A stretch of 64,000 nucleotides of DNA, from contig NC_091994.1 of NCBI RefSeq assembly GCF_044704955.1, positions 47,616,001-47,680,000 on the forward strand. The letters run 5' to 3'. A program made the translations under genes and the position numbers. Shown piece after piece: positions 1 to 64,000 of the stretch. Every line of letters starts with the position of its first letter. Positions within the stretch are counted from its first letter, which is position 1. This stretch comes from Pristiophorus japonicus. Its lineage: Eukaryota. The notes below the pieces were generated by a model, which worked only from the letters and a program-made list of their open reading frames with translations, was not told the origin of the DNA and made no database searches.

Positions 1-113
1 GCAGTGACAGGAGTTCCTTCACTCTCAAAAGCATCCATTAATAACAGTAGATCTGCAGGTTGAAGCGTCTCCATATCAGGTGTGGGCAAAGGCAGACGAC
101 TCAGTGCACCGGC
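1..113 (-). mobile_element. Gypsy element A copy 1, pol fragment left of the provirus insertion
   Basis: Near-identical to 40917-41029 of the uninterrupted paralog. It encodes the ALSRLPLP..PQPADLLLV region on the minus strand. Confidence 0.9.
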
Positions 114-1413
114 TGTAGGGGAGGATGAAAACCGGTCATTTTACCAAGAAGGAAAAGGGTTGTGGGATCGGTCTGTGCTGTGAATTGAAACCAAGACGGT
201 TTGACCTTGGCAGAGCAGTGATTGGACAGGGAAGGACACCGGAGGGCCAATGGTGGGACAGAGTCAGCCCGAAGCATGCGGCTTTCAATCCAATGGGAGA
301 GCAGTTGCTTGAAAACTGTGGGACTCATAGCCATTATCGGGCTATTGTCTTCCCCATGTTTACATTATGGAAGTAAATTATGCAGTCCTTCAGAAAACTA
401 GGGAACCCAAAACAAACCAAAGGCCTACACAATGGCTACAGGAGGCCAACCCAATTAACACCTACTCAAACCTTGAGTAGGTTAGAAAAACTGAATTGGA
501 GGAAAATTATGCAGACCTTCAGAAACCAGGGAACCCAAAACAACCCAAGGGCCTACACAATGGCTACAGGAGGCCAGCACAATCAATACCCACTCAAACC
601 TTGAGTAGGTTAACATCAGTGGAAAAAACCCGCAATAATCTAAAAGGGCTGCTTTTTCAAAATCACAAAGCCCACCAATGGGAAGAATCGATTTCAGCAG
701 GAGAGGCGGACTGGATAATCTGGCTATAAAAAGTGGTTTCTGACGTATTGTGGGTAGTTCCCTGCTCTCATGATCCAACAACCAGCAAGCCTCTCGACAC
801 TCAAGGAAAACCAGTGTCCGAAGACACCGAAGATAGAAGAAACAAACCACCAGACTGCAGAAGGCACAGTAGTGAGTATAACCTCTGGTCCCCGGAACTC
901 CCAACTCAGTTAGGCCAGGAAAGGTGGGAGGTTGGGCATTGTACTGCTAAACTTGTGTAAAGATTTTTGTTGTGTCCGTTTAGTGGGATTTGGGGGATTG
1001 TTTTGTTGGTGTATTGCTGTTTGTTGAGATACACCTTGTCAAATAAATTGGAAGCCTAAGTTCCTCTTGGAATCACCTTGTCTCAGTTATATTGTATTAC
1101 ATCTCCTGATCGTGAGTCTTATGTCAGAACAGTGTAAGGGAAGCTAGGAGTGCCTCGAAAATGCTCAACTGTGTGTCACAGGCTCGGGAAGAAGGGGTTA
1201 GGAGTGTTTGACACTCACAGGTGCCTCACAGGCTAGGCATAAGCTGTGGGGATGCACGAGTCTCAAAACCCCCTTCATAAGCTGTGGACACAGTCTCTCC
1301 AGGGGTGCTCTTGCAGCACTCAGGGTCTCTCACAGGCCAGGCATAAGCTGTGAGGGCAGAAGCCCAGAGAGAGACACCCAAGGCACAACAACACTCGCTG
1401 AGAACCCCTTACA
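114..1413 (+). repeat. Provirus 5' LTR
   Basis: TGTAGGGG...CCCCTTACA inverted termini; TATAAAA at about 725; AATAAA at about 1042; internal ~128-bp tandem duplication (about 369-612); repeated at 9545 and 29673. Confidence 0.93.
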
Positions 1414-1418
1414 GAACA

Positions 1419-1436
1419 TGGTGAACGCCGCAGGAC
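1419..1436 (+). promoter_or_regulatory. Putative primer-binding site
   Basis: TGGTGAACGCCGCAGGAC lies 5 nt after the LTR end. The cognate tRNA was not identified. Confidence 0.5.
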
Positions 1437-1492
1437 ATAAGCAAACAGGAGATGTTAATATAACAGATGAGGTGATAAGAGAGGAAACTAAA

Positions 1493-3300
1493 ATGGAGGA
1501 GAGAATTTCCTCATACATTTTTGGCAAGGTGAACCTCACCAAACCTTGGGTGCAAGCCCTCACACGGGCAGAGCGCCCAGTGGATGCTTCTGCCCAGTGG
1601 ACAGCAGGGAAGGACCACAACTGCAGGGTGGAAAAGGCCATCTGGCTTATCTGCTTCACCCGCCAAGTCCGAAAGCTCGACCAGCGGGTGAAGGACTTGG
1701 AACAGAGTCTTCAGAAATCAGAGGAGCTCTCTGCTATCCGGGCTGCGGTTGGGGACAACCTGCTGGCCGAATTAGCTGTGGAGCAGCAAGGGAAGAGGCA
1801 GTTGGAGGAGACCTTCCGAAATAGCCGGGACTATCTTCAGTGTCAGGTCACTGAGGCCAAGGGTAGTGAGGGGTCCATCTGGGAACAGAACTCTCGGTAC
1901 ACCCAGAAAATTTGGGAACCAGAGAATAAATTAAAAGACGTACAGGCAGCCTATAAAGTGGCCAGTAGCAGTGAGTTTGCAGATGACGGTCCCTGCCAGG
2001 AGAGGATTAAAACTCTCACCCATGCTCTATCCCAGGCAAAGGGAATGGATGCCCTGATAGGACCTGGAGGGTCCACAGGGGACAAAGGAGAGTATTGGGG
2101 GGTAGAGGAGAATCCAAAGGCAAGAGACGCCTGACCACCTCCTGAGGCACCGGTGGTTTGTCCGGTGGGGTACCAGGAGGAGCGGGGCTCGCAGATAGTA
2201 GCATACCCAGGGCTGGGGGCAGGACCAATGTGTCCCGCTCGGCAGCAGGGATGTGAGGCTCCCGCCGAGGGTCAGTTAAGGGCTGGATCAGGCGACTAGG
2301 CACTGTCTGCTGCACCGGGTATGGTGGGACAGCCGGAGGTAGAGGGGCCAGCGCAGAAAGATCCTGAACCAGGGCGGATGTGCCCGGTCAGGCAGCGCAA
2401 GTACGGTCCTCCACAGGGAGGTGGTCAAGGTCAGGGAGCGCTGGAGAGCTACTTTATTATTTCCCATGGAGTTCAATCACTCAGGGCTATGGTGGCCCAT
2501 TTGGCCAAAGTCACTCGCAGCGGGGACCACTTCATGGAGGTGATGCAGGCAGGGGAAATTAATGGGTGCGACGAGGAAGAGACAGCCAAGCTGCTGCTCT
2601 TCTCTCTGGACAGCAAATTGTACCAGGCCCTGCCAGCAGAATGTCGGAGGGGGCAGCGCACATTTACTGAGGTCCAGAGGGCCGTCCTTGAGGCTATGGG
2701 CTTCGATGACGGCAGTCCTTTCGAACGGGTCGAAAGGACAAGGCAGCTCGCAGGGGAAACCCCGCAGGCGTTTGCGGACAGGCTGTGGGTGGTATACCAC
2801 GCAGCCTGTGGGGAGCTCCTCGACCGGGTGAATCTTTCCGTGGTACAGACTGGCCGCTGGCTGAGGATGCTCAAGGCCAGGGCAGAACTGTGGTTCGATT
2901 CCCAGGACCCCAACCTCACCGAGGAAGCACTGGTCAGGCAACTGGCACTGGCCCAACAGAATGGAGGAGGGGAGGAGGAGAAAACCTCCAAAGGTCGGGT
3001 AAATGAAGTAAAACCCAACTCGATTCCCAAAAGGGAATGGCACCAGGAGGGCGGCTGCTCGATTGATAAGGAGGGAGTGTGCTATGGGTGTGGGAAAGCT
3101 GGGCATTTTAAAAGGGATTGCAGGAGCCCAGTAAAGAGATATGGGGGGAGAAGTCCTTTAGGAGCCGCCCAGAGTGGGGGAAGTGGAGCGAGCTCCTCAC
3201 GATCCTTGACGAGATAGTAGCTGCAGTGAGGACAGCGCTGGAGGGGACTGGGAAGGTAGCCACGGCAACAGGCAGGGAAGCACCAGCAATCCTGCCGTGA
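1493..3300 (+). pseudogene. gag: gag: N-terminal coiled coil, capsid-like region, CCHC zinc knuckle
   Basis: ORFs 1208-2134 and 2321-3217 are in one frame, broken by stops at 2132 and about 2297. CYGCGKAGHFKRDC knuckle. A frameshift near 3195 leads to TGA at 3298-3300. Confidence 0.85.
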
Positions 3301-6300
3301 CTAGCCCAGACCCAGCCTGCATACCTGTGCCCACTAGAATACGACCCCTGGGGACGACCCTGGGTCAAGATGGAGGTTGAGGGTGTATTGGGTACTTACC
3401 TTTTGGACACTGGTGCTTCCAGCACGATAGTCCATTCGGAGGACCCCGCAACCTCACCTCTATCAAACGGGGTGCCGTATCAACTAGTTGGGTTGACAGG
3501 AAATAAGAAGGCTGGGTTTTTCTCAGTCCCGCTCGCAGTTCGTTTAGGAGCATTCCAAACACAATGGAAGTGCGTCCTGATGAACTGGGAGCAGGTGGGA
3601 AAAGGGATCTTGGGGGCTGATTTCATCATTGCTCGCCAGATCCTAGTAGACTTGAGGAATCACTGTCTATGGGGCACAGTGGGCACGGGAGCAGAGGGAG
3701 AAGTCATGGTTATTGATAAGAAACAGGGAAAAGGGACTCTGTGTACAATGAAGCCAAAAGTGGGTTACGACCTGGAGGTTCTGGTTGGTAACACGCCGGC
3801 CGAGTACCGGGCCTATGTGCAAGCAAATCTTGCAGCATTTGCCACCCATAAACACGATTGTGGGAGAGTCACAGGAGTGGAGGTTAGAATAGATGGGGAT
3901 CCCATGTCCCGCCCGCAAAAGCAGTATGGCTTTCCCCGAGAGGCAGAAGCAGACTTGGAGACAGCTTTAAGCTCACTTGTCGAGCAGGGTGTTTTGAGAC
4001 CCATAGCCACCCATGTCAACTCCCCGCTTTGGCCGGTTAGGAAACCGGACAATTCTTGGAGGGCTACGGTGGATTATAGGTTGCTCAATAAAAACATCCC
4101 AGCTTGTGCTCCCACAGTAGCGGCGGTTGCGGATCTGATAGGGGAAATCCCTGCATCCGCAACCACGTTCATAGTGTTGGACATATCCAACGGGTTCTGG
4201 TCTATCTCTGTATGGAGGGAAGACCAGTACAAGTTTGCCTTCACCTTCCGGGAACAGCAGTATACATGGAGCTGCCTCCCACAGGGCTTTCATAATAGTC
4301 CCAGCATCTTTCACCAATGCATGGCGAACTGCTTAAAAGGCTTCAGCCAACCACACCAGCTGATCCAGTATGTGGACGACCTGTTGTTGTTCACAGACAG
4401 CAGTGAGGAACACGGTCCACTGCTGGCCGAACTGCTGGTCTTACTGAAGGAAGGGGGTTTTAAAGTTAACCCCAAGAAAGCCCAGATAGGTCTAGGAGAG
4501 GTAAAATTACTGGGCCTGACGATAAGGGAAGGAGAAAGGGCCATTGATGAGGCTAGAAGAAAGGCAGTGCAGGAATTCCCTGTTCCAAGGGATGTGTTGG
4601 GAGTAAGGTCTTTCCTGGGAATCACTGGCTACTGTAGGGACTTCATCGAGGACTATGCAGCCACTGCCGCCCCTCTGCTCAGACTCCTACATAAGGAGGT
4701 CGAGTGGGAATGGGGCGAGGGCTGTGAGGCAGCATTTGTCCATCTTAAGAGAGACCTGCAGGTAGCACCAGCCCTACGGGCAATTGATGGGGGGGAGGAA
4801 TTCTTCCTGGAGGTGGCAGCCAGTGGCGACAGCTTAAGTGCAGTGTTGCTCCAGGAGCGAAACGGTCAGCTGAGACCAGTGGTGTACTCCTCCAGGGTCC
4901 TCACGGAGGTAGAAAAGGGATAGTCCAATTGTGAGAGGCACTTTCTTGCCACCCATTGGGCAGTAAAGAGAGCTCAGATCTTTACCGGAATATCCCCCAT
5001 TACACTCCTCACCCATCATACCCCGTCGCAGATGCTGTTGGACGGGAGGATTAAGGACGGGACAGTAAGCAGTGCTAGAATCACTCGCTGGACCCTCCTC
5101 CTCTCTCAAATGACTTTAAAGGTCAAGGGCCTCTGCGAGCCCAGGCTCGCAGCAAATTTAATCTATCCAGGGCAGCCGCATTGATGCTCTGTGGAGGGGG
5201 TATGGGACATCAACTTTAGATTTCGTGCAGGGATACACCCCACAGGCCGCGAGATCTACGTTGATGGCTCCAGTTCAGTGTCCGCGGGTACAAGACTCAT
5301 GGGCTGCGGAGTTTGGGATCCCAAGGCAGGGATTGCCTTGGCTCTTAAACTTCCATGCACCCTGAGCGCCCAGCAGGCGGAACTCTCGGCGGTGATGTAT
5401 GTGGTCACACACCCCGAGGAATTCCCTACTCCATACACGATTTGCTCGGACAGCATGTTCACTTGCAATTCGTGTACAGCATATCTGGCGATTTGGTCAC
5501 GCCGGGGGTACACCTCTGCGGATGGGAAGCCCCTTGTGACCAAACCCCTGCTAGAAAAGATTGTGGCTGCAGTGGGAGAAAGTGGGGATGTATATATCCA
5601 TAAGGTAAAGGCCCACTCCAAAACTGAGCCACGGGGGGAAGGTAACCAGCAGGCAGACCTGCTGGCAAGTGAAGGTGCTCGTTCAGGTCGCCCATGGGAC
5701 CCATACGAGGTAGGCAGGATAACAGCAGCAAGAAGCAAGCCAGGGATACAAGGGAGCGTAGGGGCGGCTGCGGCCTCGGATCTTAAAGTAGTCCAGATGC
5801 AGGATCCGGTCCTGAAGGCTGCCTTGGCTGCTATCAAAAAGGGGGAAAAGGCGGAGGGCCCATACAGTGCTGCAGATATTGCTGTGCGGGAAGGCATGCT
5901 GTTTAAAGGGAACAAATGGATAGTGCCATCACAACACCGGAGGGAATTCCTTCAGCTGGCCCATGAGGGTCCAAGTGCGGGAAACCTGGGCCGGAATCTA
6001 CCTGGCAACAGATAGAAAAGGCAGGTTGGTGGCCAGGCCTCCAGGAAGATGTCCGCAACTTCTGTGCGGGCTGTCTGGTTTGCGCTGCAAACAACCCAGA
6101 CCCTCAGAAAAGGAAGGTGTCTATGGGACACGTCAGGCGGGTGGAGGGACCGTGGCAGTCGATCCAGATCGACTACATCGGACCCCTATCGGCCGCCCAG
6201 GGAGGTTATAAATACTGCCTCGTCCTGGTGGGTTTTCCAAGTGGGTGGAAGCCTTCCCTTGCCGAACAGCTACCACGGTGGGGACTGCAAAAATCCTGGT

Positions 6301-7066
6301 GAGGGAGGTGTTCTCTTGGTGGGGTCTACCTCAAATCGTGGAGTCCGACCGGGGAAGCCACTTCACCGGCCAGGTGATGCAGGCCACCCTAAAGGTGCTG
6401 GAGATAGGAACCAAATGGCATGTTGCCTACAATCCTCAGTCCTCAGGCCCCGTAGAACGCCTGAACTGGACCCTAAAGGAAAGGCTGCGCAAGGAGACGG
6501 GAGACTCAACGAACAAGTGGGTGGAGGTCTTACTGTTGGTCCTCATGGGAATCCGGGCCAGTCAGTTAAAGAGCACAGGGTACTCACCCCATGAGCTGAT
6601 GATGGGCCGGATCATGAGAACCTCAGTGCATGTGTTGGCGCCGGTTCTCACCGAAGGGCAGCTTCGAGAGGTGAACCGGGACCACTTCGTCAGGAATCTG
6701 TTTGAACAGCTTCAACAGATTCACTGGCAGGCGGCCAACAACATGGGTAAACAGCACCGTGCCAATCGGCTGCTGCTGGAACCCTGCAGTCACCATGATT
6801 GGGAGGTGGGCGACCAGGTGATGGTGAGAAGCTTCGCCTGGGTCGGGGTATTTGAACCACTGTATATGGGACCATACAGCATAGTCGACAAGGCTAGCCC
6901 TATGGTCTATGCGGTTCAATTGCCTCGCCGGGTGAAGTGGTATCACATTCATCAGTGTAAATTGTTTGACCCCAAAAGAGATAAAAAACAGAGGGGACGA
7001 GCAAGGGAAGGGAATCAGGCACTGGGAGAAGAACAGGCCCCGGTGGATTTGGAGGCTCCGCAGTAG
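3301..7066 (+). pseudogene. pol: pro-pol: protease, RT, tether (degenerate RNase H), RNase H, integrase
   Basis: Motifs: LLDTGAS; LDISNGF, LPQGF, YVDD; FFLEVAAS..RPVVYSSR; IYVDGS, QAELSAV, SDS, HKVKAH, GNQQAD; CAGCLVC, QIDYIGP, SDRGSHF, VERLN, GPY. Stops at 4921 and 5183; frameshifts near 5985 and 6230. An RRSNRV-type tail may extend to about 7348 through another stop. Confidence 0.93.
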
Positions 7067-7754
7067 GCAGCGGGCCCCGAAGCTCTACAGCCGGGGCTGG
7101 TTCATTGCTCCAGTAAGGCTATCCCACCACTGGGTAGAGGTTCCCAGCCCACTAACAGAAGGAGGGAGAAAGGCTCTACCATTAGCAAGGTCCAAGGGGA
7201 AGCTGAACCTCCCATGGTGGATCAGCTGGGGCTAGCCCAAGAGGTGGAGGAGATAGCATTGCAGCCCATAACGTGGGACTCTGCACCGACAGTAAGGAGG
7301 AGTAACAGAGTGCCACAGCCAGGGCGCCATGGCACACTGTTTACTTAGCTCCCCGCCCCAGACCGAGAAGGCGAAAGACAACAGGGAGGGTGCTCTGTTG
7401 CGTTAGAAAGGATCTCCCACCGATTATCCGGGGCTCGGGAGGGCCTTGGAGGGCAGCACCAGATCTATTAAGGGGGACTATACGAGCCCCTCAGCGGAGG
7501 GCATCCTAGTCCCCAGGGTACGGTCAGCTGAGTGGTCGACGACGCCTGTACAGTGACAGGATGTAGCCTGGCCACCCGGGGACGGGTGGCGGTGTATTTA
7601 TTTTGCCTTCCTGTTTTGTTACTTTGTGTTGTGTGCAGATGTGTTTAGGTAAGGCAGTGACGGTTGGGTTCAGCATTTTATGTTCGGAACATGTTAAGTG
7701 GGCCGAGCCTGGAGAGGTCTCTCAAGGCAAGACCATGTTCTTCTTGCCTTTCAG

Positions 7755-9165
7755 ATGTCAACACCTCCCTACTGGACGTTAGTGATGCTGGTATCGCTAA
7801 GGATCTGCACCGGGCACCGAGGGGACACTGAGGACTCCCTGGTTTTCGGATGCTCTGGGGGCAGAGCGCCGACAGTGACCACAGGAGAAGGGACTCCGGC
7901 GGCGGATGGCCGGGTCACCTACTCCCACGAGGGGAGATGGCCTGGGTGGTTGAGATCGAACTCCACCAAGTACTCCAACCATAAGGACTTTACCTACGGA
8001 GAGGCCTCCATCCCCTGCCCGGAGATCACTGTAGCCATTTCCAGAGTGAGAGTGACAGAAGGCAGGAAGGTGTACCTAACTTGCCAAGGGGACATACCTC
8101 TGGGACGGTGGTGGTGGCTCAGAAAGCTCAAGAGGGACGTGGGAGACCGATACTCGGACTGGGAACGTCTGGATAATGATACCTACCGAACCATCATGGT
8201 GTCATCTGGCGGGGTCACAGTGTGCGTGGAGAAATGGTGGGCATACGACCAAGGAATTTATTTGTGTATGTGGGGATCCACTCGCGTGTGTTCAGAGGGG
8301 GTCTCCATTGCTTTCTATAGGTGGTGGTCAGGATATCTGTGATGGGGGCGTCCTCAAAACCTCTGTACCAAGTGGAGAATGTGGGAGTCATTCGTGGAGG
8401 GGTGCATGTTCGATTCCAAGAGGTCCCACCTTATGTCACAATGTGGGAGCACACTGTGACAAGTACAGACCTCTCGGGATGTCGGAGCAGGGGAACACAG
8501 GTAATCCTGTGCACCCAACACTTGAACGCTTTTGCAAGGTCACAATGCGGGTTCAGCACTGCCGGGGCAGAGCCTATCAATTGCACAATGGAGGTAATGG
8601 CCCCTAACAACATGCCTCCACAGGAGCATATGTAGGCGGTGGGACATATTGTGTCACCACAAGTGCCCAACGGTATGAACACGGACCGGGAAGGTGGTGT
8701 CCAATACCGTACAGCAGCTTTTGCTTTAAACCCAGGGCAGAGGTTCAGGTGGCACACACTAGAATCACACCCATCCCTGAACCTTCCACGATTCACCTCA
8801 CGGTACAAATCAACCTCAGCTACCTACAACAATATGTCGCCCATTTTGGCTATCCCATTGCCCCACAACCTGAGAAACTTACAGCCCTCCTCCAGGCAGT
8901 GGATTTGTCTCAAAAACATTTTTACACCATGAAGCAGAAAACTGAAATTCTAGCAGGGGAGATTGCCCAGATTAAACCCCCAGCATGGTGGGATTTGGGG
9001 ATACGGGCAGACATAGCTGCGTGGATCCGGGTGGGATCGCATGCTTTAGTAATCGGCCAACTCCTGATTGTAGCATATCTGCTAGTTACAAGCTGTAAGC
9101 TCAGGAGAAAAAGAAAAAGAAAGCAGTTCCTCAGGCTACTACACAGACAGGAGAGCCATTGCTAA
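7755..9165 (+). pseudogene. env-position type I membrane protein: signal peptide, Ig-superfamily domain, F-glycoprotein-like Cys-rich region, helical stalk, TM, basic tail (two frameshifts)
   Basis: TTCTTCTTGCCTTTCAG|ATG acceptor; leader MSTPPYWTLVMLVSLRICTG; VTEGRKVYLTC..W..DQGIYLC. Frames join near 8320 and 8622. TM ALVIGQLLIVAYLLVTSC is followed by KLRRKRKRK. Confidence 0.8.
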
Positions 9166-9544
9166 ACACTCAAGGCGTGTAAACAAAGCTTGACCGCGAC
9201 ACTTAGGCGGTTTTTGTTATTCCCAGGGATGACTGCGTTTTCATACATGGCCCCTGGGGAGTTTGCAGGGCAGGTTTCTTTGTTTTACGGTTAAGACTGA
9301 AATGAGACTCAATGTACAATTACTGCTGTAACCTTAAGTACATATATGTATATTGCTGTCGATAATTGTAACCTGTTGGAATCTGTGTTTTGTACCGCGT
9401 TAAAAGGAATTACGATATATATCGACGGGATCAGTTTAGAGTTAAACTGGGGAAAGTTAGGCAATTGGGGAGACCTAGGGTTTCCTCACCACCCTGAACT
9501 TTGACACACTTAAGTGGTGTCTGACTGTGTCAGATGGGGGATTA

Positions 9545-10803
9545 TTTCGGGGAGGAAGGAAAAGGGCTGTGGGATCGTTCTGTGCTGTGAATTGAAACCA
9601 AGACGGTTTGACCTTGGCAGAGCAGTGATTGGACGGGGGAGGACACCGGAGGGCCAATGGTGGGACAGAGTCAGCCCAAAGCACGGGGCTTTCAAGCCAA
9701 TGGGAGAGCACTTGCTCGAAAACTGTGGGACTTATAGCCATTATCGGGCTATTGTCTTCCCCATGTTTACACTATGGAAGGAAATTATGCAGACCTTCAG
9801 AAAACTAGGGAACCCAAAACAAACCAAGGGTCTACACAATGGCTACAGGAGGCCAACCCAATTAACACCTACTCAAACCTTGAGTAGGTTAGAAAAACTG
9901 AATTGGAGGAAAATTATGCAGACCTTCAGAAACCAGGGAACCCAAAACAACCCAAGGGCCTACACAATGGCTACAGGAGGCCAACGCAATCAATACCCAC
10001 TCAAACCTTGAGTAGGTTAACATCAGTGGAAAAAACCCGCAATAATCTAAAACGGCTGCATTTTTCAAAATCACGAAGCCCACCAATGGGAAGAATCGAT
10101 TTTAGCAGGAGAGGCGGACTAGATAATCTGGCTATAAAAAGGGGTTTCTGATGTAGTGTGGGTGGTTCCCTGCTCTTGTGATCCAACAACCAGCAAGCCT
10201 CTCGACACTGAAGGAAAACCAGTGTCCGAAGACACCGAAGATAGAAGAAACAAACCACCAGACTTGCAGAAGGCACAGTAGTGAGTATAACCTCTGGTCC
10301 CCGGAACTCCCAACTCAGTTAGGTCAGGAAAGGTGGGAGGTTGGGCATTGTACTGCTGAACTTGTGTAAAGATTTTCGTTGTGTCCGTTTAGTGGGATTT
10401 AGGGGCATTGTTTTGTTGGTGTATTGCTGTTTGTTGAGATACACCTTGTCAAATAAATTGGAAGCCTAAGTTCCTCTTGGAATCACCTTGTCTCAGTTCT
10501 ATTGTATTACATCTCCTGATCGTGAGTCTTATGTCAGAACAGTGTAAGGGAAGCTAGGAGTGCCTCGCAAATGCTCAACTGTGTGTCACAGGTTAGGGAA
10601 GAAGGGGTTAGGAGTGTTTGACACTCATAGGTGCCTCACAGGCTAGGCATAAGCTGTGGGGACGCACGAGTCTCAAAACCCCCTTCATAAGCTGTGGACA
10701 GAGTCTCTCCAGGGGTGCTCTTGCAGCACTCAGGGTCTCTCACAGGCCAGGCATAAGCTGTGAGGGCAAAAGCCCAGAGAGAGACACCCAAGGCACAACA
10801 ACA
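9545..10803 (+). repeat. Provirus 3' LTR (both ends damaged), preceded by a short purine tract AGATGGGGGA
   Basis: Direct repeat of 114-1393, with about 14 mismatches in the first ~245 aligned nt by hand count. About 25 bp are deleted near the start and the last ~20 bp are missing. Confidence 0.92.
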
Positions 10804-13693
10804 GATGATGTCAACGCCCATCTCTGGATACGGGATGATGCATTGGTATTAATATCTTTGTTTTCCGAAAACAATGAAATGAGTGGCTTGTGATCCGTTT
10901 CGATCTCAAAATGAAGACCAAACAGGTACTGATGCATCTTTTTGACCCCATAACAACAGGCCAAAGCTTCTTTTTCTATCATGCTGTAAGCTCTTTCCGC
11001 CTTTGACAAACTTCTCGAAGCATACGCAACAGGTTGTAGCTTACCCGACTCATTTGCTTGTTGGAGTACACATCCAACCCCATATGATGAAGCAGCACAG
11101 GCCAATACAGATGCTTACACGGATCATAATGAACAAGCAACTTGTTTGAACAGAGCAGATTCTTAGCTTTCTCAAAGACTCTATCTTGAGACACACCCCA
11201 GACCCAGATGTTGCCTTTTCTGAGTAGCATATGTAGTGGCTCTAATAAAGTGCTCAATTTGGTTAAGAAATCACCGAAGTAGTTGAGTAGCCCAAGGAAT
11301 GAACGCAGCTCTGTCACATTCTGAGGCCTGGATGCATTTTTGATGGCCTTAGTTTTCAAATCAGCAGGCCTGATGCCATCAGCAGCAATCTTCCTCCCCA
11401 GGAATTCAACTTCAGATACCATGAAGACACACTTCGAACATTTCAGCCTGAGTCCCACTTTGTCCAGACAATGTAGGACTTCTTCAAGATTGTTCAGATG
11501 TTCAGCAATGTCACGACCTGTGACCAGAATGTCATTTTGAAACACGACAGTTCTAGGAACAGACTTCAGTAGACTCTGCATATTCCTCTGAAATATGGCT
11601 GCAGCTGAACGAATTCCAAAAGAACACCTGTTGTAGACAAACAGTCCTTTATGGGTGTTGATGCAGGTGAGTTTCTTCGAAGTGCCGACAAGCTCCTGTG
11701 TCATATAGGCCGATGTCAGATCTAGTTTAGTGAATGACCTGCCACCAGCTAGCATGGCGAACAGGTCATCAGCTTTCAGTAACGGATACTGATCCTGTTT
11801 CGAAAATCAGTTAATCGTAACCTTGTAGTCACCACAAATCCTGACAGTGACATCAATCTTCAACACAGTAACAATGGGGCTGGCCCACTCGTTAAACTCG
11901 ACCGGTGATATGATCCCTTCTCGTTGGAGTCTGTCAAGCTCAATTTTAACCTTCTCCCTCATCATGGAAGGAACAGACCGAGCTTTATGATAGACAGGCT
12001 TTGCATCAGAATCTAGGTGAACCTGCACCTTGGCGCCAGGAAAATTACCAATGCCCGGTTCAAACAAAGAAGGAAACTTCTTCAACACTTGAGCACATGA
12101 AGTGTCATTCATCGAGGACAATGCTTTGACATCATTCCAGTTCCACTTGATTTTCTCAAGCCAATTCCTACCGAACAGCGTTCGGATAAACACCTGGGAT
12201 GATCCATAATGGTAGATCATGAACCACGCCATCATATGACACCTTGACTACTATACTGCCAATCACCGGTATGAGTTCCTTAGTCTAAGTACGCAACTTG
12301 GCATTGACTGGACTCAGCTTAGGCTTCACAGCCTCAGTGTCCCACAGCTTGTTGAATGCCCTTTGGCTCATTATCGACTGACTCACACCTGTCAGCGTCA
12401 CATTAACGATTATTGGCTGGCTCTTTCCCAAGAACGAATACAGACCATACACTTCCTCACCGGCTTGTGTATCCGGGCCAGCACTGGACTGATCATCATC
12501 AAAAATGTGATGAGTGGCAGCACGGTTGTTCAGTTGTGGGCACATTCTCTGAAGATGCCCCACTTTCGAACAGCCATTACAGGCGGTATTGTTTAAACCA
12601 ACACTGATGAGGCCGATGATTGCCCCCACAATGCCAACAGGGTGAAATCAGATTCGTACCAGTTGGTGGACTCTGAGCAGCTATAGGTTTCACATAAGCA
12701 ATCGAGTAGGCCTTTCCATGAGCAGGTCTGCCAGAAGACGACACAATCTTGTTTACAGTAGCTGTCGTGGAGCTCCGATTCTTCGTTGATATCTGCCTCA
12801 AGCTATCATCAGATATCATGCATGCCTGGGCAGTCGCGATGGCCTTTCTCAAATCCAGCTTCTCTTTGGCCAAAAACTTCCGAAGAATCACATTATGGTT
12901 GATGCCTATCACGAAGAAATCTCGCAACATGTCTTCCAACACGTTCCCGAACTTACGCGGCTCAGCAAGACGTCATAGGTCGGCGATGAATCCCGACACA
13001 GCCTGATCCTCAGCACAAACATGTGTATAGAAGCAATAGTGTGAGATGATGATCCCCTCTTTTGGCTTACAAAATCCTCGAAGCATACGCAACAGGTTGT
13101 TGCTTACCCGACTCATTTCCTTGTTGGAGTACACATCCAACCCCATATGATGAAGCAGCACAGGCCAATACAAGATGCTTCCACGGATCATAATGAACAA
13201 GCAACTTGTTTGAACAGAGCAGATTCTTAGCTTTCTCAAAGACTCATACTCTTTGTCCATTGGACGTAAAGGCGAGAGAAGATTCTTCATAAGGCTGTAA
13301 ATTTTCGGATGACAAATGGTGAGGAAAACCGCCATGCGCCTAATTGCATCAGCCTCTCCCTCCATTTTGTTGGCCACAAAACACTGATCCAGGCGGTCGA
13401 TAAAATCCGCTCAATCCTCGCTCTCCGCAAATCTCTCCAGAATTCCAGTAGTGCCCATTGTACATGCGAAGGTTCTTAAGTTACCTCGCCGCCAAATGTA
13501 ATGTCTCAAGAGCCTTGTTACTGTAATCGGCCTCAGGCGTATTCCTGATCCAACTTTATTTGCGCTCAAAGTACCTGCGTGACATAGTACCCGCTCTTAT
13601 ATATCAGTGACCGCACACACGCGCGTACAGCCCGATGACCTCCGACACTGGCGCCCCCTGGTGTCTGGTGACCCCAAGCATCAATACATAACA
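10804..13693 (-). mobile_element. Gypsy element A copy 1 (Mag-like): 5' LTR 13497-13693, gag, protease, RT, RNase H; decayed
   Basis: FTKLDLTSAY, ELRSFLGLLNY, QPVAYASRSL, EKEALA, TDHKPL. PBS TGGCGGCGAGG (tRNA-Ser-like). LTR has TG..CA ends. Confidence 0.92.
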
Positions 13694-14965
13694 ATATGGA
13701 GTTTCAAAAAGGGGTTTGATAACCTGCAACATTGGAGGTTTGTTGATAAAACTAGGGGGAGTGTGGAATTGTTGAACGGAGATAGAAGATATATCAGGGA
13801 TAAGGGGCTTCAATTATGAGGAGGGACAAGAGTAATTGAGGACTTTTGCAGATCAAGGATGGTTAAGAAAAGAACTAATACAGTTGCTCAGAACTTTTGG
13901 TAAGGTAAATCGGGTAAAAACTTTTTCCAGTGGTTGGTGAGTTAGTAACTAGAGGGAATAATTGTAAGATCATCACTGAACGAATGACAGGAAAGGGCTG
14001 GTGAATGTTTATGTTGTGGAGGGGAGTTAGGACTGGGTGGATGAAGGGGAACCTGTGGATATGGTGTATTTGGACTTCCAGAAGGCATTTGACAAGGTGC
14101 CACATAAAAGGTTACAGCACAAAATAAAAGTTCACGGGGTTGAGGGTAATATATTAGCATTGATAGAGAATTGCTAACTAAAAGAAAACAGAGAGTCGGG
14201 ATAAATGGTTCATTCTCGGGTTGGAAATCAGTAACTAGTGGGTGCCACAGGGATCAGTGCTGGGACCCTAACTATTAACAATCTATATTAACGACTTGGA
14301 AGAAGGGGACCGAATGTAACGTAGCCAAGTTTGCTGACGATACAAAGATGGGAGGAAAGCAATGTGTGAGGAGGACATAAAAAATCTGCAAAAGGATATA
14401 GTCAGGCTAAGTGAGTTGGTAAAAATTTGGCAGATGGAGTATAATGTTGGAAAGTGTGAGGTCATGCACTTCAGCATCAAAAAATCAAAGAGCAAGTTAT
14501 TATTTAAATGGAGAAAAATTGCAAAGTGCTGCAGTACAGCGGGACCTGGGGGTACTTGTGCATGAAACACAAAAGGTTAGTATGCAGGTACAGCAAGTGA
14601 TCAGGAAGGTCAATGGAATCTTGGCCTTTATTGCAAAGGGGATATTGTATAAAAACAGGGAAGTCTTGCTACAGTTATACAGGGTATTAATGAGGTCACA
14701 CCTGGAATACGGCATATAGTTTTGGTTTCCATATTTACGAAAGGATATACTTGCTTAGGAAGCAGTTCAGAGAAGGTTCACTTTGGTTGATTCCGGAGAT
14801 GAGGGGGTTGACATGAGAAAAGCTTGAGGAGGTCAGGCCTCTACTCATTGGAATGCTGAAGAATGAGAGGTGATCTTATCGAAACGTTTAAGATTATTAA
14901 ATGGCTGAGCAGGCTCGAGGGGCCGTATGGCCTATTCCGGCTCCTATTTCTTATGTTCTTATGAC
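13694..14965 (+). mobile_element. CR1-clade LINE ORF2 fragments with 3' end
   Basis: YLDFQKAFDKVPH, PQGSVLGP, FADD and WQMEYNVGKC motifs; TTCTTATG tail. Confidence 0.85.
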
Positions 14966-15245
14966 ATGGAATGCCCGATCAGAAATAGTGGGGGAAACAA
15001 TGCGAACAGGTTTTAATGAGGAAGTGAATATGAATTTGCAAAATAATATTAAAAAGGGCATTTGAAATTGAACCAAATGGCTGGGTCTTTCAAAGCATCA
15101 GCACAGGTGCATGGGTCGGATGGCCCCATTCTGTGCTGTCAGATTCTATGGTTCTATGTGTGGTCACGGAGGGAGTGCATTGTGTGGTCTCGTGTACAGA
15201 CACATGTCCCAACTTCTCCCAACACTTTTTACTCAACATGATTAG

Positions 15246-18200
15246 TGTTACACTCATAATAAATGGTCAGACTGAGTACTGTGTATAATGAGCAAGTGTG
15301 ACCTTAGCTCCTTTATTAAGATTCCAGAGTGCAGGTACCTCGTGGGTGGCCTGCTTATATACTTGGCTCCCAAGGGATGCTGGGATTCCTTGGGACTCCA
15401 ACAGGTAGGCCCTCTGGTGGTCAGGTGTGATGCAAGTTGCAAGGGGTTAAATACATAATATCACTCCCCCGTGAAGTCAACAGTACACTTATTTACAAGG
15501 TGAGACGATCTGGGGCTTTGCGGTCCCTTGTCGATCGTCTCGGTACAAATGCTGGTGTGGGTGGGTTGGTCAGTTCTTCACTGGGCTGTTGAGTTGCCAG
15601 CCTTGCCGGGCTGCTGGGGATGGTGAGTTCGATTTCGTGGTCAACTATGATGTCAGTTGCCACTTGTGTGTATGTGTGTGTGTGTTGGAGTGTAAAGTTG
15701 GTGGTATCTTCTTCAGGTTGTTCGTAGCTGTTGGTGAACCTCAATTTGATTTGGTCCAATTGTTTTCTGTGCGTTTGTCCATTGGTCAGTTTGACCTGAA
15801 ACACCACTCTTTGGCTGTGACCGTGCCAGCGAGTCATTTGGGACCATGTCCATTATTGAACACAAACACAGGATCATTGATCTCAATATCGCGTGACATT
15901 TTTGCGCAGTCATGGTACACACTTTGTTGATGCCGCTTGATCATGGAGATCAGGGTGGATATGACAGAGCCTTGTTTTAAGCGCTCTTTTCATGAGCAGC
16001 TCAGCTGGGGGAATGATGGTGAGTGAGTCGGGTCTGGTGCAATAGCTGAGCAGTACTCGGGACAACCGGGTCTGCAGGGAGTCTTCCGACACGCGTTTCA
16101 AGCTCTGCTTGATGGTCTCAACTACCCGTTCTGCATGGCCATTTGGTGCGGGCTTGAACGGGGCAGGTGTGAAATGTTTGATCCGGTTGCGTGTCATGAA
16201 TTCCTTGAATTCAACACTGGTGAAGCACGGCCCATTGTCGCTGACACGGACATCAGGCAAGCCGTGCTTGGCAAACATGGCTCGTAGGCTTTCAATGGTG
16301 GCTTTGGAAGTGCTTACAGACATTATTGCACATTCAATCCATTTTGAATAAGCGTCCACGACAACCAAAAACATTTTGCCTAGGAATGGGCCCGCATAGT
16401 CGACATGCATCCTCGACCACGGTTTGGATGGCCATGACCACAAACTTAGCAGTGCCTCTCTGGGTGCATTGCTCAACTGAGAGCAAGTGTTGCAGTGGCG
16501 CATGCATGACTCTAAATCTGAGTCGATGCAAGGCCACCACACGTGGGGTCTGGCTATGGCTTTCATCATTATGATGCCTGGGTGGGTGTTGTGCAGTTCG
16601 CAAATAAATGTCTCTCTGCCTTTCTTGGGCAAGACTACGCGATTGCCCCACAAAAGACAATCCACCTGCAGGAACAACTCGTCTTTGCATCTGTAGAATG
16701 GCTTAATCACTTCCTGCATCTCCACTGGGACACTGGACCAGCTCCCATGGAGGACACAGATTTGTACAAAAGACAGTAAAGGATCCTGGCTGGTCCAGGT
16801 CCTGATCTAGTGGGCCATAATGACGGACTTCTCGTTCTCAAATGCCTCCATGACCATGAGCAAGTCTGCTGGCTGTGAATTTTCCACCCCGGTGGTGGGC
16901 AATGGTAGCCGACTGAGAGCTTCTGCGCAGTTCTCTGTGCCCGGTCTGCGGCGGATTACATAGTTGTATGCCGACAGCATGAGTGCCCATCTTTGGATGC
17001 GAGCAGGGACATTGGTATTAATCCCTTTGCTCTCCGAGAATAGCGATATGAGCGGCTTGTGGTCAGTTTCGAGCTCAAATTTGCAGCCAAATAAGTACTG
17101 GTGCATTTTTTTTACCCCGTAAGCACACGCCACAGCCTCTTTTTCAACCCTTTTGGTCTTGGACAAACTCCTGGATGCAGACACAACCGTTTGCAAAATT
17201 CCCGATTCATTAGTCTGTTGTAACACACACCCGACCCCATATGACGACGCATCGCAAGCTAACACTAATCGTTTACATGGGTTATACAGGACAAGCAGTT
17301 TATTAGAACATAATATGTTTCTGGCTTTCTTAAAGGCAGCCTCTTGTGAATTCCCCCATACCCAGTCGTCTCCCTTGCGCAGTAGCGCATGTAGGGGTTC
17401 TAGCAGGGTGCTTAACCCAGGTAGGTAATTACTGAAATAGTTAAGGAGCCCCAGGAACGACCGCAGCTCCATCACATTCTGTGGTCGCGGTGCGTTTTTG
17501 ATGGCCTCCATCTTGGCGTTGGTGGGTCCGATGCTGTCTGCTGCGATTCTCCTTCCTAAGAATTCGACGCCCTGTGCCAGGAAAACACACTTCGAGCGTT
17601 TCAACCTGAGCCCCATGCGATCCAACCGACTAAGAACCTCCTCCAGATTCTTCAAGTGCTCCATGGCGTCCCGACCTGTAACCAATATTTCGTCCTGGAA
17701 GACCACTGTGCAAGAAACCGACTGTAGCAGGCTTTCCATGTTCCGCTGGAAGATCGCTGCGGCCGACCGAATCCCGAACGGGCACCGGTTGTAGATAAAC
17801 AGACCTTTGTGTGTGTTGATGTAGGTGATGCTTTCAAAGACTCCTCCAGCTCCTGCGTCATGAAGGCCGAGGTCTGGTCCAGCTTGGTGAATGTCTTCCC
17901 TCCAACCAGGGTCGCAAATAGGTCATCTGCCTTGGGTAGTGGGTACTGGTCCTGCAGCGAAAAATGGTTAATCGTTACTTTGTAGTCCATGCAAATTTTA
18001 ACCGTACTGTCCTCCTTGAGTACCGGAACAATCGGACTGGCCCAGTCATTGAATTCCACTGGCGCGATGATGCCTTCACGTTGCAGCCTGTCCAGCACGA
18101 TTTCCACTTTTTCACGCATCATGTACGGTACCGCACGAGCCTTGTGGTGATTGGGTCGCGTACCGGGAACCAAATGGATGTGCACTTTCGCTCTCGAAAA

Positions 18201-19764
18201 GCTTCCAATGCCTGGCTCAAACAATGAAGGGAACTTGCTTCGAACCTGGGTACATGCGGTGTCGTTGACGGATGAAAGCGCTCAGATTTTGTCCCAGTTG
18301 CAACGGATTTTCCCCAGCCAGCTTCAACCAAACAAAGTGGGGCTATCCCCTGGCGCAATCCACAGTGGGAGTTCGTGTACTGCTACATCATAGGAGACTT
18401 TGACTGCCAATTACAGGGATTAGTTAGTTCCTTGGTACATGTCCTTAGTTTGGTGTGAATGGGGCTGAGCTTGGACCTGTGTGTCTTCTTTCCCCACGAC
18501 CTGTCGAAGGCCGCTTTACTCATTATGGACTGACTTGCCCCTGTGTCCAACTCCATAGACACTGGAATGCCATTCAGTTCAACTTTCAACATTATTGGTG
18601 GGCATTTAATCGTGAACGTATGTACCCCGTACACTTCTGCCTCCTCAATACGAGTTTCCAATTCCATCTGATCCACTGTGGATCGATCTTCCTCTGCAAC
18701 GTGGTGGTTTGCAGGATTTGCAGCTCGCCTCCACATTCGCTGGAGGTGTCCCATTGTTCTGCAGCCATTACACGAATAGTGCTTAAAGCGGCATTGATGG
18801 GGCCGATGATCACGTCCGCAGCACCAACATGGTGTTAACTGCCTCGCATTAACAGATGATGGCTGACTCTGGGTCAATTGAGGTTGAACCACAGCAGCCG
18901 GCGTGTACTTTCTGCCACGTACATTTCTGCTCAAAATCGATGTTACTTTATGCACTGTACTGGCTGAAACTTCTTTGTTCTGCGAAATCTGCTTGGTGTT
19001 GTCATTGGTGGACATAAATGCCTGGGCTATCGTTATGGCTTTACTCAGACTCGGAGTTTCTACAGTCAACAGTTTGTGAAGGATTGTCTCATGTCCAAAG
19101 CCCAGTAGAAAAAAGTCTCTGAGCATTTGTTCTAGGAATCCCTCAAACTCACAATGTCCTGCAAGGCACCTTAGTTCAGCGACATAGCTCGCCACTTCCT
19201 GGCCCTCCGATCGTTGACACGTGTAGAACCGATATCTCGCCATCAAAACACTTTCCTTTAGGGTTTAGTTGCTCCCGGACCAGCATACACAATTCTTCGA
19301 GGGATTTCGCTGTTGGTTTTGCTGGGGCCAGGGGATTCTTCATGAGGTCATAGGTTATTGCCCCACAGACAGTTAGGAGGATCGCCCTTCGTTTGGTAGC
19401 GTTCTCGTCCCCTTCCAGCTCATTGGCCATGAAGTGTTGGTCGAGTCTCTCCACGAAGGCCTCCCAATCGTCCCCTTCTGAGAACTTCACCAGGATGCCG
19501 ACTGTTCTTTGCATTTTCGCGTGGTTGTTTGTTACCTCGTCGCCAATTGTTGCACTCATAATAAATGGTCAGATTGAGTACTATGTGTAATGAGCAAGTG
19601 TGATCTTAGCTCCTTTATTAAGATTCCAGAGTGCAGGTACCTCGTGGGTGGCCAAGGGTTCCCTACTGTGCTCCCAAGGGTTGCTGGGATCCCTTGGAAC
19701 TCCAACAGGTGTGCCCTCTAGTGGTCAGGTGTGATGCAGGTTACAAGGGGTTAAATACATAATA
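15246..19764 (-). mobile_element. Gypsy element B copy 1 (Mag-like), full length, decayed
   Basis: LTRs 15246-15460 and 19548-19764; ATTAG 5-bp TSD on both sides; PBS TGGCGACGAGG; PPT GGGGGAGTGA; ELDTGAS, RT, RNase H, HVDYAGP and SDNGP integrase motifs. Confidence 0.95.
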
Positions 19765-20156
19765 ATTAGGAATGGCCCGAGCCCATTCTGAATTGAAACT
19801 TAACCTTATGCATGAAGTGAATTGGGAGGCAGCATGTTTGGTTGGGGTTGGGTTAAGGCTGGAAATCTTATGGGATGCATTATATTCCATGATCTCTCGA
19901 ATAACCCCACAATGAAAGGTCATATCTTTCAAGCTAACATGCAATTTTTTATTAAGTTCAAGACAGAAATATAGTTTATTTCTCTTTCTGTAAGTGATTT
20001 TACAATGAATTAAACATTCCAAATCTTTTGGACTGCTTTTTTATATTTTATTGAAGTCGTGGCTTGGTGGAATAGATTTTAAAAGTTTGTGTAGGGAGTG
20101 CTGCTGGATGCATGCAAGGCTTTGGATGGTAAAGGAAGGCCTCTGTCAAGACAGGA

Positions 20157-20262
20157 AATGCTGGAAATACTCAACAGGTAAGGCAGCATCTGTGGAAAGA
20201 GAAACAGAGTTCACATCTCAGGTCGATCCGCTGCCTGACCTGCTGAGTATTTCCAGAAATTT
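20157..20262. repeat. Inverted-repeat element (~30-bp arms); paralog at about 60462-60570
   Basis: GCTGGAAATACTCAACAGGTAAGGCAGC ... GCTGCCTGACCTGCTGAGTATTTCCAG. Confidence 0.7.
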
Positions 20263-20818
20263 CTGCATTTATTTCAGACTTCCAGCATTTTCCGTTTTTA
20301 ATTTTCGATTTCCAGCATCTGCTAGCAGAGGGAAGGAGAAGGCACAGAGGAGGAAGACACAGAGAGATAGAAGCAGAAGAGGAGGAAGCTGATGGGAGGA
20401 TGCAATGCAGACAGTCCCTTTCTGGCCGGGAGATCCGGGATGGAATCATTCACCTGCAGTATCAGTGAGCACAACCCCAATTCCCCTTTCAACATTTGTC
20501 CCCACCTTGCCTTCCCTCTGTTACTGACCATCACAGCATTCACTTGGCCACAATGCTGAAATAAAACCCACCACAATGCAAGCATTCCAATCCAAATTTA
20601 TATATCTATTCATCCAACATAACGAGAAATCAACTAATCACCCTTATGCATTCCCTTAGTGACCGTCTTGTATGTGCCTTTACCTGTCCTAATGATGTCA
20701 CTCAGTGCTACCCCAATATCTGCAACATGGCTGGTGGGAGGCTGCTGACTTTCAGTGGGGGACACTGCAGATGGCCTTGTATGTCACCCTCTAGGAGCTG
20801 ATGGCTGGGAGTGTCAAA

Positions 20819-21105
20819 TCTTCTTCTCCCTCCTCCTCCTCTTCCTCCCTCCTCCTCCTCTCCCTTCTGCTCCCTCCACTTCCTCCTCCTCCCTCCCCCT
20901 CCTCCTTCTCCCCCTCCCACTCCTGTTCCTCCTCCTCCCTCCACTCTTCGTCTTCCTGTTCCTCCTTCTCATTCTTCTGCTTCCTCTTTTTCCTCCTCCC
21001 TCCTCCCACATCGCTCCTTCCACCTCCTCCTTCCTCATCCTCTTCCTCGTCGTCTTCATCATCTTCTTTCTCCTCTTCTTCCTCCTATTTTTCCTCTTCT
21101 TCTTT
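20819..21105. repeat. Polypyrimidine (CCT/CTT)n low-complexity tract; paralog at about 61122-61354
   Basis: Almost pure C/T on the + strand. Confidence 0.9.
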
Positions 21106-21564
21106 ATGCGCAGAAGGAAATTCAGCTTGAAGAGCTGAAGACTGCCATTTTAGAATTATTTTTTTGGAGAAGGCAGTTACGTTCTAAGGGCTTAAATACT
21201 AGCTATTTGTTTGGATCATCCATTGGCATTTCGGGCGAAGATGGGTGAAAATGGTTCAGCCTTGTCTTTTGAACTCACGTGCTGGGCTCCTCCATCATTC
21301 AGGATTGGGATTTTCATGGAGCCTCCTCCTCCCGTTAGTTGTTTAATGGTCCACCACTATTCACGGCTGGATGTGACATGACTGCAGAGTTTTGATCTGA
21401 TCCTTTGGTCGTGGGATCGTTTAGCTTTGTCTGTAGCATGCTGCTTCTGTTGTTTAGCATGTATGTGGTCCTGTGTTGCAGTATCCCCAGGTTGACACCT
21501 CATTTTTAGGTGTGCCTGGTGCTGCTCCTGACGTGCTCCTATACACTCTGCATTGAACCAGTTA

Positions 21565-22432
21565 CATAAGAACATAAGAACATAAGAAATACGAACAGGG
21601 CCTGCTCCGCCATTTAATAAGATCATGGCTGATCTGATCATGCACTCAACTCCACTTCCCTGCCCACTCCCCATAACCCTTTATTCCCTTATTGCTCAAA
21701 AGTCTGTCTATCTCCGCCTTAAATATATTCAATGATCCAGCCTCCACTGCTCTCTGGGGCAGAGAATTCCACAAATTTACAACACTCTGAGAGAAGAAAT
21801 TCCTCCTGGTCTCAGTTTTAAATTGGCGGCCCCTTATTCTGAGACTATGCTCCCTAGTTTTAGTTTCCCCTATGAGTGGAAATATGCTCTCTTGTCGAGC
21901 CCGCTTATTATCTTATATGTTTCAATAAGATCACCTCTCATTCTTCTGAACTCCAATGGGTATAGGCCCAAACTACTCAACTTATCTTCATAAGACAATC
22001 TCTCATCCCCAGAATGAACCTGGTGAACCTTCTCTAAACAGTCTGCAATGCAAGTATATTCTTCCTTAAATACAGAGAGCAAAACTGTACACGGTGCTCG
22101 AGATGTGGCTTCACCATGTACAGTTGCAGCAGGACTTCTCTGCTTTTATACTTCATCCCCATTGCAATCAGGGCCAACATTCCATTTGCCTTCCTGATTA
22201 CTTGCTGTATCTGCATACTAACTTTTTGTGCTTCATGCACAAGGACCCCCAGGTCCCTCTGTACTGCAGCACTTTGCAAATTTTCTCCATTTAAATTAGA
22301 ATTTGCTTTTCTATTTTTTCTGCTAAAGTAGATAAGCTCACATTTTCCCACATTGTACCCCACCTGCCAAATTTTTGCCCACTCACTTAGCCTGTCTATA
22401 TCCCCTTGCAGAAGTTGCTTTCCCACCCATCT
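21565..22432 (-). mobile_element. CR1-clade LINE 3' fragment inserted in an older LINE remnant (about 21230-22610)
   Basis: (AAGAACAT)n tail; RRMRGDLIETYKI and RLSEWAKIWQ on the minus strand. Confidence 0.85.
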
Positions 22433-22994
22433 TTGTATCCTGGTCCCTGGCTTGATGGTAATGGTGGAGTGAGGGATATACTGGGCCATGATGTTACAGA
22501 TTGTGGTGGAATACAGTTCTGCTGCTGCTGATGGCCCACAGCACCTCATGGAAGCCCAGTTTTGAGCTGAAAGGTCTATTCTGTATCTATCCCATTTAGC
22601 ACGGTGGATTTGTAGTTCACTAACATAACCAGTATGATACCATACTTACAATGGCTTTTGAGTGGGCAATGCTTAGCTTCTAAATTTCTCATCCTTTCTT
22701 TCAAATAACTCTATGATCTCACCCCTCCCCACCTCTGTAACGTCCTCCAGCCCTACGACCCTCCAATATCTCTGCACTCCTCCAATTCTGGCATCATGCA
22801 CATCGCACCATCATTGGCACCATGCCTTCAGCGCCTAGGCCCCAAACTCTGGGATTTCCTTGCTAATACTCTCCGCCTCTCTACATCTCTCTCCTCCTTC
22901 AAGATACCATTAACACCTACCTTTTGGAACAAGCTTAAGGTCATCTGTCCTAATATCGCTTTATGTGGCTTGCTGTCAGATTTGTGTCTGATTA

Positions 22995-23145
22995 CGCTCC
23001 TGTTTATAGTCTCATCCAAAAGGCAGCAGCTCCGAAGTACTGCACTGGAGTGTCTCCCTAGATTTTTGTGCTGAAATCTCTGGAATGGGACTTGAACTCT
23101 GGAATGGGACTCAGATGCAAGAGTGCTACCCACTGAGCCAGGGCT
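22995..23145 (-). mobile_element. tRNA-derived SINE head
   Basis: A box TGGCTCAGTGG and B box GTTCAAGTC on the minus strand. Confidence 0.7.
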
Positions 23146-23557
23146 GACACTAGTCACTGCTCATCCTTCATTGCCTCACGTCTCCCTATCTCTGTAACCT
23201 CCTCCAGTCCTACAACCCTCCCCCCCCTCTCTGAATTCACTGTTCCTGTGACTCGGGCATTTTTTGCATTCTGCCCTTCCTTTGTCTCACCATTGGTGGC
23301 CGTGCCTTCAGTCGTCTAGGCCTCATGCTCTGGAATTCCCTCCCGAAACCCTTCTTTCCCTCCACCTCCTTCACTGACTTGAAGACCTTCCTTAAAAACC
23401 CCCTCTTTGACCAAGCTTTCAGTCACCCCTCCGAATATCGTCTTTGTCTTGGTGTTCTTGTTGTCTGATTACACCTGACTTTGCAAATTGTAACTCGATC
23501 CACTTTGAATTCTTGAAGCGACAGAGGACAGAGCTCCCCAGCAGACAGCAAGGACCA

Positions 23558-26400
23558 CCCAAAGTGCCTTACCCCAGTCCAAGTGCATGCCTCCCCCAGC
23601 CGAAGTTCCTTACCGCAGTCCAAGTACATGCCTCCCCCAGCCAAAGTGCCTTACCCCACCCAGTCCAAGTGCATGCCTCCCCCAGCTGAAGTGCCTTACC
23701 CCACCCAATCTGTGCATGCCTCCCCCAGCCAATATGCCTTACCCCAGTCCAAGTGTATGCCTCCCCCAGCCAAAGTGCCTGCCTCCCCCAGCCAAAGTGC
23801 CTTACCCCAGTCCAAGTACTTCACTCCCCCAGCCGAAGTGCCTTACCCCAGTCCAAGTGCATGCCTCCCCAGCAAAAATGCCTTACCTCAGTCCAACTAT
23901 ATCCCTCCTCCAGCCAAAGTGCCTTACCCCAGCAGAAGTGAATGCCTGCCCCAGCCAAATTGCCTTACCTCAGTTCAAGTTTATGCTTCCCGCAGCCGAA
24001 GTGCCTTACCCCAGTCGAAGTGCATGCCAAACCGCAGCCGAAGTGCTGTACCCCAGCACAATGCATGCCTGCCCCTACCAATGTGCGTTACTCCAATCCA
24101 AGTACGTTATAATGTACATTAACGAATTAGATAAAGGAATAGAGTGTAATATCTCCAAGTTTGCGGATGACACTAAACTGGGTGGCGGTGTGAGCTGTGA
24201 GGAGGACGCTAAGAGGCTGCAGGGTGACTTGGACAGGTTTGGTGAGTGGGCAAATACATGGCAGATGCAGTATAATGTGGATAAATGTGAGGTTATCCAT
24301 TTTGGGGGCAAAAACACGAAGGCAGAATATTATCTGACTGGCGGCAGACTAGGAAAAGGGGAGGTGCAACGAGACCTGGGTGTCATGGTTCATCAGTCAC
24401 TGAAAGTGGGCATGCAGGTACAGCAGGCGGTAAAGAAGGCAAATGGTATGTTGGCCTTCATAGCTAGGGGATTTGAGTATAGAAGCAGGGAGGTCTTAAT
24501 GCAGTTGTACAGGGTCTTCGTGAGGCCTCGCCTGAAATATTGTGTTCAGTTTTGGTCTCCTAGTTTGAGGAAAGACGTTCTTGCTATTGAGTGCAGCGAA
24601 GGTTCACCAGACTGATTCCAGGGATGGCTGGGCTGTCATATGAGGAGAGACTGGATCAACTGGGCCTTTATTCACTGGAGTTTAGAAGGATGAGAGGGGA
24701 TCTCATAGAAACGTATAAGATTCTGACGGGACTGGACATGATAGATGCGGGAAGAATGTTCCCGATGTTGGGGAAGTCCAGAACCAGGGGACAGTCATAG
24801 GATAAGGGGTAGGCCATTTAGGACTGAGATGAGGAGAAACTTCTTCACTCAGAGATTTGTTAACCTGTGGGATTCCCTGCCGCAGAGAGTTGTTGATGCC
24901 AGTTCACTGGATATCTTCAAGAAGGAGTTAGATATGGCCCTTACGGTTAAGGGGATCAAGGGGTATGGAGAGAAAGCAGGAAAGGGATACTGAAGGAATG
25001 ATCAGCCATGATCTTATTGAATGGCGGTGCAGGCTCGAAGGGCCGAATGACCTACTCCTGCACCTATTTTCTATGTTGTTATGTTTCCTCCCCCAGCCAA
25101 TGTACCTTACCCCAGTACGTGTATGCCTTCCCCAGCCAAGGTCCCGTCCCTCAGTGCAACTGTATGCCTCCCCTAGCCGAAATGCCTTATCCCAGTTCAA
25201 GTGCATGACTCCCCCAGCCAATGGGCCTTACCGAAGTCCAAATGCATGCCTCCCCCAGCTGAAGTGCCTTACCCCAGTCCAAGTACTTCCTTTCCCCAGC
25301 CGAATTGCCTTACCCCAGTCCAATTGCATGCCGCCCCCAGCCAAAGTGCCTTACCCAGCGCAAAGGCATGCCTGCCCCAGCCAAAGTGCCTTACCCCAGT
25401 TCAACTGTATGCCTCTCCGTGCCAAATTGCTGTGACTCAGCGCAAGTGCAAGCCTGTCCCAGCCAAAGTGCCTTGCCCCAGCCAAAGTGCATGCCTCTCC
25501 CTGCCAAATTTCCTTACCCCAGTCCAATTGCAAGCCAGTCCCCAGCCAAAGTGCTTTACCCCTGTCCAATTGCAAGCCTCCCCCAGCCGAAGTGCCTTAC
25601 CCCAGTCCAAGTGCATGCCGCCCCCAGCGAAATTGCCTTACCCCAGTCCAACTAATTACGTCCCCCTGCCAAAGTGCCTTACCCTAGTCCAATTGCATGC
25701 CTCCCCCAGCCAAAGTGCCCAACCCCAATCCAAGTGTATGTCTCCCCCAGCCAAAGTCCCATATCCCAGTGCAAGTTCATGCCTCCAGCAGCTAAAGTGC
25801 CTTACCCCAGTTCAAGTGTATACCGCCCCCAGCCGAAGTGCCTTACCCCAGTCCAAGTACTTCCCTCCACCAGCCGAAGTGCCTTACCCCAATCCAATAG
25901 CATGCCTCCCCCAGCCAAAGTGCCTTATCCCAGTCCGTGTATGCCTCCCCCAGCCGAAGTGTCTTACCCCAGTCCAAGTACTTCCCTCCACCAGCCGAAG
26001 TGCCTTACCCCAATCCAATAGCATGCCTCCCCTAGCCAAACTCCCGTACCCCAGTGCAAGTGCATGCCTGCCCCTGCCTAAGTGCCTTACCCCAGTCCAA
26101 TTGCATGTCTCCCCTAGCCGAAGTGCCTTACCCTAGGACAAGTGCATACCTCCACCAGCCTAAGTGCTGTACCCCAGTCCAAACGTATGCCTCCCCCAGC
26201 AAAACTGCTTTATCCGATTCCAGCTAGTTCCCTCCCCCAGCCAAAGTGCCTTACAACGGCCCCAGTCCAAGTGTATGCCTCCACCAGCCAAAGTGCCTTT
26301 CCTCAGTCCAACAAATTCCCTCCCCCAGCCAAATAGCCTTACCCCAGTCCAACTACTTCCCTCCCCCAGCCGAAGTGCCTTACCCAAACACATGCATCCT
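23558..26400. repeat. 41-bp minisatellite array (consensus CAGCCRAAGTGCCTTACCCCAGTCCAAGTGCATGCCTCCCC), split by a LINE
   Basis: Period of 41 (e.g. units at 25215 and 25256); two blocks at about 23558-24108 and 25085-26400. Confidence 0.92.
24110..25083 (+). mobile_element. 5'-truncated CR1-clade LINE inside the minisatellite
   Basis: ISKFADDTKLGG, WQMQYNVDKC, RRMRGDLIETYKI; TTTCTATG tail. Confidence 0.92.
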
Positions 26401-27012
26401 TCCCGCGCCCCCATAGATTGGGCATTGTGTATGGATTGTTAACAGGTTTATTGGGTATGAAGTGAATAGTGACAGTGTCGTGACTTCTGGATATCATCTA
26501 CTCCAACGATGTCCCTTGTAGGGGGTTGGAAGAATGTGATCCGCCTTTCCCGAGTGCCCTCTCTCCTCTCCAATCCCCGCCGCCGCCAGCCGCTCTCCAA
26601 CAGCCTCTCTCACTCGCAGCCCAAGGCTGTCCGACTCACCACCAGCCCACCAACTCCCTCCCGCTGCTCTAATGCCGCCACCGACGCTCGGGACTCGTGG
26701 CTCACGGAAGGCCCGGTCAGCCTAGAGAGTTCCGGGGGGGTGGGCGTAGCGAGTCCCGGGGCGGGTGGGAGGTGGGCCTAGCGAGTCCCAGGGCGAAGCC
26801 GGGCAGGCTGTGAGGAAAGCAGCTGACTCTCGGGGCGCAACTCCCGCCTCTCGGCACCACGTGGACAGAATGATTCGGGGCCCGGGAGGGGCGGTGGGCA
26901 GAGCTTGACAGGGGGCGGGGCTTGTCGCCTGTCAGTCAAAGAAAAGTGCAGCACAAATAGCTAGTCCCCTGCAGCAATGGCAGCTGTGACATCGCCCTTC
27001 ACACACTCCATC

Positions 27013-27435
27013 TCCATCATACGGTGGGGAAGAGCCACAGTTTAAAGCCCTTCTGCCACGATAAACCCAGGGGCTGGAATCAGTATAAAACTCCCCTCGG
27101 GCTGTACTTGTAAACTTTTTGTATACATAGAGCACCGTGATCTGAAAAAAACTATGTAGTGCCATGTATAATGCAAGTTCTGTTTGGTAATATATGTTGA
27201 AAAGAAATGTAACTGTACCCTCACTCATTCCATGTACCATATAGTGCCACGAGTAAATTAGTTTGATGACTGTATTACAATGTATCCTGGATTGTACTGA
27301 AATGTACCTCAAAATGTAAAGCAAGCAAATGTATTGCATGGAATTGCTGACCGCATCCAAATGTACTGAACTGTCTACCAATGTATTGTGCACATTTTTT
27401 ATATGAATAAAGTATATTTTGAAATTAAAAAAAAG
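27013..27435 (+). mobile_element. 5'-truncated poly(A) retroposon, probably a Tx1/L1 3' end
   Basis: AATAAA plus an A tail; 14-bp TSD TCACACACTCCATC at 26999-27012 and 27436-27449; starts with ..WGRATV-stop. Confidence 0.75.
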
Positions 27436-27545
27436 TCACACACTCCATCATGTTCAGGTCGACACGGGCTCTTCGGGAGTCATCCATCATTTCCAGACCG
27501 GTAATCCTGGGCTCCAAACTGTGTGCAGAGCACCGTACAATATTC

Positions 27546-28230
27546 ATAGAATCATAGAAATTTACAGCACGGAAGAGGCCATTTTGGCCCCTCATGCCTA
27601 ATCCCACTTTCCAGCTCTTGGACCGTAGCCCTGTAGCTAATGGCACTTTAAGTGTATATCCAAGTATTTTTTAAATGTGATGAGGGTTTCTGCCTCTACC
27701 ACCCTTTCAGGCAGTGAGTTCCAGACCCCCACTACCCCCTGGGAGAAGAAATTTCTCCCCATACCTCCTCTAAACCTCCCCTGAATTATTTTAAATCTAT
27801 GTCCCCTGGTTGTTGACCCCCTCTGCCAAGGGAAACAGGTCCTTCCTATCCACTCTATCCAGGCCCCTCATAATTGTATACACCTCAATCAGGAATGCCC
27901 TTAGCCTCCTCTGTTCCAAAGAAAACAGACCCAGCATCTCCAATCTTTCCTCATAGCCAAAATTCTTCAGTCCAGGCAACATTCTTGTAAATCTCACTGG
28001 TGATCAGAACTGCACACACTACTCCAGCATACAGATCAAGCATAACCTCCTTGCTCTTATATTCCATGCCTCGACTTATAAAGGCAAGTATTGCATAACC
28101 CTTCTTAAGCACCTTATCTACCTGGCCTGCTATCTTTAGGGATTTGTGGACCTGCATTACAAGGTCCCTTTGTTCCTCTACACTTTTCAGTGTTGTACCA
28201 TTTAATGTGTATTCCCTTGCCTTGATAGAC
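27546..28230 (-). mobile_element. CR1-clade LINE 3' fragment
   Basis: CATAGAAT tail; YEERLEMLGLFSLEQRRLR. Confidence 0.85.
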
Positions 28231-29520
28231 CTTGGTGGTGGACTCCTCCATGTTCCTTGACATTGCCAATAGGCTCCCTGGCAGGCTAGCCATTGCACCT
28301 AGCACTTCGGTCTGCATGCCAATCACCTTTCTGCTGAAGACCGACCCATCAAGGTCCTTAACTGAGTCTTGTGCAGCAGAAACCATGTGCGAACTCGCTC
28401 TCCGGGAAGCTGACCCGAGTTCCCTTTCACCCCTGGCCTTGCTGCAGCCCACTTGTGCCCGGTGCCTCACTCTGTGCAGATCCCGTTTCTATGCTAGCCT
28501 CTAAAATATGTGCAGTGCCAGTTTCTGAGCTACTTTCTGTGAGTGACAGATGCAGCAGCATCTTCTTCTTCTCTCCCCTCACTCTCGTGCATTGCCTCAG
28601 GGACAGGCTTCTCAGGTGCTTGTTGCTGATTATCTGCAAGCAGAAATGCAGAAGAATCGGGGTATGGTGAGGGGAGGGGGGGCATGAAGCAGGATACGCA
28701 TGCATACAGCATCAGCAGCTTGAACAGGAGAAGAGATTGTGGGATGAGGGGGAAGTGGGATGTGAGGAGAATTAGGAATGAGCATACCGTTGTTGTCCCC
28801 AAGGGATTCAACCTCGCTGGTTATCACGGCCGCTATGACCTGCCCCCCAATGATGTCCAGCACTCTCTCTTCCAGCAGGCTGAGGTCATAGTTGTCAGCC
28901 TACCCCCCACCTGTCTGCCGCTGCTCCCTCCGATGATGCGCGACCTTTGCCTGCAAGAGAAAGAGAAGTGCGTGAGTGAGTGTGGCGCAATGTGTTTGGG
29001 TGATGTGCCTGCCATAGTTGAATAGCTGTCAGTGTGCGCAAGGTGAGAGATGTGGGTGTGATGTTGCAGCAGTGGTAAGGTTGTGAGGGTGAAGTGAAGC
29101 TCTGATTGTAAGGTGTGAGTAGTGATGGGTAGAGATTTTTGGTAGGTGTGTGCTGGGGGTGTGGTACATGGAGCAGTGTGTGAGGCTTGTGGTGCAGATG
29201 GTGGGATATGGCATTTGCTGTCCTTGACCACCCGTGTGAGGTCATTAAACTTCAGCTGACACTGGATGGCTGACCTTGGGACCGCAGTGTTGGCCATGAC
29301 GTGGGCGTCTCTGTCCTGCCAGAGATTTCGCGAGGAGTGTGACGAGAGCTTCCTGCCAGTGTGGGGGAAGTGGACAGCCCGCCTCCTCTCCACGGCCATG
29401 ACCAGTGGCTCAAGAACCACTTCCAAGAATCTGCGGGCTCTCCCTGTGCTGATACTCCGCCATGGGTTTGCACTAACGTCTTCTTCCAGTTGCAGTTGTG
29501 AGGGGCTTGACAATGAGGTG
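28230..29520 (-). pseudogene. Myb/SANT-like DNA-binding gene remnant typical of PIF/Harbinger transposons
   Basis: RARRF..LEPLV.AVERRR..FP..GRK....LW.......PRSAIQCQLKFNDLTRVVK, followed by probable intron-separated exons. No transposase is seen. Confidence 0.65.
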
Positions 29521-29672
29521 CTGCAGCATTAGTGCATCTCCCCTTTAAGTACTGAATAAAGCCTGTAGCAAACATGACTGGGAATTAGACTGGACCCAAT
29601 ATTGGCCCATCTTGAGCGTTAAGTCAATGAGCAGCAGTTTTAGCGTGAAATCAAGACTATGATCATGATAAT

Positions 29673-31075
29673 TGTAGGGGAGGATGAAAACCCCCTCATT
29701 TTACCCAGAAGGAAAAGGGCTGTGGGATCTGTCTGTGCTACAATGTGAAATTGAAACCGAGACGGTTTGACCTTGGCAGAGCATTGATTGGACGGGGGAG
29801 GACACCGGAGGGCCAATGGTGGGACAGAATCAGCCCGAAGCATAGGGCTTTCAAGCCAATGGGAGAGCACTTGCTCGGAAACTGTGGGACTGACTCATCG
29901 CTATTATCGGGCTATTGTCTTCCCCATGTTTACACTATGGAAGGAAATTATGCAGACGTTCAGAAAACTAGGGATCCCAAAACAAACCAAGGGCCTACAC
30001 AATGGCTACAGGAGGCCAACCCAATCAAGCCCTACTCAAACCTTGAGTAGGTTAGAGAAAACTGAATTGGAGGGAAATTATGCAGACCTTCAGAAAACTA
30101 GGGAACCCAAAACAACCCAAGGGCCTACACAATGGCTACAGGAGGCCAACGCAATCAACACCCACTCAAACCTTGAGTAGGTTAACATCAGTGGAAAAAA
30201 CCCGCAATAATCTAAAACTGCTGCATTTTTCAAAATCACAAAGCCCACCAATGGGAAGGATCGATTTCAGCAGGAGAGGCGGACTGGATAATTTGGCTAT
30301 AAAAAGGGGTTTCTAATGCATTGTGTGTGGTTCCCTGCTCTTGTGATCCAACAACCTTCCTGACACCGAAGATAGAAGAAACAAACCACCAGACTGCAGA
30401 AGGAACAGTAGTGATATAACCTCCGGTTCCCAGAACTCCCAACTCAGTTAGGCCAGGAAAGGTGGGAGGTTGGGCATTGTACTGCTAAACTTGTGTAAAG
30501 ATTTTCGTTGTGTTCATTTAGTGGGATTTAGGGGGATTGTTTTGTTGGTGTATTGCTGTTTGTTGAGATATACCTTGTCAAATAAATTGGAAGCTGAAGT
30601 TCCTCTTGGAATCACCTTGTCTCAGTTCTATTGTAAGACTCCTGATCGTGAGTCGTATGTCAGAACAGTGTAAGGGAAGCTAGGAGCACCTCGAAAATGC
30701 TCAACTGTGTGTCACAGGCTAGGGAAGAAGGGGTTAGGAGTGTTTGACACTCACAAGTGCCTCACAGGCTAGGCATAAGCTGTGGGGGTGCACAAGTCTC
30801 AAAAACCCCCTTCATAAGCTGTGGACACAGTCTTTCCAGGGGTGCTCTTGCAGCACTCAGGGTACCTCACAGGCCAGGCATAAGCTGTAAGGGCAGAAGC
30901 CCAGAGAGATCGAAAACGCTCAACTGTGTGTCACAGGCTAGGGAAGAAGGGGTTAAGAGTGTTTAACACTCACAGTTGCCTCACAGGCTAGGCATAAGCT
31001 GTGAGGGCAGAAGCCCAGAGATAGACACCCAAGGCACAACAACACTCCCTGAGTTGGGAGTGAGAACCCCTTACA
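29673..31075 (+). mobile_element. Solo LTR of the same provirus family
   Basis: TGTAGGGG...CCCCTTACA; 4-bp TSD TAAT at 29669-29672 and 31076-31079; extra tandem copy of the U5 repeats. Confidence 0.95.
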
Positions 31076-32321
31076 TAATGAGGACTAAGCACGAATTTTG
31101 CAAGCTACCTAGACCATTTTGACCTGATGCAGCTTAACATCGTTGGGCCAGGACACTGTGCATTTTGTGGCCGTATCCAATTTCTGGGCCATTCTCCCTT
31201 TAAACAGCGAGGTAGAAACATAGAAACATAGAAACATAGAAAATAGGTGCAGGAGTAGGCCATTCAGCTCTTCGAGCCTGCACCATCATTCAATAAGATC
31301 ATGGCTGATCATTCAGTTACTGAAAGGAACATGTCAGATGGAACAGAAACCAAGATATTTGTGTAATGTGGCTATAAACTACAGACCTAGAGGGTTGGAC
31401 TCTGTTCTGGACAGTCCCTCTCCTTAAAATAACAGAGCACAGTTCCTGCCCGGATCCCAGGTGTGTGTCAGTCTCACTCCCACCCGGGGCAGCTGGTTTG
31501 GGCGTCACCAAACCTCCTTCAAATATTGGAAGCTGATTGGCCGAAGCCACCAACCGCGCAGTTGAGCTTCAACCAATCTCCTTTGGTATTTAAATGAGGT
31601 GCAATTGGCTCTCAATGACTTGATTCTGTGAAAACTGCAGCGACTCAGATAATACATTGTATTTAGCAGTTAGTTGAGTAGAATTTATAGTCATACTGGT
31701 CAGCTGCTGGTTGACAGCCGGTTAGAATATGATAGTCAGCTGGCTGGCACGTTAGTACTTCGGTAACTAGTTATAACTTCAGTCCCTTCCCTGTTAAGCA
31801 TGTTCACTCATGTTGGAGCACTGGTAATACACACACAGCAAAATTGTCTAAACACTAACTGAGGGGGTTCACCGACAGATTGAGTCAGGACTCTATGTGG
31901 GAGTCACACAGTAAGTGTCCCAGGGTGAGGAGCTTGCTGTATGGAGAATGTTTCAGATGGTTTCTCTGGGAGGGAGCTGCCAGTAACATGCGCTGTATCA
32001 GTGTGTGGTGCAGAAAGTGTCCCAGTCCTCCAGCTTTATAAGGTGTCTGTATTAATAAGAGAGCCACAAGCTGAGAGTACTGCATCAGACTGAGGTATGG
32101 CGGAGAGTTCTTGTTATTGGAGGAGTAACCTGCAATTTAAACTCCAGCCCAGGACAGATGAAGCAGAAACTGAGAAATATCAGGCAATAAACTATCTTCT
32201 GATTAAGATGTCAGTCAGTTGCTAACAGTGCTGAGGTGTCTCTGCCTCAATCTGACGGTCTCTGACGCTGAATGGGCGGATTTCCGATCCTTGCCCTGGT
32301 TGGTCAGTGTGAATGGCTCTA

Positions 32322-32361
32322 GTTTGCATGGATTTTCTGCCTGGTGTGAATGGGTCTATAA
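32322..32361 (+). promoter_or_regulatory. Putative IgL V promoter: octamer-like GTTTGCAT and TATA-like TATAA
   Basis: One mismatch to the light-chain octamer ATTTGCAT, about 100 nt upstream of the candidate leader ATG. Confidence 0.45.
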
Positions 32362-32427
32362 CGACTCAATGGGCAGCTGCTGCCACAGATACACTCAGGG
32401 AAGGCAGGCAGCTTAGTGGCAGGAACG

Positions 32428-32469
32428 ATGCAGACGCTGTGCTTTTTCTGGTCTGTGGCTGGGCTGTCA
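32428..32469 (+). pseudogene. Candidate IgL leader exon (MQTLCFF...)
   Basis: Hydrophobic ATG segment about 100 nt before the V acceptor. The donor is weak (GTACAG) and its phase is uncertain. Confidence 0.4.
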
Positions 32470-32570
32470 GTACAGACACTGAACTCTGCTCCTCCCGCAG
32501 CAGCATATGGGGCGCTTGGGGTCACTTTTAAAGAGTCAATGTGTAATGTTTAATCCCTGCTCTTTTACAG

Positions 32571-32903
32571 GCGGACAGTCTTAGTCTCAGACTCTGACTC
32601 AGCCTCCAGCCCTGACCGTGAAACTAGGGGACACGGCCACACTCGACTGTAACATTGGAACGGTTGATAGCAATAATGTTTATTGGTACAAGCAGACACC
32701 AGGAGCAGTTCCTCAATGGATCCTCTATTACCATCACTCTCTCAGTGCCCCAACCTGTGGTTCGGGGTTTACCAGCGACCGTTTCACATCGAATGTCAAC
32801 AGCGGCCACAACATTTACCAGTTAATCATAAAGTCCGTGGAGGTGAATGACGCTGCCGTCTATTACTGTGAAAAATGGTTTTCAGCAAGCAGTGCTTATG
32901 TAT
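32571..32903 (+). pseudogene. Ig light-chain V exon, sigma-type
   Basis: TTTTACAG acceptor; QTLTQPP..TATLDCNIGTV..WYKQTPG.VPQ..long CDR2..GSGF..DAAVYYC. In-frame TAG at 32582. Confidence 0.93.
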
Positions 32904-32929
32904 CACAGTGACAGAAGGTAACAAAAACT
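32904..32929 (+). promoter_or_regulatory. V recombination signal (12-type, spacer only 10 nt)
   Basis: CACAGTG-ACAGAAGGTA-ACAAAAACT. Confidence 0.9.
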
Positions 32930-33238
32930 GGGAGTAGCAAATGTTATACACTTAACATTTTGCATCTGAAAACATTCTAATGTTTTACATTTCATAAAAT
33001 CACTTTAATGTTTTTTTTTTATACAATATTTTTCAATTTATCCCATTTCAGACTTGGGAGCATTGAGTCTCACTGCCCAGTATTGGGTGTTGCTGACCTT
33101 TAATGTCAGTGTGTGGATGTTGCTGAGAGTTCATTCCTTCCTGTCCCACACCAGCTGGGACACTCGCAATACATGGAGTCTGATTAATGCTGGCACTGGA
33201 GCTTCTGAATGTGTTTTCTGTCTGATTCCAGGGTCCTG

Positions 33239-33277
33239 GGTAATTGTATGGACTGAACCCTAGAACATCTCACTGTG
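33239..33277 (+). promoter_or_regulatory. J recombination signal (23-nt spacer)
   Basis: GGTAATTGT-23 nt-CACTGTG. Confidence 0.9.
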
Positions 33278-33314
33278 GGGGTGTTCGGCAAAGGGACCAA
33301 GCTCTTTGTAGCAG
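33278..33314 (+). other. Ig light-chain J segment
   Basis: GVFGKGTKLFVA (FGxG motif) followed by a phase-1 GTAAGT donor. Confidence 0.95.
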
Positions 33315-33789
33315 GTAAGTGGCTGGGAAATCCCTCCTGCAAGGACTCTGTGTTTGAACATTTAGACATTCATTAATAATTTAAACTATTATTTCTACTA
33401 TTTGTTAGACATTAATTTGAGTGAAAATGCTGATTGCAGTACAATCCTGTTTAGTGTCTAGTACTAGCTCTGTTAATTAGTGCTGTGTAATTTTTGAATT
33501 CTAATTGAATTGTTTCCCAAAATTATCTGAAGATTAATTGTTAAACAGTTGATGCAGATAGAATCTGGGTCACGGTGTCTGGTGCAGTTTATTCCAAACC
33601 TGGATGGAGGGCAGTGCTGGAGAAAGGGTTAAATGATTTTCCCCTCAACCCCACCCCACTCCTCCCATGGTTGAGCTGCTTTAGTTAACAATGGTAGGAA
33701 TGTTTTCAACATTAGCTGGATTGGGATGGATTATACTGAAGACATATGTGGTTTGGTTATTGCTACTGAATCAAGTTTGTTCCACTCCA

Positions 33790-35370
33790 TACTAGGCTGA
33801 CACTCCAGTTCCATATAGAGGGAATGCTGAACTGTCAGAGGACATCTTTGGCTGAGATGTCTGAAAGATGTCTGCTTCCTCGGGTAGATGTAAAATATCT
33901 CGTGGCACTATGTTGAGAGCAGAGGTTATCCATGGTGTTCGGTCAATATTTATCCATCGATCAACATCATTGGTTATCAAATTGCTGTTTGTGGGACTTG
34001 CTGTGTGTAATTTAGCTACCATGTTTTCTACATTACAAAAGTGACTACTCTCTTTTTAAAGTACATAATTGGCTATAAAGCCCTTTGGAACATCATGAAA
34101 GGTGCTATATAAATGCAAGTGTTTCTATTACATTAAAACATTGAAAAATAAATTGCATTGATGTAGCACCTTTTAAATGAATCTAGGGCAGAGATATCTG
34201 GTATTACTACACCTTTTTAATAATTAGTTATAAAATTGTGTAGTACTGAGGTCAGATAACTATAGTAATATCTATATTCAAGAAGGGGGATAGAACATGT
34301 CCTGGGAAGTATAGACCAATCAGCTTAACATCGGTGGTAGGAAAAATAATTGAATCTCTACTAAAGGAGAAAAAAATCTAAACTAAAAAATATAATGAAG
34401 TCAGCATGGATTTCAAAAGGGAAATTCTTGCTTGACCAACCTTATTGAAATTTTTGAAGATATAACAGAGGGAGTGAACAATGGTAATGAAGTAGATGTA
34501 ATTTATCTAGATTTTCAAAAGGGCTTGGATAAGATACCCCATAATAGACTGATGAGCAAGGTCAGAGAACACGGAGTGAGGGGACAACTAGCGGAATGGA
34601 TCATTATCTGGCTTCAGGACAGAAAGTGGAGAGTAGGAGTAAAGGGTAGCTATTCACAGTGGCAGAAGGTGGGTAGTGGTGCCCCACAAGGATCAGTGCT
34701 GGGACCACTGTTCATTCAACCGATTTAGACTTTGGAATTAAAAACACAATTTTCTAAATTTGCATTTGGCACCAAATAAGGGAGAGGTGAGTGGTCGATA
34801 CCAAGGAGTACTGCAATAAATTACAGGAGGACATTAATAAACTTGCAGAATGGCCATATCATTGGCAGATGAAGTTCAACACAAATAATTGTGAGGGTTT
34901 TCATTTTGGTAGGAAAAACAGGGAGGTCCTGTATTACTTGGAGGGTGTGAGTCTAGGTGGGTAGAGGAACAAAGGGATCTGAGTACAAATTCATATCTGT
35001 AAAGGTTGTGACACAGGTTAGCAAGGCCATTACAAAAAAAAAGCAAACCAAGCACTGGGGTTTATTTCTAGAGGTATAGAATTGAAAAGTAGGGAAGTTA
35101 TGCTAAACTTGTATTGAACCTTGGTTCGACCACACTTGCACTGTACAGTTCTGGTTGCCATATTATTATAAAAAGAATAGAGGCACTGGAGAGGGCGTGG
35201 AGAAGATTTACAAGGATGATGCCTGAAGTGAGGGTATACATATCAGGAAAGGATGAACAGGCTGGGTCTCTTATCTTGAACAAAGGTGGCTGAGGAGTGA
35301 CCGATTAGAGGTCTTTTAAACTATGAAGGGTTTTGATAGTCGATGGAGAGAATGTTTCCACTTGTAGGGA
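33790..35370 (+). mobile_element. SINE remnant (about 33790-34125) plus CR1 ORF2 fragment in the J-C intron
   Basis: GGTGCTATATAAATGCAAG-type tail; DVIYLDFQKGLDKIPH and PQGSVLGP. Confidence 0.75.
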
Positions 35371-37271
35371 AGAATGTAACTTGTAGCGTCTTTTTCAGAA
35401 AGATAGCGCACCTGAATGCATGACTGCACTGACATGTTGGCCGAGACATAGTTCCCGATTCCATATATTTCTCCTTCCCAATTAGACTGATCACGATCGG
35501 TCGTTCTGGATCTGTTTATTGCCATAGATGTAGCTCCGTGTTCATTATTCTGTCATTCTTACCCATCCCCAACATTCCCCCATATTCTGATTTGAATTGT
35601 GATGCGTTGCGCTCTAATTCACATTTGTCTGCACCGATTTCATCCTGATCATCACCTCCCCAACAGTTACTCCCTCCCTGTGCCAGTTGAGGTCCTTGAC
35701 ATTGCCTTTTGAGCCAGTTCAGAGATGCCGAACCCCATCCAATTCTCTACTCCCACGTACTCTCGGACACTGTACCCCATCCAACTCCGTACACTCTCTC
35801 CATTCCTCACAGTTCATGCTGGAACTCCCCTTCTGACTCTCATCCAAAAAAGCACTGCTCCCAGCCACTACTCCCTTCCCTCTTCCCTTCGTAGTCATCC
35901 ATTTCCCTCGGCACTGCTCCTTTGTGTCCTGTTGCTAAATGATTCTGGTTGCTGCACATGAAGGCTGGAGCTCTGGTTCTGGGTACAATTACCCCCCCCC
36001 CCCCCTTGGGGTGTGGGGACCATAATCTGTCTGTAACTGGACTCCAGTCAGACCGACACTGCTGTGAAAAGGCTGGATGGTTTGTGCTGATGTTTGGTAT
36101 TGACCGCTAACACCCGGACTGGGCCCACACCACTGGCTCACTAAATTCTGTCGTTTGCCGTGCCGGTGGGTTAGTGTTGCTGCATCGTTAACATCACCGG
36201 CTACCCCACATCAGCAATTGTATATTTTCCTTTTTTGTTTAAACAAAACACTTTGCAACTTCCTATTTCCGACCATGTACACTTGGATATTGAGAATCGT
36301 CCCTCCCATTCCCTCAGGATCCTGTCCATGGGAGTTGTGAGCCTTGCCCCAATTGACCATTCTTCATAGATTGGCCGGGACAGTGAGTGTCTGCGGGTCA
36401 TTCACCTGTCAATGGCCTTGTCCTGTCCTCGCCTCACACCCACAACAGCGCACCTTCCCAGTGGGGGAGTGGGAAGTGGAAAAAGGGTCATTGGATATCA
36501 ACCAGGAAAAGGAGATGTTGGCATTTTGTTTCTCCTCTCCCAATCTCTGGGTAATGTGCATCATCACGTCCCATGGACCAACCTATCACTTGACTGGTCT
36601 GTGGAGCTCAGGATCACACATGGTGCCTTCACCCACTGGCACAGGGGAGGGTTTGAGATCTCTTTATCCTTCCTGTGGCAGTGGGTGGCACCACAGGGGC
36701 ATTAGTGATGGGTGGTAAGGGGCAAATTGTAGAAGGGGAATGTGCTACCAGTAGGACAGGGTGTGGGCCACTTTACACTGGCAGTGTGTCTCCCAAGTCC
36801 CTTAATGACTCTGTGCCAAAACACCACCGCTGGGGCAGATTTTCAACTTGAAATCTCTACTTGCAGAGGTCACTGGTTCGTGGTCAGGGTGAGGTCTTGG
36901 ATCACTCCTCTCCCTAACCAGGGATACTGAGGCCAAGTGAAGGGTCCCTGGTGCACTCGCCCTAGATCAGCTAACTTGGCACAGACCGGGGATGGATCCT
37001 GGGAGCAGGAGGTGAAGTCCCAGAGCGAGTGATGCTCTAATCCACCCAGTCACCAGGAGGGTCCGAAACAATAATTGTATGTCAAGAAATTGTAGTTCTT
37101 TCTGTTTCGATAAACCATGTTCAACCTTGAAGGGACAATGCACTCACTGTGAACTTCTGGGGCCCACTATAGGAAGCTGCAACCTTTAAAATCTGTTTCT
37201 ATTAAACTCTGAAATATGTTAAACATTTCTATAACTTTATTCAAACACTCCTTCTCTGGTTCCTATTGCAG

Positions 37272-37595
37272 CTCAGCAACTCCCTGAGCCTTCACCTAAA
37301 AGTACTCGGGCCTTCAGCCGAGGAGATGAGCGCTAAAGGAGCAGGCACGTTAGTTTGCCTGGTCAGCAAACTGTCCATGGGCTTCGCTGCGGTCAGCTGG
37401 ACAGTCGATGGGAGTCCGACGAGCAGTGAGGTCCAAACCAGCGCGGTGTCGCGGAACACGGACAACACCTTCAGTCTCAGCAGCTACCTGACGGTCCCCG
37501 GTACAGACTGGAGCAGTGGGAAGGTGTACTCCTATATAGTTCAACAAGGGACAGCTTCGAAAACATCCGCTACAGTCGCACAATCCAACTGTTAA
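37272..37595 (+). pseudogene. Ig light-chain C exon (C1-set), frameshifted
   Basis: Pyrimidine tract plus CAG acceptor; PSAEE..GTLVCLVS..VSW.VDG..TFSLSSYLTV...W..GKVYSY..terminal C. There is a +1 shift near 37296 relative to the J phase, and the second Cys is replaced by Tyr. Confidence 0.93.
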
Positions 37596-38139
37596 ATAGA
37601 TCGAAGCTTCACTCGCGTATGCTGCCTGATTATTGGGCGTGTCACTTGCCCCATTATCCACCCTGTATCCCTCACCAACCCCATCTTCTTTCCCCTACCC
37701 CATTCTCCACCCTCTCCCCTTGGTCTCTGCTGCATGTTGTGCTTCTGTTTTGCATTGTGTGGTTCTGCTGTATCATTTGAAATGTTTGTACCCGAGGCAG
37801 GTTTGTTCAGCTTCTCCTATTAAGAGGCTGCACAAGGGTTACAGTGACCAGGTACTGGTCTAGAATCAGAATTCATTTGAAATTGATAGTTTGTTCAACA
37901 ACACCTGAAGGATTTAATGAAGATAGTTTATGATCTGCTAACAGCACCAGGCTGACAATGACTGACTGTGACTGATCTAACTTCCAATGAAGAGAATCTG
38001 TGCAGGAAATATTTGTTTTGTCACCATGTGTACCCTCCCCAGCCCTGACACCACCAAGTGGTCTAGATGTGAAGGGACCCAACACTTTGCTACAATTCTG
38101 GTTCTGTCTCCATGCAACCAAGAATGTTGAGGGAAGCCA

Positions 38140-39354
38140 TGGAATGGTAGAAATTTATTGCGCTGGAGGAGGCCATTCGGCCCATCGTGTTTGTGCCGGC
38201 TGTAAAGCAGCTATCAGCCTAATCCCACTTTCCAGCTCTTGTTTCGTAGCTTGGCAGGTTACAGCATTTTAAGTGCATATACAGGTACTTTTTAAATGTG
38301 ATTGTTTCTATCTCTACCATCCTTTCAGGCAGTGAATTACAGACCCGCACCACACTCTGGGTGAAAACATTTCTCCTCAACTCCCCCTGTTCAATCTTTG
38401 TAAATCTGTGCCTCTGGTTATTGACCTCACTGCTAAGGGATTTATCCAGGGGTCTCAATTTTATACACCTGAATTAAATCTCCCCTCAGCCTCCTGTTCC
38501 AAAGAAAACAACCCCAATCTATCCAATCTTTCCTCATAGTTAACATTCTCCAGTCCTGGCAATATCCTCGTGAATCTCCACTGTACCTTCTCATACAATC
38601 ACATGCTTCCTGTAATGTGGTGACCAGAATTGTATGCAGTATTCTAGCTGTGGAATAACTAATGTTTTATGCAGTTCAGGAATAAAATCCCCTCTTGTAT
38701 TTCAATCTGCGGCTAATAAAGTAAAGTATCCCCTTTGTCGTTAACTGCATTATCTCTTTGTCCTGTTACATTCTGTGGACATGCACTGCAAGATCCCTCT
38801 GTTCCTCTACAGCTCCTAGTATCCTACCATTTATTGTGCATTCCATGCCTGGTTATCCCTCCCTAAATGCATTACCTCATTTCTCATGATCAAAGTTCAT
38901 TTGTCACTTTTCTGTCCACCTGACCAGTCCATTGATATTTTCTTGCAGTCTACAGCTTTCTTTGTCACTATCAACCGTAAAGCCACTTTTTGTGTCAACA
39001 AACCTCTTAATCATGCCCCCGACAAAAAAGTCTAAATCAATGCTATGGACTAATTCGTCAGAGAGGAAATTGCAGTGGATCTGACCACCATCTTTCAAAG
39101 ATCCTTGGATATGGAAGTTGGGTCAGATCTGTGGAGGGTTGTCACTGTAACACATTGTTTTTAAGGAATGAACTAGCTAACGATAAACCAGTCAGATTAA
39201 CAGTCGCAATAGTATTCTTCTTGGTCACAATACAGGATGAATTAATACTCACCTAGAGACATGGGCTCATTAAGAGCAAGCAAGGTTTCACCTGTGGCAT
39301 TTAATAGAACTCTTTGAGGAGCGAGGTTATTGATGGGTGAAATGTAGCAGATGT

Positions 39355-39355
<1 letters not shown>
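38140..39355. mobile_element. Old CR1-clade fragments in both orientations
   Basis: RRNVFTQSVVRVCNSLP and CRLQENINGLVRW on the minus strand. The plus-strand part continues at 43813. Confidence 0.7.

Positions 39356-39402
<47 letters not shown>
39355..39402. repeat. (TG)n(TA)n microsatellite at the Gypsy A boundary
   Basis: Directly visible. Confidence 0.95.
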
Positions 39403-39403
<1 letters not shown>

Positions 39404-39404
<1 letters not shown>

Positions 39405-42400
39405 GTAATGACTCGAGTCTTGTTACTGTAAACGGCCTCTGGTGTAAACCTGATCCAACTTTATTTGTGCTCATAGTACCCGCTCTTATATACCAGTGAC
39501 CGTACGCACGCCCGTACAGCCCGATGACCTGCGACAGTAGTGGTGTCTGGTGACCCCAAGCATCAATACATAACATCCCCTTTCAAGATGTTAATATCAG
39601 TCTCTTTACAAATTAAGACGGTTTGGGATTTTCCTCTCATGAGTTGATCATCTCAGTTCAACTTTAGTTCTCGGCGAGCGTTCTGAGTTAGTTGTGACTG
39701 AAGGCTGAGTAACTGATCTGGGAATGGTAATGACCACATCAGAGACTGAAGGTCCAGGTTCAGTAATGACAGCAAAGTCCTTTGATGAATGAACATGGGT
39801 TGGTTGGTCACTGACTGCATCTTTCTCAAATGGTTCCAGTTCATGCGTGTGCTGCAGTTTAACCTGATCAGCATGTTTGCCCATTCTTGAGCAAGACAAT
39901 AAACACTGTTATCCTCCTTGGCTGTAACAGTACCGGTGATCCACTTTGGACCTTCACCATAGTTCAGTACATAAACTGAATCGTTGACACAGATGTCACG
40001 TGATGCACCACCATGATCATGATACCATTGCTGACTTTGACGTCTGTTTTCAACGTGATCATTCAGATCAGGATAAACAAGAGAAAGCTTGGTCTTGAGT
40101 TTGCTGTTCAGCAGGGGAAACCCCAGTAAGCGTATGAGGTCTTGTCCTGTAACTGAACAATATACATGACAAACGAGTCTGCAGTGAATCCTGAGTTACA
40201 CGTTTCATAATCTCCTTGATCATTTGAACAGCATGCTCTGCTTGACCATTAGAAGCAGGTTTGAATGGAGCTGACCTCAGATGTCTAACCATTGAGTTTC
40301 ATGAACTCCTGAAACTCAAGACTTGTGAAGCAAGATCCGTTGTCACTCAATAATGTCAGGCAAACCATAAGTAGCAAACATGACACGAAGGCTCTCAATA
40401 TTAGCTGTAGATGTACTGGATGACATAATAATACACTCTATCCACTTTGAATATGCATCCACCACAACAAAAAACATCTTTCCCATGAAAGGGCTCGCAA
40501 AATCGATATGGATCTTCGACCATGGTTTAGATGTCCACGACCAAAGACTCAGCGGAAATTGTGCTGGTATTTTACATAGCTGCATGCAAGTATTGCACTG
40601 ATGCACACATGATTCCAGATCAGAGTCAATTCCAGGCCAACATACATGAGACTTAGCAATGGTTTTCATCAGGACAATACCGGGATGAGTGTTATGTAGT
40701 TTACGTAAATATTTTTCTCTACCTTTCTTAGGCATAATGACACAATTACCCCAAAGTAAACAATCTGACTGACTGGACAGCTCAACTTTGTGACGGTTGT
40801 AAGGTTTGGTCTCATCACACATCTCCATATGTATTGCAGACCAATCACCACTGGGGGCACAACGTTTCACAACCGATAAAATAGGGTCATTGCTGATCCA
40901 GATCCTAACTTGTTGAGCAGTGACAGGAGTTCCTTCACTCTCAAAAGCCTCCATTACTAACAGTAGATCTGCAGGTTGAGGCGTCTCCATATCAGGTGTG
41001 GGCAAAGGCAGACGACTCAGTGCACCGGCACAATTCTCAGTGCCCGGTCTGTGACAAATAACATAATCATAGGCATACAGCATCAACGCCCACCTCTGGA
41101 TACGGGACGATGCATTGATATTAATACCTTTGTTTTCCGAAAACAATTAAATAAGTGGCTTGTGATGCATTCCGAGCTCAAAGGAAGACCAAACAGGTAC
41201 TAATGCATCTTTTTGACCCCATACCCACAGGCCAAAGCTTCTTTTTCTACCATGCTGTAAGCTCTTTCCGCCTTTGACAAACTTCTCGAAGCATACGCAA
41301 CAGGTTGTAGCTTACCCGACTCATTTGCTTGTTGGAGTACACATCCAACCCCATATGCTGAAGCATCACAGGCCAATACAAGACGCTTACACGGATCATA
41401 ATGAACAAGTAACTTGTTTGAACAGAGCAGATTCTTAGCTTTCTCAAAGGCTCTATCTTGAGACACACCCCAGATCCTGTTGTCGCCTTTTCTGAGTAGC
41501 ATGTGCAGTGGCTCTAATAAAGTGCTCAATCTGGGTAAGAAACTACTGAAGTAGTTGAGTAGTCCAAGGAATGAATGCAGCTCTGTCACATTCTGAGGCC
41601 TGGGTGCATTTTTGATGGCCTTAGTTTTCGAATCAGTAAGCCTGATGTCATCAGCAGCAATCTTCCTCCCCAGGAATTCAACTTCAGATACCATGAAGAC
41701 AAACTTTGAACGTTTCAGCCTGAGTCCCACTTTGTCCAGACGATGTCGGACTTCTTCAAGATTATTCAGATGTTCAGCAGTGTCGCGACCTGTAACCAGA
41801 ATGTCATCTTGAAACACGACAGTTCTCGGAACAGATTTCAGCAGACTCTCCATATTCCTCTGAAATATGGCTGCAGCCGAACGAATTCCAAAAAGACACC
41901 TGTTGTAGACAAACAGTCCTTTATGGATGTTGATGCAGGTGAGTTTCTTCGAAGTGCCAACAAGCTCCTGTGTCATATAAGCCGACGTCAGATTTAGTTT
42001 AGTGAACGACCTACCACCAGCTAGCATGGCGAGCAGGTCATCAGCCTTCGGTAACGTATACTGATCCTGTTTCAAAAATCGGTTAATCATAACCTTGTAG
42101 TCACTACAAATCCTGACAGTGACATCACTCTTCAATGCAGGAACAATGGGACTGGCACACTCGTTAAATTCGACCGGTGATATGATCCCTTCACGTTGGT
42201 GTCTGCCAAGCTCAATTTCAACCTTCTCCTTCATCATGAAAGGAACAGACCGAGCTTTATGATAGACAGGCTTTGCATCAGAATCTAGCTGAATCTGCAC
42301 CTTGGCTCCAGAAAGATTACCAATGCCCCGTTCAAACAAAGCAGGAAACTTCTTCAACACTTGAGCACGCGAAGTGTCATCCACCGAGGACAATGCTTTG

Positions 42401-43812
42401 ACATCATTCCAGTTCCACTTGATTTTCTCGAGCCAATTCCTGCTGAACCACGTTCGGATAAACAGCTGGGATGATCCATAATGCTAAAATCATGAACTAC
42501 ACCATCATATGACATCTTGACTACTGCACTGCCAATCACCGGTATGAGTTCCTTAGTGTAAGTACGCAACTTGGCATTGACTGGACTCAGCTTAGGCTGC
42601 ACAGCCTCAGTGTCCCACAGCTTGTCGAATGTCCTTTGGCTCAATATCGACTGACTCGCACCTGTCAGCTTCACATTAACAATTATCGGCTGGCTCTTTC
42701 CCTAGAATGAATATAGACCATACACTTCCTACCCGGCTTGTGTATCCGGGCCAGCACTGGACTGATCATCATCAACAATGTAATGAGTGGCAGCACGGTT
42801 GTTCAGTTTTGGGCACATTCTCTGAAGATGCCCCACTTTCGAACAGCCATTACAGGCGTATTGTTTAAACTAACACTGATGAGGCCAATGATTGCCCCCA
42901 CAATGCCAACAGGGTGAAATCAAAATTTGTACCAGTTGGCAGACTCTGAGCAGCTATAGGTTTCACATAAGCAGTCGAGTAGGCCTTGCCATAAGCAGCT
43001 CTGCCAGAAGACGACACAATCTTGTTTACAGTAGCTGCCGTGGTGCTCCGATTCTTCATTGATATCTGCCTCAAATTATATCAGTCGTTATGCATGCCTG
43101 GGCAGTCGCGTGGCCTTTCTCAAATACAGCTTCTCTTCGGCCAAAAACTTCCGAAGAATTATATCATGGTTGATGCCTATCACGAAGAAATCTCGCAACG
43201 TGTCTTCCAACACGTTCCCAAACTTACACGGCTCAGCAAAATGTCAAAGGTCAGCGATGAATCCCGACACAGCTTGGTCCTCAGCACAAACATGCGTTTA
43301 GAAACGATAGCGTGAGATAATGATCCCCTCTTTTGGCTTAAGATGGTCACACACCAAAGCACACAAATCCTTGTATTCTTTGTCCATTGGATGTAAAGGC
43401 GAGAGAAGATTCTTCATAAGGCCGTAAATTTTCGGATCACAAATGGTGAGGGAAACCGCCATATGCCGAAATGCATCAGCCTCTCCCTCCATTTTGTTGG
43501 CCACAAAATACTGATCCAGGCGGTCGATAAAATCCTCCCAATCCTCGCTTTCCGCAAATCTCTCCAGAATTTCAACAGTGCCCATTGTTCATGCGAAGGT
43601 TCTTAAGTCGCCAAATGTAATGACTCAAGAGTCTTGTTACTGTAAATGGCCTCAGGCGTAAACCTGATTCAACTTTATTTGCACTCAAAGTACCTGCGTG
43701 ACATAGTACCCGCTCTTATATATCAGTGACCGCGCACACGCACGTACAGCCCGATGACCTCCGACAGTGGCGCCCCCTGGTGTCTGGTGACCCCAAGCAT
43801 CAAGACATAACA
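39404..43812 (-). mobile_element. Gypsy element A copy 2, full length, decayed
   Basis: LTRs 39404-39575 and 43616-43812; PPT GAAAGGGGA; FQDD RT, RNase H, HIDFASP integrase. Confidence 0.95.
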
Positions 43813-44159
43813 ATATGGAGTTTCAAAAAGGGGTTTGATAACCTGCAACATTAGAGGTTTGTTGATAAAACTAGGGGGAATTGTTGGACGGAGATAGAAG
43901 ATATATCTGGGATGAGAGGCTTTAGATATGAGGAGGGTTGAGAGTAATTGAGGACTTTTGCAGATCAAGGAAGGTTAAGAAAAGATCTAATACAGTTGCT
44001 CAGAACTTTTGGTAAGGTAAATCGGGTAAATCTATTTCCAGTGGTTGGTGAATTAGTAACTAGAGGGAATAAATATGAGATCATCACCGAACGAATGAAA
44101 GGAAAGGGCTGGTGAATGTTTATGTTGTGGAGGGGAGTTAGGACTGGGTGGATGAAGGG

Positions 44160-47100
44160 TGATATGTCCTTACTATGCACACGAGGCCCATACTTGAGAG
44201 AAGGTCACTCTGTGACCAGTTACCTTTATTACCAAGACCTCAAGTGATGAAGGTGGTAGAGCTTCCCCTTTTATACCTGAAAGTCCAGGTTAGGAGTATC
44301 TCCCACGAGTTCACCCCCTTGTGGTCAATGTTCTCAAGGTGTACAACTTAGGTCAGCTTATACATTGGTTACAATGATAGTTGAATACATGACATCACCT
44401 CCCCCCCCAAAATCTTATTGGGATCACAGGTTAAGTCTCTCTGGTGGTTTACGCTCCCTTGTAGAGCGCCTGAGTTGGGGCTCCGGTTGTTGGACGCTGG
44501 CCTGAGTGTCTGATGTTTGCGGTGCCTCAGGCCTGTCCGGACTACCCACAGTGACTGGGCTCTCCTCCACTTGGTTCCAGTGTTCGGTCACCTGTGGTGG
44601 AGTAAACTCTACGTCGTGTTCTTCCTCTGCTTCTTCTATGGGGTTGCTGAACCTCCTTTTAGTTTGATCCACGTGTTTGCGGCAGATTTGTCCATTGGTA
44701 AGTTTAACTACCAAAACCCTATTTCCCTTTTTGGCAATCACAGTGCCTGCAAGCCATTTGGGCCGTGCAGCGTAATTAAGGACAAAAACAGGGTCATTGA
44801 CATCAATACATTGCACCCTTGTATTCCTGTCATGGTAGTCACATTGTGACTGACGCCTGCTCTCAACATTTTCTTTCATAGTGGGTGTATAAGGGATAAC
44901 CAGGTTTTGAGCATCCTTTTCATTAGCAGCTCTGCGGGTGGAACCCCTGTGAGCGAGTGTGGTCGGGATCTATTGGCCAACAGGAGGCGTGATAAGCGGC
45001 TTTGTAGGGAATCCCCTTGGATTCTGAGCATCCATTGTTTGATTATCTGCACTGCTCGTTCCGCCTAGCCGTTTGAGGCCGGCTTGAACGGTGCCGTTCT
45101 GACATGGTTGATTCCATTGCCTGCCATGAAGTCCTGGAATTCAGTGCTTGTGAAGCACAGGCCATTGTCGCTGACCAAGACATCCAGTAGACCATGGGCA
45201 GCGAACATTGCCCGTAGACTTTCTACCGTGGCAGAGGATGTGCTTGAATTTAAAATGGCACACTCAATCCATTTGGAGTAGGCGTCTACTACAACCAAAA
45301 ACATTTTTCCCATGAAAGGACCTGCGTAGTCCACATGAATGCGTGACCATGGCTTGGCGGGCCAGGACCAGGGGCTAAGGGGGGCTTCCCTGGGTGCGTT
45401 GCCCAGCTGAGCACACGTGTTGCACCTGCGAACACAAAGTTCCAGGTCTGCATCTATCGCTGGCCACCAAACGTGTGACCTGGCAATTGCCTTCATCATG
45501 ACAATGCCCGGGTGCTCATTGTGAAGTTCTCTGATAAACACCTCTCTGCCCATCTGGGGCATGACTACTCGGTTTCCCCACAGTAGGCAATCGGCCTGAA
45601 TCGAGATTTCATCCTTGCGCCTATGAAACGGTTTAAATTCGTCAGGGCATGCCCCGTACGTGGCTGCCAAGTCCCTTTTCAGGACACATTTCTTAACTAA
45701 AGACAGTAGCGGGTCTTTATTTGTCCAGACTTTAATCTGATGGGCTGTCACAGATGAGCCTTCGCTTTCGAAAGCTTCAACAGCCATGACCATCTCAGCA
45801 TCATGCTCAGTTGCCCCCTCAGTGGTGGCTAGTGGGAGCCTGCTGAGTGCATCGGCGCAGTTTTCAGTGCCTGGTCTGTGCCGAATTGTGTAGTCATAGG
45901 CAGCTAATGTGAGTGCCCACCTCTGTATGCGGAAAATGCATTCGCATTTATGGCCTTGTTGTCGGCCAAAAGGGACGGTAGGGGTTTGTGATCTGTCTCC
46001 AGCTCAAATTTCCTGCAAAACAGGTATTGGTGCATTTTTTTTACTGCATATACACATGCTAGCGCTTCCTTTTCTACCATCCCGTAGCCCCTTTCTGCCT
46101 GGGACAGACTTCTGGAGGCATAACCTACCGGCTGTAACTGACCATTGGCATTAACATGCTGCAACACACACCCGACACCATAGGACGACGCAACGCACGT
46201 TAAAACAAGTTTCTTACATGGGTCATATAACGTTAGCAGTTTGTTGGAGCATAACATATTGCGTGCTCTATCAAAAGCCCTTTCCTGGCTATCCCCCCAG
46301 ACCCAATCGCGACCTTTGCGTAGGAGCACGTGTAGCGGCTCTAACAGCATGCTCAATTTGGGAAGAAAGTTAACAAAATAGTTCAGGAGCCCCAGGAACG
46401 AACGCAGCTCCGTTGTGTTACGGGGTCTGGGTGCTCTCTGGATTGCTTCTGTTTTGGACGCAGTAGGTCTGATCCCATCTGCTGCTACCCTCATCCCCAG
46501 GAATTCTACCTCTGGAGCTAAGAAGACATACTTCGCCTTTTTCAGTCGCAGCCCTACCCGGTCCAGTCTGTGTTGCACCACCTCCAGGTTGTGGAGGTGT
46601 TCTTCGGTATCACAACCCGTGATGAGGATGTCATCTTGAAAAACCACTGTCCTTGGAATCGACTTGAGAAGGCTTTCCATATTTCGCTGAAAGATCGCGG
46701 CGGCCAAACGAATCCCAAACAGACATTTGTTATACTCAAACAACCTCTTGTGTGTCGTGATGGTGGTCAGCTTCTTCGACTTACTCACCAGCTCCTGGGT
46801 CATGTAAGCTGAGGTCAGGTCCAATTTTGAAAAAAGAGGTCCTCCGCTCTCGGTAGCGGGTACTGGTCTTGGAGTGACACCCGATTGATGGTGGCCTTGT
46901 AATCGCCACATATCCTGACCGACCTATCCGCCTTGAGCACCGGCACGATCGGACTCGCCCAGTCACTGAATTCAACTGGCGAGATGATGCCTTCCCTCAG
47001 CAGGCAGTCCAATTCGCATTCTATCTTTTCCCACATCACATACGGCACCGCTGTGGCCTTGTGGTGTACGGGCCTGGCGTCCGGGTTTATGTGAATCACT

Positions 47101-48882
47101 AACTTGGCCCCCATGAAAGTGCCGATGCCGGGTTGAAATAACGAGTCAAATTTGTCCAGGACCTGTGAGCATGATACTTGCTCCACAGAAGAAATTGCAT
47201 TGACATCGCCCCAGTCCCAGTTCATGACAGCAAGCCATCTCCTCTCCAGTAATGTGGGACCATCCCCCGGAACAATCCAGAGTGGCAACCTGTTCTCCGA
47301 ATCTTTGTGGGTCACGATTACCATGGTGCTGCCTAGCACCAGAAAGGTCTCCTTTGTATATGTCCGTAGGTGTGCGTCAATCGGCAATAATTTTGGCCTC
47401 CTGGCCTTGGACACCCACAACCTTTCGAACTGTTTGATACTCATCAGGGACTGGCTGGCGCCCGTGTCTAGCTCCATTGATACTGGGATGCCATTGAGGA
47501 GCACTTTCATCATTATCGGTGGCGTCCTGTTATATGAACTGTATATGTGCTCCACATGAACTCGCTGAACTTCAGCTTCCAGCGATTTCCTCCAATATTC
47601 ATTTGGCCTTGTAGGCCTTACATCGGGCCCGTCCTCCTTCATACATCAACCTGGCTGCAAGCTTCCTGCACATATGCGCCAAGTGACCGCTGACGTTGCA
47701 GTTTCTTCAGGTATATTGCTGATACCTGCAAGCTCTGGCTGGGTGTTTGCCTCCACATCTTCAGCATGAGCAGGAGGCCCCGTTGTTGGAAACAAAAGGT
47801 CCATTACCAGTCGATTGTCTCTGACTGTTTCTGTAACTGTCCTTAAGCGCACCATTAACAGGTGTTGATGGCCCCATTACTGGCCGCATTGTCCATTGCG
47901 ATGGGATGAATCGCCGTTCAGCTAGCCATTGTCTCTGTTGAATTCCCCCTTTGGGTTTGACTACATGCTGAGGCATGTCCAATTGCCCTTGTCTGCCTGG
48001 AGAACTGTGTGCCGCGTTAACAATGTTGACTCCCTGGTCGTTTTCCACATTTGAGCCAAGATTTTTGTCATACATCATTCTGGTCTCTTCCTCCCCTGAG
48101 ATAAATGTCTGGGCTATCAGAGCCGCAGCTTCCAAGGTCAAGTCTTTAGTCTCAATCAGTTTCCTGAAAACCCCAGCATGCCCGATGCCCTCAATAAAAA
48201 AGTCTCGCAGCATCTCCGCTCTGCATGAATCTGGGAACTTACATAGGCTCGCCAGTCACCGGAGATCTGCCACGAAGTCTGGAACGCTTTGTCCTTCTCG
48301 CCGCCAGTGCATGTAAAACCAGTGTCTCGCCATGTGCATGCTGCTCGCTGGTTTAAGGTGTTCCCCGATCAACTTACTGAGCTCTTCGAACGTCTTGTCC
48401 ACTGGCTTCTCTGGCGCTAGAATGTCCTTCATCAGGGAGTACGTTCTGGATCCACAAACCGTCAGGAGATGAGCCCTGCGTTTGTCGGCCGAATCCTGTC
48501 CCAACCATTCCTTAGTGACAAAACTTTGCTGTAACCTCTCAATGAAGTCGTCCCAATCATCACCAACACAGTATCTCTCTTCTGTGCTGCTAGTGGCCAT
48601 GCTCGTGTCGTTAGAATCCCAGTTTCTCGTCGCCAATGATATGTCCTTACTATACAGTATAAATGCACACAAGGCCCATACTTGAGAGAAGGTCACTCTG
48701 TGATCAGTTACCTTTATTACCAAGACCTCAAGTGATGAAGTAGGGTGGAGCTTCTCTTTTTATACCTGAAAGTCCAAGTTAGGAGTGTCTCGCATAAGTT
48801 CACCCCCTTGTGGTCAATGTTCTCAAGGCATACAACTTAAGTCAGCTTATACATGGTTACAATGATAGTTGAATACATGACA
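44160..48882 (-). mobile_element. Gypsy element C (Mag-like), full length, decayed
   Basis: LTRs 44160-44394 and 48637-48882; TSD AAGGG/AAGAG; PBS TGGCGACGAG; ELDTGAS, FQDD, HVDYAGP. The empty site is at about 14040. Confidence 0.95.
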
Positions 48883-49314
48883 AAGAGGAGCCAGTGGATG
48901 TGATGTATTTGGACTTCCAGAAGGCATTTGACAAGGTGCAACATAAAAGGTTACAGCACAAGATAAAAGTTCACGGGGTTGGGGTAATATATTAGCATGG
49001 ATAGAGGATTGGCTAACTAACAGAAAACAGAGAGTCGGGATAAATGGTTCATTCTCTGGTTGGCAATCAGTAACTAGTGGGTGCCGCAGGGATCAGTACT
49101 GGGACCCTAACTATTAACAATCTATATTAACGACTTGGAAGAAGGGGACCGAGTGTAACATAGCCAAGTTTGCTGACGATACAAAGATGGGAGGAAAAGC
49201 AATGTGTGAGGAGGACACACAAAATCTGCAAAAGTACATAGTCAGGCTAAATGAATTGGTAAAAATTTGGCAGATGGAGTATAATGTTGGAAAGCATCAA
49301 AAAATCAAAGAGCA

Positions 49315-52300
49315 GTCGGTGAGCGGGAGAACGAGGAGGAGGAGCAGCGTCGAGTCGGGAGGCCTACAAGAGGCCAGCCGGTGCAGCTGCACCAGGGAGG
49401 CAAAAAAGAAGTAGAAAGAAATTGAAAGGTGACGTCACAGCCAAGGGGGTAAGTGATTGGCTGGTGATTGGTGAGTAGCTTTTCTTTTTTCTTTTCTTTA
49501 TCAGTAAGTAACCTGTAGCATTGTTGTTGCCAAATTAAGTTAATCTAAGGGTTGAGACATGGCAGGAGAGCTCAGACATGTGTTATGCTCCTCCTGTAAT
49601 ATGTGAGAAGTCAGGGACGCTTCCGGTGTCCCTGACAACTACGTGTGCGGGAAGTGTATCCGCCTCCAGCTCCTGACGGACCGCATTGCGGCACTGGAGC
49701 TGTGGGTGGATTCACTCTGGAGCATCCATGATGCTGAGAATGACGTGAATAGCATGTTTAGCGAATTGGTCACACCGCAGGTAAAGGGTACACAGCTAGA
49801 TAGGGGATGGGTGACCAACAGGAAGAGCAGTGCAAGGAAGGTAGTGCAGGGGTCCCCTGCGGTCACCCCCCTGCAAAACAGATACACCGCTTTGGGTACT
49901 GTTGAAGGGGATGACTCATCAGAAGAGAGCAGCAGCAGCCAAGTTCATGGCACCGTGGGTGGCCCTGATGCACAGGAGGGCAGGAAAAAGAGTGGGAGAG
50001 CTATAGTGATAGGGGATTCGATTGTAAGGGGAATAGATAGGCGTTTCTGCGGCCGCAATCGAGACTCCAGGATGGTATGTTGCTTCCCTGGTGCAAGGGT
50101 TAAGGATGTCTCGGAGCGGGTGCAGGACATTCTGAAAAGGGAGGGTGAACAGCCAGTTGTCGTACACGGTGCAAATGTGGTCTAACCAAGGTTCAACACA
50201 GGTTTAGCATAACTTCCCTACTTTTCAATTCTATACCTCTAGAACTAAACCCCAGTGCTTGGTTTGCTTTTTTTATTGCCTTGCTAACCTGTGTCACAAC
50301 TTTTACCGATTTGTGAATTGTACTCAGATCCCTTTGTTCCTCTACCCCACCGAGACTCGCACCCTCCAAGTAATACGTGACCTCCCTATTCTTCCTACCA
50401 AAATGTAATACCTCACATTTATCTGTGCTGAACTTCATTTTGCCAGTGAAATGCCCATTCTGCAAGTTTATTAATGTCCTCCTGTAATTTGTTGCAGCAC
50501 TCCTTGGTATTGACTATTCACTCACGCCTCACAATTTGGCACCATCCACAAATTTAGAAATTGTGTTTTTAATTCCAAAGTCTAAATCAGTTGATGTAAA
50601 TTGTGAACAGCAGTGGCCCCAGCACTGATCCTTGTGGGACACCACTACCCACCTTCTGCCACTGTGAATAGCTACCCTTTACTCCTACTCTCTGCTTTCT
50701 GTCCTGAAGCCAGATAATGATCCATTCCGCTACTTGTCCCCTCACTCCATATTCTCTGACCTTGCTCATCAGTCTATTATGGGCTACCTTATCCAAGGCC
50801 TTTTGAAAATCTAGATAAATTACATCTCCTTCATTACCATTGTTCACTCCCTCTGTTATATCTTCAAAAATTTCAATAAGGTTGGTCAAGCAAGAATTTC
50901 CCTTTTGAAATCCATGCTGACCATTCATTATATTTTTAGTCTCCAGATCTTATTTTCTCCTTTAGTGGAGAGATTCCATTATTTTTCCTACCACCGATGT
51001 TAAGCTAATTGGACATGCAATACCTATATTTAAGGGGGATAGAACATTAAGCTTTCATCAGTCCTCTGGCACTACACTGTTTTCTAACTAATTATTAAAT
51101 ATGTGTAGTAATACGTCTGCTATCTCTTCCCTAGATTCTTTTAAAAAGGTGCTACATAAACGCAATTTCTTTTTCAATGTTTTGATGTAATAGAAAGAGA
51201 CACTTGCATTTATATAGCACCTTTCATGATGTCCCAAAGGGCTTTACAGACAATGATGTACTTTAAAAATAGTCACTTATGTAATGTAGAAAACACAGCA
51301 GCTAAATTACACCCAGCAAGTCCCACAAACAGCAATTTGATAATAACCAATGATGTTGATCGATGGATAAATATTGACCGAACACCTGTGGATAACCACT
51401 GCTCTTCAACATAGTGCCACAAGATATTTTACATCTTCCTCGAGAAGGCAGACATTTGGTGCAAGGGTCAAGGATGTCTCGGAGCGGTTGCAGGACATTC
51501 TGAAAAGGGAGGGTAAACAGCCAGTTGTCATGGTGCATATAGGTACCAACGATATAGGTAAAAATGGGATGAGGTCCTACGAGACGAATTTAGGGAGCTA
51601 GGAGCTAAATTTAAAAAGTAGGACTTCAAAAGTAGTAATCTCAGGATTACTACCAGTGCCACGTGAGAGTAGGAATCGCAAGATAGCTCAGATGAATACG
51701 TGGCTTGAGGAGTGGTGCAGAAGGGAGGGTTTCAAATTCCTGGGACATTGGAACCGGCTCTGGGGGAGTTGGGACCAGTACAAATCGGATTGACTGGGCA
51801 GGACCGGAACCAATGTCCTCGGGGGAGTGTTTGCCAACGCTGTTGGGGAGCAGTTAAACTAACATGGCAGGGGGATGGGAAGCTATGCAAGGAGACAGAG
51901 GGAAATAAAATGGAGGCAGAAGCAAAAGATAGAACGGAGAATAATAAAAGTGCAGGGCAGAGAAACCCAAGGCAAAAAACAAAAAGGGCCACATTACAGC
52001 AAAATTCTACAGGGGCAAAGTGTGCTAAAAAGAGAGGCCTGAAGGCTCTGTGCCTCAATGCGAGGAGTATTCGGAATAAGGTGGATGAATTAACTGCGCA
52101 GATAGCAGTTAATGGATATGATGTAATTGACATCACGGAGACATGGCTCCAGGGTGACCAAGGCTGGGAACTCAACATCCAGGGGTATTCAACATTTAGG
52201 AAGGATAGATAGAGAGGAAAAGGAGGCGGTGTGGCGTTGCTGGTTAAAGAGGAAATTAATGCAATAGTAAGCCGGGACATTAGCCAGCATGATGTGGAAT

Positions 52301-54899
52301 CGGTATGGGTGGAGCTACGGAATAGCAAAGGGCAGAAAACGCCAGTGGGAGTTGTGTACAGACCACCAAACAGTAGTAGTGAGGTTGGGGACAGCATCAA
52401 ACAAAAAATAAGGGATGTGTGCAATAAAAGTACAGCAGTTATCATGGGTGACTTTAATCTACATATTGATTGGGCTAACTAAACTGGTAGCAATGCGGTG
52501 GAGGAGGATTTCCTGGAGTGTATTAGGGATGGTTTTCTAGACCAATATGTCGAGGAACCAACTCGAGAGCTGGCCATCCTAGACTGGGTGATGTGTAATG
52601 AGAAGGGACTAATTAGCAATCTTGTTGTGCGAGGCCCCTTGGGGAAGAGTGACCATAATATGGTAGAATTCTTTATTAAGATGGCGAGTGACACAGTTAA
52701 TTTGGAAACTAGGGTCCTAAACTTAAGGAAAGGTAACTTCGACGGTATGAGCTTGAATTGGCTAGAATAGACTAGCAAAGGATACTTAAAGGGTTGATGG
52801 TGGATAAGCAATGGCAAACATTTAAAGATCACATGGATGAACTGCAGCAATTGTACATCCCTGTCTGGAGTAAAAATAAAATGGGGAAGGTGGCTCAACC
52901 GTGACTAACAAGGGAAATTAAGGATAGTATTAAAACCAAGGAAAAGGCATATAAATTGGCTAGAAAAAGCAACAAACCTGAGGACTGGGAGATATTTAGA
53001 ATTCAACAGAGGAGGACTAAGGGTTTAATTAAGAGGGGGAAAATAGAGTATGAGGGGAAGTTTGCAGGGAACATAAAAACTGTCTGCAAAAGCTTCTATA
53101 AATATCTGAAGAGAAAAAGATTAGTGAAGACAAACGTAGGTTCCTTGCAGTCGGATTCAGGTGAATTTATAATGGGGAACAAAGAAATGGCAGACCAATT
53201 GAACAAATACTTCGGTTCTTCTTCATGAAGGAAGACACAAATAACCTTTCGGATGTACTAGGGCACAGTGGGTCTAGTGGGAAGGAGGAACTGAAGGATA
53301 TCCTTATTAGGCGGGAAATTGTGTTAGGGAAATTGATGGGATTGAAGGCTGCTAAATCCCCGGGGCCTGATAGTCTGCATCCCAGAGTACTTAAGGAAGT
53401 GGCCCTAGGAATAGTGGATGCATTGGTGATCATTTTCCAACAGTATATCGACTCTGGATCAGTTCCTATGGACTGGAGGGTAGCTAATGTAAAACCACTT
53501 TTAAAAAAAGGAGGGAGAGAGAAAACGGGTAATTATAGACCGGTTAGCCTGACATCAGTAGTGGGGAAAATGTTGGAATCAATCATTAAGGGTGAAATAG
53601 CAGCGCATGTGGAAAGCAGTGACAGGATCGGTCCAAGTCAGCATGGATTTATGAAAGGGAAATCATGCTTGACGAATATTCTGGAATTTTTTGAGGATGT
53701 AACTAGCAGAGTGGACAAGGGAGAACCAATGGATGTGGTGTATTTGGACTTTCAAAAGGCTTTTGACAAGGTCCCACACAAGAGATTGGTGTGCAAGATC
53801 AAAGCACATGGCATTGGAGGTAATGTACTGACGTGGATAGAGAACTGGTTGGCAGACAGGAAGCAGAGAGTCCGGATAAACGGGTCCTTTTCAGAATGGC
53901 AGGCAGTGACTAATGGAGTGCCGCAGGGCTCAGTGCTGGGACCCCAGCTATTTACAATATACATTAACGAATTAGATGAAGGAATTGAGTGTAATGTCTC
54001 CAAGTTTGCAGAGACACTAAACTGGGTGGCGGTGTGAGCTGTGAGGAGGATGCTAAGAGTGACTTGGACAGATTAGGTGAGTGGGCAAATGCATGGCAGA
54101 TGCAGTATAATATGGATAAATGTGAGATTATCCATTTTGGGGGCAAAAACACAAAGGCAGAATATTATCTCAACGGCGGCAGATTAGGAAAAGGGGAGGT
54201 GCAATGAGACCTGGGTGTCATGGTACATCATTGAAAGTTGGCATGCAGGTACAGCAGGCGAATGGTATGTTGGCCTTCATAGCTAGGGGATTTGAATATA
54301 AGAGCAGGGAGGTCTTACTGCAGTTGTACAGGGCCTTGGTGAGGCCTCACTTGGAATATTGTGTTCAGTTTTGGTCTTCTAATCTGATGAAGGACTTTCT
54401 TGCTATTGAGGGAGTGCAGCGAAAGTTCATCAGACTGATTTCATTGATGGCTGGACTAACATGAGGAAAGACTGGATCAACTGGGCCTTTATTCACTGGA
54501 GTTTAGAAGGATGAGAGAGGATCTCATAGCAACGTATAAGATTCTGACGGGACTGGACAGGAAAAATGTTCCCAATGTTGGCGAAGTCCAGAACCAGGGG
54601 ACATAGTCTTAGGATAAGGGCTAGGCCATTTAGGAATGAGATGAGGAGAAACTTCTTCACTCAGAGTTGTTAACCTGTGGAATTCCCTGCCGCAGAGAGT
54701 TGTTGATGTCAGTTCATTGGATATATTCAAGAGGTAGTTAGATATGGCCCTTACGGCAAAAGATATCAAGGGGTATGGAGAGAAAACAGGAATGGGGAAC
54801 TGAGGGAATGATCAGCCATGATCTTATTGAATGGCGGTGCAGGCTTGAAGGGCCGAATGGCCTACTCCTGCACCTATTTTCTATGTTTCTATGTTTCTA
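49315..54899 (+). mobile_element. Full-length CR1-clade LINE (ORF1 zinc finger plus SGNH esterase; ORF2 endonuclease plus RT), decayed
   Basis: ORF1 from ATG 49559 with CGKC, VIGDSIVRG, HIGTND; ORF2 LNARSI, ITETWL, MGDFN, SDHN, YLDFQKAFD; (TTTCTATG)n tail. The empty site is at about 14495. Confidence 0.93.
50170..51456 (-). repeat. Inverted copy of a J-C intron segment (about 33865-35140)
   Basis: Reverse-complement match includes the same SINE/CR1 junction. Confidence 0.85.
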
Positions 54900-55653
54900 T
54901 TATTTAAATGGGGAATAATTGCAAAGAGCTGCAGTACAGCGGGACCTGCGGGTACTTGTGCATGAAACACAAAAGGTTACTATGCAGGTACAACAATTGA
55001 TCAGGAAGGCCAATTGAATCTTGGCCTTTATTGCAAAGGGGATATTGTGTAAAAGCAGGGAAGTCTTGCTATAGTTACACAGGGTATTATTGAGGCCACA
55101 CCTGGAATACTGCGTACAGTTTGGTTTCCATAATTACGAAAGGATATACTTCCTTTGGAGGCAGTTCAGAGAAGGTTCACTTTGGTTGATTCTGGAGTTG
55201 AGGGTGTTGACGTATGAGGAAAGGTTGAGGAGGTTGGGCCTCTACTCATTGGAATTCTGAAGAATGAGAGGTGATCTTATTGAAGCGTTTAAGATTATTA
55301 AATGGCGGAGCAGGCTCGAGGGGCCGTATGGCCTATTCCGGCTCCTATTTCTTATGTTCTTATGTTCTTATGACATGGAATGCCTGATCAGAACCAGTGG
55401 GGGAAACAATGCATCAGGTTTTAAAGGGGAAGTGAATATGAATTTGCAAAATAATATTGAAAAGGGCATTTGAAATGGAACCAAGTGGCTGGGTCTTTCA
55501 AAGCATCAGCACAGGTGCACAGGTCAGATGGCCCCGTTCTGTGCTGTCAGATTCTATGGTTCTATGCGTGGTCACGGAGGGAGTGCATTGTGTGGTCGAG
55601 TGTACTGACACATGTCCCAACTTCTCCCAACACTTTTTACTCAACATGATTAG

Positions 55654-58600
55654 TGTTACACTCATAATAAATGGTCAGACTGAGTACTGTGTGTAATGAG
55701 CAAGTGTGACCTTAGCTCCTTTATTAAGATTCCAGAGTGCGGGTATCTTGTGGGTGACCTGCTTATATACTGTGCTCCCAAGGGATGCTGGGATCCCTTG
55801 GGACTCCAACAGGTAGGCCCTCTGGTGGTCAGGTGTGATGCAGGTTACAAGGGGCTAAATACATAACATCACTCCCCCGTGAAGTTAACAGTACACTTAT
55901 TTACAAGGTGAGACGATCTGGGGCTTTGTGCTCCCTTGTCGATCGTCTTGTTACAAACGCTGGTGTGGGTGGGTTGGTCAGTCCTTCAGTGGGCTGTTAG
56001 GCAGCCGGCCTTGCCGGGCTGCTGGGGATGATGAGTTTGGTTTTGTGGTCAACTATGATGTCAGTTTCCACGTGTGTGTGTGTGTGTTGGAGGGTCAAAG
56101 TTGGTGGTGTCCTCTTCAGGTTGTTCGTAGCTGTTGGTAAACTTCAATTTGATTTGGTCGAAGTGTTTTCTGTGCGTTTGTCCATTGTTCAGTTTGACCT
56201 GAAACACCCTACTCCCCTCTTTGCCGGTGACCATGCCAGTGAGCCATTTGGGACCATGTCCATAATTGAGCACAAACACAGGATCATTGATCTCAATATC
56301 GCATGACAATTTTGCACGGTCATGGTACACACTTTGTTGATGCTGCTTGTTCTCCACGTGATCCTGTAGATCAAGGTGGATAAGAGAAAGCCTTGTTTTA
56401 AGCGCCCTTTTCATGAGCAGCTCAGCTGGGGGAATGACGGTGAGTGAGTGGGGTCTGGCCATTGGATGCGGGCTTGAACGGTGCAAATGTGAAATGTTTG
56501 ATCCGTTTGCGGGTCATGAGTTCCTTGAATTCAGCACTGGTGAAGTACGGCCCATTGTAGCTGACTAGGACATCAGGCAAGCTGTGTATGGCAAACATGG
56601 CGAGTAGGCTTTCAATGGTGGCCTTGGATGTGCTTACAGATATTATTGCACATTCAATCCATTTTGAGTAAGCATCCACGACAACCAAAAACATTTTGCC
56701 GAGGAATGGGCCCGCATAGTCTAAATGGATCCTCGACCACAGTTTGGATGGCCATGACCACAAACTTAGCGGTCACTCTCTGGGTGTAATGCTCAACTGA
56801 GAGCAAGTGTTGCAGTGGCGCATGCATGACCCTAAATCTGAGTCGATGCCAGGCCACCACACGTGGGGTCTGGCTATGGCTTTCATCATTACGATGCCTG
56901 GGTGGGTGTTGTGCAGTTCGTAAATAAATGTCTCTCTGCCTTTCTTGGGCAAGACTACGCGATTGCCCTACAAAAGACAGTCTGCCTGCAGGGACAACTC
57001 GTCTTTGCGTCTGTGGAATGGCTTCATCATTTCCTGCTTCTCCACTGGGACACTAGACTAGCTCCCAAGGAGGACACAGATTTTTACTAAGGTCAGTAAA
57101 GGATCCTGGCTGGTCCAGATCCTGGTCTGGTGGGCCATAACGGGGGACTTCTCGTTCTCAACTGCTTCTATGACCATGAGCAAGTCCGCTGGCTGTGCCA
57201 TTTCCACCCCGGTGGTGGGAAATTGTAGCCGACTGAGAGCTTCTGTGCAGTTCTCTGTGCCCGGTCTGTGGTGGATTACATAGTTGTATGTCGACAGCGT
57301 GAGCGCCCATCTTTGGATGCGGGCAAAGGCATTGGTATTAATCCCTTTGCTCTCCGAGAATAGCGATATGAACGGCTTGTGGTCAGTTTCAAGCTCGAAC
57401 TTGAGCCTAAACAAGTACTGGTGCATTTTTTTTACCCAAAAAATGCACGTCAGAGCCTCTTTTTCAACCATGCTGTAGGCCCTTTTGGCCTTGGACAAAC
57501 TTCGGGATGCATACGCAACCGGTTGCAAAATTCCCGATTCATTAGCCTGTTGTAACACACACCTGACCCCATATGACGACACATCGCAAGCTAACATTAA
57601 TCATTTACATGGGTTATACAGGACAAGCAGTTTGTTTGAACACAACAGATTTCTGGCTTTCTTAAAGGCAGCCTCTTGTGAATTCCCCCATACCCAGTCG
57701 TCTCCCTTGCGTAGCAGCACATGTAGGGGTTCCAGCTGGGTGCTTAACCCAGGTAGGAAATTACCGAAATAGTTAAGGAGCCCCAGGAATGACCGCAGCT
57801 CCGTCACGTTCTGTGGTCGTGGCACGTTCTTGATGGCCTCCGTCTTGGCGTCAGTGGGTCTGATGCCATTTGCGGTGATTCTCCTGCCTAAGAATTCGAC
57901 GACTTTTGCCAGAAAAACACACTTCGAGCGTTTCAACCTGAGCCCCACATGATCCAACCAACTAAAAACCTCCTCCAGATTCTTCAAGTGCTCCATGGTG
58001 TCCCAACCTGTAACCAATATGTCGTCCTGGAAGACCACAGTGCAAGCCGACTGTAGCAGGCTCTCCATGTTCCGCTGGAAGATCGCTGCGGCCGACCGAA
58101 TCCCGAACGGGCAACGGTCGTAGATAAACAGACCTTTGTGTGTGTTGATGCAGGTGAGGCCTTTCAAAGACTCCTCCCGCTTCTGCGTCATGTAGGCCCA
58201 GCTTGATGAATGTCTTCCCTCCAACCAGGGTCGCGGATAGGTTGTCTGCCTTGGGTAGTGGATACTGATCCTACAGCGAAAAACGGTTAATCGTTACTTT
58301 ATAGTCCCTGCAAATTCTAACCATACTGTCCTCCTTGAGTACCAGAACAATCGGACTGGCCCAGTCGTTGAATTCCACCGGCGCGATGATGCCTTCACGT
58401 TGCAACCTGTCCAGCTCGATTTCCAGTTTTTCACGCATCATGTGCGGTACCGCCCGAGCCTTGTGGTGGATGGGTCACATACCGGGATCCAAATGGATGT
58501 GCACTTTCGCCCCGAAAAGCTTCCAATGCCTGGCCCGAACAACGAAGGGCACTTGCTTAGAATCTAGGTACATGCGGTGTTGTCGACGGACAAAAGCACT

Positions 58601-60070
58601 CGAATGTCGTCCCAGTTCCAGTGGATTTTCCCTAGCCAGCTTCTGCCAAACAACGTGGGGCCATCCCCTGGCATAATCCACAGTGGGAGTTCGTATACTG
58701 CTCCATCATAGGAGACTTTGCCTTCAGCACTGCCAAATACAGGGATTAGTTCCTTGGCATACGTCCTTAGTTTGGTGTGAATGGGGCTGAGCTTGGGCCT
58801 GTGTGTCTTCTTTCCCCACAACCTGTCGAAGGCCGTTTTACTCATTATGCACTGTCTTGCCCCCGTGTCCAGCTCCATAGACACTGGAATGCCGTTCAGT
58901 TCAACTTTCAACATTATCGGTGGGCATTTCATCGTGAACATGTGTACCCTGTACTCCTTTGCCTCCTCAGTACGAGCTTCCAATTCCATCTGATCCATTG
59001 TGGATCGATCTTCCTCTGCAACGTGGTGGTTTGCAGGATTTGCAGCTCGTCTGCACATTCGTTGGAGGTTTCCCATTGTTCTGCAGCCATTACATGCATA
59101 GAGCTTAAAGCAACATTGATGGGGCCGATGATCACCCCCGCAGCACCAACAGGTGTTAACTGCCTCACATTAACAGATGATGGCTGACTCTGGGTCAATT
59201 GAGGTTGGGCGACAGCAGCCGGCATGTCTGTTCTGCCCTGTACATTTCTGCTCAAAACTGGTCACTTTATGCACAGTACTGGCCGAAACTTCTTTGCTCT
59301 ATAAAATCTGCTTGGTGTTGTTACTGGTGGACATAAATGCCTGGGCTATCGTTATGGCTTTACTCAGACTCGGAGTTTCTACAGTCAACAGTTTGCAAAG
59401 GATTATCTCATGTCCAATAACCAGTACAAAAAAGTCTCTCAGCATTTGTTCTAGGAATCCCTCAAACTCACAATGTCCTGCAAGGCGCCTTAGTTCGGCG
59501 ACGTAGCTCGGCACTTTCTGGCCCTCCGACCGTTGACACGTGTAGAACCGATATCGCGCCATCAAAACGCTTTTATTAGGATTTAGGTGCTCCCGGAGCA
59601 GCGTACAGAATTCTTCATAGGATTTCTCTGTTGGTTTTGCTGGGGCCAGGAGATTCTTCATGAGGTTTGTTGCCCCACAGTTAGGTGGATCACCCTTCGT
59701 TTGGTAGTGTTCTTGTCCCCTTCCAGCTCATTGGCCATGAAATATTGGTCGAGTCTCTCCACGAAGGCCTCCCAATTATCCCCTTCTGAGAACTTCTCCA
59801 GGATGCCGACTGTTCTTTGCATTTTCGCGCGGTTGTTCGTTACCTCGTTGCCAATTGTTACACTCATAATAAATCGTCAGACTGAGTACTGTGTGTAATG
59901 AGCAAGTGTGATCTTAACCCCTTTATTAAGATTCCAGAGTGCAGGTACCTCGTGCGTGGCCTGCTTATATACTGTGCTCCCAAGGGATGCTGGGATCCCT
60001 TGGGACTCCAACAGGTGGGCCCTCTGGTGGTCAGGTATGATGCAGGTTACAAGGGGTTAAATACACAACA
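55654..60070 (-). mobile_element. Gypsy element B copy 2
   Basis: LTRs 55654-55868 and 59856-60070; same ATTAG TSD and same flanks as copy 1. Confidence 0.95.
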
Positions 60071-61799
60071 ATTAGCAGTGGCCTGAGCCCATTCTGAATT
60101 GAAACTTAGCCTTTATGCATGAAGTGAATGGGAGGCAGCATGTTTGGTTGGGGTTGGTTTAAGACTGAAAATCTTATGGGATGCATTATCTTTCATGATC
60201 TCTCGAATAACCTCACACTGAAAGGTCATATCTTTCAAGCTAACCTACAATTTTAATTAATTTCAAGACAGAAATATAGTTTATTTTTCTTTATGTAAGC
60301 GATTTTACAATGAATTAAACATTCCAAATCTTTTGGACTGCTTTTTTATATTTTATTGAAGTTGTGGCTTGGTGCAATAGATTTTAAAAGTTTGTGTAGG
60401 GAGTGCTCCTGGATGCGTGCAAGGCTTTGGATGATAAAGGAAGGCCTCTATGATGACAAAAAATGCTGGAAATACTTAACAGGTAAGGCAGCATCTGTGG
60501 AGAGAGAAACAGAGTTCACATCTCAGGTCGATCCGTTGCCTGACCTGCTGAGTATTTCCAGAAATTTCTGCATATTTTCAGACTTCCAGCATTTTCTGTT
60601 TTTATTTGCGATTTCCAGCATCTGCTAGCAGAGGGAAGGAGAAGGCGCAGAGGAGGAAGACACAGAGAGATAGAAGCAGAAGAGGAGGAAGCTGATGGGA
60701 GGATGCAATGCAGACAGTCCCTTTCTGGCCGGGAGATCCGGGATGGAATCATTCGCCTGCAGTACCAGTGAGCACAACCCCAATTCCCCTTTCAACATTT
60801 GTCCCCACCTTACCTTCCCTCTGTTACTGACCATCACAGCGTTCGCTTGGCCACAATGCTGAAATAAAACCCACTACAATGCAAATGTTCCAATCCAACT
60901 TTATGCATCTATTCATCCAACATGACCAGAAATCAACTAATCACCCTTATGCATTCCCTTAGTGACTGTCTTGTGTGTGCCTTTACCTGTCCTAATGATG
61001 TCACTCAGTACTACCCCAGTGTCTGCAGCATGGCTGGTGGGAGGCTGCTGACTTTCAGTGGGGGACACTGCAGATGGCCTTGTATGTCACCCTCTAGGAG
61101 CTGGTGGCTGGGAGTGTCAAATCTTCTTCTTCTCCCTCCTCCTCCTCCCTCCTTCTCTCCTCCCCCCTCCCTCTTCTTCCTCCTCCTCCCTCCTCCTCCT
61201 CCTTCCTCTTCATGTTCCTCCTTCTCATTCTTTTGCTTCCTCTTTTTCCTTCTCCCTCTTCCTCCCACCTCCCTCCATCCACCTCCTGCTTCTCATCCTC
61301 GTCCTCTTCCTCATCTTCTTTCTCCTCTTCCTCTCCCTCTTCTTCCTCTTCTTTATGCGCAGATGGAAATTCAGCTTCAAGAGCTGAAGACTGCCATTTT
61401 AGAATTATGTATAATATTTTTTTTGGGAGAAGGCAGTTGAGCTCTAAGGGCTTAAATACTAGCCATTTTTTTGGATCATCCGCTTGGCATTTCGGGCGAA
61501 GATGGTTGACAACGCTTCAGCCTTGTCTTTTGAACACACGTGCTGGGCTCCTCCATCATTGAGGATTGGGATTTTCATGGAGCCTCCTCCTCCCGTTAGT
61601 TGTTTAATGGTCCACCACCATTCACGGCTGGATGTGACATGACTGCAGAGCTTTGGTCTTGGGATCATTTAGCTTTGTCTGTAGCATGCTGCTTCTGTTG
61701 TTTAGCATGTAACTGCGACAGTTGGAACTGGTGCTCTCCACTCTCTCTCCTGCAACAGTTGGAACTGGTGCTCTCCACTCTCCCATCCTAATATATATC

Positions 61800-64000
61800 A
61801 GCAATTAACTTTTAGCATTGTTGCCAATTTAAGTGTATCTAAGAGTTAAGTCATGGCAGGAGAGCTCAGACACATGTTATGCTCCTCCTGTACTATGTGG
61901 GAAGTCAGGAACACTTCCGGTGTCCCTGACGACTACATGTGCAGGAAGTGTGACCGCCTCCAGCTCCTGACAGACCGCTTTGCGGAGCTGGAGCTACGGG
62001 TGGATTTACTCTGGAGCATGCACAATGCTGAGAATGACGTGAATAGCATGTTTAGTGAGTTGGTCTTACCACAGGTAAAGGGTAGACAGCCAGATAGGGA
62101 ATTGAAGACCAACAGGAAGAGCAGTGCAGGGAAGGTAATGCAGGGGTCCCCTGCGGTCATCCCCCTGCAAAACAGATGCACTGCTTTGGGTACTGTTGAG
62201 GGGGATGACTCATCAGGGGAGAGCAGCAGCAGCCAAGTTCATGGCACCGTGGCTGGCTCTGCTGCACAGGAGGACAGGAAAAAGAGTGGGAGAGCGATAG
62301 TGATAGGGGATTCAATTGTAAGGGGAATAGACAGGCGTTTCTGCGGCCGCAACCGAGATTCCAGGATGGTATGTTGCCTCCCTGGTGCAAGAGTCAAGGA
62401 TGTCTCGGAGTGGGTGCAGGACATTCTGAAAAGGGAGGGTGAACAGCCAGTTGTCGTAATGCATATAGGTACCAATGATATAGGTAAAAAACGGGATGAG
62501 GTCTTACGAGATGAATTTAGGGAGCTAGGAGTTAAATTAAAAAGTAGGACCTCAAAAGTAGTAATCTCAGGATTGCTACCAGTGCCATGTGCTAGTCAGA
62601 GTAGGAATTGCAGGATAGCTCAGATGAATATGTGGCTTGAGGAGTGATTAAAATTCCTGGGACATTGGAACCGGTTCTGGGGGAGGTGAGACCAGTACAA
62701 ACCGGGCAGGATCGGAACCAATGTCCTAGGGGGAGTGTTTGCTAGTGCTGTTGGGGAGGAGTTAAACTAATATGGCAGGGGGATGGGAATCTATGCAGGG
62801 AGACAGAGGGAAATAGAAAGGGGGCAGAAGCAAAAGATAGAAAGGAGAATAGTAAAAGTGGATGGCAGAGAAACCCAAGGCAAAAAGCAAAAAGGGCCAC
62901 ATGACAGCAAGATTCTAAAGGGGCAAAGTGTGTCAAAAAGACAAGCCTGAAGGCTCTGTGCCTCAATGCGAGGAGTATTCGGAATAAGGTGGATGAATTA
63001 ACTGCGCAGATAGCAGTTAACGGATACGATGTGATTGGCATCACGGAGACATGGCTCCAGGGTGACCAAGGCTGGGAACTCAACATCCAAGGGTATTCAG
63101 CATTTAGGAAGGATAGACAGAAAGGAAAAGGAGGTGGGGTGGCATTGCTGGTTAAAGTGGAAATCAATGCAATTGTAAGGAGGGACATTAGCCTAGATGA
63201 TGTGGAATCGGTATGGGTGGAGCTGCGGAATTCCAAAGGGCATAAAATGTTACTGGCAATTGTGTATAGACCACCAAATAGTAGTAGTGAGGTTGGGGAC
63301 AGCATCAAACAAGAAATAAGAGATGTGTGCAATAAAGATACAGCAGTAATCATGGGCGACTTTAATCTACATATAGATTGGGCTAACCTAACTGGTAGCG
63401 GTGGAGGAGGATTTCCTGGAGTGTATTAGGGATGGTTTTCAAGACCAATGTCAAGGAATCAAGCAGGCAGCTGGCCATCCTAGACTGGGTGATGTGTAAT
63501 GAGAAGGGATTAATTAGCAATCTTTTTGTGCGAGGCCCTTTGGGGAAAAGTGACCATAATATGGTAGAATTCCTTATTAAGATGGAGAGTGACAAACGTT
63601 AATTCAGAAACTAGGGTCTTGAACTTAAGGAATGGTAACTTCGATGGTATGAGGTGTGAATTGGCTAGAATAGACTGGCAGAGGATACTTAAAGGGTTGA
63701 TGGTGCATAAGCAATGGCAAACATTTAAAGATCACATGGATGAACTTCAGCAATTGTACATCCCTGTCTAGAGTAAAAATAAAACTGGGAAGGTGGCTCA
63801 AGCATGGCTAACAAGGGAAATTAAGGATTTAAGGATAGTGTTAAAACCAAGGAAAAGGCATATAAATTGGCTCGAAAAAGCAACAAACCTGAGGACTGGT
63901 TGAAATTTAGAATTCAACAGAGGAGGACTAATTAAGAAGGGGAAAATAGAATACGAGAGGAAGCTTGCAGGGGACATAAAAACTGACTGCAAAAGCTTCT
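61800..64000 (+). mobile_element. CR1-clade LINE 5' part (ORF1 61853-62647 and ORF2 endonuclease), running off the window
   Basis: CSSC..CRKC, GDSIVRG, HIGTND; ITETWL, MGDFN. Confidence 0.92.

Follow-up and report, generated by a model that had tools for sequence, protein, structure and literature searches.

The 64,000-nucleotide stretch of the Pristiophorus japonicus genome analysed here (the window) contains a defective LTR-gag-pol-env-LTR provirus at positions 114-10803. It is probably a canonical retrovirus of a deep-branching clade shared with frog and coelacanth ERVs, with a likely F-type envelope and a probable immunoglobulin-like (Ig) domain at the N-terminus of the envelope protein. 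The coordinates of its parts are collected in Table 1.

Table 1 Parts of the provirus and a solo LTR of the same family (positions in the window)
Feature	Position	Strand	Remarks
5' LTR	114..1413	+	TGTAGGGG...CCCCTTACA
Putative primer-binding site	1419..1436	+	begins TGG, 5 bases past the LTR end
gag	1418..3300	+	stops and a frameshift; translation would begin at 1418 or 1493 (uncertain)
gag stop TGA in frame with pol, then CTAG	3298..3304	+	predicted readthrough junction
Aspartic protease, LLDTGAS at 3400	3352..3627	+	Pfam RVP and gag-asp_proteas, E 1e-4 to 4e-4
Reverse transcriptase (RT), YVDD at 4369	3922..4713	+	RVT_1 E 8e-32
Tether (Gypsy-type RNase H without catalytic carboxylates)	4714..5170	+	RT_RNaseH_2 E 5e-13; PF17919/PF17917
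Second RNase HI, D-E-D-H-D residues	5251..5680	+	RNase_H PF00075 E 4e-21
Integrase: H2C2, DDE core, GPY, SH3-like end	5920..7066	+	three frames
env, N-terminal part	7755..8339	+	splice-acceptor-like site before ATG, hydrophobic leader, Ig-like domain ~8019-8267
env, C-terminal half	8321..9165	+	Cys-rich beta region, second heptad region, TM ~9031-9087
3' LTR	9540..10803	+	start altered, end truncated
Solo LTR, same family	29673..31075	+	4-bp TSD TAAT/TAAT; K2P 0.054-0.059 to the proviral LTRs

The two proviral LTRs can be aligned over positions 9555-10803 of the 3' copy, with 1205 of 1246 aligned bases identical (K2P 0.034). This divergence would translate into an age of about 8 million years at the mammalian rate and of about 77 million years at the assumed shark rate, both as used in PMC4422223. 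The 5' LTR contains a 128-bp internal repeat and a sole AATAAA at 1042, about 370 bases from the LTR end. The in-frame ATG at 1418 overlaps the putative primer-binding site, and tRNA and Rfam searches of the 64-kb window returned zero matches.

The provirus is inserted within a minus-strand Gypsy copy (1-113 and 10804-13400). Compared with the Gypsy copy at 40917-41221, the junction lacks about 50 bp of target together with the end of the 3' LTR, and the target site duplication (TSD) of the provirus is therefore unreadable. The 4-bp TSD described in an earlier note on this DNA is real, but it flanks the solo LTR and not the provirus. This solo LTR has an extra internal repeat close to its 3' end. 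The ancestral element would have integrated with a 4-bp target duplication. The present copy has since collected stops, frameshifts and an env deletion and can no longer make a working Pol or Env itself. The provirus stretch is contained in eight of ten listed sequencing runs (two organisms). Four runs were compared, and all 30 bins were covered, with many contigs at 90-99% identity; the family is thus multi-copy. Searches of viral contigs (2 of 35 loci) and metagenome contigs (2 of 165) gave weak, unrelated matches and no flanking env of relatives.

Elsewhere in the window, arrays of a 41-bp tandem repeat lie at 23500-26400 and are broken up by LINE sequence. Several decayed copies, presumably of Gypsy elements (15900-19300, 39600-47700, 57000-59200), and fragments which we take to be CR1-type LINEs (49600-54100, 61850-63430) are also present. 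An open stretch of 231 codons on the minus strand (28833-29528) presumably resembles the Myb/SANT-like protein of Harbinger transposons.

The gag gene encodes a single CCHC zinc knuckle (Pfam zf-CCHC, E 8e-5) with nucleocapsid matches in the PDB, and its middle part is presumably capsid-like. The N-terminal stretch is heptad-rich by a simple heptad count, and to the extent of this count the coiled-coil gag of the earlier note holds. Some lokiretroviruses have an smc-like coiled-coil gene; no match to the SMC family was returned in the Pfam search here. In the ancestral virus, Gag-Pol would have been made by readthrough of the in-frame UGA. PMC13517186 reports such readthrough in gamma and epsilon viruses and in the snakehead retrovirus (SnRV).

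In pol, every motif from which a dual RNase H polyprotein with a GPY integrase had been proposed was found at 3301-7066. The tether carries FFLEVAAS (4801-4824), CERHFLA (4930-4950) and THHTP (5011-5025). Aligned against two Gypsy RNase H domains, it lacks the first catalytic Asp, as had been claimed, but the other two carboxylates are lost as well (D to A, E to H and D to H). The 14 proteins from retroviruses or Loki that the same RNase H alignment contains likewise lack the Gypsy carboxylate set. The second RNase HI shows all five residues of an intact D-E-D-H-D set, in IYVDGS (5254), QQAELSA (5371), ICSDS (5440), KVKAH (5602) and NQQAD (5644). The dead Gypsy-type domain would serve as connection domain, leaving RNA removal to the second RNase HI. 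The integrase is recognised by Pfam through Integrase_H2C2 (E 1e-10), rve (E 9e-8) and an SH3-like end, and contains QIDYIG (6165), VESDRG (6338), GPVERL (6446) and GPY (~6869). The frame of pol is interrupted by in-frame stops at 4921, within the tether, and at 5182, and by frame changes near 5980-6010 and 6230-6250. The gap of about 690 bases between pol and env (7067-7750) holds a 93-codon open stretch with no Pfam match.

The combination of a tether and a new RNase H had been read as a pointer to the lokiretroviruses (Loki). It is common to all retroviruses and therefore cannot indicate Loki; the dual RNase H alone is an ordinary retroviral trait. The placement of the element relies on phylogeny instead. 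Three protein searches (120 of 261, 80, and the best 150 representatives, respectively) yielded 344 proteins, and the RT domain was recovered from 304 of them. Reference labels were assigned by matching proteins by eye to rows of the RT alignment of Wang and Han. The protein P0017 matches the SnRV row, and the Loki group comprises seven proteins, six recognised by their signature and one (P0277) by the tree. P0211, from Labeo rohita, is consistent with the Loki-Lro row and bears the sole host-based Loki label. The RT and RT+tether trees and the tests on them included four to seven Loki rows. Foamy, Odin, class II and CmiERV sequences are absent from every tree, and CGIN1 genes from the integrase tree. 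The RT was analysed with FastTree (212 rows after dropping sequences more than 80% alike), with IQ-TREE (85 hand-picked rows) and under a mixture model (40 rows). In the RT+tether tree (35 rows), the element is represented by a proxy, P0001, whose RT is 81% identical to that of the element and which is recovered as its sister with 100% support in each of the three trees from RT, RNase H and integrase.

In both the 212-row FastTree tree and the 85-row IQ-TREE tree, the RT of this element falls among the canonical retroviruses (56 rows, UFBoot 100), to which Loki is the sister group (100). The mixture-model tree places it inside the canonical retroviruses with 100/96 support and outside Gypsy with 100/99, which confirms the earlier view of a retrovirus-grade element rather than an ordinary Gypsy. 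Ordinary Ty3/Gypsy, in which the native RNase H is active, was rejected on this support and on the catalytically dead tether. With the tether added, P0001 is one of six rows in a clade (99/97) that also holds frog and coelacanth elements and unnamed ones, and this clade lies within the canonical retroviruses (100/99). The RT of the element is 48-52% identical to those of four clade members that were checked; the value is 43% for the SnRV-matching P0017 and 35-38% for Loki. The best PDB matches of the RT score 179-182 bits, and we take them to be MLV-type RTs; the next are foamy-type (151-166 bits), and Ty3 reaches 115-119 bits.

The relation to SnRV shifts with the tree: the two share one clade in FastTree (0.97), are unresolved in the 40-row RT tree and stand apart in the 35-row RT+tether tree. 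Because of this variation, "SnRV-like" can only be a loose label.

The earlier note went further and saw a lokiretrovirus-like lineage. That the element is a lokiretrovirus, or belongs to a sister lineage of them, and is the first in cartilaginous fish, is highly improbable. Its F-like env would fit such an origin, as would top relatives that are named NYNRIN-like, like Loki proteins. The tether is also nearer to Loki (31-33% identity) than to SnRV (21%), with a common stretch R-[IL]-[KR]-[DE]-G-x-V-S; this closeness is taken as slow decay of an ancestral state. Such a finding would be new, since in the published account, as far as available, none of six chondrichthyan genomes contained Loki (PMC7947760). 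Nevertheless, the approximately unbiased (AU) tests reject this placement, both with the element and P0001 forced together with Loki (RT, p 0.027) and with P0001 forced there (RT+tether, p 0.0008), and none of the trees from RT, RNase H and integrase puts the element within Loki. For the second RNase H, which in Loki belongs to a group with foamy viruses, an 88/99 branch separates the element from Loki (37 rows, weak backbone). The integrase is outside the Loki clade, whose integrases are CGIN1-related, with 99 support (48 rows, quick tree, weak backbone). The element also lacks PFGY-x-NSP-x-[ED]-[FW]-N and SRWP, which are present in most of the Loki/Odin rows shown, and an in-frame stop splits its gag and pol, while Loki-Xtr is printed as a single Gag-Pol protein. 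Membership in Odin was rejected, since env is present here and the Loki-Odin RT signature is absent by eye.

Checked by RT and integrase phylogeny, as the earlier note had proposed, the element lies outside Loki by both and outside Gypsy by RT. That note had named a grouping with ordinary orthoretroviruses as a refutation, and this applies only in part: the element is canonical, yet deep-branching and equipped with an unusual env. The suggestion of a new clade or host record was not borne out. The element falls outside Loki by RT and is therefore not a Loki host record, and class III-type ERVs have already been described in cartilaginous fish (PMC4422223, PMC11089739).

Foamy viruses are generally described as having a Gag without a Cys-His box and a pol expressed separately from gag. 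A position of the element with the spumaviruses, as a foamy-like ERV for which an Env with an F core would be expected, is most improbable. The foamy Env is structurally F-like (PMC11468914), foamy-type RTs are among the PDB matches at 151-166 bits, and foamy viruses, none of which came up in the protein and contig searches, are absent from the trees. However, the RT motifs are unlike those in the foamy and fish FLERV rows compared, the gag gene encodes a CCHC knuckle and is separated from pol by an in-frame stop, and the closest relatives of the element are the frog/coelacanth clade. A canonical retrovirus of this clade is still the preferred reading.

The envelope is the most unusual part of the element. 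A search of 854 candidates with env retrieved two proteins, both from Pristiophorus japonicus. The env pieces are 84% (residues 196-298) and 91% (residues 300-418) identical to one of them, P0345, which bears out the cartilaginous-fish host that had been presumed and makes an elasmobranch likely. In the second protein, P0346, a C-terminal env piece of this family heads a gene model named as a cadherin-related family member 5-like protein; this is either a gene-model artefact or an exonised ERV. Three further features are present in P0345: a site of furin type, a stretch resembling a fusion peptide, and a long helical region. Its cleavage site and fusion peptide, like its first heptad repeat, are missing from the env copy in the window. 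Two contigs from one sequencing run carry about 190 and about 630 additional letters at 8321-8327, from which an internal env deletion near 8321-8340 in this copy follows.

From the ESM Atlas and the motif comparison, the env very probably encodes an F-type (paramyxovirus/Loki-like) class I fusogen. The first ESM Atlas match of P0345 is the Fusion_gly PF00523 cluster (score 0.92, 201 shared features), and the F-like env of the earlier note agrees with this match. All ten best family matches belong to one family or clan, and 13 of 30 feature matches lie in the PF00523 set; as background, shuffled proteins reach a score of 0.9 in 4-10 of 100 cases, and one third of them obtain 10/10. By eye, the motifs of P0345 occur in the same order as in the published Loki-Xtr Env. 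The tail of the env in the window, when searched alone, scores best against a cluster of rhabdovirus glycoproteins, and recognition is low.

An env without homology to F, encoding a divergent class I fusogen whose likeness to F comes only from its coiled coils and cysteines, on a correctly placed pol, is improbable but has its own arguments. P0345 has neither a Pfam match to PF00523 at E<=1 nor a PDB sequence match at E<=10. Its two AlphaFold models (pLDDT 34.6 and 34.2) are unusable, and a BFVD fold search with the first one, which gave 0 matches at E<=0.001, is uninformative. The ESM Atlas structure rows favour a Baculo_F type (TM 0.58) and an unnamed chordate protein (0.55) over Fusion_gly (0.46), all of them below the naming bar. 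Against these stand the ordered motifs shared by eye with Loki-Xtr Env, the feature matches in the PF00523 set and the lack of gamma-type hallmarks: CX6CC, CXXC and the immunosuppressive domain (ISD) were absent from the three env pieces, part of env being deleted here, and from P0345 in a motif scan. We therefore continue with the F-type reading.

The Ig-like domain at the front of env matches Pfam Ig_3 with an E-value of 5e-4, under the curated cutoff, and gives weak PDB Ig matches (E 0.25-0.98). It had no match under E 2 among 346 collected proteins, the frog protein P0003 included. P0003 (Pyxicephalus adspersus), itself a member of this RT clade, shows a hydrophobic leader together with its own weak Ig match (E 0.012) at residues 1214-1291, directly after the integrase, which hints at a wider occurrence of Ig-fronted env within the clade. 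The Ig and F parts, which are never in one open frame here, presumably formed a single protein. This Env would be translated from a spliced RNA and cleaved at the furin-type site. It would then fuse membranes through refolding of its heptad repeats, and the Ig domain may have served for attachment.

In the mainly open-access literature covered, an F-type env was not described for any canonical retrovirus other than foamy viruses. A 2026 paper describes canonical retroviruses as generally having a retroviral class I Env, with F-like Env marking Loki-type lineages (PMC13524379). A likely F-type Env on a canonical pol, beside the gamma-type Env of CmiERV lineage I (CmiERV-I), would mean that the Env type does not define Loki. 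Wang and Han outlined four scenarios for the origin of the retroviral and lokiretroviral env, none of which could be excluded (PMC7947760). With the present element, the question of ancestral versus captured env becomes testable through Env and RT trees. It is possible, though rather unlikely, that this deep lineage of shark, frog and coelacanth keeps the ancestral F-type retroviral Env. If true, F-type Env would be found in Loki, foamy viruses and this third lineage, and the entry fusogen of their common ancestor would have been F-type. Gamma-type Env would then have replaced it repeatedly, even inside this clade (CmiERV-I), and the fusogen described here would also bear its own Ig attachment head. 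Capture of env from a Loki-like virus accounts for the same data.

Several known systems share parts of this organization. Lokiretroviruses are defined by RT monophyly as a sister group to the canonical retroviruses and have, as here, a well-preserved tether and an RNase HI (PMC7947760). The Loki Env is described as similar to the F protein of Mononegavirales (PF00523), with a cleavage site, fusion peptide, coiled coil and TM, and the env of this family is likely similar. In contrast, Loki-Xtr Env as printed has no Ig domain, while this element has a probable one at the Env front, and the RT signature, RNase H and integrase clade of Loki are not those of this element. Odin also has a dual RNase H, but it is described without env and with the Loki RT signature that is absent here (PMC9040795). 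Foamy viruses are canonical and have an Env with an F core, as is likely here (PMC11468914). They differ in their RT motifs; the Gag knuckle and the in-frame gag-pol are features of this element.

SnRV and the class III ERVs of clade Huo share with this element the canonical RT and the gag-pol readthrough arrangement, predicted here; nonetheless, SnRV is not its sister in the mixture-model trees, and the tether here is far less degenerate. A parallel in a similar host is CmiERV-I of the elephant shark, which was grouped with SnRV by Han 2015 (PMC4422223). In the supplementary DNA of that study, CmiERV-I resembles this clade by eye in the start of the RT, motifs A and B and a degenerate tether, and its RT motif B is identical to the one in P0130, the partner of P0008 in the 85-row tree. 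It further has a TGA between gag and pol, a provirus of about 9.5-10.7 kb and a cartilaginous-fish host, as here. Its env differs, with a gamma-type immunosuppressive domain and CX6CC, neither of which is seen in this element. CmiERV-I appears by eye to belong to the same deep clade, and on that account a shark host is not new. Clade Huo is found in all vertebrate groups (PMC6001957), and the RTs of cartilaginous-fish ERVs are mostly of clade III (PMC11089739). The pol lineage and the host described here are not new in kind.

Follow-up and report, generated by a model that had tools for sequence, protein, structure and literature searches.

A retroviral envelope with a predicted F-type core and a predicted immunoglobulin-like head in Pristiophorus japonicus, and the deletion that disguises it

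Background

The window analysed here, a stretch of 64,000 nucleotides from Pristiophorus japonicus (NCBI RefSeq assembly GCF_044704955.1, contig NC_091994.1, positions 47,616,001 to 47,680,000 of the forward strand), contains at 7755-9165 an env region that lies within an LTR provirus of a multicopy family. A preliminary description had joined this region across two presumed frameshifts into a single membrane protein of about 470 residues, in which an immunoglobulin (Ig) domain sits in place of the fusion peptide and HR-A of an F-like glycoprotein. The locus thus raises the question of whether a retroelement displays an Ig domain on a viral stalk that has no fusion machinery, or whether this copy is the damaged form of a different envelope. 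We find that the chimera without a fusion peptide is a deletion artefact. Very probably, the provirus in the window is a dead one in which 916 bases of env were deleted at a short direct repeat. Undeleted copies of the gene very probably encode a predicted fusogen of the paramyxovirus F type, and its predicted Ig-like head is likely the part that binds a cell receptor.

Proviral context and the pieces of the window env

The features of the provirus are as follows (coordinates are those of the window).

114..1418, + strand: 5' LTR, starting with TG; its start was set by the 3' LTRs of other copies
within 114..1418, + strand: internal repeat of the 5' LTR, 128 bases (D3/D11)
1419..1436, + strand: decayed primer-binding site of the tRNA-Arg(TCG) type, found also in three other copies
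1202..3217, + strand: gag, broken and in two frames, with a helical N-terminal part and a CCHC knuckle (from open reading frames; zf-CCHC, E=8e-5)
3301..7066, + strand: pro-pol, broken, with protease, reverse transcriptase (RT; LPQG, YVDD), tether-type RH, second RNase H and integrase
7738..7754, + strand: predicted splice acceptor immediately 5' of the env ATG, a pyrimidine run and AG, the same in the other copies compared
7755..8342, + strand: env 5' remnant, with predicted signal peptide, N-terminal segment, Ig-like head and stop (195 aa)
8025..8324, + strand: predicted Ig-like head (V/I-set type), with Cys codons at 8082 and 8265
8321..8327, + strand: junction of the 916-base deletion, inside a 7-base direct repeat
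8321..9165, + strand: env 3' remnant, with Cys-rich F1 half, HR-B stalk, TM and basic tail, and a second break near 8620
9031..9096, + strand: predicted transmembrane segment (hydropathy; helix in the model)
9545..10803, + strand: 3' LTR, with altered 5' edge and a 3' end about 25 bases short

The two LTRs are 96.5% alike across 1249 bases (5' versus 3'), and no target-site duplication is readable for the window provirus. The end of the 3' LTR is truncated by an unrelated Gypsy-like RT/RNase H element on the minus strand (10804-13410), a second copy of which, about 70% alike, lies at approximately 16985-17824. The Pfam domains recognised in pro-pol are RVP, RVT_1, RT_RNaseH_2, RNase_H and rve. 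In several other copies the integrase frame extends over about 436 codons (window 6256-7563) and ends in a long C-terminal tail; the frame of the window stops short of this tail, at 7066. Both gag and pol are interrupted by stops and frame changes, and the window provirus is therefore dead. The nearest named proteins are from sawshark (69-93%) and skate (52%), in keeping with a cartilaginous-fish host.

The window env consists of three pieces in three frames (7698-8342, 8321-8635 and 8608-9165), and these, together with the Cys codons 61 residues apart at 8082 and 8265 and the motifs WWW and DQGIYLC, are just as first described. The furin site, fusion peptide and HR-A are all missing, having gone with the 916-base deletion, and their reported absence is borne out for this copy. 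The two breaks, which had been taken for simple frameshifts of one 470-residue gene, turn out to differ in kind: the one near 8620 is indeed a small frame error, a one-base gap, whereas the one near 8320 is the deletion junction. As this junction is out of frame, the 5' remnant ends in a stop after 195 residues. Among 29 other loci the one-base gap is shared only by L002 (G000:C18:47577705), which lies 46 kb upstream of the window copy and has the same large deletion; the two are likely the outcome of a local duplication after insertion. A pair that resembles them, L027 and L028, lies 8 kb apart.

An out-of-frame deletion in many env copies

A search of the same genome with the window env yielded 42 matches, from the best 40 of 3166 candidates scored. 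The frame change near 8320 is the same as that of the window in 27 of the 30 loci fetched, which are the best matches to a query that itself carries the deletion. Nine loci with partial matches were fetched whole: six match the window up to 8347, continue with about 900 extra bases and resume at 8321, two have another deletion and one is without the 5' part. Compared with an undeleted copy, the window env lacks 916 bases, which code for a Pro/Thr linker, F2, the furin site, the fusion-peptide position, HR-A and the start of F1. Exact junction motifs in the genome number 473 for the undeleted and 31 for the deleted form, with none for the reversed controls; all 11 further matches to the deleted motif that were fetched are true deletions, and at least 38 loci carry the deletion form. 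Judging by these motif counts, most copies carry the very elements, fusion peptide and HR-A, that the Ig domain was said to replace.

If the 470-residue Ig-on-stalk protein were a real and selected product, acting as an adhesin or decoy, the spread of the deletion form over this many loci and exact motif matches would be in keeping with it, as would one copy (L106) in which Ig and F1 motifs share a single stop-free frame. In L106, however, the frame that begins at the ATG closes after 40 codons, and none of the 38 deletion copies examined has a frame that starts at the env ATG and continues past the junction as far as the F part. Three copies with two more bases at the junction were considered as in-frame rescues and rejected, as they are 914-base deletions at the same repeat that are likewise out of frame. 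Hence the 470-residue protein is present in no copy examined. Moreover, the deletion copies have diverged to the same extent as evenly picked undeleted copies (2.8% versus 2.9%), and they have no private variants in common. Given in addition the undeleted majority, which refutes it, a selected product of this kind is exceedingly improbable.

A different proposal would have the deletion copies kept for a secreted 195-residue head, which would block the receptor against infection. Soluble Env-derived restriction factors are known, and the out-of-frame junction leaves a signal peptide and head followed by a stop; in the window copy, and in 15 of 38 deletion copies, the reading frame runs uninterrupted through the head. 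However, the same is true of 7 of 20 undeleted copies, so that the deletion copies show no excess, and neither gag nor pol of the window provirus is intact. We regard such a decoy as very unlikely; the window copy could supply at most a 195-residue secreted head fragment, and it gives no sign of being kept for it.

As to the origin of the deletion, the deletion copies do not stand out as one clade, their tree being star-like and private variants lacking, and they may have a single or a recurrent origin. Splicing was rejected as the source of the junction: the flank looks like an acceptor but is coding in undeleted copies, and the lost segment ends in AG at no register of the repeat. Contigs of four runs, whose kind is unrecorded and which have no bearing on expression, cover the undeleted region and contain no joint at the deletion. 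The deletion likely arose through template switching in reverse transcription or through microhomology repair, probably on two or more occasions, given losses of 916 and of 914 bases. L036 and L039 (G000:C11 and C13) share a different env deletion, also recurrent, which took out 639 bases at another short repeat; in these the head, the linker and most of F2 are gone, and the cleavage site and F1 are kept.

The undeleted Env and its predicted fold

The undeleted env encodes a protein of 777 residues, predicted to comprise, from the N terminus, a signal peptide, the Ig-like head, a Pro/Thr linker, F2, an R-Q-K/R-R site, the fusion-peptide position, HR-A, a Cys-rich F1, HR-B, a TM and a basic tail. 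Uninterrupted frames of 772-778 codons are present in 11 of 35 loci picked by similarity, which are a biased set, and in 3 of 20 undeleted loci picked evenly, at regular intervals among the first 100 undeleted-motif matches listed; left out of the counts were L027-L029 and L038 (end anchor missing), L041 (the same place as L037) and L040 (flank). Among these 20 the R-x-K/R-R site is kept in 17 copies, mutated in one and not matched in two, and the stretch of site and peptide is visible in 18. The preliminary description had itself recognised that a normal fusion peptide or HR-A in other copies would speak against its chimera.

As ruler and fold query we used L043, a natural uninterrupted copy. 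It contains a predicted signal peptide, a 70-residue segment, the Ig-like head (91-190), the Pro/Thr linker, F2 from residue 246, and RQRR at 327-330 followed by a Gly/Thr/Ala-rich peptide and long helices (333-374 and 382-444). The fusion-peptide position is weakly hydrophobic, with no window above 1.2, and residues 728-758, the predicted TM, are the sole hydropathy peak above this value in the uninterrupted Env. A search of the own genome for more distant subfamilies, with 24,136 first-look candidates, recovered loci L071-L082, which at 55-70% protein identity have the same Ig-headed Env. Several annotated proteins (P0003, P0013, P0016 and P0036) have env fragments fused to Niban, zinc fingers, cadherin and F-box; these are probably gene-model artefacts, and possibly cases of exonisation.

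By sequence, the Env gave no match to Pfam Fusion_gly (PF00523), and no F protein was found in PDB sequence searches. Folded as a single sequence it has a mean pLDDT of 34; with 44 aligned natural sequences the model of L043 reaches a mean of 62, with the β core mostly at 80-96 and the head (residues 91-180) at 33-68. The top Foldseek matches of this model are paramyxo- and pneumovirus F proteins (hPIV3 F, E=1.3e-10; RSV F, 2.3e-10), although whole-model TM-scores to F are low, at 0.2-0.3, and the conformation of the model is mixed. VIA-align with residues 246-714 retrieves NDV F (Z 11.4, rmsd 16.7, 326 aligned) and foamy virus Env (Z 8.8), and in the Atlas residues 245-777 fall with Baculo_F and Fusion_gly clusters (0.93-0.94). 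Taken together, an F fold is well supported by the model for residues 246-661, and the F-like reading of the Cys-rich C-terminal half, stalk, TM and basic tail, for which a structure search had been proposed, is upheld on an uninterrupted copy.

The BFVD search with the same model also returned the Envs of walleye epidermal hyperplasia virus 1 (E=4.6e-10) and walleye dermal sarcoma virus (3.1e-7), both at a low TM-score of 0.14-0.24. These matches may mean that the Env of epsilonretroviruses is also F-type, or they may be due to long helices.

The Ig-like head: conservation, origin and likely role

The V/I-set pattern comprises a B-strand Cys, a C-strand Trp and an F-strand D-x-G-x-Y-x-C, with the Cys residues 55-75 apart. 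The head conforms to this with C110, W119-121 and DQGIYLC171, which are kept in most of the subfamily and skate rows. The first env piece matches Pfam Ig_3 at E=4e-4, which is below the curated cut-off, and the best PDB sequence match to the head is CRTAM at a non-significant E=0.11-0.55. On the model, residues 35-177 align with V-type Ig domains in VIA-align (Z 6.4-7.0, rmsd 2.1-2.8, about 80 residues aligned, pLDDT 33-68), a Z of 7 being within the range of a common arrangement, and Atlas associates the head with V/I-set clusters (0.90-0.92). The Ig-like nature of the N-terminal part, as proposed at the outset, is thus moderately supported by pattern and model.

Identity of the head from one subfamily to another is 62-64%, and pN is 0.21-0.23 versus a pS of 0.65-0.81. 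Its dN/dS, which had been suggested as a check, is 0.16-0.17 in two of four pairs (the other pairs are saturated); the corresponding values are 0.08-0.15 for the core and 0.22-0.37 for the linker, which places the head with the core and below the linker. The head is under purifying selection. The Ig segment extends well beyond the window copy, being present in most copies of the own genome and in skate proteins at 52%. Its conservation across subfamilies and in the skate indicates that it is part of the normal fusogen of the replicating virus. The search for the closest host IgSF donor, which might have backed the suggested capture of a host domain, led nowhere: among the best 150 of 6597 candidates scored in the own genome only proviral-type copies were found, and there is no host IgSF protein among the 51 matches of a profile search described below.

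In gamma-type Envs the IgV head is followed by a proline-rich hinge. By analogy with such envelopes, the sawshark head is likely a receptor-binding domain, which is one of the roles suggested in the preliminary description. It might alternatively be a shield or an immune-modulating module, with attachment left to the F core or to glycans: 22 of the 23 published lokiretrovirus Envs, as given in the accessible part of PMC7947760, are without any head, L036 and L039 have lost theirs along with the linker and most of F2, and CRTAM, which is an immune receptor, is the best though not significant PDB match. Against this, class Ib cores accept receptor-binding modules N-terminally or as inserts (PMC11468914, in the portion available), gamma-type Envs use an IgV head with a proline-rich hinge to bind their receptors, and the head is conserved like the core and not diversifying. 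We therefore consider a shield or immune module rather unlikely, if still deserving of attention, and prefer the receptor-binding role.

Under this preferred role, the Env would be expressed from a spliced mRNA and would form a trimer, as in class Ib fusogens generally. Furin would cut after residue 330 to give SU (head, linker and F2) and TM (F1), and the head, carried on its Pro/Thr hinge, would bind a surface protein of the target cell. Following receptor binding, HR-A would extend, the peptide would insert, and formation of the six-helix bundle would fuse the membranes.

Affinities of the element and comparison with known envelopes

The preliminary description had linked the element to lokiretroviruses, which is probably wrong, as its RT motifs are SnRV-like. 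The RT motif of the window is LPQGFHNSPSIF, of the LPQG type, and in one 47-residue RT block compared by eye 35 of 47 positions are identical to SnRV versus 23 of 47 to Loki-Bsp. In an RT tree of 66 rows, which omits matches covering fewer than 170 columns and contains no named SnRV sequence, the window RT groups with coelacanth and other RTs (96/90). A further branch (99/92) unites it with gamma- and epsilon-like elements and leaves outside the loki-type P0090, which matches the Loki-Aro motif. The main ERVs of the coelacanth are SnRV-like. The primer of SnRV is tRNA-Arg, and the tRNA-Arg primer site of the window element agrees with this, which is a weak criterion; the complement of the form of this site in L036 occurs at 13 genomic places, and ARAGORN calls tRNA-Arg(tcg) for one of the three fetched. 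In addition to RT and RNase H motifs that by eye resemble those of SnRV (snakehead retrovirus), the element has in common with SnRV-like viruses the gag-pro-pol-env order, the tether and second RNase H, and an aquatic host. Judging from these sequence features, it is most probably an SnRV-like retrovirus. SnRV-like ERVs of elephant shark (CmiERV lineage I) are described in the available portions of PMC4422223 and PMC4977317; in the literature searched, subscription papers aside, we found no description of an F-type or Ig-headed Env in the SnRV-like group.

Lokiretroviruses are known to have an F-type Env (PMC7947760, in the part accessible), and the sawshark Env resembles it in its signal, RXKR-type site, fusion peptide, coiled coil, TM and likeness to paramyxo/pneumovirus F, and also in the G-P-x-x-G-(I/L)-V-L at the start of F2. 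An extension of the lokiretrovirus lineage to cartilaginous fishes would accordingly fit this Env and the dual RNase H, and an AU test with 34 rows, including a single loki-type row, did not reject a tree in which that row and the window RT are held together (p=0.085). However, the dual RNase H is common to all retroviruses and is hence not diagnostic. The loki RTs in the available part of the supplement read P-F-G-(Y/L)-x-N-S-P-A-(E/D)-F-N-I, the PFG-NSPAEFNI type, as opposed by eye to the LPQG type of the window, and the window RT is 37% identical to P0090 versus 46-62% to its tree neighbours. The CCHC knuckle in gag and the tRNA-Arg type primer also speak against this placement. In those 22 published loki Envs the F2 motif follows the signal peptide directly (the remaining one is truncated), whereas in the sawshark Env it is preceded by about 220 residues that include the Ig head; the word "immunoglobulin" has no matches in the accessible part of the supplement (PMC7947760). 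The same source, as far as available, found lokiretroviruses absent from all three cartilaginous fish genomes screened. Membership in the lokiretroviruses is thus unlikely, and we retain the SnRV-like assignment.

An F-type Env is also known in foamy viruses (PMC11468914, in the part available). On the model, the sawshark Env appears to have the same core fold as foamy virus Env and paramyxo/pneumovirus F (Z 8.2-11.4), and it is like the foamy Env in having a modular receptor-binding part added to the core. In the foamy Env, as described in that part of the source, this domain is a non-Ig insert on the N-terminal side of the furin site, with a leader peptide in addition; paramyxo/pneumovirus F contains no receptor-binding domain, while the head of the sawshark Env is N-terminal and Ig-like. 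Conversely, an N-terminal IgV-like domain on SU is described, in the accessible text, for gamma-type Envs (MLV, FeLV, HERV-Pb1) and for Env-Dbi, whose receptor-binding domain was captured from a host SIRP gene (bioRxiv 10.1101/2024.03.17.585361); the canonical B-F disulfide of Env-Dbi is predicted for the sawshark head as well. These heads, however, sit on an orthoretroviral gamma-type core, and Env-Dbi has a clear host donor, in contrast to the head of the sawshark Env, for which none is detectable. A literature search outside subscription papers and bioRxiv supplements found no Ig-headed F-type retroviral Env. The original claim of an undescribed architecture hence holds, within that search, for an F-type Env, and fails for the IgV head as such, which was already described on gamma-type Env.

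Searched with a profile, 1.84 billion representatives yielded 51 matches, among them full-length Envs of bamboo shark and frogs, which share the core (E=2e-39, residues 235-762). Their heads of 140-190 residues yielded no profile alignment with the sawshark head; the profile match covers residues 235-762 only. Ig-like motifs are seen by eye before F2 in P0018, P0023, P0037, P0050 and P0054 (bamboo shark, three frogs and one further contig). The head of P0037 matches V-set at E=0.045, and P0018 has an automatic UniRef name and antibody matches at E of 0.05-0.9, all of which are weak; PDB sequence searches with these two gave nothing significant. The related shark Envs P0017, P0031 and P0038 have a different, Cys-rich N-terminal module instead of the Ig head.

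Implications

What is new here is the Ig-like head on an F-type Env; F-type retroviral Envs, and IgV heads on gamma-type Envs, were known. In a lineage that is probably distinct from both lokiretroviruses and foamy viruses, a natural and abundant retroviral Env carries a predicted Ig-like head on a predicted paramyxovirus-F-type core, which extends the range of class Ib fusogens among retroviruses. For first-pass readings of such loci it is a caution that an out-of-frame junction in a multicopy element can represent a large deletion. The head also provides a small, separable domain with which to seek the receptor of a basal fish retrovirus.

The finding further bears on the origin of retroviral Envs, for which four scenarios are left open in the available part of PMC7947760. 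As a tentative proposal, which we put forward with less than even confidence, sharks, skates and frogs might harbour a large SnRV-like lineage that as a rule enters cells by means of an Ig-headed F-type Env, the heads of which have been repeatedly captured or swapped on a conserved core. Together with the foamy, loki and possibly epsilonretrovirus Envs, this might point to an F-type core with a replaceable head as the ancestral retroviral envelope.
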